From positions 497-64,496 of the forward strand of contig JAAWJI010000015.1 in NCBI GenBank assembly GCA_022796795.1: a DNA stretch of 64,000 nucleotides, in the 5' to 3' direction. The notes below the pieces were generated by a model. It was given only the letters and a program-made list of their open reading frames with translations. It was not told the DNA's origin and did not search any database. Positions within the stretch are counted from its first letter, which is position 1, and each line of letters opens with the position of its first letter. The DNA is from Lachnospiraceae bacterium (GTDB lineage: Bacteria > Bacillota > Clostridia > Lachnospirales > Lachnospiraceae). Positions 1-64,000 of this stretch are shown one piece after another. A program made the position numbers and the translations under genes.

Positions 1-706
1 GTCCATGGGTATTTACATATTCAGCTGGCCCATCCTTCGCAATGCATTGGTGGAGATGTCGGATCAGCAGAGCTGTGATTTCGGAAAGCATATTATTCCC
101 TACTGCCATGAAAACGGAAACAGGCTGTTTGCCTACGAATACAATGGCTACTGGAAAGATGTGGGAACCCTTGGCTCCTACTGGGAAGCAAATATGGAGC
201 TCATTGATATTATTCCCGAGTTCAATCTGTATGAGGAATTCTGGAAGATTTATACCAAAAGCGACGCGGTGCCTCCTCAGTATATTTCATCGGAATCCAA
301 AATCGAGCGCAGCATCATCAGCGGCGGCTCCAATATTTATGGAGAGGTGTACAATTCTGTCATTGGATCCGGAGTGACCATTGGGTCCGGCACTGTGGTG
401 CGGGATTCCATCATCATGAAAAATACAGAGATCGGCAATCACTGCATGATCAATAAAGCAATTATCGCGGAGGAAGTGGAGATTTCCGACGGCGTTGTCA
501 TGGGAGAGGGAGAGGAGGTTCCCAATCGGGTGCAGCCCAAGATCTATTCCTTTGGTCTGGTGACCATAGGGGAAGATTCCTATATTCCGCCTAATGTGCG
601 GATCGGCAAGAACACGGCGATCACAGGAAATACCACGCCGGAGGATTATCCAGGCGGCGTTCTGGGCAGCGGTGAATCTTTGATAAAGGCAGGTGACAGA
701 GAATGA
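1..706 (+). CDS. glgC: glucose-1-phosphate adenylyltransferase (ADP-glucose pyrophosphorylase), C-terminal ~234 aa; 5' end lies outside the window
   Basis: The ORF is open to the window edge in the frame of track ORF 5..706. It has the YEYNGYWKDVGTLGSYWEANMEL motif and a C-terminal hexapeptide (left-handed beta-helix) region typical of GlgC. Its stop overlaps the next start (ATGA at 703-706). Confidence 0.9.
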   Translation, partial: SMGIYIFSWPILRNALVEMSDQQSCDFGKHIIPYCHENGNRLFAYEYNGYWKDVGTLGSYWEANMELIDIIPEFNLYEEFWKIYTKSDAVPPQYISSESKIERSIISGGSNIYGEVYNSVIGSGVTIGSGTVVRDSIIMKNTEIGNHCMINKAIIAEEVEISDGVVMGEGEEVPNRVQPKIYSFGLVTIGEDSYIPPNVRIGKNTAITGNTTPEDYPGGVLGSGESLIKAGDRE

Positions 707-1821
707 GAGCGATTGGAATTATACTGGCAGGAGGAAGTAACCACAGGATGCGGGAGCTGTCACAGAAAAGAGCTGTAGCGGCCATGCCCGTGGCTGGAAG
801 TTACCGCAGCATTGACTTTGCTCTCAGCAATATGTCAAATTCACACATCCAGAAGGTGGCGGTACTGACCCAGTACAATGCCCGTTCCCTAAATGAGCAT
901 CTGAATTCCGCTAAATGGTGGGATTTCGGAAGAAAACAGGGAGGATTATATATTCTGACGCCCACCATCACCGCAGACAACAGCGTGTGGTACCGGGGTA
1001 CGGCGGATTCCATTTATCAGAATCTGGACTGGTTGAAACAGAGCCATGAGCCCTATGTGGTGTTGGCCTCCGGCGACGGCGTCTACAAGATGGATTACAA
1101 CCAGATTCTGGAATATCATATTGACAAAAAGGCAGACATTACAATAGTCTGCAAGGAAATGGCTCCGGGAACAGATGTGAGCCGTTTCGGCGTGGTGCGG
1201 CTGGCGGAGGACGGACGTCTGGAGGACTTTGAGGAGAAACCTATCGCTACTGACAAGACCATGATTTCCTGCGGAATTTATGTGATCCGCAGAAGACAGC
1301 TTATTGAGCTGATTGAAAAATGTGCCCAGGAAGAGCGCTACGATTTTGTACAGGATATCCTGATCCGCTACAGGAATCTGAAGCGCATTTATGGTTATGT
1401 GATGAAGGATTACTGGAGTAATATTTCCTCCGTGGAATCCTATTATCAGACCAATATGGATTTTCTGAGACGGGAGGTGCGCGATTATTTCACCAGGCAG
1501 TATCCGGATATTTATTCCAAGGTCCTGGATCTACCGCCGGCGAAATATAATCTTGGGGCAAATGTGAAGAATTCACTGGTATCCAGCGGATGCATTATCA
1601 ATGGTACAGTGGAGAATTCTGTAATCTTTAAGAAGGTATTCGTGGGCAACAATTGTGTGATTAAGAACTCCATTATTATGAATGATGTTTATCTGGGAGA
1701 TAACACGTACATTGAAAACTGCATCGTGGAAAGCCGTGACACGATCCGTGCCAACTCACGGTATGTGGGTGAGGACGGAATCAAAATCGTACTGGAAAAA
1801 AATGAGAGGTACGTGATCTAG
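703..1821 (+). CDS. glgD: glucose-1-phosphate adenylyltransferase subunit GlgD (regulatory paralogue)
   Basis: 372 aa nucleotidyltransferase-fold paralogue of GlgC (GIILAGGSNHRMRELS..., C-terminal beta-helix repeats). It is translationally coupled to glgC, as in Firmicutes glgCD operons. Confidence 0.85.
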   Translation: MRAIGIILAGGSNHRMRELSQKRAVAAMPVAGSYRSIDFALSNMSNSHIQKVAVLTQYNARSLNEHLNSAKWWDFGRKQGGLYILTPTITADNSVWYRGTADSIYQNLDWLKQSHEPYVVLASGDGVYKMDYNQILEYHIDKKADITIVCKEMAPGTDVSRFGVVRLAEDGRLEDFEEKPIATDKTMISCGIYVIRRRQLIELIEKCAQEERYDFVQDILIRYRNLKRIYGYVMKDYWSNISSVESYYQTNMDFLRREVRDYFTRQYPDIYSKVLDLPPAKYNLGANVKNSLVSSGCIINGTVENSVIFKKVFVGNNCVIKNSIIMNDVYLGDNTYIENCIVESRDTIRANSRYVGEDGIKIVLEKNERYVI

Positions 1822-1946
1822 TGCACAGATGTGGTGTCGTATTTACATTCCGGCAGGTGGATTTGCCAAGGTAAAAAGGACAGTGCATACGGACAAAAAG
1901 GGTGTCCGATTTTACGTCAAGAGAAGGCAGAAGGGAGAAGTGTTAC

Positions 1947-2222
1947 ATGCAGATTACAGATGTACGAGTGCGGAAGGTAGCAAAGGAAGGAAAAATGAAG
2001 GCAGTCGTATCCATCACCATCGACGATGAGTTTGTGGTTCATGACATTAAGGTGATTGAGGGCGAAAAAGGCCTGTTCATTGCTATGCCGAGCAGAAAGG
2101 CTTCAGATGGAGAATATCGGGATATTGCACATCCGATTAATTCGGGAACCCGAGAGCTGATCCAGGGTATTATTCTGGACAAATATGAAGCAGCTCTGCT
2201 TGAATCGGGTGAGGAAGCCTAG
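1947..2222 (+). CDS. spoVG: septation/sporulation regulator SpoVG
   Basis: [11 protein letters not shown]...[35 protein letters not shown] is a near-canonical SpoVG sequence. A purine-rich RBS (AAGGGAGAAG) lies just upstream of ATG 1947. The track start at 1902 adds a non-conserved extension. Confidence 0.95.
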
Positions 2223-2288
2223 GCGGACTTTTGCAGTCTGGGTGTTCATGTAAGAAAGTACTTTCGGGGTGATGTATGTATCAAAAAA

Positions 2289-2325
2289 GAAGCTCTGTGG
2301 TAGGACCGCAGAGCTTCTTTTTTTT
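2289..2325 (+). terminator. rho-independent terminator after spoVG
   Basis: A 12-bp stem (GAAGCTCTGTGG / CCGCAGAGCTTC, one G-U pair) with a 5-nt loop is followed by T8 and preceded by an A-run. Confidence 0.85.
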
Positions 2326-2387
2326 GTGGAAAATATACAAATATTGTTGAAAAAAATGGACAGGATAAACAAAGATAGAAAAAAGCG

Positions 2388-2415
2388 TTGACAAAAATCA
2401 ATACAATAGTACAAT
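2388..2415 (+). promoter_or_regulatory. sigma-A type promoter of the aldolase/TRAP operon
   Basis: TTGACA (2388-2393), a 16-nt spacer, then TACAAT (2410-2415). A perfect tandem 8-mer ACAATAGT ACAATAGT (2403-2418) overlaps the -10 element. Confidence 0.5.
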
Positions 2416-2461
2416 AGTAGTATAGCTGGATAGATTTAAAGACAGCGGAAAGGAGGAACGT

Positions 2462-3241
2462 ATGAAAAAGCTAAAACAGAAGCTTAGAGACAGAGAACGG
2501 ATATGCGGGATGCATGTTTGTCTGACAGAGCCAAGTATCAGTGAAATGTGCGGAGGGCTGGGATATGATTTTCTATGGATTGACACAGAGCATACAGCGA
2601 TAGATTATCAAACCCTGCTCTATCATTTAATGGGAGCGAAGGCTGGAGGGACGGAAACCTTGGTGCGCATTCCCTGGAACGATCCCATTATGGCAAAGCG
2701 CGTGCTGGAAATGGGACCTGATGGGATTATTATTCCTACGGTGAACACAGCGGAGGAGTTGGATGCAGCCATGAGGGCAACGCTGTATCCGCCCTATGGA
2801 ATCCGCGGATTTGGCCCCATACGGGCAGTGCGGTACGGATTGGAGGATGCGAATACTTATATTGAAGCCTCCCGGGAGGATATGGTGCGCTGCGTGCAGA
2901 TTGAGTCAAAACAGGCGGTGGAAAATCTTAGGGACATGGCCAAGAATCCCTATGTGGACTGCTTTATCTTTGGCCCCTGTGATTTATCTGGTTCCATTGG
3001 GGAGCTGAATCAGGTATTTCAGGAACACACAAGCAGCCTGATTGATGAGGCTGTGTCAATCCTTAAGGAGGCAGGAAAATCCATAGGAATTTCCACCGGA
3101 AGCAGTGATCCGGAAGTGCTCACCTATTGGCACGAAAAGGGAATCAATGTAATATCAGCAGGATCAGACTATGTACATATTATGGAAGGCGCACAAAGAG
3201 AGCTGAAAACCATACGGGAAATCCAGTGTGCCGGGGAATAA
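2462..3241 (+). CDS. HpcH/HpaI family aldolase (2-keto-3-deoxy sugar-acid aldolase type)
   Basis: 259 aa with family-typical DFLWIDTEH, VRIPWNDP and QIES motifs. An AGGAGG RBS lies 6 nt upstream. Confidence 0.85.
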   Translation: MKKLKQKLRDRERICGMHVCLTEPSISEMCGGLGYDFLWIDTEHTAIDYQTLLYHLMGAKAGGTETLVRIPWNDPIMAKRVLEMGPDGIIIPTVNTAEELDAAMRATLYPPYGIRGFGPIRAVRYGLEDANTYIEASREDMVRCVQIESKQAVENLRDMAKNPYVDCFIFGPCDLSGSIGELNQVFQEHTSSLIDEAVSILKEAGKSIGISTGSSDPEVLTYWHEKGINVISAGSDYVHIMEGAQRELKTIREIQCAGE

Positions 3242-3272
3242 AAATTACGGGAGAACCAAAGGAGGAACGGGT

Positions 3273-4379
3273 ATGAAAAAGAGAATGATTGCCATGCTGT
3301 TGGCTATGGCCATGACTATGGGGCTGGCGGCTTGTGGAAATAAGGATGCAGGAAACGCTTCCACAGCGGGAAATGAAACGGAACAAGCGGATCAGGCAGG
3401 CGGGGAGGAAAAGGAGGAATCCACGCCGGAGGAGAGCCCTTCATCTGAGATGGAACAGGTAAAGCTGGTATTTTCCACACAGGCGTCAGGCGATGTCAAT
3501 TATGTAAAGGCCATGCACAAGATTGCCGATGAGATTTCCGAAAAGACCAATGGAAACTTTACCATGGAGATTCACGAAAATGGCAGTCTGATGACCCAGG
3601 AGGGTGAGGTGGACGCCGTTGCCAGAGGCACCCTGGATATGATGTTCAGTTCTCCGTTCCTGATTTCCGATCAGCTGCCGTATTTGACCATGTTTACGGC
3701 TGCCTATATTTTCAAGGACGAGCCTCATATGAGAGCCGTCATGGACGGGGAGATTGGCCAGAAGGTCTCAGACGATGTGGCGGAAAAGCTGAATGTGCGC
3801 TGGCTGTCCGCATTGTACTGCGGAGCAAGACACCTGGATTTGGTGGATCTGGGGAAAGAGGTAAAAAAGCCTGAGGACTTAAACGGAGTAAACCTGCGGA
3901 TGCCCAATTCCTCTGCCTGGCTGTTTATGGGAAAAGCCCTGGGGGCAAATCCCACACCCATGGCCTTTGCGGAAATCTATCAGGGACTGCAGACGGGAGC
4001 TATTGAGGGACAGGAGAATCCGCTGCCCACAACCATTGCTCAGAAGTGGTATGAGGTAACGGATCAGATCGTATTGACCGGTCATGTCATTGAGCCCATG
4101 TGTATTGCGATCAATGAAGAGAAATGGCAGTCTCTGCCCAAGGAATACCAGGATATTTTGATGGAAGCCATAAGAACCGCTACGCTCTGGTGTGATGAGG
4201 CGAATATACAGCAGGAGCAGGAGGCCATAAGCTTCTTGAAGGAGCAGGGATTGACCATTACCGAGCCGGATTTGGATGCGTTTATGGAATATTCCGAGAA
4301 TTATTATCTGAATGACGGGGAAATGACGAAGGATTGGGACATGGACCTGTATGAGCAGATCAAAACCTTAGAATACTAA
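3273..4379 (+). CDS. TRAP transporter substrate-binding protein (DctP family), lipoprotein
   Basis: Signal peptide with lipobox LAACG and a low-complexity acidic linker, then a DctP-like body. RBS AAGGAGGAA lies before ATG 3273. The track start at 3228 overlaps the upstream gene and was rejected. Confidence 0.9.
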   Translation: MKKRMIAMLLAMAMTMGLAACGNKDAGNASTAGNETEQADQAGGEEKEESTPEESPSSEMEQVKLVFSTQASGDVNYVKAMHKIADEISEKTNGNFTMEIHENGSLMTQEGEVDAVARGTLDMMFSSPFLISDQLPYLTMFTAAYIFKDEPHMRAVMDGEIGQKVSDDVAEKLNVRWLSALYCGARHLDLVDLGKEVKKPEDLNGVNLRMPNSSAWLFMGKALGANPTPMAFAEIYQGLQTGAIEGQENPLPTTIAQKWYEVTDQIVLTGHVIEPMCIAINEEKWQSLPKEYQDILMEAIRTATLWCDEANIQQEQEAISFLKEQGLTITEPDLDAFMEYSENYYLNDGEMTKDWDMDLYEQIKTLEY

Positions 4380-4388
4380 GCAAACAGT

Positions 4389-4428
4389 AAGAGCTGTCTG
4401 GGGCATCTAAAAGCAAGAGACAGCTCTT
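4389..4428 (+). promoter_or_regulatory. intercistronic stem-loop between the TRAP binding-protein and permease genes
   Basis: An 11-bp perfect stem AAGAGCTGTCT / AGACAGCTCTT with an 18-nt loop and no U-tract. It resembles the mRNA-stabilising or attenuating hairpins often found after binding-protein genes. Confidence 0.5.
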
Positions 4429-4454
4429 GCAAAATTTAAAGTAGAGGTGACAGA

Positions 4455-4976
4455 GTGACAAGATTAAAAAAGGGATTTCGAATTGTAATGGATGTAATAG
4501 AACTGTATATTCCGGCTTGCTGGTTTATCCTTTTGTTTGTCGCATTCATCCTGCAGATTATTTCAAGATACCTTTTCAATAATCCTCTGGTGTGGCCTTA
4601 TGAGCTCGCTCAGATTTCCTATGTGTGGGTGATTACTCTGGGGTGTTGTTACGCACAGAGAACGGATGACAATATTGTATTTTCCATTGTCTATGAGATG
4701 GTAGGAGAAAAGACGCGGCGGGTATTCCGGATGCTGCAGGATATATTGATCGTGGGGTTGCTTGCCTATATGATACCGGCAGTGCTGAATTTTTACAAAT
4801 TTTATTTTACCAGGTACAGCGCCGTTTTTAAGATGCCTCTTGGTTTTGTATATCTGGGATTTTTTATCTTCCAGATTATTACCATCTGCCGCTACGGCCG
4901 GGATTTTGTCTGCTGTATCCAGGAGTGGAGGCAAAAGCCGGCGTGTGACAGGGAAGAAGGAGGTGAAGGGAAATGA
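4455..4976 (+). CDS. TRAP transporter small permease (DctQ family)
   Basis: 173 aa with 4 predicted TM helices and a GTG start preceded by GTAGAGGTGA. It sits between the DctP and DctM genes, and its stop overlaps the dctM-like start. Confidence 0.8.
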   Translation: MTRLKKGFRIVMDVIELYIPACWFILLFVAFILQIISRYLFNNPLVWPYELAQISYVWVITLGCCYAQRTDDNIVFSIVYEMVGEKTRRVFRMLQDILIVGLLAYMIPAVLNFYKFYFTRYSAVFKMPLGFVYLGFFIFQIITICRYGRDFVCCIQEWRQKPACDREEGGEGK

Positions 4977-6259
4977 GTCATGCAATGACTGCGGCAATCG
5001 TACTTTTGATCGTATGCTTTATCATACGCTTGCCTATTGCCATCGGTATGTTGATATCCTCCGGACTGTATCTGATTTTGACCGGAGCGGATGTAAGCCT
5101 TGTGGCGGAAATTTTTTCCAGTAAAATGTACAACAATTTTATTTTGCTGGCAGTGCCCTTATTTATCTTTGCGGCCAATATCATGAATTCCAGTAAGGTG
5201 ACAGACAAAATTTTTGATTTTGCCAAAGTACTTGTGGGCAGATGGAAAGGAGGGCTGGGCCATGTAAACGTCTTTGCGTCTTTGATTTTTTCCGGCATGA
5301 CTGGCTCTGCTGTGGCAGACGCCTCTGGTCTTGGGATTATGGAGATTGAGGCCATGGGCAAGGAGGGCTATGACGATGGCTTCAGTGCAGCGATCACGGC
5401 CAGCTCCGCGGTAATCGGCCCCATATTTCCGCCCAGCATCCCGCTGGTCATTTACGGAGTCATTGCAGGAGCCTCCATAGGAAACCTGTTTCTGGCCGGA
5501 ATGGTGCCGGGAGTACTTTTGGCAATAGCTCTGATGATCTATGTGGCAGTTGTGGCCCATAAACGGAAATATCCTGTGGGCGTTCGCTATACCATACATC
5601 AGTTCCTGCGCATGACCTTTAGCGCCATTCCGGCTCTGCTGACCCCAATCATTTTGCTAATGGGCATCTACACGGGAATTATGACCGCCACAGAAGCAGG
5701 AGCCGTAGCTGCCCTGTATGCGCTGATTATTTCTGTGTTTGCCTATCGCTCCATGACGCTGGGGGATTTCCTGGGAGTGCTGAAAAATACGGTGCGTTCC
5801 ACTGGCCAGATCGGCATCATGCTGGGAGCAGCCTATGTGTTTTCCTATATAATTGCCATTGAAAAGCTGCCGGAGCTGGCAGGAAATCTTATAACCACGG
5901 TGGCAACCAGCCGGATTACCTTCTTGATTTTCGTAAATATCGCCTTGTTTATTCTTGGGATGCTGCTGGATTCTGCTGTGTTGCAGTTGGTATTGCTGCC
6001 GATTTTGTGTCCCATAGCCCAGTCCTATGGAATTGATATGGTGCATTTTGGCGTGGTATTTACCCTGAACACCATGATTGGACTTTGTACGCCGCCCTTT
6101 GGAATGCTGCTGTTTATCGTAACAGGCATCAGCGGGGAAAAGATGAAGGTGGTTATACGAGAGATTATGCCTATGGTAGTCGTGATGATTATTGTGCTTT
6201 TGCTTGTCACCTTTGTTCCGGATGTGATTATGTGGCTGCCGCGGTTGTTTGGAAGATAA
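4973..6259 (+). CDS. TRAP transporter large permease (DctM family)
   Basis: 428 aa polytopic membrane protein with typical DctM length and sequence character. It has an ATGA overlap with the small permease gene. Confidence 0.9.
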   Translation: MSHAMTAAIVLLIVCFIIRLPIAIGMLISSGLYLILTGADVSLVAEIFSSKMYNNFILLAVPLFIFAANIMNSSKVTDKIFDFAKVLVGRWKGGLGHVNVFASLIFSGMTGSAVADASGLGIMEIEAMGKEGYDDGFSAAITASSAVIGPIFPPSIPLVIYGVIAGASIGNLFLAGMVPGVLLAIALMIYVAVVAHKRKYPVGVRYTIHQFLRMTFSAIPALLTPIILLMGIYTGIMTATEAGAVAALYALIISVFAYRSMTLGDFLGVLKNTVRSTGQIGIMLGAAYVFSYIIAIEKLPELAGNLITTVATSRITFLIFVNIALFILGMLLDSAVLQLVLLPILCPIAQSYGIDMVHFGVVFTLNTMIGLCTPPFGMLLFIVTGISGEKMKVVIREIMPMVVVMIIVLLLVTFVPDVIMWLPRLFGR

Positions 6260-6423
6260 AGGGAAAAGGTAGAGAAATAGAGAAAATAGTATTCTATTCC
6301 TTGAATCTTTTGGAAAATTATAATAGAATAAAATAAAACGGCTTTTGCTGTCGTGTATTTGTAGAAAAATGGGAAGGTGCATAAAGGCAAGTTAAACAAC
6401 AGCCAGGAAAAGATGGGAAAGAT

Positions 6424-7137
6424 ATGGTAGAGCAGGATTTAAGGGTTACGAAAAAAAATCTGTATGAGACAGTCGCGGATCAGATTGAGGACATGATATT
6501 AGACAATTCCCTTCGTCAGGGAGAAAGGCTCCCCAATGAGCAGGAGCTGGCTACAAGGTTCGGGATCAGCAGGAATATGATGAGGGAATCGTTAAAATTG
6601 CTGAAGGAGCGCCAGTTGATCGTACAGAGAAACGGGGACGGTACATATATTGCAAAGCCGGAGATGGACAGCGTCACAGAGGTTTTAAACCGGATGCTGC
6701 GCCTGAAGGACATCAGATATACGGATATTTTTAAGATGCGTTCCCTGCTGGAGCCCTATGCCTGTCATCTGGTGGCGTCCCGGGAATCCACTCCGGACCT
6801 GGATAAGCTGGAAGAGTATATTGAGGAAATGGTAAAGGCAAAGGACATCTGGGACAGACGGGCGGACTATGATATATTGTTCCATGTGCAGATCGCGGAG
6901 TGGACAGATAATCCGTTGCTGGTATGCTTTATTAAATCCATGGCAGATTTATGGAAGACCATTTTGGTAGGAGGAATTCAGACGCAGCAGGTAGGACATC
7001 AGGATGGAATTGAGTTCCACAGACGGATTTTGGCCTGCTTGCGGGAGAAGGATCCCCAGGCCGCGGAAGAAACCATGCGGGCGCATATTGAGCGGTCGGC
7101 TGTGCTGTGCCGGGATTACGATTCGGCCAGACGATAA
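6424..7137 (+). CDS. GntR family transcriptional regulator (FadR/FCD subfamily)
   Basis: N-terminal wHTH (LPNEQELATRFGISRNMMRESLKLLKERQLI) and a C-terminal all-helical FCD-like domain. Confidence 0.9.
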   Translation: MVEQDLRVTKKNLYETVADQIEDMILDNSLRQGERLPNEQELATRFGISRNMMRESLKLLKERQLIVQRNGDGTYIAKPEMDSVTEVLNRMLRLKDIRYTDIFKMRSLLEPYACHLVASRESTPDLDKLEEYIEEMVKAKDIWDRRADYDILFHVQIAEWTDNPLLVCFIKSMADLWKTILVGGIQTQQVGHQDGIEFHRRILACLREKDPQAAEETMRAHIERSAVLCRDYDSARR

Positions 7138-7369
7138 CAGCCTTTGTCTCTGCAATCTGTCCCGTGGGAAAGGCCCAAAAGTTGTAATTGAAAGAAACGA
7201 TCTGTTCAGCTGTCAGCTGCAAGAGAGGTTCATTTGCGGAACCCTGCCGGGGAATTTCGCATGATTTGCCTGTTTTGCAGATGATAGCTGAATTTTTTGA
7301 TGCCAATCATAAAAAAGTATGATACTATATAGAATGTAATTCCTATAATGAAGAGACGAAGGTGTAAAC

Positions 7370-7945
7370 ATGTATATTATTGCGGGATTGGGAAATCCTA
7401 CCAAAAAGTACGAACATACCCGGCATAATGTGGGGTTTGATGTGATGGAACGCATTGCCGGGAAATATAATATAGAGATGAATCAAAAGAAGCACAAGGC
7501 TGTCTGCGGGACCGGATATATCGGGGGACAGAAGGTGCTGCTCATGAAGCCCCAGACGTTTATGAATTTAAGCGGCACCAGCGTGAGGGAGGCCGTGGAA
7601 TTTTATAAATTGGATCCAGAGGAAGCTCTCATTGTGATTTACGACGATGTGAACCTGGAGCCGGGAAGCATACGGATCCGGAAAAAGGGAAGCGCTGGGG
7701 GCCACAACGGCATCAAAGATCTCATTGCCAATCTGGGAACCCAGGAATTTGCCAGGATCCGCGTAGGCGTGGGAGGAAAGCCAGAGGACTTTGATTTGGT
7801 GGATTATGTGCTGGGACATTTTGGGAAGGAAGACAGAGCCCTGGTGGAGGAAGCCATGGATCAGGCGGCAGCTGCCGTGGAAGACATGGTGCAGGGAAAT
7901 ACAGACAGGGCTATGAACTTATATAATAAGAAGGTAGAGCATTGA
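7370..7945 (+). CDS. pth: peptidyl-tRNA hydrolase
   Basis: MYIIAGLGNPTKKYEHTRHNVGF...GGHNGIKD motifs are canonical Pth. It lies immediately upstream of mfd, as in Bacillus and Clostridia. Confidence 0.95.
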   Translation: MYIIAGLGNPTKKYEHTRHNVGFDVMERIAGKYNIEMNQKKHKAVCGTGYIGGQKVLLMKPQTFMNLSGTSVREAVEFYKLDPEEALIVIYDDVNLEPGSIRIRKKGSAGGHNGIKDLIANLGTQEFARIRVGVGGKPEDFDLVDYVLGHFGKEDRALVEEAMDQAAAAVEDMVQGNTDRAMNLYNKKVEH

Positions 7946-7946
7946 T

Positions 7947-10900
7947 ATGAGAGCCTTTCTGGAACCGCTTGAGCAGCTGGGAGCCTTTTCAGAGCTTAGA
8001 GGACAGCTGAAAAAGGACAGAGGCGTCACCCAGCTGAGCGGGTGTGTGGAATCGCAAAAAGTGCATATGGCTTACGGGTTTGGGGCGGACTTTAAGAGGA
8101 GACTGATCCTGACCTACAGTGAGAAAAAAGCAAAGGAAATCTACGAGGAGTATCGGTTCTTTGACAACAAGGCCCTGCTCTATCCGGCCAAGGATTTTCT
8201 CTTTTTTCATGCGGATTTGCAGGGGAATTTGCTGGTGCAGCAGCGGATCCGAGCCATGCAGGCGCTTTTGACTCAGGAACAGGTGACTGTGATCACCACT
8301 ATGGACGGGTGCATGGACCGGCTTCTGCCCTTGGAAGAGATTCAGGGGCTGCTTTTGCATGTGGAAATAGGCAAAACCCTGCTGCTGGATGCCTGGGCGG
8401 CCAAGCTGGTCTTTTTGGGCTATGAGCGGGTAGGGCAGGTGGAGTCTCCCGGACAGTTTGCCGTCCGGGGCGGAATTCTGGATATTTTCCCCCTGACCGA
8501 GGAGGGACCGGTGCGGATTGAGCTGTGGGATGACGAGGTGGATTCCATACGCAGCTTTGACGTGGAAAGTCAGCGGTCCGTGGAGAATCTGCAGGATATC
8601 TGGATTTATCCGGCGGCGGAGCTGGCTGTGGGAAGGAAGCCGGAAAAGCTGGTGGGCTTTTTGGATTATTTCCCTGTGGAGGATTCCCTCATTATTCTGG
8701 ATGAGCCCAACCGGCTGGTAGAGTGGGGACAGGGAGTGGAAACAGAATTTCGGGAGAGCATGGCCAACCGGGCGGAGAAGGGAGAGGAGCTGCCGGCGGA
8801 GGCTCAGCTTTTCTGCGGCTTTGAGGAGGTACAGGCCAGGCTTAATGGCAGGATCTGCGTTTCTCTTTGTACCATGGAGCCCAGACAGGCCGGCTGGAAT
8901 GTGTGTCGAAAGGCCCAGGTGGCAGTAAAATCCATTAACCCCTATCACAACAGCTTTGAGCTGCTGGTAAAGGATTTGAAGCGGTGGAAGCGGGAAAAAT
9001 GCAGCGTGATTCTCCTGTGTTCCTCCCGGACCCGAGCCAGACGTCTGGCCTTAGACCTGCAGGAACAGGAGCTGAACAGCTTTTACACGGAGGATATGGA
9101 CCGGGTGGTGACCGGAGGCGAGATCATGGTGGTGCCGGGAACCCTGCATCAGGGCTATGAATATCCTCTGATCCGTTTTGTAGTGCTGTCGGAGACAGAT
9201 ATTTTTGGGAAAGAAAAGAAGAAGCGGAAGAAGCAGAAGGTTTACGAAGGACAAAAGATCCAGAGCTTTTCCCAGCTTCATGTGGGAGATTATGTGGTCC
9301 ATGAGAATCATGGACTGGGGATCTACCGGGGGCTGGAAAAGGTAGAGGTGGATAAGGTTCTCAAGGATTATATTAAGATTGAGTATGCCAACGGAGGAAA
9401 CCTGTATATTCTGGCAACCCAGCTGGAAATGATACAGAAATACGCGGGAGCCTCAGAGGGGCGTTCCCCCAAGCTTAACAAGCTGGGGGGAGCCGAGTGG
9501 AACCGGACCAAATCCAGGGTACGGGGAGCCGTCCAGGACATTGCCCGGGATCTGGTGGCGTTGTATGCGGCCAGACAGCAGAAAAACGGATTCGTTTACG
9601 GACCGGATACTGTGTGGCAGCGGGAGTTTGAGGAACTGTTTCCCTTTGAGGAGACAGAGGATCAGCTTTTGGCCATTGAGGCGGTCAAACAGGACATGGA
9701 GAGCGCGAAGATTATGGACCGGCTGGTCTGCGGGGACGTGGGCTATGGAAAGACAGAGATTGCGATCCGGGCTGCCTTTAAGGCGGTTCAGGAAAATAAG
9801 CAGGTGGTGTATCTGGTTCCCACTACCATTCTGGCTCAGCAGCACTACAGCACCTTTGCCCAGCGTATGAAGGAGTTTCCTGTGCGGGTGGATTTGCTGT
9901 CCCGGTTCCGGACTCCTGGAGAGCAGAAAAAGACCATACAGGATCTGAAAAAGGGATTTGTGGATATTATCATCGGCACCCACCGGGTGCTGTCCGCAGA
10001 TGTGGAATATAAGGATCTTGGCCTGCTGATTATTGATGAGGAACAGCGATTTGGCGTGGCCCACAAGGAGAAGATCAAAAAGCTTAAGGAAAATGTGGAT
10101 GTGCTGACCCTGACGGCCACGCCCATTCCCCGGACCTTGCATATGAGCCTCATTGGTATCCGGGACATGAGCGTGTTGGAGGAGGCGCCTCAGGACCGGG
10201 TGCCCATCCAGACCTATGTGATGGAGTATGACGACGAGATGGTCCGGGCAGCCATCAGCAGGGAGCTGTCCCGGGGCGGCCAGGTATATTACGTGTATAA
10301 CCGGGTAAACACCATAGTGGAAATTACCAATCATGTGGCCCAGCTGGTGCCGGAAGCCAATGTGGCCTTTGCTCATGGGCAGATGAAGGAGCATGAGCTG
10401 GAGCGCATTATGTATGACTTTATATCCGGGGAGATTGATGTGCTGGTGTCCACTACCATTATTGAGACCGGGCTGGATATCTCTAATGTGAATACCATGA
10501 TTATTCATGACGCGGACAACATGGGACTGTCCCAGCTCTATCAGCTGCGGGGACGGGTGGGACGCTCCAACCGGACGGCCTATGCCTTTCTCATGTACAA
10601 GCGCAATAAGCTTCTGCGTGAGGTGGCGGAGAAGCGCCTCAGCGCTATCCGGGAATTCACAGAGTTGGGCAGCGGTTTTAAAATCGCTATGCGGGATCTG
10701 GAGATCCGGGGAGCCGGAAACCTTTTGGGAGCCAGACAACACGGCCATATGCAGGACGTGGGCTATGACCTGTACTGCAAAATGCTCAATGAGGCGGTAA
10801 AGGAGCAGAAAGGCCTTCCGGTGGAGGAAAGCTTTGGCACCATGGTGGAATTAGATCTGGACGCCTATATTCCGGACACCTATGTGCGCAGCGAGGCTCA

Positions 10901-11291
10901 GCGCCTAGATCTCTATAAGCGGATCGCGGGAATCGAGAATGAGCAGGAATGTGAGGATATGCAGGATGAGATTATGGACCGTTTCGGGGATTTGCCTCTT
11001 TCCGTGCAGAATCTGCTCACAGTGGCCCAGATTAAGGTGCTGGCTCACCAGGTATACGTGAAGGAGATTGCGCAAAAGGAGACGGAAATCCGTTTTGTGC
11101 TCCATGAGAGGGCTAAGCTTCATCCAGAGCGGATTCCGGAATTTGCGGCGGCCTACGGCGCCAGGCTGCGGCTGGTCATGGGGGAGACGCCCAAGCTTAT
11201 CTACGAGTACCGCAAAAATACCCGGGAGGAGAAAAAAGAGGTGGTTTCTCTGGTGACGGAGATTCTGGAGCATATGCAGATGCTGTTGTAA
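7947..11291 (+). CDS. mfd: transcription-repair coupling factor Mfd
   Basis: 1114 aa. It has a UvrB-homology N-terminus, an RNAP-interaction domain, superfamily-2 helicase motifs (GDVGYGKTE, DEEQRFG, TATPIPRT, QLRGRVGRS) and TRG/TRCF domains. Confidence 0.97.
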   Translation: MRAFLEPLEQLGAFSELRGQLKKDRGVTQLSGCVESQKVHMAYGFGADFKRRLILTYSEKKAKEIYEEYRFFDNKALLYPAKDFLFFHADLQGNLLVQQRIRAMQALLTQEQVTVITTMDGCMDRLLPLEEIQGLLLHVEIGKTLLLDAWAAKLVFLGYERVGQVESPGQFAVRGGILDIFPLTEEGPVRIELWDDEVDSIRSFDVESQRSVENLQDIWIYPAAELAVGRKPEKLVGFLDYFPVEDSLIILDEPNRLVEWGQGVETEFRESMANRAEKGEELPAEAQLFCGFEEVQARLNGRICVSLCTMEPRQAGWNVCRKAQVAVKSINPYHNSFELLVKDLKRWKREKCSVILLCSSRTRARRLALDLQEQELNSFYTEDMDRVVTGGEIMVVPGTLHQGYEYPLIRFVVLSETDIFGKEKKKRKKQKVYEGQKIQSFSQLHVGDYVVHENHGLGIYRGLEKVEVDKVLKDYIKIEYANGGNLYILATQLEMIQKYAGASEGRSPKLNKLGGAEWNRTKSRVRGAVQDIARDLVALYAARQQKNGFVYGPDTVWQREFEELFPFEETEDQLLAIEAVKQDMESAKIMDRLVCGDVGYGKTEIAIRAAFKAVQENKQVVYLVPTTILAQQHYSTFAQRMKEFPVRVDLLSRFRTPGEQKKTIQDLKKGFVDIIIGTHRVLSADVEYKDLGLLIIDEEQRFGVAHKEKIKKLKENVDVLTLTATPIPRTLHMSLIGIRDMSVLEEAPQDRVPIQTYVMEYDDEMVRAAISRELSRGGQVYYVYNRVNTIVEITNHVAQLVPEANVAFAHGQMKEHELERIMYDFISGEIDVLVSTTIIETGLDISNVNTMIIHDADNMGLSQLYQLRGRVGRSNRTAYAFLMYKRNKLLREVAEKRLSAIREFTELGSGFKIAMRDLEIRGAGNLLGARQHGHMQDVGYDLYCKMLNEAVKEQKGLPVEESFGTMVELDLDAYIPDTYVRSEAQRLDLYKRIAGIENEQECEDMQDEIMDRFGDLPLSVQNLLTVAQIKVLAHQVYVKEIAQKETEIRFVLHERAKLHPERIPEFAAAYGARLRLVMGETPKLIYEYRKNTREEKKEVVSLVTEILEHMQMLL

Positions 11292-11319
11292 GGATGCTGC
11301 CAGGGTAAGGCTATGAAAG

Positions 11320-11440
11320 AAGCCGGTTTTCCGGTCTGCTGAAATAGCGTGAGGGGATATGCTTGTGAGAGATGAGATCGAAAAGCCGGTTTTCCGGTTC
11401 GTTGGGATAGCGTGAGTGGCGTGTCTGAGAGAGGAGAGAA
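11320..11440 (+). repeat. tandem direct duplication (~63-nt period, 2 copies) in the leader of the first PrsA-like gene
   Basis: Copy 1 is AAGCCGGTTTTCCGGTCTGCTGAAATAGCGTGAGGGG...GAGAGATGAGA. Copy 2 is AAGCCGGTTTTCCGGTTCGTTGGGATAGCGTGAGTGG...GAGAGAGGAGAGA. Each copy contains a small CCGG-TTTT-CCGG hairpin, and copy 2 ends in the functional RBS. Confidence 0.7.
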
Positions 11441-11441
11441 T

Positions 11442-12467
11442 ATGAAAATCAGAGTAAAAAAGGAAGTGAGAAAAGGGAGCCCATGGGCGCTGCTTGTGGT
11501 AATCTTCTGTGCTGCGGCATTGCTCACAGGCTGCGGGAAAGGGGGAAAGACCGTGGCAACCCTGGACGGGGAAAAGATTTCCCTGAAAGAGGCGGTTTTT
11601 TACACCCGACTCAATCAGCAGCAGTGGGAATTGGCCTATGCCGAGAGCTTTGGAACGGATTTCTGGACGCAGACGCTGAATGAGGAGACGGGAACCTTTG
11701 AGGAGGAGCTGAAGCGTCAGGTTATGGATACCATCTGCCAGATTCATTTGATGAACTCCCATGCCAAGGAATACGGGGTAAGCCTGACCAGGGAGGAAGA
11801 GGCTTTGGTGGAGGAACGGGTAAAGGAATTTATGGACAGTCACAGTCAGGAGGTCCGGGAGGCGGCAGGAGCGGATCAGAAGCTGGTGAAAAAGCTTCTG
11901 CAGGAGCGCATGCTGTCGGACAAGGTGGCGGAAGCTATGGTGGCAGATTATACCCCTTCTGTCTCCCAGGAGGAGGCAGCCCTGGGAAAGATGACCTACT
12001 GCCTTTTTTCCACCATGGGAACTTATGACAGGGCCGGAAATCATCAGGCAGTGAGCAAGGAGGAACTGGGGGAGATCCAGGCAGAGGCCCAGGCCTTTGC
12101 CCAGCGGATTCAGGAGCTGGGGGACATCCAGGCAGCGGCAGAGGAGGCAGGCAGAACCTGCATTGATGTGTATTTCAACGAGAACACCAACGGCGGAGCC
12201 CATGAAAAGATTGCGAACCAGGTTCGCACCATGGAGGTGGGCCAATCTGCAGGCCCCATCAGCACAGAGGATGGCTACTATGTGATCCAGTATGTAAGCC
12301 AGATGGACCAGCAGGCCACAAAAGAACACCAGGAGGCCCTGGTACAGCAGAAAAAGGCTCAGAAATGCCAGGAGATCTATGAGGGATGGCTTTCGGCTGC
12401 CAAGTTTGTCATAGACCAGGAGGTCTGGGATGAGGTGGAGGTGCAGCAGGTGATGTTTGTGCCCTGA
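11442..12467 (+). CDS. PrsA/SurA-like lipoprotein foldase (SurA-N chaperone region plus divergent parvulin-like domain)
   Basis: Signal peptide with lipobox LLTGCG and RBS GAGAGGAGAGAA before ATG 11442. It has a helical chaperone-like N-region and a C-terminal ...GQSAGPISTEDGYYVIQYV resembling a parvulin core. Position after mfd is typical of Clostridia. Confidence 0.7.
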   Translation: MKIRVKKEVRKGSPWALLVVIFCAAALLTGCGKGGKTVATLDGEKISLKEAVFYTRLNQQQWELAYAESFGTDFWTQTLNEETGTFEEELKRQVMDTICQIHLMNSHAKEYGVSLTREEEALVEERVKEFMDSHSQEVREAAGADQKLVKKLLQERMLSDKVAEAMVADYTPSVSQEEAALGKMTYCLFSTMGTYDRAGNHQAVSKEELGEIQAEAQAFAQRIQELGDIQAAAEEAGRTCIDVYFNENTNGGAHEKIANQVRTMEVGQSAGPISTEDGYYVIQYVSQMDQQATKEHQEALVQQKKAQKCQEIYEGWLSAAKFVIDQEVWDEVEVQQVMFVP

Positions 12468-12587
12468 AAGCGTCAAAGAGGTTTGTGAAAAATATGTGTC
12501 AAATGCAGAAAAGCATTGCCGGAGGCCCAAAAACGGATTATAATAGTTGAGAGTACTTTGGAAGATTTGAGGAAGGATGTTAATACC

Positions 12588-13607
12588 ATGAAAAAGAAAA
12601 GTTGTATGATAATCGCGGCTGTGATGCTGTGCGTCCTGTGCCTGGGAGGCTGCGGGAAGAAACTTGACGGGACCCAGACCGTGGCTGTCATGGATCAGAC
12701 CCATGTTCCCTTGGGTGAGGTGAATCTGATGCTGCGGTATCAGCAGGCTCAGATGGAAACTTATTACAGCAGCTTTATGGGAAATAATGTGTACCAGCAG
12801 GATCTGTCCGGTACCGGCGTTCCCTATGGGGAGACGGCCAAGGCAGCGCTGATGGACAGCTTTCAGCAGCTGTATATTTTGGAGGCGGAAGCAGCGAATT
12901 ACGGCGTTTCCCTCAGCGAGGAGGAAAAAAGCGCTATTACGGCTGCTGCCCAGCAGTTTTTGGCGGATAATAAAAACACCAAGGTGCAGACGGCGCTGAC
13001 CATGAGCCAGGGGACGGTGGAGCATCTTCTTACCCTGCTGACTCTGGAGCACAAAATGCAGGCTGTATTGACCGCGGATGTGGACACCAATGTGTCGGAT
13101 GAGGAGGCAGCCCAGAAGCGGGTGACCTATCTCTACATGTCCAAGGAGACGGACAATGTGGATGCAGATGGGAATCCTGTTCCCATGACGGAGGAGGAGC
13201 TGAAGGCTCTGAAGGAAAAGGCCCAGGGAATTCTGGATGAGGCCAAGAGCAGCAAGGATCTTTCCGCGGCGGCAACAGCCCAGGAGCTGACCACCAATAG
13301 TCAGACCTATGGAGCAGACAGTGCGGCATTTCCGGATGAGGTGAAGGCCCAGGCGGACAAGCTGGCGGAGGGGGAATATACCCCGGTGGTGGAGACAGAC
13401 CAGGCCCTCTACATTGTGCAGATGGACAGTCTGCTGGACCGGGATGCCACAGACGCCAAGAAGGAAAGCATCGTGCGGCAGCGCAGGGATACTCTGTTTG
13501 CGGAGAAATATGAGGAACTGAAAGCCTTGCATACCTTTGAGACAAAAGAAGACGTGCTGGCCCAGATGACCTTTGGACAGCAGATTACCCTGAAGGTGGG
13601 CGAATAG
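12588..13607 (+). CDS. second PrsA/SurA-like lipoprotein foldase paralogue
   Basis: Lipobox CLGGCG and RBS GAGGAAGGA before ATG 12588. Architecture matches the preceding gene (...EGEYTPVVETDQALYIVQM...). Confidence 0.7.
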   Translation: MKKKSCMIIAAVMLCVLCLGGCGKKLDGTQTVAVMDQTHVPLGEVNLMLRYQQAQMETYYSSFMGNNVYQQDLSGTGVPYGETAKAALMDSFQQLYILEAEAANYGVSLSEEEKSAITAAAQQFLADNKNTKVQTALTMSQGTVEHLLTLLTLEHKMQAVLTADVDTNVSDEEAAQKRVTYLYMSKETDNVDADGNPVPMTEEELKALKEKAQGILDEAKSSKDLSAAATAQELTTNSQTYGADSAAFPDEVKAQADKLAEGEYTPVVETDQALYIVQMDSLLDRDATDAKKESIVRQRRDTLFAEKYEELKALHTFETKEDVLAQMTFGQQITLKVGE

Positions 13608-13681
13608 GATCGGGGATTGTATGCAGAGAGTGAGCGATATACGAGATAAAAGTGAAAAGAATTTTAGCTAAGTGAGAGAGG

Positions 13682-13719
13682 AAAAAGCGGTCATGGAAAA
13701 GCGGATATGGCCGCTTTTT
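13682..13719 (+). terminator. rho-independent terminator after the PrsA-like pair
   Basis: A5-GCGGTCAT ... ATGGCCGC-T5: an 8-bp stem (one G-U) flanked by an A-run and a T-run. Confidence 0.7.
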
Positions 13720-13764
13720 CCAGTTTTTTCCCCATTTTAAATTCTTAATATTGGGGGAAGACGG

Positions 13765-13793
13765 TTGAATTCTATCTGGGGGGATGATATAAT
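13765..13793 (+). promoter_or_regulatory. strong sigma-A promoter with extended -10 upstream of the GH25 gene
   Basis: TTGAAT (13765-13770), a 17-nt spacer, then TGaTATAAT (13785-13793). It leaves a ~180-nt untranslated leader before ATG 13980. Confidence 0.7.
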
Positions 13794-13979
13794 ACACGAA
13801 AACCGCCCCAAACAGGCATGTCTGCCAGATGCTGTACGGAACCTGACCAGAGGGATACAAAACCTTCCAGAGTTCCATAGGGAGCGAAGCGTGAGACAAA
13901 AAAGCTCTGGCGGCGTGCGTTTACAGGAAAGACGAGAATGGCGCCAAGAGGACGAACATGAGGAAAGAGAGGAAACGGG

Positions 13980-16139
13980 ATGAGGAACAAGAGACGACTG
14001 GCCCTTGCTCTGGCCCTTGTGCTGGCTACAGGCAGTATCAGTGGATGCGGCTCCAGGGCAAAGGTAACAGAGGATATGATCCCCACGGTAACGGACCTGC
14101 AGTCCGGGGCATCTGTGGCGGATGAGCCGGAGGCACAGGAGCCGGAAGCAGTGGCGGAGGTGCTGGGCCTGAACATGAATATGTCCTACATGTCTGAGCT
14201 TACCCGGTTGGACGGCGACAATACCGAGGCGGTCCGGGTAGAAGCCAAGGAGGTCCATGTGGTGATGAAGGCCACCTCCGTGGACAAGGACCTGAAGATT
14301 AAGTTTGTCAATGAGAAAAACGGCCGTGTAATTACAGGAACAGCCTTTGCCGTGGAGGTGACGGATCCGGATAAAAAGGCCAAGACCTATGCAGATGAGG
14401 ATAAAGACGGCATCATCCACATCAAAGATATCGCTGGGGGAAGCTATAAGGTGGCCATGAAAGACGCCCAGGGCTACCAGTCAGGCGGCGATATCACAGC
14501 TACCGTAAAGGGGCAGATCGAGTACGCGGTGGTGGATGTGACAGACGAGATCAAAAAAGAGAGCGAGATTAATGTGTCCAAGGAGGACGGCGCTTACGGC
14601 GGTGGAAACACAGACTCCTCCACCACAGCCACAGTGCTGCAGGATACGGTAGAGTATGTGGAGTCCACCAAGACTCCCATCTATGATGAGAACAACCGGA
14701 AGCAGAAAACAGATAGCTTCGGACAGCCTGTGTATGCAAAGCAGAAGCTGGATGAATTCGGAACTCCTATGTTTGCCAAGATTTTGTCTGAGCCGGCTGC
14801 GTATCACAAGGATGAAAATGGGGACAAGATATGCGACCGCTGCGGCGCGAATTTGGATACCCATACCCATGAGTATGTGACTACAGAGACGCCGGCAACC
14901 TGTACGGAAAACGGAAAGAAAGAGACGAAATGTACAGGCTGCGGCGATGTTTCGGCCACGGAGACTATCAGTGCATTGGGTCATGACGACAAGAATCCGG
15001 TGGACGGTAAATGTGACCGCTGCGGTGGGGCAGTGGAACATAATCATACATATACAGATGGCAAGTGCACCATTTGCGGGGAGGCGGATCCCAATTATGT
15101 GCCGCCCACAACACCAGAGCAGCCTACAACGCCGGAGCAGCCCACAAATCCGGATCAGTCCGTAACCACAGAGGATCCGGCTGGGTCGCCGGACGCCAGC
15201 GCTCCAACAGGAAAGGATGCTCCGGCTTCTGATACAGGAGAGCCTTCTGCAGCCCTTGTGAAGCTTCCCGCGCCAGCCAATCTGTTCTCCGGACGGATGC
15301 TTCTGGTGGCAGCGGCGCCCAACTCGGAAAAGATTGTGTATGATACCAACAGCGCGCCTATTTACGACACCTCCAGCGAGCCGGTCTATGAGGAGCAGGA
15401 GCCTGTGGGCTACAAGTATACGGGCTGGCAGACCATGGATGGCAAGACGTATTTTTATGATAAGGACGGAAACCGGGTTACGGGTACCCAGGTAATTCAG
15501 GGCGTACAGTATACCTTTGAGTCAAGCGGAGACCGTTCCGGTGTGATCGGAATCGATGTTTCCAAGTATCAGAGCAGCATTAACTGGCAGCAGGTGAAAA
15601 ATGCGGGCATTGATTTTGTCATTGTGCGCTGTGGATACCGGGGCTATGGCACCGGTGTGCTGGTAGAAGATCCCATGTTCCGGGCGCATATCTCTGGAGC
15701 AAAGGCCGCGGGCCTGAAGGTAGGCGTTTACTTCTTCAGTCAGGCTATTAACGAGGCTGAGGCCGTGGAAGAGGCCAGTATGGCAATCAGTCTGGTGAAA
15801 AAAGTAGGCGGAATCAATATGCCTATCGCCATTGACAGCGAGTATGCAGCAGGCGGCGCAGGCCGTGCGGACCGTCTCAGCAAATCGGAGCGGACAGCCA
15901 TAACCCGGGCCTTCTGCAACACCATTGCCAATTCCGGTTATACGCCTATGGTATACGCCAGCAAGAGCTGGTTTGGGGAGCACCTGAATGCATCGGCCCT
16001 TAGCAGCTACCGGATCTGGGTGGCTCATTACGCGGCTGCCTGCGGTTACAGCGGCAGATACGACATCTGGCAGTATACTTCCAAGGGCAAGGTGTCCGGC
16101 GTCAGCGGGAACGTGGATATGAATATTAGTTATATGTAA
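13980..16139 (+). CDS. multidomain secreted GH25 muramidase (lysozyme), lipoprotein-type signal
   Basis: Lipobox SISGCGS, an Ig/carboxypeptidase-regulatory-like region, a Cys-rich CxxC repeat region, a Pro/Thr linker (PPTTPEQPTTPEQPTNP) and cell-wall-binding repeats (YKYTGWQTMDGKTYFYDKDGNRVTG). The C-terminal GH25 domain reads GIDVSKYQSSINWQQVKNAGIDFVIVRCGY...WQYTSKG. Confidence 0.85.
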   Translation: MRNKRRLALALALVLATGSISGCGSRAKVTEDMIPTVTDLQSGASVADEPEAQEPEAVAEVLGLNMNMSYMSELTRLDGDNTEAVRVEAKEVHVVMKATSVDKDLKIKFVNEKNGRVITGTAFAVEVTDPDKKAKTYADEDKDGIIHIKDIAGGSYKVAMKDAQGYQSGGDITATVKGQIEYAVVDVTDEIKKESEINVSKEDGAYGGGNTDSSTTATVLQDTVEYVESTKTPIYDENNRKQKTDSFGQPVYAKQKLDEFGTPMFAKILSEPAAYHKDENGDKICDRCGANLDTHTHEYVTTETPATCTENGKKETKCTGCGDVSATETISALGHDDKNPVDGKCDRCGGAVEHNHTYTDGKCTICGEADPNYVPPTTPEQPTTPEQPTNPDQSVTTEDPAGSPDASAPTGKDAPASDTGEPSAALVKLPAPANLFSGRMLLVAAAPNSEKIVYDTNSAPIYDTSSEPVYEEQEPVGYKYTGWQTMDGKTYFYDKDGNRVTGTQVIQGVQYTFESSGDRSGVIGIDVSKYQSSINWQQVKNAGIDFVIVRCGYRGYGTGVLVEDPMFRAHISGAKAAGLKVGVYFFSQAINEAEAVEEASMAISLVKKVGGINMPIAIDSEYAAGGAGRADRLSKSERTAITRAFCNTIANSGYTPMVYASKSWFGEHLNASALSSYRIWVAHYAAACGYSGRYDIWQYTSKGKVSGVSGNVDMNISYM

Positions 16140-16214
16140 GGGAAGACCGGGAAATGTTCCTGCAAAGGAGGTAAGAACAGCAGGGAAGTATCCCGAAGAA
16201 GCGAGGAACAGCGG

Positions 16215-16258
16215 GAGAAGAGCATGCCGTGGATTTTGCGGTGGTGCTCTTCTTTTTA
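16215..16258 (+). terminator. rho-independent terminator after the GH25 gene
   Basis: GAAGAGCA ... TGCTCTTC stem with an internal GC-rich extension, followed by T5. Confidence 0.6.
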
Positions 16259-16430
16259 TTGTCTGATAAAAGGTTTTTATGCAATGGAGATGACACTTGA
16301 ACAGATTAGCAGCGGCGAATCAAAAAATGTGGAATTGAAAGAAACATATCCGGGTAGCAGGAATAACTGCTTTGCGGCCAAAAGGGATAAAAACCATTTT
16401 CCTCTCATATAGTGTAAAAAAACGGATCGT

Positions 16431-17288
16431 ATGTCTATGAAAAAATTACACGAGTGGAAAAATCACCCTGCATTGCAGAAGGGAAAGGACTGGAAAAAGT
16501 GGATCGGCGTAGCACTGCTGTTTGTCCTGTGCTTTTTCGGAGGCCGCCTGGCCGCTCAGTTCGTGGATACCAGGCTGTCCCTTCCCGCCAATGCCGGTGC
16601 GGGAAGCAGCTGGGGTTTAAGCTTCCAGGAGGAGGGGAAGGCGCCTGTGGGCAATGCCAGTGCAGCAGATCTGAAGAAGCTCGACGCCTACTACATAAAC
16701 GAGACAGAGGATAAGGTGCTCTATCTGACCTTTGACTGTGGATTTGAGAACGGAAATACGCCTGCGATTCTGGATGCCCTGAAAAAGCATAAGGCTCCGG
16801 CCACCTTTTTTATTGTGGGAAATTACATGGAGTCTAGTCCGGAGCTGGTGAAGCGCATGGTGGAGGAGGGACACACAGTAGGCAACCACACCTATCATCA
16901 CCCGGATATGTCCAGAATGGGAACCAAGGAGGATTTCTCTGAGGAGCTTAAGAGCCTGGAGGAGCTGTACGAAGAGACCATCGGCCAGCCCATGGCCCCC
17001 TACTACCGGCCGCCTCAGGGCATTTACAGTGAGTCCAATCTGAAAATGGCCCAGGAGCTGGGGTATAAAACCATTTTCTGGAGCCTGGCCTATGTGGACT
17101 GGAACCAGGATAAGCAGCCCACCAGGGAGGAGGCTTTCGAGAAGCTTCTGGGCAGGATTCACCCGGGGGCCGTGGTGCTTCTTCACAATACCTCCAGCAC
17201 CAATGGGCAGATTCTGGATGAGCTGCTGACCAAGTGGGAGGAGATGGGGTATCGGTTCTGTCCCTTAAGCGAGCTGACCGGAAAGTAA
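16431..17288 (+). CDS. polysaccharide deacetylase family protein (PdaA-like, NodB domain), membrane anchored
   Basis: N-terminal TM segment and NodB motifs YLTFDCGFENGNT, HTVGNHTYHHPDM and RPPQG. Confidence 0.85.
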   Translation: MSMKKLHEWKNHPALQKGKDWKKWIGVALLFVLCFFGGRLAAQFVDTRLSLPANAGAGSSWGLSFQEEGKAPVGNASAADLKKLDAYYINETEDKVLYLTFDCGFENGNTPAILDALKKHKAPATFFIVGNYMESSPELVKRMVEEGHTVGNHTYHHPDMSRMGTKEDFSEELKSLEELYEETIGQPMAPYYRPPQGIYSESNLKMAQELGYKTIFWSLAYVDWNQDKQPTREEAFEKLLGRIHPGAVVLLHNTSSTNGQILDELLTKWEEMGYRFCPLSELTGK

Positions 17289-17368
17289 AAAAATAAAATG
17301 TATATACAAAAACGGCTCGGATATGCTATACTACAGATAATTCAAAAAACGGAAGAAGGAGACGGAAT

Positions 17369-18166
17369 ATGAAGGATTGGCGGGAGCAGGAACTGATGAA
17401 TCAGCTGCGAATTAAGGGGAAGCTGGAACTGAGTGAGGCGGTAGAGCTCCTGCAGGTGTCCGAATCTACAGTCCGGAGGCTGTTTGCCCGGCTGGAGGAA
17501 GAGGGAAAGATCATCCGGGTTTACGGAGGTGTGCAGCTGTCTGCCAAGCATCCGGCAGAGTATTCCTTTGAGCGGGTGGCTCAGCAGCATATTGAGGAAA
17601 AGCGGGCGATTGCCGCGGCTGCAGTGGAGCTTCTGCGGGATGGAGATGCCATATTCTGTGATTCGGGTACAACCGTGCTCTGCTTTTGCATGGAAATTGT
17701 GCGCAGGATGCGTGAGAAGCCGCTGAAAATTCAGGTGTTTACCAATTCACTGGCGATCCTGGAGGTCCTGTCGCCCTATCTGCCCGTGGTGATGCTGGGC
17801 GGGGAATATCGTCCCCACCGCAAGGATTTCTGCGGGTATCTGGGGGAGATCGCCCTTTCACGGATGCATATGAACAAATGCTTTCTGGGTACCGACGGCT
17901 ATGACGGGAAAAACTATTTTACCACCACGGATTTTGACACGGCACGTTTGGCGGAGATTGCCGTCAGCAATTCGGATATGACGGTGATTTTGTGCGATTC
18001 CAGCAAGTTTAAGGATTGCGAGCCTATCGGATACGCCTCCTTTGCGGATGTGGATGTGGTGGTGACGGACAGTGGCCTGGGATCAGACGTCAAGAGAAGG
18101 CTTGAGATGGCCCAGATCCGCGTGGGATTGGCGGACATGGAAAAATGGAAAAGAGAAAATGCATAG
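17369..18166 (+). CDS. DeoR family transcriptional regulator
   Basis: N-terminal HTH (LSEAVELLQVSESTVRRLFARLEEEGKIIRVYGG) and a C-terminal DeoR sugar-phosphate sensor domain. Confidence 0.9.
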   Translation: MKDWREQELMNQLRIKGKLELSEAVELLQVSESTVRRLFARLEEEGKIIRVYGGVQLSAKHPAEYSFERVAQQHIEEKRAIAAAAVELLRDGDAIFCDSGTTVLCFCMEIVRRMREKPLKIQVFTNSLAILEVLSPYLPVVMLGGEYRPHRKDFCGYLGEIALSRMHMNKCFLGTDGYDGKNYFTTTDFDTARLAEIAVSNSDMTVILCDSSKFKDCEPIGYASFADVDVVVTDSGLGSDVKRRLEMAQIRVGLADMEKWKRENA

Positions 18167-18178
18167 GAAGACAGGAAA

Positions 18179-18841
18179 ATGACGGATACACATTTTAAAG
18201 AATTGCAAAAGAAGAACCCCTTTGCCTCTCTCAATGATCTGATTTATGAAGAGCTGGTTCACCAGATTGTGTGCCAGGAGCTTTCTGCCGGAGACAGGAT
18301 CAATGAGGCGGCTATTGCGAAAGTCCTCCAGGTGAGCCGCTCTCCGGTGAGCGCTGCGGTGGGCCGGCTGCGGGAGCAGGGGTTTGTGGAAAAGGACGGG
18401 GGAAAAATGCCCCGGGTTACACAGGTGAGCCGGCAGGAGTACTTCCAGCTCATGGAGGCCCGCAAGGCAGTAGAGGGCCAGGCAGCCTATCTGGCGGCAA
18501 AGCGGATTACTGTACAGGAGCTGGCGCAGCTAAAGGAGATGCTGGGGGAGTGGAAGCAGGATAGCTTCGAGAGCCGTTATAGTCAGGAAAATTCCCAGTT
18601 TCACGGACTCATTGTGGAGGCCTCCCACAATGAGGTGCTGCTGGGGTTTTACCGGCAGATGCAGAATAAGCTTCTCCGGTATCGGTATTATGCGGGAGCA
18701 CGCCAGGAGACCCGGGAGCTTTTGGGAGAGCTTTATCCCTATCACTATGCCATTTACCAGGCTTTGCGGAATCGAAATTCTACACAGGCTCGTCAGGAAA
18801 TCTGGGAGGACATTGATCAGATGTGCAATCGTTTTTGGTGA
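18179..18841 (+). CDS. GntR family transcriptional regulator (FCD type)
   Basis: wHTH (INEAAIAKVLQVSRSPVSAAVGRLREQGFV) plus a helical C-terminal domain. It lies 12 nt after the DeoR gene. Confidence 0.85.
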   Translation: MTDTHFKELQKKNPFASLNDLIYEELVHQIVCQELSAGDRINEAAIAKVLQVSRSPVSAAVGRLREQGFVEKDGGKMPRVTQVSRQEYFQLMEARKAVEGQAAYLAAKRITVQELAQLKEMLGEWKQDSFESRYSQENSQFHGLIVEASHNEVLLGFYRQMQNKLLRYRYYAGARQETRELLGELYPYHYAIYQALRNRNSTQARQEIWEDIDQMCNRFW

Positions 18842-19202
18842 GAGGCAGAACATCTGGCCCTCCTGTGGGACAGAATGTTGGTGGAAATGTACACATATTT
18901 ATGCGGGATCAGGTGCAAAATATTTCCGGATTGGGTGATTCGCACAAAAAAACACAAGAAAAATTAAAAATATAGTATTATTGCACAGAATCAGACACAT
19001 TGCAGCGGAGATGCTATACTGTGTTTGACAGGCAGAAGCGGGAGACTTAAATGCCTCTCGCTTTTTCGTTTCTGCAGGGCAGCATATTCTGACGTTTACT
19101 GAGAAGTGTTGCTCTTAGGAAAAAGCTTTTCAGGGAAAGCGTCTGCATGGTCTGCAGGAAAGATTGCAGATAAGGATTTTTAAGAAAGACGGAGGTGACA
19201 GA

Positions 19203-20216
19203 ATGAAGACCTTGCTGTTAAGCCAGGCGGATGTGCAAAGCGTGATTGGGATGAAGGATGCGGTGGAGATCTGTGAGAAAACCTTTCAGGGAATGGGAGA
19301 GGGCACCGTGGTGAATCCCACGAAGGTGCTGCTGGATCTGGGAGAGACTGGAAATTATCCACACTACGGCGGTTTTTTTAATGCCATGCCTGCCTATATT
19401 GGGTGGCTGGATCTGGCGGGAATCAAGTGGGTAGGCGGTTTTATGAATCCGAAGCGCCAGCAGCTGGGACTGCCTTATATCAACGGGATGATTTTGCTGG
19501 CAGATCCCCGGCTTGGAATGTTTTTGGCAGTCTTGGACGGCGCTTACATTACCAGCCTGCGTACCGGAGCCCAGACGGCAGTAGCGCTGAAATACCTGTT
19601 CCCGGGAAAGAAAAAGCTTCGCCTGGGACTATACGGAGCGGGCGGTCAGGGGCATACCCAGACATTGGCGATTTCCCAGTGGTTTGAGATCGAGGAGGTG
19701 ACGGTGTATGATGTGTGCGGACAGGCTGCCAGCCGATACGCACGGGACATGAAGGATGTGGTGAAGGGAGAAATCCGCATTGCCCAGAGGCCGGAGGAGG
19801 CGGCAGATGCAGACGCTGTAATCTGTGTAACGCAGGCAACGGAAAGCTTTTTGAAAAAGGAGTGGGTGAAGCCTGGAACCATTGTGTTTCCCATGGGCTC
19901 CCATCAGGAATGTGAGGAGGAGCTTTTGCTGGCCGCCGATCATATTGTAGTGGACCATGTGGGACAGTGTTCCCATCGGGGAGCTCTGGCGAAGGTTATA
20001 GAATCCGGGAAAATGAGTATAGAAGCTATGGACTATACCATTGGAGAGCTGGCAGCAGGGAAACAAAGCATGGAGGATATTTCCGGAAAGCGGGTAATCT
20101 GCATTCCGGTGGGAACGGGAGCCATGGATGTGTCTGTGGCCGGGATCGCCTATTTCCGGGCCAGAGAAAGGGGATTGGGACAGGAATTTGAGTTTGCAAA
20201 CTTTGGGGACTGTTGA
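19203..20216 (+). CDS. ornithine cyclodeaminase / mu-crystallin family NAD(P)-dependent enzyme
   Basis: 338 aa with family-typical ...AYITSLRTGAQTAVALKYL...LGLYGAGGQG... (Rossmann). RBS GACGGAGGTGA precedes ATG 19203. The track TTG start at 19164 was rejected. Confidence 0.85.
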   Translation: MKTLLLSQADVQSVIGMKDAVEICEKTFQGMGEGTVVNPTKVLLDLGETGNYPHYGGFFNAMPAYIGWLDLAGIKWVGGFMNPKRQQLGLPYINGMILLADPRLGMFLAVLDGAYITSLRTGAQTAVALKYLFPGKKKLRLGLYGAGGQGHTQTLAISQWFEIEEVTVYDVCGQAASRYARDMKDVVKGEIRIAQRPEEAADADAVICVTQATESFLKKEWVKPGTIVFPMGSHQECEEELLLAADHIVVDHVGQCSHRGALAKVIESGKMSIEAMDYTIGELAAGKQSMEDISGKRVICIPVGTGAMDVSVAGIAYFRARERGLGQEFEFANFGDC

Positions 20217-20228
20217 ATTTGCAAATTT

Positions 20229-20268
20229 TTGATTCAGTCATTTTGAAACGAAAAAATGACTGAATCAA
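20229..20268. promoter_or_regulatory. 16-bp perfect inverted repeat (terminator-like hairpin and/or operator)
   Basis: TTGATTCAGTCATTTT-N8-AAAATGACTGAATCAA starts 13 nt after the stop of the OCD-family gene. It is followed by TCATTTTCATATT. Confidence 0.7.
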
Positions 20269-20279
20269 TCATTTTCATA

Positions 20280-20308
20280 TTGACGAATGACTGAAAAAAT
20301 TGTATTAT
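20280..20308 (+). promoter_or_regulatory. candidate sigma-A promoter of the kinase/ABC/isomerase operon
   Basis: TTGACG (20280-20285), a 17-nt spacer, then TATTAT (20303-20308). The spacer contains a third copy of the half-site AATGACTGAA from the upstream hairpin. Confidence 0.5.
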
Positions 20309-20485
20309 ATAATCTATAAAGTTTGCAACGTTTTATTGACGGAAAATTTTGTATTTTCAGAAAATTTTAAGATGCAGAAAATTCCAGGGGAATATTCCCC
20401 GGACTACATCGGGGGTTCCGTTTAGAGATGCCTGGAAAATGCATTGGGAGAGAGGGGCCCAAAACGGCACGGGTGGAGGAAACAG

Positions 20486-21982
20486 ATGGAAAAATATCTT
20501 TTGGGGATCGACGTGGGAACCACGGGAACCAAGACGATTTTGTTTTCCGCGGCGCGGGGAATGATCGCGGCGGATTATCAGGCCTATGAGCTGCAGACGC
20601 CTGCAGTGGGATACAGTGAGCAGGAGGCCGAGGACTGGTGGCGTGCCGTGGTGAAAACGGTCCGCACCGTATGCAAAGGCCTTGAGAATCCGGGGCAGGT
20701 GGAAGCCATCTCCCTTTCTCTGCAGGGAGGAACGATGGTTCCGGTAGATGAAAGGCTGTGTCCGCTGCACCCGGCCATTGTGTGGAACGACAGCCGATGC
20801 GGGGAGGAAGCGCAGGTTTTTCAGGAGCGGTTCGGCTTCCGCTATCTCTATGAAAAGAGCGGCTGGAACCTGGGCCATGGGCTCAATGCCATGGAAATTC
20901 TGTGGCTTAGGAGACATAGACCTGAGGTTTTTTCGCGGGCAGCGTATTTTCTGTCCGTACCGGATTACATAGCGGCTAGGATGACAGGGGTTCCGGCTCT
21001 GGATCTGTCCAATGCGGGGATTAATCAGCTGGCGGATATTGTGAAGGGAAGCTATGACCCGGCGATTCTGGATTTTGTGGGCATCGGCCCGGAGAAGCTT
21101 GGACGGATTGTCCGCTCCGGGGAGGTTATCGGTCCCCTGACGGAGGAGGCTGCAGAGGAACTGGGCCTTACCACTCATACGGTGCTGGTGGCGGGAGCCC
21201 ACGACCAATACGCGGTGGCGGCGGGAGCCGGCTGCAGCCAGGCAGGTGATATTCTTATCGGTACGGGAACGGCCTGGGTGGTGACTGCATTGTCCCGGGA
21301 GCCGGATTTTACCAGCGGATTTTCCCAGTCTGCGGCAGCGGTGAAGGGACTTTGGGGCTCTCTGATTTCCATGACCACAGGCGGGGTATGTCTGGAATGG
21401 TTTCGTAAAAATCTGGCTCAGGGAGAGGGGGAAGAGCCCCTGTCCTATGAACGCATCAACGAGATGGCCGAAAAAAGCGGAATCGGGGCAGGCGGGCTGC
21501 TGTTCTATCCCTACTTCAGCGGCGGCAGCTATCCCTTAAGCGACCAGGTATCCAAGGCGTCCCTGATCGGATTGGATTTGTCCCATAATCAGTCGGACAT
21601 TGCCAGAGCCATTTTGGAGGGCGTGGCCTACCAGATTGTATGGATCCTAGAGAAATTCCGGGAGAAATTCCCAACCTCCAGCCTGAAGCTGTCCGGCGGA
21701 GCCGCGAAAAGTGCTCTGTGGTGCCAGATTATCGCGGATGTTTCCGGGCTTCCGGTACGCGTGCCTGCGGTGGCGGATCTGGCCTGTGTGGGAGCAGCGG
21801 TGCTGGCCGGCATTGGCAGCGGGGTGTTTGCAGACCCGGAGGAGGGATATCGGTGTCTGGCGGTAGAGGAGAGGGAGATTCTCCCGAATCCGGAGCATGT
21901 GAGAACATATACAAAGCTATTTGCCAACTATAAAAAGGGGGCGGAGCAGCTTGGTATGTTATATAAAAGCTTTCAGCAGTGA
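20486..21982 (+). CDS. FGGY family carbohydrate kinase (xylulokinase/ribulokinase-like)
   Basis: MEKYLLGIDVGTTGTK N-terminal motif, ...GAHDQ... and a C-terminal FGGY domain (GGAAKSALWCQIIADV). RBS GGTGGAGGAAA precedes ATG 20486. Confidence 0.9.
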   Translation: MEKYLLGIDVGTTGTKTILFSAARGMIAADYQAYELQTPAVGYSEQEAEDWWRAVVKTVRTVCKGLENPGQVEAISLSLQGGTMVPVDERLCPLHPAIVWNDSRCGEEAQVFQERFGFRYLYEKSGWNLGHGLNAMEILWLRRHRPEVFSRAAYFLSVPDYIAARMTGVPALDLSNAGINQLADIVKGSYDPAILDFVGIGPEKLGRIVRSGEVIGPLTEEAAEELGLTTHTVLVAGAHDQYAVAAGAGCSQAGDILIGTGTAWVVTALSREPDFTSGFSQSAAAVKGLWGSLISMTTGGVCLEWFRKNLAQGEGEEPLSYERINEMAEKSGIGAGGLLFYPYFSGGSYPLSDQVSKASLIGLDLSHNQSDIARAILEGVAYQIVWILEKFREKFPTSSLKLSGGAAKSALWCQIIADVSGLPVRVPAVADLACVGAAVLAGIGSGVFADPEEGYRCLAVEEREILPNPEHVRTYTKLFANYKKGAEQLGMLYKSFQQ

Positions 21983-22237
21983 GAGGGACAGGTCTGCGGC
22001 CTGATTTTGTCTGGGGGGCAAGCCGGGGCGGAGATAGTCAGAAAACAAAGCATTGAGGGAAGCAGGAACTGGAAGGAAGCTTTCAGGTCATCCGCTATGG
22101 CATAAGGTTTAGTGTCTGTGGAAGTCAGGCCGGATGCTTTTCGGAGCGTCCAACCCCACAGGCGGAACATTGGCCATAGGCGGAAAAAGAAACGGGGTGT
22201 CAATGAAAAGATTGACGCGAGAAAAGGAGGAAAAGGT

Positions 22238-23593
22238 ATGAAGAAAATGAGGAAAATGCTGGCATTGCTGCTTTGCGTGGGGATGATTCTGGGGCTTGCA
22301 GCCTGTGGTTCCAAGGAGGAGCCGGCAGCGGCGCCTGCACCTGCTGACGGGGGAGCAGATCAGAAGACCGAGGAAGCGCCTGCAGCAGGGGGAGAGCAGG
22401 AGAATGTAACTCTTGAGGTATGTATCGTACAGCCTGACTGGTCGGATGAATGGGATGAGATGGAAAAGAAATTTGAGGATGAGTATCCCTGGATTGATGT
22501 GGTTTCCGTAGGCGTCCAGGAAAATCAGGGAGAATTTCTGACAACCCGTGCGGCCGCCAATGACCTGCCGGCTGTTACCCAGATTAACAATAATCCCAAT
22601 GTGTGGGCTCTGAGCGAGGAAGGAAAGATTTTGGACGCCAGCAGCTTCGGCGTATCCGCCAATGTTCCGGATTCCTACAAGGATGCCTATACTCATGACG
22701 GAGTATTCATGGGAATTACCCAGGGCGCAGCCTTTACTGTGCTGTTCCTGAACATGGACATTTTAAAGCAGGCAGGCTGGGAAGCGCCGCCTACCAATTT
22801 TGACGAGCTGATCAAGTGCTGTGAGGACATTGAAGCCAAGACGGACGTGGCCGCCATCACTGTGGCTGCCAACAAGACCACCAACTGCTGGATGGTATGG
22901 GAAGGCATCCTGGCAAATGTATACGGCGATGAGCTGGGCTTTGGCGTATATGATGAGCAGATCAAGGACGGAACTTTTGATTTTACCAAGAATTCCAAGG
23001 CTACCGAAATGCTTGCAGCCATTGCCAGCCACATGATGACAGGCACGTCCAGCATGACAGAGGATGACGTAACAGCAGCGTTTGCCGACGGAAATGTGGC
23101 TATGGCCATTGCCGGAAACTGGACGGCGGCTAATATCTGCGACGCCATCGGCGAGGCAGCCGGCGATCCCGCTGCAGCAGCGGCTGTGTTGGTGCCCTTT
23201 AATGAGGCGGGCAAGGATCCCTGGATTTCCGTATCTCCTGAGGATGCCTTTGCGTGCACCGTACAGGATGATCCTAAGGTTGCGGAGGCTGCCGGGATTT
23301 TCTATGAGTGGGTATTCCAGCCGGATAACTTTAAGATTATTCAGAATGCAAGAGGTACTGTGCCTGTACTGACGAACATGACCGACGAGCATATTGTTCT
23401 GCCGGATGCAGTGGCTAAGATTGTTCCGGCCATGAATGAGGCCCAGTATGTAATGATGAGCTTTAACCTGTTGACCAGCGAGTTCTATGACAGCTCCTGC
23501 ACGGCCCTGAAGGATGTGTATTCCGGAAATGCGAAGGCAGAGGATGCAGTAGCCAGCATGGCAGCCAATTTAAAGGAAAGTCATCTGAATTAG
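22238..23593 (+). CDS. carbohydrate ABC transporter substrate-binding lipoprotein (family 1 SBP)
   Basis: Lipobox GLAACGS with a low-complexity linker. Size and character match sugar SBPs. RBS AAAGGAGGAAAAGG precedes ATG 22238. Confidence 0.9.
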   Translation: MKKMRKMLALLLCVGMILGLAACGSKEEPAAAPAPADGGADQKTEEAPAAGGEQENVTLEVCIVQPDWSDEWDEMEKKFEDEYPWIDVVSVGVQENQGEFLTTRAAANDLPAVTQINNNPNVWALSEEGKILDASSFGVSANVPDSYKDAYTHDGVFMGITQGAAFTVLFLNMDILKQAGWEAPPTNFDELIKCCEDIEAKTDVAAITVAANKTTNCWMVWEGILANVYGDELGFGVYDEQIKDGTFDFTKNSKATEMLAAIASHMMTGTSSMTEDDVTAAFADGNVAMAIAGNWTAANICDAIGEAAGDPAAAAAVLVPFNEAGKDPWISVSPEDAFACTVQDDPKVAEAAGIFYEWVFQPDNFKIIQNARGTVPVLTNMTDEHIVLPDAVAKIVPAMNEAQYVMMSFNLLTSEFYDSSCTALKDVYSGNAKAEDAVASMAANLKESHLN

Positions 23594-23705
23594 CGCACCT
23601 GGATGATGAGAAATTTTAGAAAGTAGGAGAGAGGATGAGGGCGTCTCAAAGGAAAGCCTTTTGAGGCGCCCTTCTGTTTTAGATAAACTTGAAATGAGGT
23701 GTGCT

Positions 23706-24605
23706 ATGAAAAAAAAGATTACCTTTGAGAGAAAGCGTACCATTACCGGCGCTTGTTTTTTGCTCCCCTCAGCGATTTTATGCCTGATTTTTATTATTGT
23801 GCCTCTCGTTGATATTTTCCGGTACAGTGTATATGAGTGGAATGGGGTTGGCAGCAGCATGAAATTTGTGGGGCTGGCCAATTTTTCCAGGCTGCCTTCC
23901 ACGGAAGGGTTCTGGGAGATGGCCAAGGCAACAGTGATTTATGTGGCAGGGGATACCGTTTTGGTCATTGTGGTTGCCTTTTTGCTGGCACTGGTACTGG
24001 ACTTAAGGGGAAAGGGGCGGATTAACAGAAGCTTCCTCAGAGCCATGTGGTTTGTGCCCTGCCTGCTCAGCGGCGCGATTGTGGGTATCCTGTGGCGGAT
24101 TATGTACAATTACAACAACGGCCTGATCAATACCCTGATCGGGTATCTGAATCTGCCCAAGGTAAACTGGCTGGAAACCTATGGCGTGACTATGGGAGCC
24201 GTGATTGTGGCGTCAGTGTGGTGCCAGGTGGGTATGTGCACCATTATCTTTCTGGCAGGCCTTCAGAGTATTCCCGAGGACCTTCTGGAGGTGGCCAAGA
24301 TTGATGGGGCCAGCTATTTTCAACAGCTGCGCAAAATTATCATTCCCATGATGGCGTCCTCCGTCACCATTAACGTGATTACCACAACCATCGCTGCATT
24401 TAAGGCCTATGAGCTGCCCTATTTGGTGTCCAACGGACTGCCGGGCTATTCCACACGGCTGCTCACGGAGAGAATTTATTTTTACGGCTTTAAGGCCATG
24501 GATTCCGGTACGGCCTCGGCTCTGTCGGTGGTATTGATTGTTATTATCACCCTCATATCCCTGCTGCAGCTGGTGGTGCTCAAGAGAAGGGAGGATATTT
24601 ACTGA
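23706..24605 (+). CDS. carbohydrate ABC transporter permease (MalF/CUT1 type)
   Basis: 6 TM helices and an EAA-loop-like motif (EVAKIDGASYFQQLRKIIIPM). Confidence 0.9.
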   Translation: MKKKITFERKRTITGACFLLPSAILCLIFIIVPLVDIFRYSVYEWNGVGSSMKFVGLANFSRLPSTEGFWEMAKATVIYVAGDTVLVIVVAFLLALVLDLRGKGRINRSFLRAMWFVPCLLSGAIVGILWRIMYNYNNGLINTLIGYLNLPKVNWLETYGVTMGAVIVASVWCQVGMCTIIFLAGLQSIPEDLLEVAKIDGASYFQQLRKIIIPMMASSVTINVITTTIAAFKAYELPYLVSNGLPGYSTRLLTERIYFYGFKAMDSGTASALSVVLIVIITLISLLQLVVLKRREDIY

Positions 24606-25435
24606 TGAAGAAAAAGAGAGTCCGGACCTTCCTGGAAGAAATCATTTTTTTGATTTTAACTGTAATTTGCTGGATCCCCATTTACTATTTCGTAATCGGT
24701 GCTTTCAAGGACCGAAAAGACATCGTAAAGCGTCCCCTGGAGATATCGCCGGATTTGTTTACTGTGGAGAATTTCTCTTATGTGTGGAAAAAAATGGATT
24801 TCCTGAAAACCCTGGGAAATACTGCTTTTATCACCGTAATGGCGCTGGTAATCGTGATTATCTGCAGCGCCCTGGCTGGGTTTGCCATTGCCCGCATCAG
24901 GCGCCGGGTCTTTCAAGTGTATTATTCTCTGCTTGTGGCTCTGATGGTGGTGCCCTTTATCGGGTGTGTGATTTCTCTGGTGGTGCTGTCCAATAAAATG
25001 CACCTTTACAACAGCCTTTGGGGCTGTGTGCTGATCCAGGCGGCCTGGAATATGCCCTTTGCGGTGTTCCTCTACACCGGCTTTATGGGAGGGCTTCCCA
25101 AGGAGCTGGAGGAGGCGGCCTACATAGACGGGTGCAGCACAGTGCAGGTGTTTGCACGGATTTTCCTGCCTTTGCAGGCGCCGGTGACAGCCACCTGCTG
25201 TATCCGCTGCGGCATCGGCATGTGGAACGACTACCTGGTGAGCAATTCTCTGTTGAACAGCGCAAGGACCCCCACCCTGATGGTGGGAATCCAGCAGTTC
25301 TTCGGGGCCTATGTGAGCGAGTACGGGTATGCCTTTGCAGGGATTATTCTGGCGTCCCTGCCCATATTGGTCATGTTTGTGTTTTTGCAGAAGTATTTTA
25401 TCAAGGGTCTGGTGGCAGGAGCTGTGAAGGGGTAA
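24605..25435 (+). CDS. carbohydrate ABC transporter permease (MalG/CUT1 type)
   Basis: EAA loop (EEAAYIDGCSTVQVFARIFLPL) and C-terminal ...GLVAGAVKG. Its start overlaps the previous stop. Confidence 0.9.
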   Translation: MKKKRVRTFLEEIIFLILTVICWIPIYYFVIGAFKDRKDIVKRPLEISPDLFTVENFSYVWKKMDFLKTLGNTAFITVMALVIVIICSALAGFAIARIRRRVFQVYYSLLVALMVVPFIGCVISLVVLSNKMHLYNSLWGCVLIQAAWNMPFAVFLYTGFMGGLPKELEEAAYIDGCSTVQVFARIFLPLQAPVTATCCIRCGIGMWNDYLVSNSLLNSARTPTLMVGIQQFFGAYVSEYGYAFAGIILASLPILVMFVFLQKYFIKGLVAGAVKG

Positions 25436-25563
25436 GGACGCTTTTGGACTGCCCATGGCAGCCCGTGGCAGATATCAGGGGGATTTGGCGCCCTGGCAGA
25501 CAGAGAAGAGAGAAATTATGGCCTGCATACAGGCTGTAATCATAGAGAGGAGTGTTGGAAAAA

Positions 25564-26631
25564 ATGGCACTATTTGAAGTAACAGAGTATGACAGAGAAA
25601 TCTATGAGAGGGAGCTTAAGGATTTCCTGCCGGAGGAGATGATCGACATCCATACGCACATATGGCTGGATCACATGCGAAGACCCAAGCCTCTGGCGCC
25701 AGGTGAGGTGAAGCGCACGGTGACCTGGCCGTCCCTGGTGGCAAAGGACAACAGTGTGGAGGACCTGCAGGAGACCTATCGGCTCATGTTTCCGGACAAA
25801 AGGGTGACGCCCCTGATGTTTACCAGCGGAGAGCGGGAAGCCTTTCCGGAACTGAATAATTATGTAAAGGAATGTGCGGCCAAAACCGGGTACCCGGCGC
25901 TTTACTATTCCTGCCCGGAGCAGAGCGGGGAGGAGCTGGAGCAGAAGATCCGGGAAGGGGGATTCCTGGGATTGAAATCCTACCTGGATCTGTCCCCGGC
26001 CTACCTGCCGGAAAAGGAAATTCGGATCTTTGACTTTTTCCCAAAATATCAGCTGCGGAAAATGAATGAGATGAAGGCCATTATCATGCTGCATATTCCC
26101 CGGGACGGGAGGCTGAAGGATCCGGTAAATCTGGCCCAGATCCGGGAGCTGAAGCAGGAATTCCCGGACATCCGCCTGATTATCGCCCATATTGGCCGTG
26201 CCTATGTGGAGAGCGATGTGGGAAATGCCTTTGAGGTGCTGTCAGACTGTACGGATCTCATGTTTGATTTCTGCGCCAACTGCTGTGAATTTGCCATAAC
26301 AAAGCTTTTGGAGTCCGTGGGTCCCAAGCGGGCTATGTTCGGAAGCGATATGCCCATCCTGCGCATGCGCACCCATCGGATCGAGGAGAACGGAACCTAC
26401 ATCAACCTGATTCCGCCCGGACTTTATGGGGATCCTTCCCAGGACCGGCATCTCCGGGAGGTTTCGCCGGAGGAGGCAAAAAGAATCACCTTCTTTATGT
26501 ATGAGGAGATTCTGGCCTTTAAGCGGGCGGCGGTTAAGCTTGGACTGACAAAGGAGGATGTCTACGATGTCTTCTGCGGCAATGCAAAGAGGCTGATCGA
26601 GGGAGCGCGTCGGGATATTTACGGGGCTTAG
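25564..26631 (+). CDS. amidohydrolase_2-type metal-dependent hydrolase (TIM barrel; lactonase/decarboxylase-like family)
   Basis: IDIHTHIW metal-binding HxH motif near the N-terminus, ...HIPRD..., ...IIAHIGRAY..., ...FGSDMP... The start was chosen by alignment with the paralogue at 32239 (MALFEV / MSLFEV) and RBS AGAGAGGAG. Confidence 0.8.
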   Translation: MALFEVTEYDREIYERELKDFLPEEMIDIHTHIWLDHMRRPKPLAPGEVKRTVTWPSLVAKDNSVEDLQETYRLMFPDKRVTPLMFTSGEREAFPELNNYVKECAAKTGYPALYYSCPEQSGEELEQKIREGGFLGLKSYLDLSPAYLPEKEIRIFDFFPKYQLRKMNEMKAIIMLHIPRDGRLKDPVNLAQIRELKQEFPDIRLIIAHIGRAYVESDVGNAFEVLSDCTDLMFDFCANCCEFAITKLLESVGPKRAMFGSDMPILRMRTHRIEENGTYINLIPPGLYGDPSQDRHLREVSPEEAKRITFFMYEEILAFKRAAVKLGLTKEDVYDVFCGNAKRLIEGARRDIYGA

Positions 26632-26737
26632 CGCGTGTTTGAAGATCCGCACGCCTCTCCCAAAGGGGAGGGCGGAAAGGCTGACAGTCTGTGCAAAATG
26701 AGCGTTTTGTACATGGAAAACAGAACAGGAGGAAACG

Positions 26738-28129
26738 ATGAAAAAAATAAAAGTGGGATATCTTCCCCTCTATATTAAATTGTATGATGACAGTGATTCC
26801 CATATGCGCGATCCCATGGTTGCCTATATGAACACCCTGGTAGGTATGCTGGAGGGAAATGGCCTGGAGGTGGTAAAGGCGGATGTGTGCCGGATTAAGC
26901 CGGAGTTTGAGGAGGCTGTCAGAATGTTTAACGAGGCTGACGTGGATGCGGTAATCACCCAGCATCTGGCCTACTCCCCATCTCTGGAGTCAATCGACGC
27001 TCTGCTTAAGCTGAAGGCGGAGATTATCGTGCTGGATACTACCCCGGACTATGAGCTGATCTCTATAGCCGGGTACCGGAGCGGCATCACTCCTAACCAT
27101 GGAATTCACGGAGTACAGGATATGTGCAACCTTTTGAAGCAGAGGGGACGTAAGTATACCATCTGTGCGGGACACGCCATGTACAGCGAGGTGATCGCAG
27201 AGACTGTGGGAATGTGCCGGGCGGCTGCCGCAGCCAAGGCGTTCCACAATGCCCGGGTGGGCTCCGTGGGAGGATCTTTTGTAGGTATGGGAGATTTCCT
27301 GGTGACTCCGGAGCACTATCAGGAGAAAATCGGGGCTCAGGTGTGCTATATGACCCCGGAGGTAGTTAAGCGCTATGTGGCGGCTGTTACTCCGGAGGAC
27401 ATTGAAAAGGAAATTGCCTGGGATCGGGAGAAATTTACCTGGGAGATCAAAAACGAAGAGTGCTACCGGGCGGCTGTGCTCTCCGGCCTTGCGGTGCGCA
27501 AATGGGCGGAGGATGAGAAGCTGACAGCGGCCACGGTAAACTTCCTGACACTGGACGACTGCGGTCTTCCCAAGATGCCCTTTGCGGAGTGCTCCAAGAT
27601 GCTGGCCCGGGGCATGGGCTATGCCGGCGAGGGGGACGTGCTCACGGCCGGATTGGTGGGTGCTCTCCGGGGCGTATATTACAACACCACCTTTGTGGAA
27701 ATGTTCTGTCCGGACTGGAAGGAGGATGTGATTCTCCTGAACCATATGGGGGAGGCAAATCTGAATCTGGCGCAGTGGAAGCCGGTGCTGGCGGATGTGC
27801 CCTTTAACTACAATTCCTGCGGGGATACGGCGGCAGCCTATCTGTGTATGCGCCCGGGCAAGGCGGTTTACCTGAATCTGGCGCCTATGGGAGAGGGCTT
27901 TACCCTGATTCTCACTCCGGTGGAGCTCTTGAACGAGGGTCTGGAGTTTGGCGCCTATCGCCGGGCTATGCAGGGATGGATGAAGCCCTGTAAGCCGGTG
28001 AAGGAATTCCTGAAGGAGTTCTCCCTGTTGGGTGGAACTCATCATTCTGCTATGGTGTATGATGCGGATATCAGGGAGCTGGAGGCCTTTGGAAGAATGA
28101 TGGGCTTTGAGGTGTCGGTCATAGCCTAG
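26738..28129 (+). CDS. L-arabinose isomerase family (AraA/FucI-like) sugar isomerase
   Basis: 463 aa. GYAGEGDVLTAG..., ...FVEMF..., ...LNHMGE... and ...GGTHHSAMVY align by eye with the AraA motifs GFAGEGDWKTAA, FMEDY, GSHMLE and GGAHHTVF. Confidence 0.7.
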   Translation: MKKIKVGYLPLYIKLYDDSDSHMRDPMVAYMNTLVGMLEGNGLEVVKADVCRIKPEFEEAVRMFNEADVDAVITQHLAYSPSLESIDALLKLKAEIIVLDTTPDYELISIAGYRSGITPNHGIHGVQDMCNLLKQRGRKYTICAGHAMYSEVIAETVGMCRAAAAAKAFHNARVGSVGGSFVGMGDFLVTPEHYQEKIGAQVCYMTPEVVKRYVAAVTPEDIEKEIAWDREKFTWEIKNEECYRAAVLSGLAVRKWAEDEKLTAATVNFLTLDDCGLPKMPFAECSKMLARGMGYAGEGDVLTAGLVGALRGVYYNTTFVEMFCPDWKEDVILLNHMGEANLNLAQWKPVLADVPFNYNSCGDTAAAYLCMRPGKAVYLNLAPMGEGFTLILTPVELLNEGLEFGAYRRAMQGWMKPCKPVKEFLKEFSLLGGTHHSAMVYDADIRELEAFGRMMGFEVSVIA

Positions 28130-28225
28130 AGAGGGCGGATAGAAAAACTCGATCATTGAAAGGACAGTCCTAAAAGGGCTGTCCAGAATAGGAAAATCCT
28201 CTGTGAGGAGAGAAGGAGATGTGAC

Positions 28226-28936
28226 ATGAAACCAACCATTCGCACCCCGTACTTTGAAATTGGAGTGAAAAATTATATCTATGGAGATACGGTATTGGAA
28301 TATGCCCTGGCGGCAGATCGGGCGGCGGAAAAATATGACATCGACGTACTGTTTATCGCGCCTGCCACGGAGATTCGGAATATCACATCTCACACGAAGC
28401 ATTTGATTGTGCTGGCTCCCTACATGGATATCTTGCGTCCCGGCAGGGGCATGGCGGATATTCTGCCCGAGGGCCTGAAGGCAGCGGGAGCCCAGGGCGT
28501 GGTCATCAATCACTGTGAGAAGCCCATGAGCCTGCCGGCCATGAAGGCTACCATTGACCGGGCCAGGGAGCTGGATTTCCTGGTATTTGCCTGTGCGGAC
28601 ACCATTGACGAGGCAAAGGCCATTGCCCAGCTGCATCCGGATATCATCAATCCAGAGCCCTCAGAGCTCATCGGCGGCGCAGGCGGCAAGGTCAGCGACA
28701 TGAGCTTTGTCATGGATTCCATTCGGGAGATCAAGGCCATTGATCCGGATATCATGGTGGAGCAGGCGGCCGGAATCACCAATGGGGACCAGGTGTATGC
28801 CTTTATTATGGCGGGCTCAGAGGCAGCGGGGGCGGCCTCGGGCATTATGAATGCGGCAGACCCCCTTGCTATGATTGACGAGATGATCGGGGCTACCAGG
28901 CGTGCGGCGGATGATTTGAAAGCCAGGGAAGGCTAA
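28226..28936 (+). CDS. triose-phosphate isomerase family protein (non-glycolytic paralogue)
   Basis: 236 aa. ...FEIGVKNY..., ...GAQGVVINHCEKP... and ...INPEPSELIGG... match the TIM catalytic N/K, H and E segments in archaeal-type short TIMs. Confidence 0.7.
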   Translation: MKPTIRTPYFEIGVKNYIYGDTVLEYALAADRAAEKYDIDVLFIAPATEIRNITSHTKHLIVLAPYMDILRPGRGMADILPEGLKAAGAQGVVINHCEKPMSLPAMKATIDRARELDFLVFACADTIDEAKAIAQLHPDIINPEPSELIGGAGGKVSDMSFVMDSIREIKAIDPDIMVEQAAGITNGDQVYAFIMAGSEAAGAASGIMNAADPLAMIDEMIGATRRAADDLKAREG

Positions 28937-29126
28937 AATCCTGGAAATTGAAAACAGGGTTTGCGCGCGAAATCGCAGGAGCCAAGACAGGAGCAGGCGC
29001 TGTGCAGAGAGGAGGTCTTTGTGAAGGCCTGTGTGCAGAATTGCCGAAGCAGAGATAGATGCAAGCCCATGGGCCCTGAAAAGAAATCCGGGATCAGGGC
29101 TTGCACAAAAAAGAAAGGAAGACAAC

Positions 29127-29621
29127 ATGATTTACAGAGAAGAATTTCAGGTTCAGTCCCGGGATCACGCCTGCAGCTTTCATGATGTGACGGCCCAGGC
29201 AAAGGAGATTGTGAAGCGCTCCGGCATTAAGGACGGCATTGTGGTAGTGTATTCTCATCACACCACCTGCTGTGTGATCACCCAGGAATGTGCTTTTGAT
29301 ATGTCCATGACAGGGCTGGAAACCTTACAGCAGGATCTGGTGGACGTGATGGAGGACATCATTCCCACCTGCCGGAGAGAGGGGCAGTACCTGCACCCGG
29401 GTCCCAAGGCTCTGGTGTTCGCCGAGGAGCATGGGGAGGACGCCCGGGGCTGCCACAATACGGACGCTCATCTTCGGTCCTCCATTATCGGACGCAGCGA
29501 GACTATTGTGCTCATCGATGGCCAGATGGATCTGGGAGAATTTGGATTTATACACTTTATAGACTTTGATCAGACCAGAGCCCGCAAGCGTACGGTTCAG
29601 GTCATGGTAATGGGGGAATAA
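29127..29621 (+). CDS. YjbQ/UPF0047 family protein (secondary thiamine-phosphate synthase-like)
   Basis: ...VVVYSHHTTCCVITQE... and ...CHNTDAHLRSSIIGRSETI... are YjbQ hallmarks. ATG 29127 follows AAAGGAAGA. Confidence 0.8.
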   Translation: MIYREEFQVQSRDHACSFHDVTAQAKEIVKRSGIKDGIVVVYSHHTTCCVITQECAFDMSMTGLETLQQDLVDVMEDIIPTCRREGQYLHPGPKALVFAEEHGEDARGCHNTDAHLRSSIIGRSETIVLIDGQMDLGEFGFIHFIDFDQTRARKRTVQVMVMGE

Positions 29622-29623
29622 CC

Positions 29624-30667
29624 ATGCAGTCTAAGGAAGCTTATTTACATACCCGCAACTATGGGTGCCGCATCCGGCAGTATTTCTGGAAGGATATTGA
29701 GATGCTGTCCCTGGAAAATGATGTGATTAAGGTGGTTCTGTCCCTGGGGAAGGGCGCCGATATCGTGGAATTTCTCTATAAGTCCAGGGATGTGGATTTC
29801 ATGTGGCACTCCTTTAACGAACAGAAAAACAGCAGGCACCAGTCTACCATCGCGCCGGCGGGAGGAAACTTCCTGGACTCCTATGGGGGAGGCTGGCAGG
29901 AGCTGTTTCCTACTTACGGCGGAAATACCATGTACCGGGGAGGACAGATCGGCGTCCACGGGGAGGCCTGCCTGTACCCCTGGAGCTATGAGGTACTTCT
30001 GGACACCCCGGAATGTATCCGGGTGAAGCTGAGCCTTCGGACGATCCGCACGCCGTTCCTCCTGGAGAAAACGATGACCTTGCAGGAGCACAGCGGTCTT
30101 TTGCAGATGGAGCAGTCCTGTACCAATCTGGGAAGCACCATCCAGAAATTCATGTGGGGACATCATCCGGCTTTTGGCTATCCCTTTCTGGATGAGAGCG
30201 TGAAGCTTCGCCTGAAGGGAACGCCCCATGTGCGGGTGCCGGCGGAAACCATTGCTAACCGCTGTCCTTTTGACCGGGAGACGGAAGGAAACTGGCCATT
30301 GCTTCCCGGAAAGGACGGGGAAATGGTGGATATGAGCCGGGCCAGGGACGCGGCGGACCGCATATACATGGAATACTGCATCAGCGATCTGGAGGAGAGC
30401 AGTTATGAGCTGGTAAATCAAAACCTGGGGCTTGGCATGCGCATGACCTGGGACCCGGCAGTATTCCGCTATCTCTGGATCTGGGGCATGTACTGCGGCC
30501 ATGAGGAATATCCCTGGTACGGCCGGGCCTACACCATGGGGGTGGAGCCCTGGTCGTCTATGCCGGGAAGCTATGAGGCGGCTTTGGAGAAGGGGGAGGT
30601 GCTTTCTCTGGAAGCGGGAAAGACCATGCGGACCTGGCTGAAGGCGGAGGCCTTTGCGGAAGGATAA
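29624..30667 (+). CDS. aldose 1-epimerase (mutarotase)-like beta-sandwich protein
   Basis: 347 aa of predicted all-beta character. ...GGGWQELFP..., ...HGEA... and ...WGHHPAFG... resemble galactose-mutarotase-like/DUF4432 proteins. Confidence 0.65.
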   Translation: MQSKEAYLHTRNYGCRIRQYFWKDIEMLSLENDVIKVVLSLGKGADIVEFLYKSRDVDFMWHSFNEQKNSRHQSTIAPAGGNFLDSYGGGWQELFPTYGGNTMYRGGQIGVHGEACLYPWSYEVLLDTPECIRVKLSLRTIRTPFLLEKTMTLQEHSGLLQMEQSCTNLGSTIQKFMWGHHPAFGYPFLDESVKLRLKGTPHVRVPAETIANRCPFDRETEGNWPLLPGKDGEMVDMSRARDAADRIYMEYCISDLEESSYELVNQNLGLGMRMTWDPAVFRYLWIWGMYCGHEEYPWYGRAYTMGVEPWSSMPGSYEAALEKGEVLSLEAGKTMRTWLKAEAFAEG

Positions 30668-30732
30668 GGGCGGAGTGAAAAACGGAATACGATGAGACAA
30701 AGTGATAAACCATCACGGAGGATGAAATAATC

Positions 30733-31671
30733 ATGGAAATTACGTTCTGGACTATGTTTAACCAGATGACGGGCCTGTTTGCGTTGCTGCTGATCGGATA
30801 CTCTATGAACCGACTTGGACTGCTGTCGGAGCACACCGAGGAGGTACTGTCCAGACTGGTCACCCAGCTGTTCCTTCCTGCTCTGACCATCTACACTTTT
30901 ATGGAGGAGTGTACGATGGAAAATCTTCGGACCTATGGGTCCTGGATCGTATATGGAACCCTGTTTGTGGGAGCTTCCATCCTCCTAGCCATCCTTTTGG
31001 CCAGGTTTATGGCCGGAAAAAATCGGTATCTGGAGGGGGTTTACCGATATGTGCTGGCTTTCCCCAACACAGGGGGTGTGGGAACTCCGGTGGTGCTGGC
31101 GCTTTTTGGAACTGCGGGGTTGTTTCAGTATCAGCTTTTCCAGCTGTTGAACAGTATTGCCACCTATGGCTGGGGAATTACACAGATGATTCCCAATCCT
31201 CCCGCTAGAACATGGACGGACCATGTGAAGCACATTTGCAATCCGGTGTTTGTGGCCACGGCTATTGGAGCGGTTTTGGGGCTTACGGGTGTTGGCAGCT
31301 ATCTGCCTTCGGTGGTGCCCTCCACCCTGCAGACCATTGGCAACGCGTATTCTGTTTCGGCCATGCTCTTGGTGGGCTTTGTGCTGGGGGATTATCGGGT
31401 AAAGGATATGATAAATGGAAAGACCTCCTATTTGGTAAGCTTTGTCCGTCTGCTGGTCATTCCCTGCCTGTATCTGGCGGTGTTGCGGCTTTTTCACGCG
31501 CCTCATATGCTCTGCGTCATGACCTGCCTGGTCTATGCGTGTCCGGCGGGGATGAATACGGTGGTGTACCCGGCGGCTTATGGCCAGGACACCCGGCCGG
31601 GAGCCAGCATGATTTTGATCAGCAGCGCCCTGTCTATGGTGACGATTCCCTGCATTTATATGCTTATATAG
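30733..31671 (+). CDS. AEC (auxin efflux carrier) family permease
   Basis: 312 aa, about 10 TM helices, with an N-terminal pattern (LFALLLIGY...RLGLL...LSRLV..LFLPAL) typical of AEC/MleP-like transporters. Confidence 0.85.
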   Translation: MEITFWTMFNQMTGLFALLLIGYSMNRLGLLSEHTEEVLSRLVTQLFLPALTIYTFMEECTMENLRTYGSWIVYGTLFVGASILLAILLARFMAGKNRYLEGVYRYVLAFPNTGGVGTPVVLALFGTAGLFQYQLFQLLNSIATYGWGITQMIPNPPARTWTDHVKHICNPVFVATAIGAVLGLTGVGSYLPSVVPSTLQTIGNAYSVSAMLLVGFVLGDYRVKDMINGKTSYLVSFVRLLVIPCLYLAVLRLFHAPHMLCVMTCLVYACPAGMNTVVYPAAYGQDTRPGASMILISSALSMVTIPCIYMLI

Positions 31672-31858
31672 AGCTTGGCCTTGCTGTGACTCCCGTGTTT
31701 CAGATTGGTGATAGACATGATTCATAAGCTGGTTGTAAAAGCGGCATAGCTGCTGGTAGGAAATACAAGATACGGTTGTGTGACTAATAGCTTCATGGGA
31801 TGCTCCTCTCTAACGTAGTGGTGCATGGTTTGCGGGTTTCATTTGATCACATACTTTT

Positions 31859-32119
31859 TTGCTTCCGGGAATTATCTCGGTGCTGATCTTTGACTTTGTA
31901 AATTTGTGGAACGAGCTGTTCAGCGCCACCCTGTTTTTGGATTCGGATAAGCTGAAAACCGTTACCATTGCCCTAAACGGGCTCATTCAGAAATATGATA
32001 TCGCCTGGGGACAGCTGATGGCCGGAACCATTATCTCGGTCCTGCCCACGGTTTTGCTGTTTGCTCTTATGCGAAAGTATATGATTGCCGGTCTTACCAG
32101 CGGGGCAGTGAAGGGGTGA
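31859..32119 (+). pseudogene. remnant: C-terminal ~86 aa of a MalG-type carbohydrate ABC permease
   Basis: The translation ends ...LMRKYMIAGLTSGAVKG, homologous to the C-terminus of the intact permease at 24605..25435 (...LQKYFIKGLVAGAVKG). Only the last two TM helices are present, there is no ATG or RBS, and there is no upstream partner. Confidence 0.75.
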
Positions 32120-32238
32120 ACAAAAAAAGTAACATAAATTGTGGTTTAAAAATAGAATAGAAAAAATTTGAGCTTTTTTATGGAAGCAAAACGAAAAATG
32201 TGATAAGTAAAAAGAAAACGACAGAGTGAGGTAGAAAG

Positions 32239-33285
32239 ATGTCCTTATTTGAAGTGAAGCTCTATGATAAGCAGTTCTATGAGGAAGAGCTAAAGGATTT
32301 TCTTCCGGATACATTTATAGACTGCCATACCCATATCTGGCTGGAGGAGCACAGCCATTACTGTGTGGACAAGGCCAAACGCTCCTGTGCCTGGCCGGGG
32401 ATGGTAGCCAAATATCAGTCTATTGAGGATTTGGAGGAGACCAACCATCTGCTGTTTCCGGATAAAAAGGTGATTTCCGTGCTTTACGGCCACACCCATA
32501 TCACCACGGATCTGAAGCTTGACAATGCGTATGTGGCGGAGGCGGCAAAGAAATACAAGTATCCGGCTCTCTATATTTCCCGTCCGACTCAGAGCGCGGA
32601 GTCTGTGGAGCGCTCTGTGCTGGCCAATCCCTGCTTTAAGGGGTTGAAGGTTTACCTGGAGTATGCGCCCTCCTATATCCCCAATCCGGAAATTCGCATC
32701 TATGATTTCCTGCCCCATGAGCATCTGGCCCTGGCCAACAAGCATCACTGGGTAGTGCAGCTGCATATTCCCCGGCCCAAACGTCTGGCAGATCCGGTGA
32801 ACTATGTGCAGCTGCTGGAGATTGAGCAGAAATATCCGGATCTGCAGCTGAGCATTGCCCATCTGGGCAGAGCCTATGCGGATGAGGATGTGGGAGACGC
32901 CCTGGAGTATTTAAAGGGGACGGAGAAAACAGTGTGGGATTTTACGGCCAACACCAATGCCCATGTGATGCAGCAGGTGCTGGAGTATTTCGGCCCCAAG
33001 AGGCTCATTTACGGCACGGATTTTCCGATCTTTCGTATGAAGGCCCGCCGGGTGGTGGAACATGGCTTCTATATCAATGAGGTTCCCCAGGGCTCGCTGG
33101 GAGATGTGTCAGAAGATCCCCACATGCGGGAGATTTCCTATCCGGAGGCGGAGAAGATTACCTTCTTTATCTATGAGGAGATTCTTTCCTGCAAGAGGGC
33201 CTGCCAGGCCCTGAAGCTGTCCAGGGAAGATGTCAATGATATTTTCTATGGAAACAGCGCGCGGATTTTTGGGGTGGGAGAGTAA
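32239..33285 (+). CDS. amidohydrolase_2-type hydrolase, paralogue of 25564..26631
   Basis: Roughly half the residues are identical by eye to the first copy (MSLFEVKLYD...FIDCHTHIW...LHIPRP...SIAHLGRAY...YGTDFP). RBS AGTGAGGTAGAAAG lies upstream. Confidence 0.8.
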   Translation: MSLFEVKLYDKQFYEEELKDFLPDTFIDCHTHIWLEEHSHYCVDKAKRSCAWPGMVAKYQSIEDLEETNHLLFPDKKVISVLYGHTHITTDLKLDNAYVAEAAKKYKYPALYISRPTQSAESVERSVLANPCFKGLKVYLEYAPSYIPNPEIRIYDFLPHEHLALANKHHWVVQLHIPRPKRLADPVNYVQLLEIEQKYPDLQLSIAHLGRAYADEDVGDALEYLKGTEKTVWDFTANTNAHVMQQVLEYFGPKRLIYGTDFPIFRMKARRVVEHGFYINEVPQGSLGDVSEDPHMREISYPEAEKITFFIYEEILSCKRACQALKLSREDVNDIFYGNSARIFGVGE

Positions 33286-33318
33286 AAGGTAAAAATAGAA
33301 TGGCTGTGGAGTGACAGA

Positions 33319-33350
33319 GGCCGGGCGGTGAGAGCTGCCCGGCTGTTTTT
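33319..33350 (+). terminator. rho-independent terminator
   Basis: GGCCGGGC ... GCCCGGCT GC-rich stem followed by TGTTTTT. Confidence 0.75.
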
Positions 33351-33606
33351 GGATGTGTATGCCATGAGCTTGCTTTAAGGAGGGGGAGGCTTCCTGTCAG
33401 CGGCAGAGTGCAACTGACAAAAAGTATCGTTGAATTTATTTCTGTATTTTTGTAAAATATAAATCGTAGGACGGCTCCCTGCCACGAGCGCCTGGGAGGA
33501 TTGTCATTTGTATTATATAAAAGGAACTTGGAAATACTTGCAAAGTCAATATAAGGGGTATGGACATTTGAGGTATCAAAATAAGAAAGGAAAGCCAGAA
33601 AAGAAA

Positions 33607-34521
33607 ATGTTTCAATATAAGAGGATTTGGTTAATCCTGCTTTCCTGCGCCCTCTTTCTGACAGGAATGGAAGGCTGCGGCAGCAGGATGGAGCAGACAG
33701 CTCCGGATACGACTCCAAATACAAGTCAGAATTCCGATTCACCCTCTCTGGGGGAAACCGTGCTGACCTTCATCCATGTGGGCAAGGGAGACGCTCTTTT
33801 ACTCCAGGTGCCGGACGGCGGATACTACATGGTGGATACCGGAAAGAAAAAGGATTATGAGGAGATTCAGCAGGTGCTGGAGCTGAAAGGCGTTACGGAG
33901 CTTCAGGGAATTTTTATCAGCCACGGGCATAGGGATCATGCCGGAGGGCTGGAACGGATTCTGGAGGAATATCCGGTGGAGCGGGTGTATCTGTCTGCTC
34001 ACAGGGACGCCTCCTTTGAGAAGGTTGATGCCGCGGCCGTGGCGGAGGAACAGGGAGTGGCGGTGGAAAAGCTGCAGCTGGGGGATGTGCTGACACTGGG
34101 CGAAGAAGGCCAGGGGGTGCAGGTGGAGGTTCTGGGCCCGGCACAGCCGGATGAGGAGAATGAGAACAATAACTCTCTGATTCTGCGGGTGGTCTATGGA
34201 GACACAGCGTTTCTCCTCATGGGGGACACCGAGGAGGCGTCGGAGGAGAGACTGATGGATTCCGGGGCGGAATTGGAGGCAGATGTGCTGAAATTAGGCC
34301 ATCACGGAAAAATGGATGCCACCTCGGAGGAGCTTTTGGAGCGGGTGAAGCCCTCCTATGGAATCGTGACGGCCAACCGGGAGAAGGAGGAGGGCTCTGC
34401 GGACCCGAGGATGGCGGAGCGCCTGAGGGACGCCCGGGTGCAGGTGTTTTATTCCGAGGGGAAGATCCGCGGGGTGGACTTTATTTCGGATGGCACAAAG
34501 ATTTCGGTGAAGAAATACTGA
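33607..34521 (+). CDS. MBL-fold metallo-hydrolase lipoprotein (ComEC C-terminal-domain-like)
   Basis: Signal peptide with lipobox-like GMEGCGS. It has ...FIHVGKGDALLLQ... and ...ISHGHRDHAGG... (HxHxDH) and ...LKLGHHG.... Confidence 0.8.
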   Translation: MFQYKRIWLILLSCALFLTGMEGCGSRMEQTAPDTTPNTSQNSDSPSLGETVLTFIHVGKGDALLLQVPDGGYYMVDTGKKKDYEEIQQVLELKGVTELQGIFISHGHRDHAGGLERILEEYPVERVYLSAHRDASFEKVDAAAVAEEQGVAVEKLQLGDVLTLGEEGQGVQVEVLGPAQPDEENENNNSLILRVVYGDTAFLLMGDTEEASEERLMDSGAELEADVLKLGHHGKMDATSEELLERVKPSYGIVTANREKEEGSADPRMAERLRDARVQVFYSEGKIRGVDFISDGTKISVKKY

Positions 34522-34555
34522 GTCGGAACATGAACACAGAGGACGGTGGAGCCCT

Positions 34556-34826
34556 ATGAGAATTGTGAAAACAGCGGAAGAGCGCAGAAATGAGATCCTG
34601 GATGTGGCCGGCCGGCTGTTTGCAGCAAAGGGCTTTGACGATACCAGTATCACGGATATTCAGAATGAGGTCGGCATTGCCCGGGGAACCCTGTGCTACC
34701 ATTTTAAGTCCAAAGAGGATATTCTGGACGCTATTATCGGCGGATCACGGGAGAACTGATGGGGAAGGCAAGGGCTGTGGCGAAACAGAGGGAGATCCCG
34801 GTTTTACAGCGCCAGCCGGGCTGGTG
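34556..34826 (+). pseudogene. TetR family regulator remnant (frameshifted and 3'-truncated)
   Basis: An intact TetR HTH (EILDVAGRLFAAKGFDDTSITDIQNEVGIARGTLCYHFKSKEDIL) stops at residue 67. A TetR-like continuation (RITGELMGKARAVAKQREIPVLQR) reads in another frame and ends at ~34826. The ligand-binding half is absent. Confidence 0.7.
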
Positions 34827-34857
34827 AGCCAGCGGTGAGAGAGTCGGAAATCATTGC

Positions 34858-34887
34858 TTGACAGAAAGGGGGATACCAGATTATAAT
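34858..34887 (+). promoter_or_regulatory. consensus sigma-A promoter of tRNA-Leu
   Basis: TTGACA (34858-34863), an 18-nt spacer, then TATAAT (34882-34887), about 45 nt upstream of the tRNA. Confidence 0.75.
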
Positions 34888-34932
34888 ACCTCTGGAGGCA
34901 GCCGGAACATGTGGGCGGCGGCCTATAGAAAA

Positions 34933-35014
34933 GCGGAAATGACGGAATTGGCAGACGTGCAGGATTTAGGTTCCTGTGCCGCGAGGCGTGAGGGTTCGAG
35001 TCCCTTTTTCCGCA
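34933..35014 (+). tRNA. tRNA-Leu (anticodon UAG), class II with long variable arm; CCA not encoded
   Basis: Manual cloverleaf fold. Acceptor GCGGAAA/TTTCCGC, anticodon stem CAGGA/TCCTG with loop TTTAGGT (anticodon TAG), long variable arm TGCCGCGAGGCG, T-arm GAGGG-TTCGAGT-CCCTT, discriminator A. Confidence 0.9.
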
Positions 35015-35020
35015 GACATG

Positions 35021-35066
35021 AAAGAGGCTGGAAGTGATACCTGATGGGGACCAGCCTCTTTTTTTA
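35021..35066 (+). terminator. rho-independent terminator after tRNA-Leu
   Basis: AAAGAGGCTGG ... CCAGCCTCTTT 11-bp stem followed by a T-run. Confidence 0.85.
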
Positions 35067-35460
35067 TTGCGAAGGATACGAACAGCATTCCAAAAAAACA
35101 AGAAACAGCTCCCGTAAATCCCCTGAAAATTCTTCTATACAGGTAAACTCCATACATGCAGAGACATTCCCGAAGGCTCCAAAGGCAGAGATTCCCCGGG
35201 CATAGGGATTGTCCTCCCCCGTGCAGCTGTAGGTCAGCAGGGTATAGGACTGTCCACCTGCGGTTATGGCTTCCTCCCCCAGAATTTCATAGCTGGATTT
35301 GGCTGTGGTGAGCCAGGAAGCTGCGCTCTCCTGTGCTTTTTCCGGGCTTCGAGCCTCGCCCAGAAGCAACCGAATGAAATTTCTGACGGGCCATGTTGAT
35401 GTACACCTGTTCCTGGGCAGGATCAAAGTTTGTAGAGCACAGCAGCATGCGTTTTTTGGG

Positions 35461-35490
35461 TTGACAAACGTCTACCTCTTAATCTATAAT
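35461..35490 (+). promoter_or_regulatory. sigma-A promoter of the BlaI/BlaR1-like operon with an adjacent imperfect dyad
   Basis: TTGACA (35461-35466), an 18-nt spacer, then TATAAT (35485-35490). An imperfect dyad ATAGGTA-N10-TACCTTAT lies immediately downstream and is a possible repressor site. Confidence 0.6.
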
Positions 35491-35616
35491 ATAGGTATAC
35501 AAGTGCTTACCTTATAGGAAACCCAATATGCAGCCGTTGCCTGTGAGGGACAGAAGTTAAATCAGATGATGGCGGCAGAGTCAGGTAGCATCAGATTTAC
35601 AGGATAGGAGGGTTTT

Positions 35617-35994
35617 ATGGTACATTTATCAGATGGAGAATGGAAAATCATGCAGCTTTTATGGCAGCAGGCGCCCCGGACCATTATGCAGCTGACGGCG
35701 GATCTGCAGCAGGAGACGGACTGGACCAAGCACACGGTGATTACCATGCTGAACCGGATGGAGAAAAAGGGGGCAGTCCGCTATGAGGAGGGAGCACGGG
35801 CTAAGCTTTACTATCCGCTTGTCGAGCGGGAGGAGGCGGCAGCCAGTGAGACCAGGGGATTTCTCAACAAAGTCTATGAGGGAAGCCTAAGCCTTATGGT
35901 TAACTCCATGGTGAGCCAGAAGCATGTAAGTCAAAAGGAATTGGAGGAGCTGTACGCGATTTTGCAGCAGGCGGAGGAGGAAACATGGAAATGA
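35617..35994 (+). CDS. BlaI/MecI/CopY family transcriptional repressor
   Basis: 125 aa. LSDGEWKIMQLLWQQAPRTIMQL...WTKHTVITMLNRMEKKGAV is the family wHTH. RBS AGGATAGGAGGG lies upstream. Confidence 0.9.
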   Translation: MVHLSDGEWKIMQLLWQQAPRTIMQLTADLQQETDWTKHTVITMLNRMEKKGAVRYEEGARAKLYYPLVEREEAAASETRGFLNKVYEGSLSLMVNSMVSQKHVSQKELEELYAILQQAEEETWK

Positions 35995-37580
35995 GATATT
36001 TTTTCTGGAGTTCCAGTTTTTTGATTTTGGGAATCTGTGTGATCCGGCGGCTGTGCAGTCGGGGCACCTCTATGAAGCACCGGTATACTCTGTGGCTGAT
36101 GGCGGTGGTGACGCTGTGCCTGTTGCCCTTTTCCAGCAAGATGCCTCCCAGCATGTTCAGTATTCTCAATGTGGCAAATGTCCTGGAGGGATGGATGGCC
36201 GGAGATGGAAGGGATCTGGAAGACCTGGAAACCGGAGACCAGGAGCATGGAAAGCAGACGGAGGCTTGGGGTGGTAAGGAAGCGGCGGATGGTCTGACTG
36301 CTCTGGAGGAGAAATCGTCCCAGAAGGCCTGGGGAACAGAAGAAGCTGCGGCAAGGGACAAAGAGATCCGGACTTCCCTGCTATGGGGCGTCTGGGCTAT
36401 GGGAGCTATGACCGTGGGCGGCTGGATGTTTTTGGTGAACAGACGGTTAAAGCGAAAGCTGCTGGCAGAGCGGGTGGCGCTGAAGGAGAAGAGCAGGCTG
36501 CCGCTGGGATGGAAATGGTTGACTCTGCCGGTATATCTGGTAAAGGAGCTGGCGTCCCCCTGTCTTATTTCCGTTAAGGGGGAGAAGGGGATTTACCTTC
36601 CGGAACATCTTCTGGAGGAGCCAGAGATTCTGCGTCATACCCTGGCACATGAGATCTGTCATGACCGGCAGTGGGATTTGCTCTGGAATAAGGTTCGCTG
36701 TGTGCTTTTGGCTCTCTATTGGTTTCAGCCCCTGGTCTGGATGGGCGGCTGGCTTTCCAGACAGGACTGTGAACTGTCCTGTGACGAGGGGGCGATTAAG
36801 CTTCTGGGAATAGAGGAGCGTTTTGCGTATGGACGTACTCTGCTTTCCTTTGTGGGGAAAGCCCCGGGCGCGGGGGGAATCGTTTGCACCGGCACCTGGA
36901 TGACAGCCGGAGCCAGGCAGTTAAGAGAGCGGGTGAACTGGATTGCCCGGGGTACAAAGCTGAACGGCTGGGCAGTGCTGGGATACGCCATGCTGCTGAA
37001 TCTGGTCTTTACCGGGGCGTTTACCCGTCCTATGGAGAATCCAGGCAGCTGGCGGGATACGCTGCGGAAAGAGGCGACCAGGAAAAGCCTGGAAGTTCAG
37101 GATCTGCGGCCTCTAGGATCCGGCGCAGATTCCGCAGAGAATGGGGAAATAGAGGCGGAGCTTGCCTTTTATCTGACAGAGCATCACCTGCTCTATGTGG
37201 GAGACGCTGTGGGCAGCGGCCGCATTGTGGGAGCCTGTACGAAAGCCATTGGCCTTGTGCCGGAGAATTCCTGCAGCACGGAGCTGCAGACCAGCCAGGA
37301 GCCCTATGTCTACCGGATGATTTTCCAGGATACGGACCGGGAGCTTCTGAATCTGGAGAATATTCGTGCCGTCAGCATCCTGGCCTTTGCGTCCATTGAC
37401 AATCTGGGAGCGCTGGAGGTGTACGTAGGACCTGACGGCTATGAAAAAGGAGAACAGCTGCTATCCGTAAGCCGCCAGGAAGCCATGGAGCTCTATGGTC
37501 TTACGGATTTAGAATTTTATGGCATGTCTGAGGAGAACATGGGGGAGCTGGTAGGGATGGTAGAGGAGCAGTTACTCTGA
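35985..37580 (+). CDS. M56 (BlaR1/MecR1-like) membrane metalloprotease sensor with a non-PBP C-terminal domain
   Basis: N-terminal TM helices and a zinc motif HEICH within LRHTLAHEICHDRQWD. The C-terminal ~170 aa lack transpeptidase SxxK/KTG motifs. The start overlaps the repressor gene. Confidence 0.85.
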   Translation: MEMRYFFWSSSFLILGICVIRRLCSRGTSMKHRYTLWLMAVVTLCLLPFSSKMPPSMFSILNVANVLEGWMAGDGRDLEDLETGDQEHGKQTEAWGGKEAADGLTALEEKSSQKAWGTEEAAARDKEIRTSLLWGVWAMGAMTVGGWMFLVNRRLKRKLLAERVALKEKSRLPLGWKWLTLPVYLVKELASPCLISVKGEKGIYLPEHLLEEPEILRHTLAHEICHDRQWDLLWNKVRCVLLALYWFQPLVWMGGWLSRQDCELSCDEGAIKLLGIEERFAYGRTLLSFVGKAPGAGGIVCTGTWMTAGARQLRERVNWIARGTKLNGWAVLGYAMLLNLVFTGAFTRPMENPGSWRDTLRKEATRKSLEVQDLRPLGSGADSAENGEIEAELAFYLTEHHLLYVGDAVGSGRIVGACTKAIGLVPENSCSTELQTSQEPYVYRMIFQDTDRELLNLENIRAVSILAFASIDNLGALEVYVGPDGYEKGEQLLSVSRQEAMELYGLTDLEFYGMSEENMGELVGMVEEQLL

Positions 37581-37631
37581 TCTGTGTTTACCTTCCTAAA
37601 CTAGTCCGGGTGTGTAAAAGCATGGACCATG

Positions 37632-38798
37632 CTAAGGCATCCTGTTTTCCGCCCGCTTCACAATCACAGCAACAACCGCCCGGGAGGCATGTCCGGTATC
37701 GAAATACTGGATTTCCTCCCGGTATTTTTTGCATTTTTCCTGGTAGGCGTCCTGGTCAAACTCCAGAATATGCTCCATAAGCTCCTCATTGGAGAAAGCC
37801 AGGGTAAAGGGAAGCTCCTCCAGGGTAAAGTAATAATCCTTGGTGCGGCGGATCTCCTCATAATCCTCCGCGTAGAGGAAGCCAGGCCGGCCCAGCATGA
37901 GGAAATCGAAGGCGCAGCCAGAGTAATCGCTGATGATCACATCCACGGCGCAGAGCAGCTCCTGCATATTTTCATAGGGGCTGGCGTTTAAAATACGGTC
38001 GTTGTAGGAAAGGGGATAATCCTTGTAGTTTACATTGGGATGAAGGCGCACCAGCACCGCCCATGTTCCACCGAAGCGCTTCTTTAAGGCGTCCAGCAGC
38101 ATTTCATAGTCCAGGTTGTACATGTCAGTTTTGCGATTGTCCCGGTAGGTGGGGGCATACATGACAAGCCGGGTAGAATCAGGCAGGTGAAAATACTCCC
38201 GCACCTGTTTCCGGTAGGGGGCCGGATCCTGAAAGAACATATCATTTTTGGGGATTCCCTGTTCCAGCAGCTCCCCCTGATACCAGAAGGAGCGGTGGTA
38301 CAGATCCGAACACCAACGGCAGCAGGACAGGAAGAGATCGATATACTGGGAATCCTGTTTCGCCCAGGCGATATACTCCTGGCTCAGGGCCGCTTCACAG
38401 TCCATCTCCACCTTTTTAAGCCCTGGTCCTCCATGCCAGGTCTGGATATAGAATTGCCCTGGGCGCTTTTTCAGGTAATAAAGCTTTCGGGTATTGTCCA
38501 CCCAGAAGCCGGCGGTAGCCATGTGGTACACAAAGGAGGCCGTATTGGGACGCACAGGGCGGATGCCCTGGGGAAACCTGTAGTCTGGGGAGGCAGCGGT
38601 CCAGTAAAGCTTAAAGTCCAGCTTTTGCCGCAGGAATTCCTGGGCAATAAACTTGGGGTTGTCGCCGTAGCCGCCGCCGTTAAAATTGCTGAAAACCACC
38701 TTTTTTTGGTCCAGAGGAAAGAGGGTGAACAGCTGCCAGCACAGGCGGATAAAGAGGCGATGGAGTGTTAGATAGAGAGGAAGGATATATTTTTTCAT
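37632..38798 (-). CDS. CDP-glycerol glycerophosphotransferase family protein (TagB/TagF type)
   Basis: ...YIQTWHGGPGLKKV..., ...VMYAPTYRDN... and ...DVIISDYSGCAFDFLMLGRPGFLY... are TagF-family hallmarks. ATG 38798 is preceded by AAAGGAGAA. The track start at 38834 (GTG) was rejected. Confidence 0.85.
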   Translation of the reverse strand: MKKYILPLYLTLHRLFIRLCWQLFTLFPLDQKKVVFSNFNGGGYGDNPKFIAQEFLRQKLDFKLYWTAASPDYRFPQGIRPVRPNTASFVYHMATAGFWVDNTRKLYYLKKRPGQFYIQTWHGGPGLKKVEMDCEAALSQEYIAWAKQDSQYIDLFLSCCRWCSDLYHRSFWYQGELLEQGIPKNDMFFQDPAPYRKQVREYFHLPDSTRLVMYAPTYRDNRKTDMYNLDYEMLLDALKKRFGGTWAVLVRLHPNVNYKDYPLSYNDRILNASPYENMQELLCAVDVIISDYSGCAFDFLMLGRPGFLYAEDYEEIRRTKDYYFTLEELPFTLAFSNEELMEHILEFDQDAYQEKCKKYREEIQYFDTGHASRAVVAVIVKRAENRMP

Positions 38799-38882
38799 GG
38801 GTTCTCCTTTTGCAAACATCAAATAGATGGGCACTTAGCTGGATAATATATCTATTATAGCATGCATTTTTAAAAGATTCTA

Positions 38883-38930
38883 TACCCTCAGTGGACAAGG
38901 GACCGTGTGTACCCTTGTCCACTGAGGGTA
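38883..38930. repeat. 19-bp perfect inverted repeat in a divergent intergenic region
   Basis: TACCCTCAGTGGACAAGGG-N10-CCCTTGTCCACTGAGGGTA, read directly from the sequence. It lies between the starts of the TagF-like gene (-) and the acyltransferase gene (+). Confidence 0.9.
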
Positions 38931-39073
38931 GTGTTAGAAAAAAAGCCTTTGCATGGACAATCCCTTCAACTTATGTTAGACTGTCCATAACGTTTCCAAA
39001 GATTTGGTAAGAGATAGCCTCAGAAAGAGCAGTTTTTTTAAAACGAGGCAGGCGAAAGGATTACAGACAGCCT

Positions 39074-40126
39074 ATGGATATAAAAAAGCGTGACCAAACC
39101 CTGGATGTCATAAAGGGCGTGGCTATTCTTCTGGTCATGGTGGGACATGTACTGAATTTGAATCATATGGAGGATCCCTATTTCTATGATATGATCCGTG
39201 CGGTTCAGATGCCGCTGTTTATGGTGGTCAGCGGGTATCTGTGCGCCATGGGAAGAAAGGCGGAGAGCCTGGCGGATTACGGAAGGGTGATGAAAAGGCG
39301 GGCGATTTCCTATCTGGTGCCCTTTTTTGTGTGGATTGGGGTGCTGTATCCCCTGGAGCTGCCAGGGGCTATCCTGGATACCCTGTTTCATCTGGATTAT
39401 GGCCTGTGGTTTCTGATGACCTTGTTTTTGCTCACAGCTATGGCTTGTACGGCGCAGCTGGCGGCTGGCCGGATAAAAGGAGGAACAGTTCTAAAAGAGC
39501 TGGTTTTCTGGGGAGTCTGGGGGGCAATGGCTGTGTTTGTGTTGTTGGAGACATTGCTAGGCTGGGAATTTTTAAGCCCTTCCCTCACACGCATGTACCT
39601 GCCGTTCTATGCGGCTGGATATGCGGCCGCAGCTTATGGGCCGGGACTTGGGGGAGGTAAGAGAGATTCCCTGTGGAGCAGCCTTCTGGCTGTTGTCTGC
39701 GCAGTTGTATTTCTAGCCCTTGTGATCTGCTATGATCTGGTGGATCTGGGCAGCCCCCAGGCCTTTCTGCGCCAGACTCTGGCCTCCTTTACAGGCTGCT
39801 ACCTGATCTTCTGGTTGTGCCGCCGGTGGCCTGTGGGGAAAAGCAAGGGCTTTTTTGCCTGGCTGGGAGGCTATACCCTGGAGATTTACGCCCTCCACTT
39901 CCATTTTGCCACCCTGCTGAACCGGGGAGGCGCATATGACCTGTATACCTGGCAGGGGGTTTTGTTTGCCCTGGCCTCCTTTGGGGTCATGTGTGGGATT
40001 ACGGCGGCCCTGATCTGGGCGACCAAGAAGCTGTGGATTTTGGATCTGCTGCTCTATGGAAAGAGTCCACGGAAAGAATTGCAAAAAGAGACCCGGGAAG
40101 GCCTGAAAAGGAATTCCGAAAAGTAA
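39074..40126 (+). CDS. acyltransferase family 3 membrane O-acyltransferase
   Basis: N-terminal ...LDVIKGVAILLVMVGHVL... and ...PLFMVVSGYL... motifs with about 10 TM helices. Confidence 0.85.
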   Translation: MDIKKRDQTLDVIKGVAILLVMVGHVLNLNHMEDPYFYDMIRAVQMPLFMVVSGYLCAMGRKAESLADYGRVMKRRAISYLVPFFVWIGVLYPLELPGAILDTLFHLDYGLWFLMTLFLLTAMACTAQLAAGRIKGGTVLKELVFWGVWGAMAVFVLLETLLGWEFLSPSLTRMYLPFYAAGYAAAAYGPGLGGGKRDSLWSSLLAVVCAVVFLALVICYDLVDLGSPQAFLRQTLASFTGCYLIFWLCRRWPVGKSKGFFAWLGGYTLEIYALHFHFATLLNRGGAYDLYTWQGVLFALASFGVMCGITAALIWATKKLWILDLLLYGKSPRKELQKETREGLKRNSEK

Positions 40127-40180
40127 AAGGGGCAGGTGGGGGAGCAAATAAAAGGAACGAACAATTCTGGAGGAATTTTC

Positions 40181-41653
40181 ATGCTGTTTAATTCTCTTCA
40201 TTTTCTTATCTTTTTTCCTGTGGTGGTGCTGGCATATGTGCTGGTGCCTGCAAAGTGCCGCTATCTGTGGCTCTTGGCGGCCAGCTATTATTTCTATATG
40301 AGCTGGAATCCCAGATACGCTATTTTAATCGGAATCTCTACGGCGACTACTTATGGATGTGCTCTTATTCTGGAACGGATTCCCAGGGAGCGCACAGGCG
40401 GCAGAAGATGGTGGATGTTTCTAAGTTTTCTGATTAATATCGGAATTTTGTTTTTCTTTAAATATTTTGACTTTGCCCTGGAAAATGTGAATCGGATTCT
40501 GGGGGCCCTGCACATGACCGTACTGGAAAAGCCCTTTGACGTGTTGCTGCCGGTGGGGATTTCCTTTTACACCTTTCAGGCGCTGGGCTATACCATGGAT
40601 GTGTACCGGGGAGAGATTCCAGCGGAGAAAAATTTGCTGCGCTACGCCCTTTTCGTGTCCTTTTTTCCGCAGCTGGTGGCGGGGCCCATTGAGCGGTCGG
40701 GAAATCTTTTGCGGCAGGTACAGCAGGTGGACCGGTGGCAGCTGTGGGAACCCGGCCGGATCCGGGACGGACTGCTTCTGATGCTGTGGGGATTTTTTCA
40801 GAAGCTGATGATTGCGGACCGGGCTGCTATTGCGGTGAATGCGGTGTATAGTCAGTATCAGGTATTCGGAGGCGGAGAGATTCTGCTGGCCACCCTCTTG
40901 TTTGCCTTTCAGATTTATTGCGATTTTGACGCCTACAGCAATATTGCCAGAGGAGCGGCTGAAGTCTGCGGGTTCCGGCTTATGGTAAATTTTCGCCAGC
41001 CCTATTTTTCCCGGTCTATTGGGGAATTCTGGCGGCGGTGGCATATTTCCCTGAGCAGCTGGTTTCGGGATTACCTGTATATTCCCCTGGGAGGCAGCCG
41101 GGTATCCCCGGTTCGCCACTGGATGAATCTCATGCTTGTATTTTTGGTCAGCGGCATCTGGCATGGGGCAAACTGGCATTTTATCCTCTGGGGAGGTCTT
41201 CACGGAGCCTATCAGGTGCTGGGAAAATGGAAGGACGGATGCTGCGCCTGGCTGGGACAGCGGCTGGGCAGGGATAAGCCCGTAAGGCTTCCCGGGGCGC
41301 TTCGGGTGCTGGTCACGTTTGTCCTGACGGATCTGGCCTGGATGGTGTTTCGGGCCAATTCCCTGGGGGATGTACAGGGACTCTTGAAAGCCATGGTAAG
41401 CTTTCCCGGGTTCCGGGATCCGGCGGGCATGGAGATGGTGCCTGTGGAATGGACGCTTTTGGGCATTTCTCTGCTGGTGCTGCTGGCAGTGGATCTTTTT
41501 CATGCCAGAGGGATTTCTCTGCGGAAAAAGTTGTTGAGTCTGGCGACGCCGGTGCGGGTTTTCCTCTATGCGGCGGGAATCGGAGTGATTTTGGTGTTCG
41601 GCGTCTACGGGGCGGCCTATGATACCAGCCAGTTTTTCTATTTTCAATTCTGA
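40181..41653 (+). CDS. MBOAT family O-acyltransferase (DltB/AlgI/PatA-like)
   Basis: MLFNSLHFLIFFPVVV... N-terminus, ...ISFYTFQALGY..., ...FWRRWHISLSSWFRDYLYIPLGG... and a conserved His in ...SGIWHGANW.... RBS GGAGGA precedes ATG 40181. Confidence 0.9.
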   Translation: MLFNSLHFLIFFPVVVLAYVLVPAKCRYLWLLAASYYFYMSWNPRYAILIGISTATTYGCALILERIPRERTGGRRWWMFLSFLINIGILFFFKYFDFALENVNRILGALHMTVLEKPFDVLLPVGISFYTFQALGYTMDVYRGEIPAEKNLLRYALFVSFFPQLVAGPIERSGNLLRQVQQVDRWQLWEPGRIRDGLLLMLWGFFQKLMIADRAAIAVNAVYSQYQVFGGGEILLATLLFAFQIYCDFDAYSNIARGAAEVCGFRLMVNFRQPYFSRSIGEFWRRWHISLSSWFRDYLYIPLGGSRVSPVRHWMNLMLVFLVSGIWHGANWHFILWGGLHGAYQVLGKWKDGCCAWLGQRLGRDKPVRLPGALRVLVTFVLTDLAWMVFRANSLGDVQGLLKAMVSFPGFRDPAGMEMVPVEWTLLGISLLVLLAVDLFHARGISLRKKLLSLATPVRVFLYAAGIGVILVFGVYGAAYDTSQFFYFQF

Positions 41654-41737
41654 GCGGCCAAAGGAGTCCAAGGGCTTCGTATGCCTGGATTTTTGGCGGT
41701 TGCTGCGGGGAAATTCATTTTGGGAAAGGAAAGAGCT

Positions 41738-42802
41738 ATGAGGGAACAGCATAGAAATAAGAATTTCATACAGGCGGGAAAAGGGATCCTGCAGGTACTG
41801 GCAGTCCTGTTCTTGCTGGGGGCTCTGGTGAAGCTGTGCAATTTCCTGGTGGTGGATGACGCGGATTCCTATACCAGGCTCACCCTCCATGAACTGTACA
41901 CCTGCCAGGAGCCGGTGGAGACCATTTTTCTGGGAAGCTCCCATTGCTTTCGGGCCTACGACCCCACCCTGTATCAGGAACTGACAGGAGAATCGACTCT
42001 GAATCTGGGCTCCTCCTCCCAAAACTATGATACCTCCTACTATCTTCTGCGGGAGGCCGTTTCCTGCCAACCGGTGAAAACCTTGTATCTGGATATGTAC
42101 TGGGCCTTTTTGTACAGCCAGCGGGACGGCAGGGATCTGGTGCAGGCCAATATTATTTCCGATTATATGCGTCCTTCCCTCAATAAGCTGGATTTTGTGC
42201 TTCACATGTCCAGTTCAGAGCATTATACCAACACGGTGTTTCCCTTCCGCCGCAACTGGCGGCTTCTGGGGGATTTGTCCTATATAAGGGAGAATGTGAG
42301 AAAGAAACAGACAGAGGCCTACCGGGCCTATGAGCCGGTGATCAATGAGGAGGAATACTATGGGGGCAGAGGATTTGTCTATTCCACCACCGAATTAAAG
42401 CCGGAGGAGATTACCTGGTGGGAGAAGTTTGGCAAGATTGACCTGAGCGGGGACGACACTTTTATCTGTTCTTATCTGGATCGGATTGCGGCGCTCTGCC
42501 AGGAGCAGGGCATTGAACTGATTTTCGTGACGGCTCCCAGTTATTACCAGTATTTGGATGTGGTGGGCCCCTATGACCCGGCTCATGAGCGGATTTTGGA
42601 GCTTGCGGAAAAATATGGCGTGCCCTATCTGGATTTCAACCTGTGCAAAGAGGAGTATTTGGGGCTTTCGGCAGCGGATTATATGGATGTGGATCACCTG
42701 AACGGAGCAGGAGCCGAGAAGCTTACAAAAACCCTGGCAGAGCTTAGAAATGACCCTTCTTTGATTGACGAATATTTTGTATCGTGTTATGATGTACGGT
42801 AG
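41738..42802 (+). CDS. DltD/AlgJ/PatB-like SGNH-fold partner protein of the MBOAT (N-terminal TM anchor)
   Basis: Signal-anchor helix, ...IFLGSSHCFRAYDP... (block I Ser-like) and C-terminal ...DVDHLNGAGAEKLT (DxxH block). It lies directly downstream of the MBOAT gene. Confidence 0.6.
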   Translation: MREQHRNKNFIQAGKGILQVLAVLFLLGALVKLCNFLVVDDADSYTRLTLHELYTCQEPVETIFLGSSHCFRAYDPTLYQELTGESTLNLGSSSQNYDTSYYLLREAVSCQPVKTLYLDMYWAFLYSQRDGRDLVQANIISDYMRPSLNKLDFVLHMSSSEHYTNTVFPFRRNWRLLGDLSYIRENVRKKQTEAYRAYEPVINEEEYYGGRGFVYSTTELKPEEITWWEKFGKIDLSGDDTFICSYLDRIAALCQEQGIELIFVTAPSYYQYLDVVGPYDPAHERILELAEKYGVPYLDFNLCKEEYLGLSAADYMDVDHLNGAGAEKLTKTLAELRNDPSLIDEYFVSCYDVR

Positions 42803-42930
42803 TTGCCGGAAGATTTTATATCCTGGAAGACGGCGATCAGGCGGGGGAAAAGCCCGATTGCCTGTCGTTTGGATAGGATTTTTTATAAAGATGTGAAGGC
42901 GGAGGATACTCTGCCGCAGGAAGAAAGGAA

Positions 42931-44028
42931 ATGTGTATGAAAATCATGCCGAACCGCATGGACCGGGGGTTTGCCATGCATCAAAAGGAATATGAGGAGA
43001 AGGCCCTTCAGGTACTGCGCTCGGGCTGGTATGTGCTGGGACAGGAGGATCAGGGCTTTGAGACGGAATTTGCGGCCAAGCTTGGAGCAAAGCACTGCGT
43101 GGGCCTGGCAAGCGGTCTGGACGCCCTGTGGATTGCTTTCCGGGTGCTGGGGATCGGAGCCGGGGATGAGGTAATCGTGCAGGGAAATACCTACATTGCC
43201 AGCGTCATGGGGATTACCATAAACGGAGCTACGCCTGTATTTGTAGAGCCGGATGAATACTATAATATGGACGCGGCCAAAATCGAGGAGAAGATCACAA
43301 AGCGCACCAAGGCCATACTGGTGACGCATCTCTACGGACAGGCCAGCAAGATGGACGACGTGACGGCTCTGACGAAAAAATATGGGCTTCGTCTGGTGGA
43401 GGACTGCGCCCAGTCCCATCTGGCAGGCTTTGAAGGAAAGATGACGGGAACCTTCGGGGACGTGGGCTGCTTCTCCTTTTATCCCTCCAAGAATCTGGGA
43501 GCCTTTGGAGAGGGAGGAGCCGTGCTGGTAGAGGATGACAAGCTGGCGGAAGAATTCCGGATTTTCCGGAATTATGGAAGCGAAAAGCGCTACTATAATA
43601 AGGTGGTGGGAACCAATTCCCGGCTGGATGAGCTGCAGGCAGGTCTTCTTAGGGTGCGGCTGTCCCATCTGGAGGAGATTACACAGGAGAGGTGCAGGAT
43701 CGCAGAGCGCTATCTTAAGGAAATCCAGAATCCCCGTCTGATTCTGCCCCGGGTACGGCCAGGCGCTACCAGCGTGTGGCACCAGTTTGTCCTGCGCTGT
43801 GAGGACCGGGAGGAATTGATCGCTTATTTGAATGAGCGGGAGATCGGCACCATTATCCACTATCCGATTCCGCCTCATTTATCCCAGGCATACGGATATC
43901 TGGGACATAAAGAGGGATTTCTGCCCATCACAGAGCAGTATGCCCGGCAGGTGCTTTCCATTCCCATGTACAACGGCATGACAGAGGTGGAACAGTCCTA
44001 TGTGATTGAGGCGCTGAACCGGTTTTAA
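42931..44028 (+). CDS. DegT/DnrJ/EryC1/StrS family PLP-dependent sugar aminotransferase
   Basis: ...VLRSGWYVLGQE..., ...VTHLYGQ... and ...FSFYPSKNLGAFGEGGAV... (PLP-Lys region). The start may be 42931 or 42937. Confidence 0.9.
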   Translation: MCMKIMPNRMDRGFAMHQKEYEEKALQVLRSGWYVLGQEDQGFETEFAAKLGAKHCVGLASGLDALWIAFRVLGIGAGDEVIVQGNTYIASVMGITINGATPVFVEPDEYYNMDAAKIEEKITKRTKAILVTHLYGQASKMDDVTALTKKYGLRLVEDCAQSHLAGFEGKMTGTFGDVGCFSFYPSKNLGAFGEGGAVLVEDDKLAEEFRIFRNYGSEKRYYNKVVGTNSRLDELQAGLLRVRLSHLEEITQERCRIAERYLKEIQNPRLILPRVRPGATSVWHQFVLRCEDREELIAYLNEREIGTIIHYPIPPHLSQAYGYLGHKEGFLPITEQYARQVLSIPMYNGMTEVEQSYVIEALNRF

Positions 44029-44054
44029 TTATGCAAAGAGAAACAGGAGTTCGT

Positions 44055-44477
44055 ATGAATATCAAGAAACAATATCAGATTCTGGAATTTGGCGACCTGG
44101 GAGACGAGCGGGGGCAGCTGGTGGTGGTAGAGGGAGAGAAGGACATTCCCTTTGAGATCCAGCGGGTATTTTATATATATGGATCGGATTCTCAGGTGAT
44201 CCGGGGCCAGCACGCCAACCGGAAATCAGAGTTCGTGCTTATTAATGTAAGCGGAACCAGCAAGGTACGGGTGGATAATGGCTTTGAGGAGGACATTATT
44301 GAGCTGAACCGGCCCCGCATGGGTCTGTATCTGCCCACGATGCTGTGGAAGGATATGTATGATTTCAGTGAGGATTCCGTGTTGCTGGTGTTGACCAACA
44401 CCCATTATGACGGCAGTGAGTATATTCGGGATTATGAGGAGTATCTGAGGGAAGTGGGAGGAACGAGGAAGCCATGA
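44055..44477 (+). CDS. FdtA/WxcM-type sugar 3,4-ketoisomerase (cupin), stand-alone
   Basis: ...GDERGQLVVVEGEKDIPFEIQRVFYIY...RGQHANRKSEFVLI...LYLPTMLWKDMYDFS... matches the dTDP-4-keto-6-deoxyhexose 3,4-isomerase family. There is no fused acetyltransferase domain (140 aa). Confidence 0.8.
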   Translation: MNIKKQYQILEFGDLGDERGQLVVVEGEKDIPFEIQRVFYIYGSDSQVIRGQHANRKSEFVLINVSGTSKVRVDNGFEEDIIELNRPRMGLYLPTMLWKDMYDFSEDSVLLVLTNTHYDGSEYIRDYEEYLREVGGTRKP

Positions 44478-45415
44478 GCAAAATATCCATTGTAGTTCCT
44501 GTATATTGGAATTCCGATACCCTGATGCTTCTCTATGAGGACATGAGGGAGAAAATTCTGCCCAAGCTTGGGGATTACGAGATTGTCTTTGTGGACGACG
44601 GTTCCGGAGATAACTCCTGGGAAATCATGAACCAGATCCGGGAGATGGACAACCGGGTCAAGCTTGTCAGGCTTTCCCGGAATTTTGGGGAGCATGCGGC
44701 CATTCTGGCAGGGCTTTCCCAGTGTACAGGAGACTGTGCGGTGACCAAGCAGGCGGATCTTCAGGAGGACTCAGAGCTGATTCTGGAGATGTATGAGAAG
44801 TGGAAGCAGGGAAATAAGGTAGTGCTGGCAGTTCGCTCCGACCGGGACGAGGGGCCGGTACAGAAGTTTTTTGCCAATCTCTATTATACTCTTATGCGCA
44901 AGCTGGTGATCAAGGACATGCCTAAGGGGGGCTTTGACTGCTACCTTTTGGATCGGCAGGTGATCCAGGTGCTGCTGATGCTGGATGAGAAAAATTCCGC
45001 CCTGACCCTGCAGGTGCTTTGGGTGGGCTTCAAGAGCGACAAGGTATATTTCCACCGGAAGGCCAGGGAGATCGGAGAGTCCCGCTGGACTCTGTCGAAA
45101 AAGGTGAAGCTGGTGCTGGACTCCATGATGAGCTTTTCCTATTTTCCCATCCGCTTTATGTCCGGACTGGGAGTGCTGTTTGCGGTGGTGGGTGTGATTT
45201 GGGCCATTGTTCTCATGGTACAGCGCATGATTGGTGTGGAGGACGTGGCAGGATGGACCTCTATGATGGTGTTGATGCTGTTTTCCTTCGGGGTGATTAT
45301 GGTGATGCTGGGCCTGTTGGGCGAGTACATCTGGCGTGCCCTGGACGCATCCCGGAACCGGCCTCCGTTTCTGGTGGACGAGACCCGGGGATTTGAAAAA
45401 GAAGAGGATCAATAA
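44474..45415 (+). CDS. GT2 polyprenyl-phosphate glycosyltransferase (GtrB/ArnC/CsbB architecture), copy 1
   Basis: ISIVVPVYWNS, VFVDDGSGDNS, LSRNFGEHAA and ADLQED motifs. The C-terminal double-TM hairpin ends ...LLGEYIWRALDASRNRPPFLV. ATGA overlap with the isomerase gene. Confidence 0.85.
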   Translation: MSKISIVVPVYWNSDTLMLLYEDMREKILPKLGDYEIVFVDDGSGDNSWEIMNQIREMDNRVKLVRLSRNFGEHAAILAGLSQCTGDCAVTKQADLQEDSELILEMYEKWKQGNKVVLAVRSDRDEGPVQKFFANLYYTLMRKLVIKDMPKGGFDCYLLDRQVIQVLLMLDEKNSALTLQVLWVGFKSDKVYFHRKAREIGESRWTLSKKVKLVLDSMMSFSYFPIRFMSGLGVLFAVVGVIWAIVLMVQRMIGVEDVAGWTSMMVLMLFSFGVIMVMLGLLGEYIWRALDASRNRPPFLVDETRGFEKEEDQ

Positions 45416-46731
45416 TGAAGAAAGAGAGAAGGGCAGGGAACATGCTGCTGGTCCTTTTGGCCTGCGGAGCATTTGTATTCCTTGCCTGTCATTTTTTTAA
45501 TAATCGCTGGCAGCTGAATCCCTATGATAGCCGCTACCGGAACTGGCAGCTGGATTCCGAGCAGCTGGTGATGGACAAGATTATGGATGCCAGAAGCCAT
45601 GGGATTGGCAACTACAATGGCATGCTGCTGGATTACCAGCAGCAGATCGGCTTTGCAGGAATTCTGTTTTCCGTGGTGGATAAGCTGGCGGACCGCCAGG
45701 CGGATCTCCTGAAACCCATTCCTAAGGATCTCATGTGCGCCTTGAATGTGCTGGTGTTTACGGCGCTGTTTTTTGTATTCTTATACTGGCTGTACCGGGA
45801 GTTTGGCCTTTGGACTGCCGGAGGGGTTTATGTAACGACGCTTTTCACTCACTGGATGGGATTTACGGTGAAGAATCTCTATTGGGTGACCTGGACCATG
45901 CTGCTGCCCATGATAGCCTTGCTTTTGCTTCTTATGTGGGAGGAGCATAAGGGAGCGCGAAGAGACGGATGGCTTTTCGGCCTGTCCTTTCTCACGATCT
46001 TTCTGCGCAGCGCCTGCGGTTATGAGTTTATCAGCTGCGTCATGGTGGCCCTGGAGCTGCCGGTGATCTATTATGCCATCAAACAGGAATGGGGAATAAA
46101 AAAGTATCTGCAAAGAGCAGGGAAGGCCGGTCTGGGAGCCCTGGCAGGCTTCGCCGTAGCTCTGTTTGTGAATTTGGCCCTTATGGCCGGATTGAAGGGC
46201 TGGAAGGGCGCGCTGGATTATCTGATTTTTGTCAGCGCCCGGCGAACCGGGTATGCCACTCTGGAGGGCTTTGACGCAGATGTGCTGGCCTCTTTTCAGG
46301 TGCCTCTTTCCCAGGTGATTCAGTCTTACTGGAGGGGAGACCCTACCTGTGTGCTCTTTGGGGCCTGGGGACTAAGCGTGCTGGTGCCTTTGTTTTTCCT
46401 TTTGGGAGCAGCCATGATTTTGACCCTGTATTTTCGAAAAAAAGCACGTGGAAATCCGGCCATGGCCACCCAAGCTTCTCAAAGGGAGAAGGCCGGGGAG
46501 CGAAAGATGCTGGCACTTTTGGCTGTCATGGCAGTGTCCCTTCTGGGTCCTTTGTCATGGCTTGTGCTGGCCAAGGGACATGCGGTGCACCATCAGCATA
46601 TTGACTATGTGATCTTCTGCCTGCCCTTTACCATGCTGGGCTTTGCCTCCGTGGCTCAGGAGCTGAAATGCTGGGCGCTATGGCTTATGGAGCGTGTGAA
46701 AGCCGGGAAAAGGAAGGAAGAAAGCGTCTGA
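45415..46731 (+). CDS. uncharacterised polytopic membrane protein (438 aa)
   Basis: About 10 hydrophobic segments and no motif I can assign. The start overlaps the stop of the GT2 gene (TAATG). Confidence 0.6.
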   Translation: MKKERRAGNMLLVLLACGAFVFLACHFFNNRWQLNPYDSRYRNWQLDSEQLVMDKIMDARSHGIGNYNGMLLDYQQQIGFAGILFSVVDKLADRQADLLKPIPKDLMCALNVLVFTALFFVFLYWLYREFGLWTAGGVYVTTLFTHWMGFTVKNLYWVTWTMLLPMIALLLLLMWEEHKGARRDGWLFGLSFLTIFLRSACGYEFISCVMVALELPVIYYAIKQEWGIKKYLQRAGKAGLGALAGFAVALFVNLALMAGLKGWKGALDYLIFVSARRTGYATLEGFDADVLASFQVPLSQVIQSYWRGDPTCVLFGAWGLSVLVPLFFLLGAAMILTLYFRKKARGNPAMATQASQREKAGERKMLALLAVMAVSLLGPLSWLVLAKGHAVHHQHIDYVIFCLPFTMLGFASVAQELKCWALWLMERVKAGKRKEESV

Positions 46732-46777
46732 GGATGGACGAAAGGATCAAAACAGGTGGAGGGAAAGGGCCGGGAAG

Positions 46778-48922
46778 ATGAGAGGTTTTGGAAAAAATAT
46801 AGACAGTCGGAAATATCTGGATCCTTTTATCTGCGGCTGTATGGGGGCGGTTGTGTTTTTGCTGCTCTTTGGAACAGAAACGCTTTGTGTGACCTGTGAC
46901 AAGTGGATTCTGAAAGGATATGTGGAGGAGGACATCATTCAGCACTATACAGGCTGGATGGCCTTTCGGGATTCCGCCTGGAGCTTTCCTCTGGGCCTTT
47001 CGGGGAATCTGGGATATCCCACGGGCACGGCCATCTCCTTTACGGATTCCCTGCCCCTGATTTCCATTCTTTTTAAATGCATCTCCGGAATCTTGCCGGA
47101 AACCTTTCAGTTTTTCGGCTGGTATATTCTTTGCTGTTATGTGCTGCAGGGAATTTCCTCCAGCCTTTTCGTCCGGCTATTTACGAAAAATCCCTGGGGC
47201 GTCTATGGTTCCAGCCTGCTGTTTACGTGCTCACCGATTCTGCTGGAACGGGCATTCCGCCATACGGCCCTTGCGTCCCAGTGGCTGATTTTGTTTGCCC
47301 TGTATCTGTATTTCCGGGCGCGAAGAAGCGGGCGTTTGCCCTGGGGCTTTCTGGCGCTTCAGGCGCTCTGCGTGGGGATTCATCCCTATTTTGTGCCCAT
47401 GGTGTGCGGGATCCTGGCTGCCTGGACTCTGGAGGGAATGCTGCCGGGGGCTGGCTGGAGGAAGGAAGCTGCCGGCAGGGCTTTGGGACTGGCCGGACAG
47501 ACAGAGTCTGTGTCCGGGATGGAAAAGCTGGCCGGTAAGGCAGCCTGCGGATTGTTTTTCCTGGGGAATCTGCTGGTTGTGGCCGCTACCGGGTATGTAT
47601 TGGGGTTATTCGGAAGCGGTGTGTCTGGTTCGGCGGGCGGATTCGGGTATTATTCCATGAATCTCAACGCCCTGTGGAATCCGGTTAGCTTGGGAATGGA
47701 GAAGTGGTCTGGGATTTTTCCGGCGCTTCCCCAGATCAACGGCAATTATGACGGCTTTAACTACCTGGGAGCAGGGGTACTGTTGTTTGCAGGAGCAGGC
47801 ATTCTGGGAAAACTGGGAAGACTGGTGGGAGAGAAGAAATTAGGAGCTTTTTGTAAACGCTATATGGGGCTGCTTCTCTTTTGCGCCTTCTGTACCTTAT
47901 TTGCCTGGAGCCATGTAATCACCTGGGGGAGCCGGGAGCTTTTCACCCTGCCTTTGCCCCAGACTGTGCAGGGGCTGTGCTCCATTTTTCGCGCCAGCGG
48001 GCGTATGTTCTGGCCGGTCTATGAGCTATTGTTTCTCATTGCCTGCCTTGGGGCTGTGCGCCTGCCGGGAGTCCTGAAAAAGCGGCTTGGACATGAGGGA
48101 AATGAAAAGGTTTCCGGATTCAAAGGCCGGTTGCCAATCAGACGGATGATACCGGGAGCAATGACTGTGCTTTTGCTCCTGCAGCTATTTGATCTGACCC
48201 CGGCCTTTGCCTGGAAGCATGCCTCCATGGATGGGGAGTATCCGGGAACCGGAAGCTATCACCCGGAGTTTTATGAGTCAGAGGATTGGCAGCAGGTGCT
48301 GGGAGCCTATGAGCGGACAGAGCTTCTGAACTATCATCATGACTACAACCTGGCGGCATTTTTGATGAAGCATCACCAGAAATCCAATATACTTCCTGCC
48401 AACCGGGGAGATTTTGGGGCGGCCAAGGAGCGGTGCGAGGAGATGATTCTGGAGCTGTACCAGGGCGGAGATATGGAGGAGCAAGTGCTCTATGTGACCA
48501 ATGATCCTTTGCTGGCTGACCAGCTGGCCGGGAAGCTTTCGGAGAATCTGACGGCATACGACCTGGGAGAATACACAGGCTTTGGACGGATCCGGCAGGA
48601 TGTGACGGCCAAAGGCTTTGCTCCGGAGAGAGAGACGGGAGGATTTGCCGTGATTGCGCCGGACAGCCCGGACTGGAATTATCTGCGGGCGGCAAAGGAT
48701 AATGAGCTTGTGTTCCCCTCTACTGCGGCTCTGGAGTGGGAGCTTTCCCAGGCGAAAGGGCTTATGATGGGGCAGGAATCTATGGAAATCACGGGCATGG
48801 AAATTTATTCCAATGAATATATCCGGGATTATGCATATGTGCAGTGTCCAGAAGGCGCGGATCTCACAGCGTGGAGGCAGGCGAAAGGCATTCGGATCAT
48901 TCCCCAGGATGAGGCAGAGTGA
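46778..48922 (+). CDS. large polytopic membrane protein (714 aa), putative GT-C-like glycosyltransferase (DUF6311-like from memory, unverified)
   Basis: N-terminal ~470 aa is multi-TM with loop motif ...QHYTGWMAFRDSAWSFPLG...TDSLPLISILFK...FQFFGWY.... The C-terminal ~240 aa are soluble. RBS GGAGGGAAAGGG lies upstream. Confidence 0.55.
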   Translation: MRGFGKNIDSRKYLDPFICGCMGAVVFLLLFGTETLCVTCDKWILKGYVEEDIIQHYTGWMAFRDSAWSFPLGLSGNLGYPTGTAISFTDSLPLISILFKCISGILPETFQFFGWYILCCYVLQGISSSLFVRLFTKNPWGVYGSSLLFTCSPILLERAFRHTALASQWLILFALYLYFRARRSGRLPWGFLALQALCVGIHPYFVPMVCGILAAWTLEGMLPGAGWRKEAAGRALGLAGQTESVSGMEKLAGKAACGLFFLGNLLVVAATGYVLGLFGSGVSGSAGGFGYYSMNLNALWNPVSLGMEKWSGIFPALPQINGNYDGFNYLGAGVLLFAGAGILGKLGRLVGEKKLGAFCKRYMGLLLFCAFCTLFAWSHVITWGSRELFTLPLPQTVQGLCSIFRASGRMFWPVYELLFLIACLGAVRLPGVLKKRLGHEGNEKVSGFKGRLPIRRMIPGAMTVLLLLQLFDLTPAFAWKHASMDGEYPGTGSYHPEFYESEDWQQVLGAYERTELLNYHHDYNLAAFLMKHHQKSNILPANRGDFGAAKERCEEMILELYQGGDMEEQVLYVTNDPLLADQLAGKLSENLTAYDLGEYTGFGRIRQDVTAKGFAPERETGGFAVIAPDSPDWNYLRAAKDNELVFPSTAALEWELSQAKGLMMGQESMEITGMEIYSNEYIRDYAYVQCPEGADLTAWRQAKGIRIIPQDEAE

Positions 48923-48994
48923 GAAAAAGCTGTTCAGGCAGAACAAAGAGGGGCCATGGGACGGAAGCAGGAAGGAAATCAGGTAGGAGAGGTT

Positions 48995-49945
48995 ATGGAG
49001 AAGATATCAATTATTGTGCCCTGCTATAATGAAGAGGAGGCTGTTCCCCTGTTTTATCGGGAGATCTGCAGGGTATTTCAGGAGATCCCTGATATAGAAT
49101 TGGAGCTGATCTTTGTAAATGACGGATCCCGGGACGGTACCCTAAAGGTGGTAAAGGGGCTGGCGTCCCAGGATACCCGGGTGAAATACGTGGGCTTATC
49201 CCGGAATTTCGGGAAAGAAGCTGGTATGTATGCGGGGATGAGCTATGCATCTGGGGATTATGCGGCTATTATGGATGTGGATCTGCAGGATCCTCCTGCC
49301 TTGCTGCCAGAAATGCTGCGCAGTATCCGGGAGGAAGGCTATGACTGTGTAGCCACCCGCCGGGTGAGCCGCAAGGGGGAACCGCCCATACGCTCGCTGT
49401 TTGCCCGAATCTTTTACCGCATGATGCACCGCATATCCAGCACCGAGATCGTGGATGGAGCCCGGGACTACCGGCTCATGACCCGTCAGTTTGTGGGAGA
49501 GATCCTGCGCCTGGGAGAATACAACCGGTTTTCCAAGGGGCTGTTTGGCTGGGTGGGCTTTGAGACAAAATGGCTGGAATATGAAAATGTGGAGCGGGTA
49601 GCAGGAGAGACGAAGTGGTCTTTTTGGAAGCTGCTTTTGTACAGTATTGAGGGAATCGTGGGGTTTTCTACGGCGCCTCTGGCCTTTTCGGCCTTTTTGG
49701 GCGTATTTTTCTGCCTGGTGGCTTTTCTGGCCATTTGTTTTATTATAGTGCGAACCATGCTTTACGGGGACCCGGTGTCAGGTTGGCCTTCTATGGTGTG
49801 TATTATGGTATTTATTGGAGGGATCCAGCTTTTTTGCATCGGGATTGTGGGAGAATATTTGGCGAAGACTTATTTAGAGACCAAAAGACGGCCCATTTTT
49901 ATCTGCAAAGAAACCAATGTAGACAGTGGAGATAATAAAGAATAA
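48995..49945 (+). CDS. GT2 polyprenyl-phosphate glycosyltransferase (GtrB/ArnC/CsbB architecture), copy 2
   Basis: Canonical ISIIVPCYNEEE, IFVNDGSRDGT, LSRNFGKEAG and MDVDLQDPP motifs. C-terminal double-TM hairpin with ...GIVGEYLAKTYLETKRRPIF. RBS GGTAGGAGAGG precedes ATG 48995. Confidence 0.85.
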   Translation: MEKISIIVPCYNEEEAVPLFYREICRVFQEIPDIELELIFVNDGSRDGTLKVVKGLASQDTRVKYVGLSRNFGKEAGMYAGMSYASGDYAAIMDVDLQDPPALLPEMLRSIREEGYDCVATRRVSRKGEPPIRSLFARIFYRMMHRISSTEIVDGARDYRLMTRQFVGEILRLGEYNRFSKGLFGWVGFETKWLEYENVERVAGETKWSFWKLLLYSIEGIVGFSTAPLAFSAFLGVFFCLVAFLAICFIIVRTMLYGDPVSGWPSMVCIMVFIGGIQLFCIGIVGEYLAKTYLETKRRPIFICKETNVDSGDNKE

Positions 49946-50031
49946 TCATTATCCGGAACACCGCTGAAGAGCAAATCGCGGCTGCAAAAAGCTGGCAGGC
50001 CAATGGCAAACAAGACAAAGGAGGCAGACGC

Positions 50032-50982
50032 ATGCAAACCGCATTAGTGGGATATACGGGCTTTGTAGGTTCCAACCTGGCAAAGACCCATGAATTTACA
50101 AAGCTGTACAATTCAAAGAATATCAGGGAAGCCATGGGCTTGGCCCCTGATTTGCTGGTTTACGCAGGGGTGCGGGCGGAAAAGTTTCTGGCCAACCAGG
50201 AGCCCGGGCGGGATCTGGCGTCGGTGCAGGAGGCGTTTTCCAATATACGGGGAATCCGGCCCCAAAAGCTGGTGCTGATCTCCACCATCGACGTATTCCA
50301 AAGGCCCGTGGAGGTGGATGAGGAAACTCCCGTGGAGGAAAAAAATCTGCAGCCTTATGGGGCCAATCGGTACAGGCTGGAGCAGCAGGTGCGGGAGGAA
50401 TATCCGGATGCTCTGATTGTACGGCTGCCGGGGCTTTACGGGGAAAATCTGAAAAAGAATTTCATCTATGATTTGATCCATGTGATTCCATCCATGCTGC
50501 GGGAGGAAAAATACCAGGAGCTTGAAATTCGTGAGAAGCTGCCCTTCCCCTGCTATGAGAAGCAGGACAATGGGTTCTATAAGTGTCGAAAGCTTGATGC
50601 CCGTGAGGAGGAGAAGCTTAAGGAGTATTTTAAGCGCCAGGATTTTTCCGCCTTGCATTTTACGGACAGCCGCAGCGTGTTTCAGTTTTATCCCTTGTCC
50701 TTGCTGTGGGGACATATCGAGAAGGCGCTTGCGCTGGATCTTCGGCTTTTGCATCTGGCTACGGAGCCTTTGGAGGCGGGGGAGCTTTACAAAGAGCTGA
50801 CTGGAGAGGAATTTGTGAATCATACGACACAGACGCCGGCCTTATATGATTACCGCAGCAGGTATGCCGGAGGGCTTGGGGGCGCCGGGGGGTATGTGCT
50901 GGATCGAGAATTTCTGGTGGAGGACATCAAGCGGTATGTGAGGGAGGAAAACAACAAACATGGGAAGAGCAGGCATGAGTGA
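50032..50982 (+). CDS. NAD(P)-binding Rossmann-fold epimerase/reductase-like protein (extended SDR-like)
   Basis: N-terminal VGYTGFVGSNL glycine motif and a mid-protein PYGANRYRLE segment resembling the YxxxK region of RmlD/GalE-type enzymes. Confidence 0.65.
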   Translation: MQTALVGYTGFVGSNLAKTHEFTKLYNSKNIREAMGLAPDLLVYAGVRAEKFLANQEPGRDLASVQEAFSNIRGIRPQKLVLISTIDVFQRPVEVDEETPVEEKNLQPYGANRYRLEQQVREEYPDALIVRLPGLYGENLKKNFIYDLIHVIPSMLREEKYQELEIREKLPFPCYEKQDNGFYKCRKLDAREEEKLKEYFKRQDFSALHFTDSRSVFQFYPLSLLWGHIEKALALDLRLLHLATEPLEAGELYKELTGEEFVNHTTQTPALYDYRSRYAGGLGGAGGYVLDREFLVEDIKRYVREENNKHGKSRHE

Positions 50983-52015
50983 CGGATATAAGCCGCCCTT
51001 TACAATGACAGAGGAGATCACGAATCTTGTAATTGAGATTGGCGAGAAGGTGGGGGCTGTGGCAGCCTGCAGTGTCTTACAGCCAAATCCCAAGCTGCGC
51101 CGTGAGAACAGAATCAGATCCATTCATGCAACTCTTGCTATTGAACAAAATACGCTTACCCTGGGACAGGTGACGGATGTGATAAACGGAAATACTGTAC
51201 TGGGACCACCGCAGGACATCCATGAAGTAAAAAATGCTTATGAAGCATACGAGAGAGTATCGTCGCTTGATCCTTACAGTGTGAAAAATCTGCTATTGGC
51301 TCATAAGATCATGATGGAAGGGCTGGTTAAAGAGGCAGGAAGATTCAGAAGCAAAAATGTAGGAGTGTATGCGGGAAAGCAGTTGATCCATGCAGGTTCC
51401 CCGGCGAACTATGTGCCGGATCTGATGAGACAGCTTTTTGACTGGCTGAGGAAATCCAAGCTTCATCCCCTGGTGAAGTCCTGCGTCTTCCATTACGAAT
51501 TTGAATTTATTCATCCTTTTGCAGATGGAAACGGACGCACAGGAAGACTGTGGCAGTCATTGATTCTGCAGAAATGGAAGGAATTCTTTGCCTGGATGCC
51601 CATGGAAAGTCTGATTTATGCAAAGCAGGAAGGATATTATCAGGCCCTTAACGCGTCGAACAGGGCAGGGGAATCTACCATCTTTGTTGCGTTTATGCTT
51701 GAGGTGATTCGGGATGCGCTGAGGGATATAGTAGAAAGTCAGAACAAACCGGCGGATGTGGGAGAAAATGTCGGTATAAATGTCGGTATAAATGTGGGAG
51801 AAAATGTCGGTATAAAGATCGGAACAAACGAGGAGAAGGTGGTGACGCTGCTCAGGCAGGATAGCAGATTAACCGCTAAAACTCTGGCTTCCACACTGGG
51901 ACTGACAGATAGACAGGTGGAGAGGATTTTGTCGAAACTGAAAGCGGATGGGAAAATAGTCCGGCATGGGGCAAGCAAAAATGGATATTGGGAAGTACGA
52001 AAGGATAGAATATGA
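50960..52015 (+). CDS. Fic family protein (AMPylase-type Fic domain with C-terminal wHTH)
   Basis: Canonical Fic motif HPFADGNGRTGR, an N-terminal Fic_N-like region with SIHATLAIEQN, and a C-terminal wHTH (LTAKTLASTLGLTDRQVERILSKLKADGKIV). The start is 50960 (RBS GGGAGGAAAA) or 50975. Either start overlaps the upstream gene. Confidence 0.9.
   Translation: MGRAGMSDGYKPPFTMTEEITNLVIEIGEKVGAVAACSVLQPNPKLRRENRIRSIHATLAIEQNTLTLGQVTDVINGNTVLGPPQDIHEVKNAYEAYERVSSLDPYSVKNLLLAHKIMMEGLVKEAGRFRSKNVGVYAGKQLIHAGSPANYVPDLMRQLFDWLRKSKLHPLVKSCVFHYEFEFIHPFADGNGRTGRLWQSLILQKWKEFFAWMPMESLIYAKQEGYYQALNASNRAGESTIFVAFMLEVIRDALRDIVESQNKPADVGENVGINVGINVGENVGIKIGTNEEKVVTLLRQDSRLTAKTLASTLGLTDRQVERILSKLKADGKIVRHGASKNGYWEVRKDRI
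51758..51829 (+). repeat. in-frame 12-nt tandem repeat (6 units) inside the Fic gene
   Basis: GTGGGAGAAAAT GTCGGTATAAAT GTCGGTATAAAT GTGGGAGAAAAT GTCGGTATAAAG ATCGGAACAAAC encodes VGEN VGIN VGIN VGEN VGIK IGTN. Confidence 0.85.
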
Positions 52016-52022
52016 GGGACGC

Positions 52023-52814
52023 CTATGGATGATAGGCGCCCCTCATATTTTGGAACAGAATTTTCAGAAGCTCGGAATTTCCCCTGAAAAAACTGATTTT
52101 GGTTGGCGTTTTCTGTCCCCGGGGATAGACACGGGTAACGGGAACCTCGCAGGCGCGAAGCCCCAGCTGGGAGGCGCGCACAGAGAGATAGGCCAAAAGC
52201 TCATAGCCCATGAATATTTCCCGGAAGGGCTGCACATGGGGATGGGTCAGGTAGCGCCGGGAATAGGCACGGAAGGCGTTGGTGGTATCCGTGAAGCGCT
52301 GGCGGGCAGTGAGGGAAATCACCGGGGCGTGGAGCAGCACCACGGAGAAAAAGCGCACCGGCGGCGTATGGACGCCACGTCCTCCCTTGATAAAGCGGGA
52401 ACCCTGGACAAAGTCATAACCCTGCTCCAGTTTTTCAAGAAAACGGGGGATATCCTCGATGCTGTCCTTGTTGTTACCGTCCACGGTCAGCACGCCCTTG
52501 TAGCCCCTCTCCAGGGCCCACCAAAATCCCATGCGGAGCTGGGCTCCCTGCTTTCCCACGTCCTCCTTTACCAGGAGCGTGTTCACCCCCAGGGAACGGA
52601 GCAGATCCTCCTGGGTGGATCCGTCGGTGGAACCGCCGTCGCAGAGAATGATGTCCACCAATTTGTGAACGCCGTATTTTTTTGCCCGCTTCAGTTCTTT
52701 CTGAATGCGGCTGTTTTCGTTTATAATGGGGATACACACACAGTAATCCCGCTGTTTGGGAGCGTATTCCTCCGCTCGAAAGCGGGGAACGCCTGGTTGT
52801 TTTTCATAGATCAT
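52023..52814 (-). CDS. GT2 glycosyltransferase, soluble (DPM1/GpgS-like, no TM)
   Basis: ...CVCIPIINE..., ...ILCDGGSTDGS... and ...LTVDGNNKD... (DxD-like). ATG 52814 is preceded by GAGGTG. The track start at 52967 was rejected. Confidence 0.8.
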   Translation of the reverse strand: MIYEKQPGVPRFRAEEYAPKQRDYCVCIPIINENSRIQKELKRAKKYGVHKLVDIILCDGGSTDGSTQEDLLRSLGVNTLLVKEDVGKQGAQLRMGFWWALERGYKGVLTVDGNNKDSIEDIPRFLEKLEQGYDFVQGSRFIKGGRGVHTPPVRFFSVVLLHAPVISLTARQRFTDTTNAFRAYSRRYLTHPHVQPFREIFMGYELLAYLSVRASQLGLRACEVPVTRVYPRGQKTPTKISFFRGNSELLKILFQNMRGAYHP

Positions 52815-52884
52815 GGTACACCTCGTTATTGATAGAGAAAATTTGACCAGAACACACATGGTTGGAAAATATGGTGTCCCTTCC

Positions 52885-53712
52885 CTAGGCAAACAGAGCG
52901 CGGGTCCTATGCAGGATCTTGGAAAGCTCCTCCAGAGAATCAAGCCTGCCCATCTCAACAGAAACATAGCCTTTCCAGCCTTTGGTCTCCCAGGCGTCCT
53001 GCGTCAGGGATGCAAGCTCCCGGTGAAGCTTCTCGTGGGACTCCTTAAGAGGAATCAGGTTGGGCTCGCTGATATGGATATGATTGACAAAGGGAAGCCA
53101 CTGGGGGAAGCTGGAAAGGGATTCCTGATTTTCAATCATAGTCCCCAGATCCAGGTTGACCGCAAAACCGGCTTTGTGGGATGCATCCAGAATGGAACGA
53201 ATTTGCGCGGCCAAATCGCAGGCCTGATCCGTGGTATTGATGAAATTGGTGTGATAGATAGGCGGATTAGGCTCCATGGAAAGAGTGACGCCCCGCTCTG
53301 CCCCATAGGCCCCCAGTTCCCGGAAAAAGTCCAAAACCGGCTCCAGGGGAGCTCCCTGGGGCCGCTGCCTGTTCCTGGGACTGCCGAAAACCAGATTGGG
53401 ACAGCCAATGGCAGCAGCAAAATCAATGGCCTGTCGGGTATAATCCAGCAAAGACAGGCGCTCCTCCATGGTTCCGAAAAGGCTCTCTTTTCGTCCATAC
53501 CAGATAGACTGCATGGAACAGACAGAAAGACTATATGTGTCATACAAAGAGCAGGCAAAAGCCTTGGCTTCCTTAATCCTGGCATAAGGCTGCTCCGGAA
53601 AAATCCGTGTAGGGGCGATCTCCAGCCCGGTAAATCCAAGCTTCTGCAGAAGAGAATAGACAGCCTCATCCATTTCAGAGCTCCAGGCAATATTGGAAAC
53701 AGATAAATTCAT
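52885..53712 (-). CDS. sugar phosphate isomerase/epimerase (xylose isomerase-like TIM barrel, AP_endonuc_2 family)
   Basis: 275 aa. MNLSVSNIAWS...GFTGLEIAP..., ...NLVFGSP..., ...LSMEPN... and ...HIHISE... pattern typical of this fold. RBS AAGAGG lies upstream. Confidence 0.8.
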   Translation of the reverse strand: MNLSVSNIAWSSEMDEAVYSLLQKLGFTGLEIAPTRIFPEQPYARIKEAKAFACSLYDTYSLSVCSMQSIWYGRKESLFGTMEERLSLLDYTRQAIDFAAAIGCPNLVFGSPRNRQRPQGAPLEPVLDFFRELGAYGAERGVTLSMEPNPPIYHTNFINTTDQACDLAAQIRSILDASHKAGFAVNLDLGTMIENQESLSSFPQWLPFVNHIHISEPNLIPLKESHEKLHRELASLTQDAWETKGWKGYVSVEMGRLDSLEELSKILHRTRALFA

Positions 53713-53792
53713 GGGTGCGCCTCTTTTCCTTTTTCCCTACATCCTACCATTTTTCCGTTGAATATTCAACCTCAAAATGGTATGCTAGTAAA

Positions 53793-54929
53793 ATGATGAA
53801 AGAATATGATAAGATTATTTTAGGAGCCGGCCTCTATGGCCTCTATGCAGCTCTGTTTTGCGCAAAGAGGGGACAGCGGGCGCTGGTGCTGGAGTATGAT
53901 CCGGAGGCCTTTGGCCGTGCCACGTATGTGAATCAGGCCCGGGTGCATATGGGATATCATTATCCCCGTTCTCTTTCCACGGCCATGAAATCCGCCGGTT
54001 ATTTTCAGCGATTTCTGGAAGATTATGGATTTTGCATCCTGCAGGAATTTGAACAGGTCTATGCCACCTCAGCAAAATTTTCCTGGACGGATGCGGCGCA
54101 ATTCCGACAGTTCTGCCAGGCAGCCAAAATTCGCTGCGAGGAGGTGGGGCCGGAACGGTATTTTCAGCCTGGAATGTGCGACGGCGCTTTTCTCACCACG
54201 GAATATACTTACGACGCCCGGATTCTGCGGGATTTTTTTCTGGAGAAGCTTGCGGAATACCCCAAGGTGGAGCTAAGATTTGGAGCCAGGATCCGGCGGA
54301 TCTATGAGAGCGGAAATCAATTTGTGGTAGAAGAGGAAGACGGGGAGGTATCTGGCACAGGATTTCTGTTAAATGCCACCTATGCTTCTGCCAACCAGGT
54401 GCTGCGGCGGGTGGAGGGGATATTGGCGGAGCCCTTTGGGACCAAATATGAGCTCTGTGAAATTATTTTATGCCATCCCTCCAAGACTCTGGAACCCGTG
54501 GGGATTACCGTCATGGACGGGCCGTTTTTTTCCATTATGCCCTTTGGAAAGACAGGATACCATTCTCTGACCTCCGTGACCTTTACACCCCATAAGACAA
54601 GCTATGACATGCTTCCCACATTTCCCTGTCAGGAAAAGAGCAGGGGAGGGTGCAATCCGGCCCAGCTTGGAAACTGCAATACCTGTCCGGCCCGGCCTGC
54701 CAGCGCATGGCCCTTCATGTCCCACATGGCAGAAAAATATCTGCGCAGGGAGTATGAGTTTTCCTATTCCCATTCGCTGTTTTCCATGAAGCCTATTTTG
54801 AAAAACTCGGAGCTGGATGATTCCAGGCCCACGGTGGTGCGGCGTTTTTCGGAAAAGCCAACCCTTGTCAGCGTGCTTTCGGGGAAAATCAATACAGTGT
54901 ATGATTTAGATGAGGTATTAATAATATGA
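53793..54929 (+). CDS. FAD-dependent oxidoreductase (DAO/glycerol-3-phosphate-oxidase-like Rossmann N-terminus)
   Basis: MMKEYDKIILGAGLYGLYAALFCAKRGQRALVLE dinucleotide-binding motif is at the N-terminus only if the start is 53793. It contains a CX7CX7CX2C insert. It is divergent from the TIM-barrel gene across an 80-bp spacer. Confidence 0.8.
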   Translation: MMKEYDKIILGAGLYGLYAALFCAKRGQRALVLEYDPEAFGRATYVNQARVHMGYHYPRSLSTAMKSAGYFQRFLEDYGFCILQEFEQVYATSAKFSWTDAAQFRQFCQAAKIRCEEVGPERYFQPGMCDGAFLTTEYTYDARILRDFFLEKLAEYPKVELRFGARIRRIYESGNQFVVEEEDGEVSGTGFLLNATYASANQVLRRVEGILAEPFGTKYELCEIILCHPSKTLEPVGITVMDGPFFSIMPFGKTGYHSLTSVTFTPHKTSYDMLPTFPCQEKSRGGCNPAQLGNCNTCPARPASAWPFMSHMAEKYLRREYEFSYSHSLFSMKPILKNSELDDSRPTVVRRFSEKPTLVSVLSGKINTVYDLDEVLII

Positions 54930-55852
54930 AGGAAAACAATTTCGTGTCGGCAGTGGTGTACGTGCACAATCAGGAGACGCAGCTGACCGGATTTTTGGAA
55001 AAGATCAACGGGATTCTGGCGGAAAATTTTGCTCATTATGAGATCATCTGCGTGGACGACTACAGCACGGACCAGAGTGTGGGCCGCATTGCCGAATTTG
55101 CCCAAAAGCTTGAGGGAGCCAGCGTCAGCGTTCTCCATATGAGCTATTATCAGGGCGTGGAATTGTCCATGAACGGGGGAATGGATCTGGCTATCGGGGA
55201 TTTTGTCTTTGAATTTGACAAGATTAGCTGCGAGTTTCCCGGAGAGCTGCTCATGGAGGTGTATCGGACCTGCCTGGGCGGCTATGACATTGTCAGCGCT
55301 GCCCCTGCCCGGGCGGAGCGGTGGAGCTCCCGTCTGTTTTACCAGGTGTACAACCAGGCGGCAGGCCGGAGAGTCATGCTGCGGACAGAGGCGTTTCGGA
55401 TCCTGTCCCGCCGGGCCATCAACCGGGTTCATTCCCTGTGCCAGTCCATTCCCTACCGGAAGGCGGTTTATGCCAGCTGTGGGCTTCCCGTAGAGACCCT
55501 GACCTATGAGGAGCAGGGGAAAAGAAGCAGCATGCCCAGGGAGGAGCGGGAGGTCCGAAGGGATATGGCCTTTAACAGCCTGATCTTGTTTACCAACCTG
55601 GGCTACCGTTTGTCCAGCGTGCTGGCCGGTCTCATGATGCTGGTCGCAATGCTGATCGGGGTGTATACGGTGGTGATTTTTGTGAGCTCCCGGCCGGTGG
55701 AAGGGTGGACGACTACCATGCTCTTTTTGTCCCTGGCCTTTTTCGGGGTGTTTGCCATGTTTGCCATTATGATTAAATATCTGTCTGTGTTGATTGATCT
55801 GGTGTTTACCAAGCAGCAGTATGTGATTGAGGGCGTGGAAAAAATGAACTGA
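54926..55852 (+). CDS. GtrB-architecture GT2-like protein, copy 3, with divergent catalytic motifs
   Basis: Same length and C-terminal double-TM hairpin as copies 1 and 2, but the motifs read VVYVHNQE, ICVDDYSTDQS, HMSYYQGVE and FEFD instead of the NEE/DDGSxD/SRNFG/DxDLQ consensus. ATGA overlap with the oxidoreductase gene. Confidence 0.7.
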   Translation: MKENNFVSAVVYVHNQETQLTGFLEKINGILAENFAHYEIICVDDYSTDQSVGRIAEFAQKLEGASVSVLHMSYYQGVELSMNGGMDLAIGDFVFEFDKISCEFPGELLMEVYRTCLGGYDIVSAAPARAERWSSRLFYQVYNQAAGRRVMLRTEAFRILSRRAINRVHSLCQSIPYRKAVYASCGLPVETLTYEEQGKRSSMPREEREVRRDMAFNSLILFTNLGYRLSSVLAGLMMLVAMLIGVYTVVIFVSSRPVEGWTTTMLFLSLAFFGVFAMFAIMIKYLSVLIDLVFTKQQYVIEGVEKMN

Positions 55853-55925
55853 GGGGGCCATTTGGTTGAAAGGCGGACGCTTTCTGTTTGCGAATGCCGG
55901 GAAAGAGAGGAATATACAGTCAGAC

Positions 55926-57083
55926 ATGATGAGGAGAGGCATAAGGAAGGACGACAGGATGGAAGAAGAGCTGGAACGTGAAAGAGGAACAGAGAAAAGG
56001 TTAAGATGGAGAGCCGGGAGCCGGGGAAGGATTTTCCTGTTGGCGTTGTTTTTGCTGTTGGTTTTGTGGAATGTAAGGCTCCAGGTGCAGCTTGGTCAGA
56101 CAAAACCTGACATGGAGGTTTATCTGCCCCAGGATCTGTACGTGGCAGTGGGCAGCGCCGTAGAGCTGTACAACAACCAGGTGGTGATCTGCGGTATGGA
56201 GGACGCCTATATCCTGAACTGGAACTGTCAGATCGGGCAGAATTTAAAAGAGTGCTTCTATGTGGAGGGAAAAGAGGAGCAGATAGGGGATTATCCCCTG
56301 ATTCTGGAAATCTATGACTGGAATGGAAATCTGGTGCGTAAGCTTACCAGCACCCTGCATGTGGTGGATAACCGGTTGGATCGGGAATACTCTGTCTTAA
56401 ACATTGGCGACAGCCTTTCCAACGGCAGGGAATGGTACCGGGATGTGTTTTATCTCTCAGACGGGAAGGTAACCTTTACGGGCACCCGGGGCTGGACCAA
56501 GTACAGCCATGAGGGAAGAAGCGGCTTTTCGCCCCAGGATTATCTGACAGAGACGGAGTATCCCTTTGAGGACGAGGGAGTTCACCCCTTTTACGACCCT
56601 GTCCAGCAAATGTTTGACTGGAATTATTATAAGATAAATACGGGGATTGACCCGGATGTGATCCAGATTTTTCTGGGGGTCAATGGTCTGAAGGATGATC
56701 CCACGGATAATATTGACGCTATCGCCCAGATGGTGAACAACATACGGAAATACGACCAGGAGATTCCCATTTATATTGTGAATACGCCCTACCTGGGAGA
56801 CCAGGACCATTTGGGACGCATGGAGCTGCCCAACGGGGATCCCTGGTTTCAGGGAGAGTATAAGCTGCGCTATGACAGGAGGATCCTGCATCTCATGGAA
56901 GGGCTGGATCGGAAGCTTGGAAACTACAGCCACGTGAATTTTATTCCCCTGGCTCTGATGCATGACAGCGTCCACAATTTTGACGAAAACGAGGCTCTGC
57001 ATCCCAATGATGAGGGATATGACCAGTTTGCTGCCTGTATGTACAGTGTGTATTGCGGAACCTTAAAGCTGCAGCTGCCGTGA
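55926..57083 (+). CDS. SGNH/GDSL hydrolase-family protein with N-terminal membrane anchor
   Basis: TM anchor (IFLLALFLLLVLW), block I ...LNIGDSLSNG..., block III ...GVNGL... and block V ...LHPNDEGYDQFA. The start is uncertain (TTG 55866, ATG 55926 or ATG 55959). Confidence 0.7.
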   Translation: MMRRGIRKDDRMEEELERERGTEKRLRWRAGSRGRIFLLALFLLLVLWNVRLQVQLGQTKPDMEVYLPQDLYVAVGSAVELYNNQVVICGMEDAYILNWNCQIGQNLKECFYVEGKEEQIGDYPLILEIYDWNGNLVRKLTSTLHVVDNRLDREYSVLNIGDSLSNGREWYRDVFYLSDGKVTFTGTRGWTKYSHEGRSGFSPQDYLTETEYPFEDEGVHPFYDPVQQMFDWNYYKINTGIDPDVIQIFLGVNGLKDDPTDNIDAIAQMVNNIRKYDQEIPIYIVNTPYLGDQDHLGRMELPNGDPWFQGEYKLRYDRRILHLMEGLDRKLGNYSHVNFIPLALMHDSVHNFDENEALHPNDEGYDQFAACMYSVYCGTLKLQLP

Positions 57084-57102
57084 GAAACGGAGGAGGGATT
57101 CT

Positions 57103-58698
57103 ATGATTCGTACCATTCACAGAGGGGTATTTCGGATTCTGGAAAAGGGATACCCTCTGTTCTTTGGGGCAGCCTGCCTGGTGCTGGCCCTGTTCTGCTT
57201 TTATCATCTGGATGTGAAATATGTGGATTCCTGGGATGAGGCCCGCCACGGAGTCAACGCCTATGAAATGCTGCAGAATGAAAATTACATTCAGCATACC
57301 TATAATTATGAGGTGGACACCTGGAATCTGAAGCCCTCCCTGAGCTACTGGGGGATCCTGCTGGGCTTTAAGCTTTTTGGATGCTCCGTATTCGGCCTGC
57401 GTTTTTACGCGGCCCTCAGCTATCTTCTCACCGGGATTCTGGCCGGACTGTGGGTGGGAAAGAAAAGCCGGGCAGGGGGCATTCTGACGCTGGGATTTTT
57501 CTGTGCTAACACGTTGCCCTTATATGCGCATCTGGCAAGAGCCGGGGATGCGGACAGCCTGTATCTCTTGTTGTTTACCATAGCCATGCTGGCTATGCTG
57601 GAATGGCCTGGGCGCAGAGGATATTTGTATGTGTGCGGCCTATGCTTTTCCCTGGCCTTCCTGACGAAAAGCTGGCACGCGGGAATGATCGCCGCCGTGG
57701 GGGGACTGTATCTGCTACTTACAGGAGGACTTTTCAAAATCCGCCTGGCAGAGTGGGGAAAGTTTCTGCTCAGCGTATTTCTGCCCCTGATTTTCTGGTT
57801 TGGATGGCGGTATCAGGCTGATGGATTCTCCTTTCTGCGGCAAATGGTGGAGGTAGACCTGCTGGCCCGGACCAGCGCCTCCAATTTTGAGGGACACAGC
57901 GGCCCTGTTTCCTTTTATTGGGAAATGGTACTGGGAAATGGGGCTTACATCTATCCCTGGGTATTCGGCGTCTGCGTCCTGGGGCTTCTGGCCCTTCTGG
58001 GATATCTGATTGTTAGAAGGCAGGGTGGGGACAGACCCAATATTTTCGGGGAAAATGGGAGAAACTGCGCCCTGGGGCTCCTCCTGTGGTTCGGAGTGGT
58101 GTTTCTGGGATTTTCTCTCATGAAGACAAAATTGATCTGGTATTGCTACCCGGCTCTTGTGCCGCTGTTTCTGGGAGCAGCCCTGTTGTTGGGAAAGGCG
58201 GTTTCCTGGGAGGGCCTGGGTGACAGCCTGTATGGAAACAGGAGGATCGAGGAGAAGGGGCTGAAACAGAGGGTTTTTGGGAATCAGCTTTTGGCCGTCG
58301 CTCAGCTCCTCCTGGCGGCAGGCTGCGTGATCCTGGTGGTGCACTTCATGCAGGTAACCCTAGACTCGGCAATCCGCAATGTCCATGGAGATCCCTTCCA
58401 GGATTTCCTCAGGGTAAGCGCAAGCCCGGACTGCGCCTACGCGGATCAGGAGGCCTATATCCAGGTGCCGGGGGAGAAGCCGGAGCAGCTGGGAGACTGG
58501 GATCAGAACCGGCTGTTTCTGGCGGAGATCAGCGGAAACTTCCGCTGCCAGGACGGAGGCGTGGACAAGTTTCTACAGTCGGAAAACAGCGTGCTTTACA
58601 TTGACAGGGAAAATTATGCAGCCCGCCAAGAGGAGCTGGCAGGCTGCCGGGTTTTGTATCTGGACGAAGCGTACCCTTATGTGGTGCTGGGGAGATAG
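57103..58698 (+). CDS. GT-C fold glycosyltransferase (ArnT/PMT_2, GT39/83-like)
   Basis: 531 aa, more than 10 TM helices. The first external loop has ...VDSWDEARHGVNAYEM... (the DE motif of ArnT/PMT-type enzymes). Strong RBS GGAGGAGGG lies upstream. Confidence 0.8.
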   Translation: MIRTIHRGVFRILEKGYPLFFGAACLVLALFCFYHLDVKYVDSWDEARHGVNAYEMLQNENYIQHTYNYEVDTWNLKPSLSYWGILLGFKLFGCSVFGLRFYAALSYLLTGILAGLWVGKKSRAGGILTLGFFCANTLPLYAHLARAGDADSLYLLLFTIAMLAMLEWPGRRGYLYVCGLCFSLAFLTKSWHAGMIAAVGGLYLLLTGGLFKIRLAEWGKFLLSVFLPLIFWFGWRYQADGFSFLRQMVEVDLLARTSASNFEGHSGPVSFYWEMVLGNGAYIYPWVFGVCVLGLLALLGYLIVRRQGGDRPNIFGENGRNCALGLLLWFGVVFLGFSLMKTKLIWYCYPALVPLFLGAALLLGKAVSWEGLGDSLYGNRRIEEKGLKQRVFGNQLLAVAQLLLAAGCVILVVHFMQVTLDSAIRNVHGDPFQDFLRVSASPDCAYADQEAYIQVPGEKPEQLGDWDQNRLFLAEISGNFRCQDGGVDKFLQSENSVLYIDRENYAARQEELAGCRVLYLDEAYPYVVLGR

Positions 58699-58705
58699 CA
58701 GGGAT

Positions 58706-60877
58706 TTACCGGGAGCGGATTCTCCACATGCGGAAGGTAATCCAGCCGCAGCCCATGACCAGCAGCAGGGAAAGCAGGAGATAAACCTTCCAATTAAAAT
58801 ATGTGGTGACCTGATATTCGTATACGGCGAATGCCAGGTCGCCATTTTTTTGCTCTTCTCCGGCAATGGTAAGGGCGCCTTGGGGATACAGGTCCTCATT
58901 TCCTGTGTGATAATACAGAAGCTGCACGCTGTCCTCCCCGTGGATATAGCCTGGGGAAATGGTAACGGTGTACCGGGTCATTCCCTGGGGTATGATCATA
59001 TCAAAGGGAAACGCATACCATTTGTTTTTCTCCACCATACCGGGAAGAAAGCGGCTGTTTTCATACACCACTGTTCCCTGCTGGTCCCTGATGGACACAG
59101 AGAAGGCGGACTGGTTGTATTGGCCTACGGGATTCAGGGCGTGGATGGAAAGCCGGTTAAAGGGCTGATCCGTGACAAAGGTCTGGGTGTAGACTTCCTC
59201 ATATTCCTGGATATAAGTGCGGTCCATATCGTTATCCTGGTACTGGCGCACCCGGTACAGATTTTCCTCAATGGGGGTTTCCACCAGCTGCTTTTTCCCC
59301 AGGACCAGCAGAACCAACAGGCACAGGAAAGCGCCGCTGCAGAGAAAGCGTCCCGGAATCACCCACAGGTTCTCCATTTCCTCCCAAAGGAAAGAAAGCT
59401 GATCCGCCATGAGAACCAGGCAGAGGAAGAGAAAGCCAATGCTGTATAGGGGATTGGTCTCCCAGATCAGATGAAAAGCCATACCACCCAGAAGGGACAG
59501 CAATAGCACAAAGGAGGGCGTGGGAACCGGATTTTGCCTCCGGCGAAGAAGCAGCCCCAAAGCGGCGATTCCTAAAACCAGCATCTGCAGCACCCGGAAG
59601 GCCTGGGCGTAAATGACCAGCAGTCCGTCTTTATTTCCCAGCAGATATTCATAGACCTTCCCGTAACGGCAGGCGCTGTTTTCCGCCTCATACGTATCCG
59701 TGCCATCCACCCAGGTGTTGAGAAGCTTGCGCCCTATAAGGGAAACCATGCCCCCAGGACCGGCTTCCAAAATCCGCTCCTTCAAAAGCTTCAGATCCCC
59801 AGCCGTCTTCTCTTCTTTGGTAGGGAAGCCGGAGGTGTAATTTTCGTCAGACTGGTCAAAGGCTCCCTCCCAGCGCATGCCCATCATGACCCAGTGAATG
59901 GCGGGAAAGCCGGTATTCTTGTAGTCAAAACTCACATAGCGGTTCACCGCTGCGCTCCAAAAACCCAGGGTAAGGGCGCAGGCCAGGAGGAAGGAAACGC
60001 CTCCGGTAAGCAAAGCTTTCCGTTCCCGGGAAATCCATGGGAAAAGAGAAAGACGCTGCTTTCCGGTATTCGGATAACAGGCGGCGATTCCGGCGGCAAT
60101 AAGGGCAATAAGGGTAGTGGCCCGGAATTTATAGCCCAGAATCCCCAGAATTCCCAGCAAAAACATGGAGAAGGGAAGAAAGCGTCCTTCAGACTCCCGC
60201 ATTTTCAAAAACAGCAGCAGGATTCCCATAAAAAAGGGCATGGATAAGGTGGAGGTGTAGTAGAAGCCAGCCCACACATAGACGCCGGGACAGAGAGCGC
60301 AGAGCAGCAGATAGAGGAGCTGGCAGTCCTGATCCCTGCGGATATGCGACAGGATCCGCCATCCCAGAAGCAGAGAAATGTCCAGAAGAGCCACGTTTAA
60401 CAGCTGCACCAGGAGCATATAATGACGGGCCGCAAGTCCCAGGCCGGAAGCCAGGGACAGGATCCAGCAGGTGAGAATGGTAATGGGATAGTTATTGGTA
60501 TAGCGGGCAAAATATCCGTTCTCATAGGTTTCCGAGATGGTGCCTGTGGAGAGCATTTCCACCGCCTGGTCAAAGGTTTTCAGGGCGTCATAGCGCAGAA
60601 CAGGACGAAAATACAGGAGGAAGGCCAGCTGTCCTGCCAGGATCAACACCGGAAGAGACAAAAGGAAAACCCTCTGTACCGATGGGCTACATTTTCGCAG
60701 ACGTCGGTAAGCCAGGTAGAGCCCGTAAAAGAGAAAAAGGACGGCAATAAGGATAATGAGGGCGTGAATGGCAGGAATATTGCCCTCCCGAAGAAAGGCT
60801 CCGTCCCAGCGCACAAAGCCCCAGGCTGCGATAAAAAAGGAAAACAGGCCGAGCAGAAGTAAAGTCAGAGTATACAT
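58706..60877 (-). CDS. large polytopic membrane protein (723 aa), putative GT-C-like glycosyltransferase with C-terminal extracytoplasmic domain
   Basis: About 14 TM segments followed by a ~190-aa soluble domain and a terminal TM. Strong RBS AGGAGGA lies upstream. It is convergent with the ArnT-like gene. Confidence 0.5.
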   Translation of the reverse strand: MYTLTLLLLGLFSFFIAAWGFVRWDGAFLREGNIPAIHALIILIAVLFLFYGLYLAYRRLRKCSPSVQRVFLLSLPVLILAGQLAFLLYFRPVLRYDALKTFDQAVEMLSTGTISETYENGYFARYTNNYPITILTCWILSLASGLGLAARHYMLLVQLLNVALLDISLLLGWRILSHIRRDQDCQLLYLLLCALCPGVYVWAGFYYTSTLSMPFFMGILLLFLKMRESEGRFLPFSMFLLGILGILGYKFRATTLIALIAAGIAACYPNTGKQRLSLFPWISRERKALLTGGVSFLLACALTLGFWSAAVNRYVSFDYKNTGFPAIHWVMMGMRWEGAFDQSDENYTSGFPTKEEKTAGDLKLLKERILEAGPGGMVSLIGRKLLNTWVDGTDTYEAENSACRYGKVYEYLLGNKDGLLVIYAQAFRVLQMLVLGIAALGLLLRRRQNPVPTPSFVLLLSLLGGMAFHLIWETNPLYSIGFLFLCLVLMADQLSFLWEEMENLWVIPGRFLCSGAFLCLLVLLVLGKKQLVETPIEENLYRVRQYQDNDMDRTYIQEYEEVYTQTFVTDQPFNRLSIHALNPVGQYNQSAFSVSIRDQQGTVVYENSRFLPGMVEKNKWYAFPFDMIIPQGMTRYTVTISPGYIHGEDSVQLLYYHTGNEDLYPQGALTIAGEEQKNGDLAFAVYEYQVTTYFNWKVYLLLSLLLVMGCGWITFRMWRIRSR

Positions 60878-61174
60878 AAAAATCCTCCTGGATCAAAAGT
60901 GAACCTATGGTTTTTGTTTTATTTTATCCTAATGTGAGACAAAAGGCAAATGGTGATGGTTGTTTTTTTATGCGGGATTTGATAAAATTAAAAATGCAGA
61001 CATTCCGGCAATCCAGGAGCAGCTTCGGGAATTGGAGCGAAGCAGAGAAGCCAGGATAGATTTTGCCATGAGATGTCCGGAAGAGCTAAAAAGACAGATT
61101 AGAAGAGATTTTATAAAAATGGTGTAACGGCCTCTTTCCATTCGTTATCATTATTATTGAGAGGAGGGATTTTC

Positions 61175-61567
61175 ATGTCACGATACTATATGGCAGAGAA
61201 TCTGAAAAGACTGAGGACCTTTTATGGCTATCAACAAAAAGAGATAGCCGACCAGCTGCACATTTCCCGTCAAGCCTATTCTAACTATGAAAGGGGAACC
61301 CGAATGCCGGATCTGCCAGCTTGTATTCAGCTTGCAGAATTTTACCAGGTGACGCTGGACGCCCTTCTTTTGGCCAAGGATCCGGCCAAAAGAATCAGCG
61401 GGCAGGTCAGAAAAGAAAACAAGGCATTGGCCCCAGTGGGAAGTTTGATTCCGGTAGACGGTCCGGAGACAAAGATGCTGCTCCGTTATAAGAGGCTGCC
61501 TCAGGAGGAGCAAAAGGAAGTGCAGAGATTTGTGAAATTTCGGGAAAGCTTAGTATGTAGCAAATAG
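61175..61567 (+). CDS. XRE family HTH transcriptional regulator
   Basis: LKRLRTFYGYQQKEIADQLHISRQAYSNYERGTRMPDLPACIQLAEFYQVTLDALL is a Cro/C1-type HTH. RBS GAGAGGAGGG precedes ATG 61175. Confidence 0.85.
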   Translation: MSRYYMAENLKRLRTFYGYQQKEIADQLHISRQAYSNYERGTRMPDLPACIQLAEFYQVTLDALLLAKDPAKRISGQVRKENKALAPVGSLIPVDGPETKMLLRYKRLPQEEQKEVQRFVKFRESLVCSK

Positions 61568-61817
61568 GATGATAAGGGAATAAAAATGCCTGCAAAGGCG
61601 GGGAAATAAGCAGCTGAGTAAAAGAACTATGGGCCAGAGAGGAAGGGATTCACTCTGGCTCATCTTCCTTTGTAAGGAATCTGTTTGTTTTGCGCACATC
61701 CTTCTGTTTTGCGCGCTTTACTTTTTTGGGAAGCTTTGCTAGAATTGAGAGAAAATTGCAGGATAAAAATCTTGCAGAGATAAACAATGAAGAAGTAAAA
61801 AAGAAGAGGGCAAAAGC

Positions 61818-62606
61818 ATGAGTACAAACAAAACACAACCGCCTTTTCCGGTTTGCAGGATTTTAGGCGTAAATATAGCGGTTACCAACATGAGCAGGAC
61901 TCTTGACTACTTAAAGGACCATCTGGAGAAGCTATCCGGCTCTTATATCTGCATTTCCAATGTGCACACAACTGTAATGAGCTATGAAGATCCGGCATAT
62001 AGGAAAATTCAAAACAGCGCGGTCCTGGCTTTACCGGACGGCGCTCCTCTGTCTGCAGTGTGCAGAAAGAGGGGATTTCCGGAGGCGGAACGGGTAACCG
62101 GGCCGGATTTGATGGGCGAAATTTTCAGGATCTCCGTGAGGGAGGGATACCGGCATTATTTTTATGGAAGCACCCAGGAGACCCTGGATGCCTTGGAGGT
62201 GAGCCTTATGGAAAAGTATCCGGGGATCCGGATTGCGGGAATGTACGCGCCGCCTTTTCGGCCCTTAAGCGAAGGCGAGGATCAGGGGGTTGTGGAACAG
62301 ATCAACCGGGCGCAGGCGGATTTTGTGTGGGTGGGGCTGGGAGCGCCTAAGCAGGAGCTGTGGATGGCCGAACATAGAAAAAAAATTCAGGGATTGATGA
62401 TCGGCGTGGGAGCCGGCTTTGATTATCATGCGGGGACGTTGAAACGGGCGCCGGGGTGGATGCAGCGATGCAGCCTGGAGTGGGTGTATCGATTGCTGCA
62501 GGATCCGGGCAGACTGTGGAAACGCTACTGGGTGACAAACCGGAAGTTCCTGCGCCTGGTAAGGCGGGAAAATAATATTTGCCAATCCAGGAAAAATAGT
62601 ATATAA
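61818..62606 (+). CDS. WecB/TagA/CpsF family (GT26) glycosyltransferase
   Basis: ...ILGVNIAVTNM..., ...NVHTTVMS..., ...LALPDGAPL..., ...VGLGAPKQELW... and ...GVGAGFDYHAG... are family hallmarks. Confidence 0.9.
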   Translation: MSTNKTQPPFPVCRILGVNIAVTNMSRTLDYLKDHLEKLSGSYICISNVHTTVMSYEDPAYRKIQNSAVLALPDGAPLSAVCRKRGFPEAERVTGPDLMGEIFRISVREGYRHYFYGSTQETLDALEVSLMEKYPGIRIAGMYAPPFRPLSEGEDQGVVEQINRAQADFVWVGLGAPKQELWMAEHRKKIQGLMIGVGAGFDYHAGTLKRAPGWMQRCSLEWVYRLLQDPGRLWKRYWVTNRKFLRLVRRENNICQSRKNSI

Positions 62607-62703
62607 TGCACTTTATACGTGTGTTGATAAAATGAAAAGCCCGGATCCTGCGGGAAACAGAAAAAGTCCCGCAGGAACTGTGCTGATAGATGGGGAATGA
62701 AGC

Positions 62704-64000
62704 ATGAATCTGGAGAGCTTTGTGGAAAAAAATGCACCAAGAAACAGAATTGCGCTGCTGGTGGTTATTGATGTGATCTTAATTGCGCTGTCCGGATTTC
62801 TGGCTTTGTATATTCGGTATGATTTTCGGTTCAGCAATATGGACATGCAGTATGTGGATTACGAAATCTTCTGTCTTCCGCTGAATCTGGCGGTGACGCT
62901 GCTGATTTTTGCGCTGTTCCGTCTGTACCGGAGCGTGTGGCGTTTCGCCAGTACCACAGAACTGTTAAATGTAATAGGAGCCTGTACGACCAGCATGGTA
63001 ATACAGGTTGTTGTCATGTCCGTCCTTCGAATGCGAATGCCCGTCAGTTATTATCTTATGAAATATGTGCTGCTGATGATGGGGGTGGGCATTCTGCGCT
63101 TTACCTACCGGATCCTGCGCATGCTGCAGGAGCGGCGGATCGGCGAACGAAACGACGCCCGAAAGCGTACCATGATCGTGGGCGGCGGCGAGGCGGGCGC
63201 TATGATTATTAAAGAGCTGCAGAACAGCCGCTATCTGGATCAATGTGTGTGCTGCGTGGTGGACGACAATGTGGCAAAGCAGGGAAAATATATCCGGGGT
63301 ATCAAGATTATGGGAGGACGGGACGATATTCCCCGGCTGGCCCATGAGTATCACATTGACGAAATCATTGTGGCCATGCCCTCGACGCCTCAGTCGGAGA
63401 TCCGGGAAATTTTAAACATTTGTAAAGAGACCAACTGTAACATGAAGGTGCTGCCCGGCCTGTATCAGATGATCAAGGGCGAGGTCAGCATGTCCAAGCT
63501 CCGCAAGGTGGAAATAGAGGATCTGCTGGGCAGAGATCCCATTCGTATCCAGCTGGATCAGATCATGGAATATGTTTCAGACCAGGTGGTGCTGGTAACG
63601 GGAGGCGGAGGATCTATCGGAAGCGAGCTGTGCCGCCAGATTGCGGCCCACAGTCCGAAGCGGTTGATTATTGTGGATATTTATGAGAATAATGCTTATG
63701 ATATTCAACAGGAACTGAAGCGGAAATACCCGGGAATGGATCTGGTGGTGCTCATTGCCTCTGTGCGCAATACCCACCGGATAGAGAGTATCTTTGCTAC
63801 CTACCGGCCTCAGATCGTCTACCATGCAGCAGCCCACAAGCATGTGCCTCTCATGGAGGACAGCCCCAACGAGGCTATCAAAAATAATGTATTTGGCACC
63901 TACAAGACGGCGAAAGCAGCGGACAAGTATGGAACCCGCCGTTTTGTGCTCATCTCCACGGACAAGGCGGTGAATCCCACCAATATTATGGGAGCCTCCA
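62704..64000 (+). CDS. polysaccharide biosynthesis protein CapD/PglF/EpsC type (membrane-anchored NDP-sugar 4,6-dehydratase); 3' end outside the window
   Basis: This ORF is not in the ORF track because no stop lies within the window. I translated it by hand from ATG 62704. It has 4 N-terminal TM helices, ...MIVGGGEAGAMIIKEL..., ...VLVTGGGGSIGSELCRQI..., ...VYHAAAHKHVPLME... and ...ISTDKAVNPTN.... Confidence 0.9.
   Translation, partial: MNLESFVEKNAPRNRIALLVVIDVILIALSGFLALYIRYDFRFSNMDMQYVDYEIFCLPLNLAVTLLIFALFRLYRSVWRFASTTELLNVIGACTTSMVIQVVVMSVLRMRMPVSYYLMKYVLLMMGVGILRFTYRILRMLQERRIGERNDARKRTMIVGGGEAGAMIIKELQNSRYLDQCVCCVVDDNVAKQGKYIRGIKIMGGRDDIPRLAHEYHIDEIIVAMPSTPQSEIREILNICKETNCNMKVLPGLYQMIKGEVSMSKLRKVEIEDLLGRDPIRIQLDQIMEYVSDQVVLVTGGGGSIGSELCRQIAAHSPKRLIIVDIYENNAYDIQQELKRKYPGMDLVVLIASVRNTHRIESIFATYRPQIVYHAAAHKHVPLMEDSPNEAIKNNVFGTYKTAKAADKYGTRRFVLISTDKAVNPTNIMGAS

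Follow-up and report, generated by a model that had tools for sequence, protein, structure and literature searches.

The genes at positions 42931–49945 of the analyzed 64,000-nt stretch of a Lachnospiraceae genome (hereafter the window) raise the question of whether they form a single pathway, as proposed in an earlier note, in which the first three products would load an amino sugar onto undecaprenyl phosphate (Und-P) and one or both of two large membrane proteins would transfer it. The ORF list and Pfam searches confirmed six plus-strand genes: a DegT_DnrJ_EryC1 aminotransferase (42931..44028, E 6.6e-107), an FdtA 3,4-ketoisomerase (44031/44055–44477, E 4.8e-44), a Glycos_transf_2 protein termed GT2a (44474..45415, E 1.6e-23), a 438-aa polytopic membrane protein without a Pfam or NCBIfam family, termed M438 (45415..46731), a 714-aa DUF6311 membrane protein (46778..48922, Pfam DUF6311 1.8e-36), and a second GtrB-type GT2, termed GT2b (48956..49945, Glycos_transf_2 E 3.5e-32). 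The isomerase start at 44055, which was also chosen by gene callers, is preceded by AGGAG at 7 nt. The overlaps described between the isomerase stop and the GT2a start (ATGA, 44474–44477) and between the GT2a stop and the M438 start (TAATG, 45413–45417) were read directly in the sequence, and hydropathy located the C-terminal double-TM hairpins claimed for GT2a (231–249 and 264–282) and GT2b (247–265 and 280–298). The array of the window recurs in independent assemblies, and hence does not reflect chance.

To define the first three genes, their products were compared with solved structures and curated families. The nearest solved structure to the aminotransferase is QdtB (3frk, 370 bits, E 9e-110), followed by WlaRG-type enzymes and DesV, with ArnB at just ~130 bits, which suggests a QdtB/FdtB-type dTDP-3-keto-6-deoxyhexose 3-aminotransferase. 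The isomerase matched QdtA (120 bits), WlaRA (113 bits), and FdtA (104 bits) in the PDB, and bifunctional WxcM-like proteins align to it through their isomerase domain only. It contains an FdtA domain and no acetyltransferase domain, so it is stand-alone as previously described, and it is predicted to be an FdtA/QdtA/WlaRA-type 3,4-ketoisomerase. Close homologs of both enzymes are those of the Qdt (Thermoanaerobacterium thermosaccharolyticum), Fdt (Aneurinibacillus thermoaerophilus), and WlaRA/RB/RG (Campylobacter jejuni) systems. The last step of these pathways is catalyzed by an N-acetyl- or N-formyltransferase, and their sugar goes to cytoplasmic glycosyltransferases, whereas the third gene here encodes a putative lipid-phosphate GT2. 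This protein, GT2a, can be aligned along its entire length with GtrB sll0501 (183 bits) and ArnC (140 bits), and its NCBIfam scores for PgfS (202 bits) and ArnC (162 bits) are both under the cut-off; the similarity points to a GtrB-type polyprenyl-phosphate glycosyltransferase. Its clade-invariant motif KQADLQED is a Q-A-D variant of DxD, in contrast to DADLQD in GtrB. Somewhat at odds with this assignment, the first Asp, the proposed catalytic base of GtrB and ArnC, is missing; its loss is common in the GT2a subfamily, and this subfamily is distinct from DAD-type GtrB, ArnC, and PgfS. Members of the subfamily are fused to a DegT aminotransferase (P0345) or to a PglD-type LbH acetyltransferase (P0383), and these fusions link the subfamily to amino sugars.

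To see whether the three genes belong together, 403 stretches encoding GT2a relatives were collected from species-representative genomes, and the best 80 loci were fetched and inspected within ±10 kb of each triad. Nearly all of these 80 are labeled Lachnospiraceae or unclassified Clostridia, with GT2a identity of 71–92% and, where an aminotransferase was detected, identity of 66–86% for that enzyme. The DegT–FdtA–GT2a triad recurs across practically the whole set (80 of 80 by count) and is its sole invariant unit, as all neighbors vary, and in 61 of 76 loci GT2a begins 4 or 8 nt before the isomerase gene ends. Hence, hundreds of gut Lachnospiraceae species share these three tightly coupled genes, which bears out the proposal that the aminotransferase, the isomerase, and the GtrB-type GT2 act as one unit. 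This cassette occurs in five or more distinct contexts: GtrA lies directly 3′ of GT2a in four loci (L040, L041, L043, L076), a GtrII-type transferase (PF14264, 2.3e-46) between DegT and FdtA in two (L052, L055), and a PTPS_related membrane protein with a weak Pfam match after GT2a in two others (L044, L045), while a Wzx-like gene and a polytopic gene follow GT2a in ~13. RmlA/RmlB share the locus in L047, L056, and L077, and RmlD adjoins the triad in L044–L046 and L049. Because the contexts include GtrA, GtrII-type and large polytopic proteins, and RmlA/RmlB, the product of the cassette would be a polyprenyl-phosphate-linked 3-amino-3,6-dideoxyhexose donor; the triad probably loads this sugar on polyprenyl phosphate for extracytoplasmic transfer.

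In many loci, the surroundings of the triad are those of a Wzx/Wzy-type cluster, with GT4 and GT2 enzymes, Wzx-like genes, and an initiating transferase of the WbaP type. Together with the fact that the best solved-structure alignment of GT2a is to a UDP-Glc enzyme, this could mean that GT2a is an ordinary UDP-hexose GtrB, that the products of the other two enzymes go to cytoplasmic glycosyltransferases encoded in neighboring polysaccharide clusters, and that the adjacency of the genes is a coincidence of operon packing. We regard this as highly improbable, since the triad alone stays invariant while its neighbors change, the stop/start overlaps are kept in most loci, and the separation of the GT2a subfamily from the DAD-type enzymes and its fusions argue against it. 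Moreover, in the loci with the common arrangement (type I), including the window, polyprenyl-phosphate-type GT2s aside, there is no cytoplasmic glycosyltransferase to take up the dTDP-amino sugar.

The comparison of loci also showed which genes accompany the loading cassette. The type I array, found in L009 and ~25 other loci, runs AT3–MBOAT–X373–triad–GT2b–GDSL–PMT_2, followed by a TIGR03766-like (CHIM) gene on the minus strand, without M438 and DUF6311. This is the ancestral array, and its genes, the cassette included, are here called module A. GT2b, with an identity of 74–81%, directly follows GT2a in L009 and most type I loci, so that most relatives run from GT2a straight into GT2b, GDSL, and PMT_2, which does not agree with the module boundaries and pairing given in the earlier note. 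GT2b, a second putative polyprenyl-phosphate glycosyltransferase, contains the canonical DVD motif, and its best curated match is PgfS (NCBIfam, 323 bits, below the cut-off of 500), a protein of the Pgf system for protein O-glycosylation in Streptococcus mutans (PgfS, PgfM1, PgfE, PgfM2). As a further likeness to that system, GT2b is accompanied by PMT_2-type GT-C proteins. After GT2b in type I loci comes a GDSL/SGNH protein anchored by a single N-terminal TM segment (55866..57083, plus strand, Lipase_GDSL_2 E 9.5e-7; 24 of the 80 loci). The next gene encodes a PMT_2-type GT-C glycosyltransferase (57103..58698, plus strand, Pfam PMT_2 3.5e-9 and PMT) with weak ArnT and Agl23 matches, and L042 and L076 are among the 26 of 80 triad loci that have it; judged by family, it is a likely transferase of one of the lipid-linked sugars of module A. 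A second candidate transferase of module A is the 13-TM protein (58706..60877, minus strand) resembling the XrtG-associated glycosyltransferase TIGR03766 (90 bits, E 1.7e-25), which was assigned to PF27792 (CHIM_prot) in precomputed calls and is present in 26 of the 80 loci; a 31%-identical paralog is the sole recognized large membrane candidate near the triad and GtrA in L040 and L043. The ancestral array therefore places the likelier transferases at 57103–60877, outside the region previously delimited. Neither of these two GT-C-type proteins (57103–58698, and 58706–60877 on the minus strand) had been mentioned before.

The three genes upstream of the cassette, all on the plus strand, encode further partners of module A. 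The Acyl_transf_3 (AT3) membrane acyltransferase (39074..40126, Pfam 1.3e-24) has counterparts in 35 of the 80 triad loci, 29 of which place it within 6 kb of GT2a in several different contexts. The DltB/AlgI-like MBOAT acyltransferase (40136..41653, Pfam MBOAT 2.5e-24), present in 26 of the 80, scored 138 bits against a DltB cut-off of 375, and none of the gene calls within 10 kb was DltA, DltC, or DltD. X373 (41681..42802) is an extracytoplasmic protein with one N-terminal TM segment and no Pfam family; it is always paired with MBOAT and occurs in 23 of the 80 loci, all type I arrays.

To obtain a picture of the two large membrane proteins, their AF2 models were compared with known folds using Foldseek. 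M438 (pLDDT 80, pTM 0.86), for which just 20 homolog clusters were found, is modeled as a polytopic membrane protein, GT-C-like in fold, its top matches being weak ones to ALG12, ALG9, AglB, Pmt1/2, DPY19, AftA, and ArnT (best E 1.3e-2, TM 0.47). The DUF6311 protein (pLDDT 87, pTM 0.90) matched STT3B best (6s7t, E 4.5e-5, prob 1.0, TM 0.42), with AftB, ALG12, and Pmt4 ranked below, and by its model it would be a GT-C-like glycosyltransferase of the membrane whose C-terminal domain is extracytoplasmic. Its invariant D41 lies near the N-terminus, in a short helix (42–45) after the first long model helix; E157 and R158 are likewise invariant, and a GT2–DUF6311 fusion is known (P0175). Thus, both proteins model as GT-C-like rather than Wzx/Wzy, as had been expected.

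Their gene neighborhood assigns M438 and DUF6311 to another unit, module B, with five more genes. These encode an RmlD/epimerase-like protein (50032..50982, plus strand, weak RmlD_sub_bind and Epimerase matches), the soluble DPM-synthase/PpgS/AglJ-like GT2d (52023..52814, minus strand, NCBIfam AglJ 48 bits, PpgS 40 bits) with no TM segment by hydropathy, and an AP_endonuc_2/xylose-isomerase-like TIM-barrel protein (52885..53712, minus strand, Pfam, precomputed gene calls) with remote matches to IolO epimerase and xylose isomerase. The others are a DAO-family FAD oxidoreductase (53715..54929, plus strand, Pfam DAO 1.9e-13), which had no close match among solved structures, and GT2c, a divergent GtrB-type GT2 (54926..55852, plus strand, PgfS 73 bits over the full length) with a TM hairpin at 235–253 and 265–283. 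GT2c, as a third GtrB-type GT2 (54926–55852), and GT2d (52023–52814, minus strand) are additions to the earlier inventory. In a Ca. Merdisoma locus (L011), module B is present, including M438 and DUF6311, with no triad within 10 kb; there the RmlD-like gene lies 3′ of DUF6311 (66% identity), GT2c lies 3′ of DAO (76%), GT2d is 83% and DAO 77% identical, and the AP_endonuc_2 gene is kept. In a Blastococcus locus (L013), also without the triad, a 25%-identical M438 relative lies beside homologs of DAO (32%), the RmlD-like protein (30%), AP_endonuc_2, and GT2d (52%), the last next to a GtrA gene.

These data bear on the proposal that 42931–49945 is one pathway, in which M438, the DUF6311 protein, or both transfer the Und-P-amino sugar made by GT2a. 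The overlap of the GT2a stop with the M438 start, the lack of a convincing terminator between 42931 and 52015, and the GT-C-like folds (weak for M438) are consistent with it, and a second species (L016) shows the same gene order. M438 or DUF6311 may conceivably have been co-opted for the amino sugar in this lineage. On the other hand, L016 is the one locus among 80 in which they abut the triad, the other 79 lacking both nearby, and M438 and DUF6311 travel with GT2s of their own in a module found without the triad elsewhere. DUF6311 relatives elsewhere showed no linkage to the triad, and GT2b directly adjoins GT2a in the common arrangement. We therefore consider a single pathway unlikely. Ca. 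Merdisoma species additionally have the triad in a different place (L026, L027), so the product of the cassette could be a substrate of module B in trans. The reading that we prefer, and hold to be rather probable, is that two surface-glycan decoration modules are interleaved in this Lachnospiraceae lineage and that the cassette supplies a lipid-linked 3-amino-3,6-dideoxyhexose donor.

In this two-module arrangement, RmlA/RmlB, encoded elsewhere, would make dTDP-4-keto-6-deoxyglucose, which the isomerase and the QdtB-type aminotransferase would convert into dTDP-3-amino-3,6-dideoxyhexose. Hairpin-anchored GT2a would then move the sugar onto Und-P, and the lipid-linked sugar would be flipped, although the window contains no flippase candidate, GtrA and Wzx being absent, before a GT-C-type enzyme adds it to a wall polymer or surface protein. 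GT2b may provide a second Und-P-sugar of module A, with AT3, MBOAT together with X373, and GDSL as acyl-modifying partners, while module B would rely on donor synthases of its own and on its pair of GT-C-like transferases. Of this scheme, the families, folds, synteny, and coupling of the genes are observed, and the dTDP donor of GT2a, Und-P as the carrier, the matching of GT-C enzymes to donors, and the acceptor are inferred.

To judge whether the sugar carries a free amine, N-acyltransferases were looked for. Of 123 ORFs (both strands of the window, minimum length 110 aa), only two matched Hexapep/LbH, and these are truncated GlgC (5–706) and GlgD (703–1821), in agreement with the reported absence of an LbH N-acetyltransferase. 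No Hexapep/GNAT family recurred (that is, was matched by at least two) among the 129 neighbor representatives from the 80 species loci within ±10 kb, and GlgC and GlgD aside the window has no member of these families either. Because the cassette moves between at least five contexts without any N-acyltransferase, we lean slightly toward loading of the sugar with its amine unacylated. To our knowledge, all characterized lipid-phosphate amino-sugar routes load an N-acylated sugar, which favors acylation in the cytoplasm, before GT2a, by an unlinked acetyl- or formyltransferase, giving a neutral Qui3NAc/Fuc3NAc-type product as in Xanthomonas O-antigen branching. The use of a formylated sugar by ArnC, the PglD-type fusion within the GT2a subfamily, and the bifunctional WxcM of the Xanthomonas region point in the same direction, and with an inspection spanning ±10 kb per triad such an enzyme could sit elsewhere. 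However, it is hard to see what else a dedicated dTDP-3-amino-sugar acyltransferase would serve for, and the neighborhoods described above lack one, so we view acylation as possible but somewhat doubtful.

By analogy, the closest precedent for the cassette appears to be the wxcK–O genes in wxc region 3 of Xanthomonas campestris (WxcK aminotransferase, WxcL GT2, WxcM isomerase/acetyltransferase, WxcN, WxcO). This region, which is genetically tied to Fuc3NAc side branches that the rhamnan O-antigen receives once its main chain has been made, with the branch lost in wxcK and wxcN mutants, shares with the cassette region a DegT aminotransferase, an FdtA-type isomerase, a GT2, and membrane proteins. 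It differs in serving Gram-negative LPS and in that WxcM has a fused N-acetyltransferase, which accounts for the sugar being Fuc3NAc, whereas here the isomerase is stand-alone with no linked acetyltransferase. The view that a dTDP-aminosugar donor would be unusual for a GtrB-type enzyme was thus overstated, since it overlooked the wxcK-L-M-N-O region. The description of the locus as Arn-like holds as a functional analogy, in that a DegT aminotransferase, a GtrB/ArnC-type Und-P glycosyltransferase, and a GT-C enzyme outside the membrane are combined in both. It does not extend to orthology, as scores stayed below the equivalog cut-offs for ArnB (187/631 bits), ArnC (162/529), and ArnT (28/567), and the window contains no counterparts of the ArnA formyltransferase, ArnD deformylase, or ArnE/F. 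The Arn pathway also places L-Ara4N, from a UDP-pentose, on lipid A, while the substrate here would be a dTDP-6-deoxyhexose in a Gram-positive organism without a lipid A acceptor.

Gtr systems (GtrA/GtrB/GtrC of Shigella/Salmonella phages; CsbB/GtcA/YfhO and GacI/GacL of Firmicutes) likewise pair a GtrB-type hairpin synthase with a polytopic transferase, and GT2a orthologs lie beside GtrA in four loci and beside a GtrII-family protein in two. Their characterized members use UDP-Glc or UDP-GlcNAc, while GT2a appears hard-wired to a dTDP-amino-sugar branch, its subfamily lacks the first DxD Asp, and the window has no GtrA. In the pentofuranose system of Citrobacter youngae (a polyprenyl-phosphoribose synthase, a MATE flippase, a GT136 GT-C enzyme, and an optional SDR epimerase), side chains are added extracytoplasmically from a lipid-phosphate donor with a MOP-superfamily flippase. 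The likeness is one of arrangement only, as type II triad loci carry GT2a, a Wzx-like gene, and a polytopic protein in tandem; synthase family and sugar are different.

One gene of the region lies outside both pathways. The Fic/HTH protein (50960..52015, plus strand, Pfam Fic 8.3e-23) is a strain-variable insertion, with a strong bidirectional terminator-like hairpin at 52009–52049, and in L003, L006, and L007 a YafQ/MazE toxin–antitoxin pair takes its place.

The six plus-strand ORFs named in the earlier note were all present as described. Pfam assigned them as a DegT_DnrJ_EryC1 aminotransferase (42931-44028; 6.6e-107), an FdtA isomerase (44031/44055-44477; 4.8e-44), two Glycos_transf_2 proteins, here called GT2a (44474-45415) and GT2b (48956-49945), and a membrane protein of the DUF6311 family (46778-48922), while the 438-aa membrane protein M438 (45415-46731) gave no Pfam match. 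The isomerase start at 44055 is preceded by AGGAG and is the one picked by gene callers. Both overlaps, ATGA at 44474 and TAATG at 45415, were read in the sequence, and by hydropathy GT2a and GT2b each have a C-terminal hairpin of two helices, so that the observations of the earlier note are confirmed. Hydropathy also revealed a third hairpin-bearing protein, GT2c (54926-55852), which that note did not include. In total, the region encodes four polyprenyl-phosphate-type GT2 proteins, three of them with hairpins, and four GT-C-like proteins. Loci identical to this one are present in several assemblies.

The comparison with proteins of solved structure placed the aminotransferase closest to QdtB (3frk; 370 bits, E 9e-110, residues 20-364), followed by C3 aminotransferases of the WlaRG and DesV types, and its SFYPSKNLG motif includes the lysine. 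Its match to ArnB structures reached only about 130 bits, and its score against the NCBIfam ArnB model was 187 bits, less than a third of the cut-off of 631. The isomerase belongs to the FdtA/QdtA cupin family, in which it is closest to QdtA (120 bits), then to WlaRA (113) and FdtA (104), and it keeps the first catalytic histidine. It is a stand-alone protein of 140 aa, with which WxcM-like structures align by their isomerase domain only (residues 177-298 of 312). These similarities make the assignment of both enzymes to a predicted dTDP-3-amino-3,6-dideoxyhexose branch well supported. For the choice between Fuc3N and Qui3N, which differ in C4 configuration, the evidence points both ways: overall similarity favors QdtA and QdtB (gluco), while the active-site H-A-N motif and the lysine at QdtA position 97 are as in WlaRA, which its depositors named TDP-fucose 3,4-ketoisomerase. 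Neither RmlA nor RmlB was found in the window, where the NTP_transferase matches were GlgC and GlgD only. RmlA- and RmlB-like genes do lie in the locus of the triad (aminotransferase, isomerase and GT2a) in three other genomes (L047, L056 and L077), and RmlD adjoins the aminotransferase gene in four loci.

When one genome per species was scanned, 403 stretches with GT2a relatives emerged, and the best 80 of the 403 were fetched; these have 71-92% identity and are nearly all labeled as Lachnospiraceae or unclassified Clostridia. A tblastn search with the window proteins showed the three triad genes in essentially every one of these 80 loci, while the remaining genes vary. In 61 of 76 loci the end of the isomerase gene overlaps the start of GT2a, by 4 or 8 nt. 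The conservation and coupling of the triad are a strong argument for the aminotransferase and isomerase product as the substrate of GT2a, and they speak against the rival view that the two enzymes merely supply nearby cytoplasmic glycosyltransferases. With about 400 matching stretches in species-representative genomes, and with the gene abundant in gut metagenomes, the system is widespread in gut Lachnospiraceae. Two MAG contigs that carry the Lachnospiraceae arrangement AT3-MBOAT-X373-triad-GT2b-GDSL-PMT_2-TIGR03766-like, with GT2a identities of 84-85%, are labeled as Alistipes onderdonkii (L037) and Bulleidia sp. (L033); for these Bacteroidota and Erysipelotrichaceae labels binning contamination is the likeliest explanation, rather than transfer.

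The neighbors of the triad were then clustered and representatives annotated. A GtrA-family protein (PF04138, 1.7e-25) directly follows GT2a in L040, L041, L043 and L076, a GtrII-family transferase lies between the aminotransferase and isomerase genes in L052 and L055, and in L044 and L045 GT2a is followed by a membrane protein of 780 aa that matches PTPS_related weakly. In about 13 loci a Wzx-like protein and then a 515-aa polytopic protein are found near the triad. PMT_2 and TIGR03766-like proteins accompany it in 26 of the 80 loci each, and an Acyl_transf_3 protein in 35 of the 80.

GT2a residues 3-308 align with residues 27-333 of Synechocystis GtrB, the structure of which is solved, with 183 bits, and with ArnC with 140 bits. 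The protein has the GT-A domain, the juxtamembrane helices and the C-terminal TM hairpin of GtrB-type synthases. Against the NCBIfam ArnC model, with its cut-off of 529, GT2a scored 162 bits and GT2b 135 bits. GT2a shares the fold and topology of ArnC, yet it is no ArnC orthologue. At the site of the canonical DxD (D94-x-D96 in GtrB) GT2a has Q93-A-D95, which is invariant in its clade (residues 93-98 are encoded at 44750-44770), while GT2b retains D-V-D. A recent paper on GtrB described D94, the first aspartate of DxD, as universally conserved and proposed it as the catalytic base in GtrB and ArnC. When 1.84 billion representatives were searched, GT2a fell into a large GtrB-like subfamily without this first aspartate, with the consensus S/A-A-D-L-Q-D-P-P. 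Among about 147 top representatives (alignment P0261-P0410), 57 have SAD, 35 AAD and 9 DAD, and the residue in place of the first aspartate is Ser, Ala, Gln, Gly or Thr. The idea that Q-A-D is unique to GT2a was rejected, as most of the wider subfamily has lost the first aspartate; what is specific to the GT2a clade is the glutamine at the position of GtrB D94, E73 in RNFGEHAA, and E98. That these three residues contact the C3 ammonium group is speculation. Two natural fusions tie the subfamily to amino-sugar donors: one joins a GtrB-like GT2 to a DegT aminotransferase (P0345, 689 aa), and the other a PglD-type LbH acetyltransferase to a GtrB-like GT2 (P0383, 544 aa). Together with the gene contexts, these fusions support the proposal of the earlier note that a polyprenyl-phosphate-linked amino sugar would be used outside the membrane.

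The earlier note had also stated that no LbH sugar N-acetyltransferase is encoded in the window, and this held. In a Pfam scan of both strands, which took in every ORF of 110 aa or more (123 in all), hexapeptide/LbH matches were limited to two: GlgC, truncated by the start of the window, and GlgD (5-1821). A naive hexapeptide search would mark both of them as acetyltransferase candidates. A hexapeptide regular expression, which is an insensitive method, gave no LbH candidate in any ORF, and an LbH periodicity score was dropped as it did not separate GlgC and GlgD from membrane proteins. Among 129 unannotated neighbor representatives from the 80 loci, taken within ±10 kb of the triad, no Hexapep or GNAT family was matched by two or more. 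The triad was seen in at least five gene contexts, never with an N-acyltransferase within ±10 kb, whereas related systems have an N-acyltransferase as a fusion partner of the isomerase (WxcM) or of the GT2 (P0383). The mobility of the cassette without such an enzyme is modest evidence that tips the balance slightly towards GT2a accepting a dTDP-sugar with a free amine. A serious rival, to which we give somewhat lower odds, is that the sugar is N-acylated by a cytoplasmic acyltransferase encoded elsewhere in the genome, for which there is room since the inspection around each triad covered ±10 kb.

If the amine is free in the donor, a Q-A-D GtrB-type enzyme with E73 and E98 could load dTDP-3-amino-3,6-dideoxyhexose on undecaprenyl phosphate with no acylation/de-acylation cycle, and the sugar could then serve for cationic decoration of wall or protein in gut Lachnospiraceae, in hundreds of their species, or receive an N-acyl group outside the membrane from the AT3 or MBOAT proteins that are often encoded nearby; this complete scheme is tentative and, in our estimate, rather improbable as a whole. 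To our knowledge, every characterized lipid-carrier amino-sugar route, namely Arn, Francisella GalN, Bordetella GlcN and mycobacterial GalN, uses acylation and de-acylation. Literature searches for Und-P-linked Qui3NAc or Fuc3NAc and for WlaRA/WlaRB returned nothing directly relevant. By precedent, an AT3 protein near the triad would O-acylate the sugar, and extracytoplasmic N-acylation by AT3 would be an alternative to this O-acylation. The MBOAT gene of the window (40136-42802 together with that of its neighbor X373) is always paired with X373, in 23-26 of the 80 loci. X373 belongs to no family and has a single TM segment and an extracytoplasmic domain; like DltD, PatB or AlgJ, it may serve as the partner of an MBOAT in acyl transfer, and would then be a new protein of this kind.

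The synteny in other genomes gave a different picture of the membrane proteins. L009 and some 25 further species have a GT2b orthologue (76% identity) directly after GT2a, and it is followed by a GDSL protein, a PMT_2 GT-C protein and then a 723-aa protein on the other strand; AT3, MBOAT and X373 lie upstream, and M438 and DUF6311 are absent. The reverse is found in Ca. Merdisoma (L011, 10001-18327), where M438 (61%) and DUF6311 (59%) are followed by an RmlD-like protein, GT2d, AP_endonuc_2, DAO and GT2c, in the same order as in the window, with no triad within 10 kb. In the actinobacterium Blastococcus (L013, 10001-19414) an M438 relative with 25% identity adjoins an unassigned 801-aa protein, and further along come DAO, an RmlD-like protein, AP_endonuc_2, GT2d (52% identical) and GtrA. 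DUF6311 relatives elsewhere show no linkage to the triad, and among the 80 loci the interleaved order of the window is shared by L016 alone, its closest relative. These arrangements indicate that two modules are interleaved here: module A (39074-45415, 48956-49945 and 55866-60877), which contains the triad and its ancestral partners, and module B (45415-48922, 50032-50982 and 52023-55852), which contains M438 and DUF6311. Hence the interpretation in the earlier note is partly supported: the donor-making cassette and its extracytoplasmic logic are borne out by the conserved coupled triad, the lipid-carrier neighbors and the subfamily fusions, while the choice of M438 and DUF6311 as its membrane partners was wrong. 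Translational coupling in one genome had mis-assigned the partners, and comparative synteny re-drew the module boundaries.

The folds of the two membrane proteins were modeled. The M438 model, based on a 17-sequence alignment, had a pLDDT of 80 and a pTM of 0.86, and its best PDB matches were all GT-C enzymes that use lipid-linked sugars (ALG12, ALG9, AglB, Pmt1/2, DPY19, AftA and ArnT), with weak Foldseek scores (best E 1.3e-2, TM 0.47), ArnT being among the weak matches. The DUF6311 model (pLDDT 87, pTM 0.90) matched STT3B best (E 4.5e-5, prob 1.0), with AftB, ALG12 and Pmt4 lower. An invariant aspartate close to its N-terminus, D41, is placed by the model in the short helix (42-45) that comes after the first long one. 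Hence both proteins resemble GT-C enzymes, as the earlier note had envisaged, and a resemblance to Wzx, Wzy or O-antigen ligases, which that note had named as counter-evidence, is seen in neither. The fold alone is silent about their donors, while synteny points to the synthases of module B itself as probable suppliers; a natural GT2-DUF6311 fusion (P0175, 887 aa) was also found. No directly relevant literature on DUF6311 was found. PDB sequence searches with the DAO, AP_endonuc_2 and RmlD-like proteins gave marginal matches only. With its FAD oxidoreductase of the DAO family, SDR-like reductase, lipid-phosphate synthases and GT-C proteins, module B recalls the DprE1/DprE2 epimerization of a lipid-linked sugar, though its protein families are unrelated to those. 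The view of module B as a Citrobacter-type three-component pentofuranose system was rejected, as the synthase families differ.

Among known systems, the wxcK-L-M-N-O region of Xanthomonas, with its genetic link to post-polymerization Fuc3NAc branching, comes closest as a precedent; that system is LPS-directed and has an acetyltransferase domain in WxcM, which the isomerase of the window lacks. The Qdt/Fdt pathway shares the isomerase and the C3 aminotransferase, but neither QdtC/FdtC nor an N-formyltransferase was found in the window, and among the neighbors in the 80 species no family of this kind is recurrent. The description as Arn-like in the earlier note holds as an analogy but not as membership, since the ArnB and ArnC scores (187/631 and 162/529 bits) and all others stayed below the Arn equivalog thresholds, and ArnA, ArnD and ArnE/F are absent from the region. 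Neither Formyl_trans_N nor Polysacc_deac_1, the domains expected of ArnA and ArnD, was matched within 29.6-62.6 kb, and one unlinked Polysacc_deac_1 ORF lies upstream of 29.6 kb. The PMT_2 protein, which owes its GT-C class to PMT_2/PMT Pfam matches, scores 27.8 bits against the ArnT cut-off of 567. As in Gtr three-component systems, the region encodes a synthase and polytopic GT-C proteins, but GT2a has no canonical DxD, and a GtrA HMM built from the neighbors of GT2a orthologues had no match in the window. By analogy, the region may work like such a system, with GT-C-type candidates in the PMT_2 protein (57103-58698), the TIGR03766-like protein (58706-60877) and, by fold, M438 and DUF6311.

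Two kinds of acceptor can be considered. The best curated match of GT2b, below its cut-off, is PgfS of S. mutans protein O-glycosylation, so that a protein, and not a polymer, may be the acceptor. The region is also bracketed by a TarF-like glycerophosphotransferase gene (37632-38834, minus strand) and a TagA/WecG-family gene (61818-62606, plus strand), which suggests that a teichoic-acid-type polymer, another candidate acceptor, is made nearby. Elsewhere, sugars of this class are known from S-layer glycans and O-antigens. Should the cassette act in the proposed way, it would represent a widespread, uncharacterized decoration of surface glycans in a family that dominates among gut commensals, and a tractable Gram-positive counterpart to the Xanthomonas Fuc3NAc branching route; the donors of GtrB-type enzymes would then include dTDP-6-deoxy-amino sugars in addition to UDP-hexoses. 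A free amine would be a new means of placing positive charge on the Gram-positive envelope, which bears on resistance to cationic peptides, on phage receptors and on recognition by the host.

Two further features of the locus were noted. A BlaI/BlaR1-like pair (Penicillinase_R and Peptidase_M56; 35617-37580) lies upstream of the glycan region, and in an unrelated contig (L096, 5042-6815) a similar pair immediately precedes a DUF6311 gene; this may be coincidence, or the sensing of envelope stress may be repeatedly linked to GT-C genes through regulation. A strain-variable Fic/HTH gene (50960-52015) is inserted between the RmlD-like gene and GT2d. A YafQ/MazE toxin-antitoxin pair replaces it in L003 (16481-17007), L006 and L007, in which the locus is otherwise identical, and a strong bidirectional terminator-like hairpin (52009-52049) bounds the site, which looks like a small hot spot for the insertion of selfish genes.
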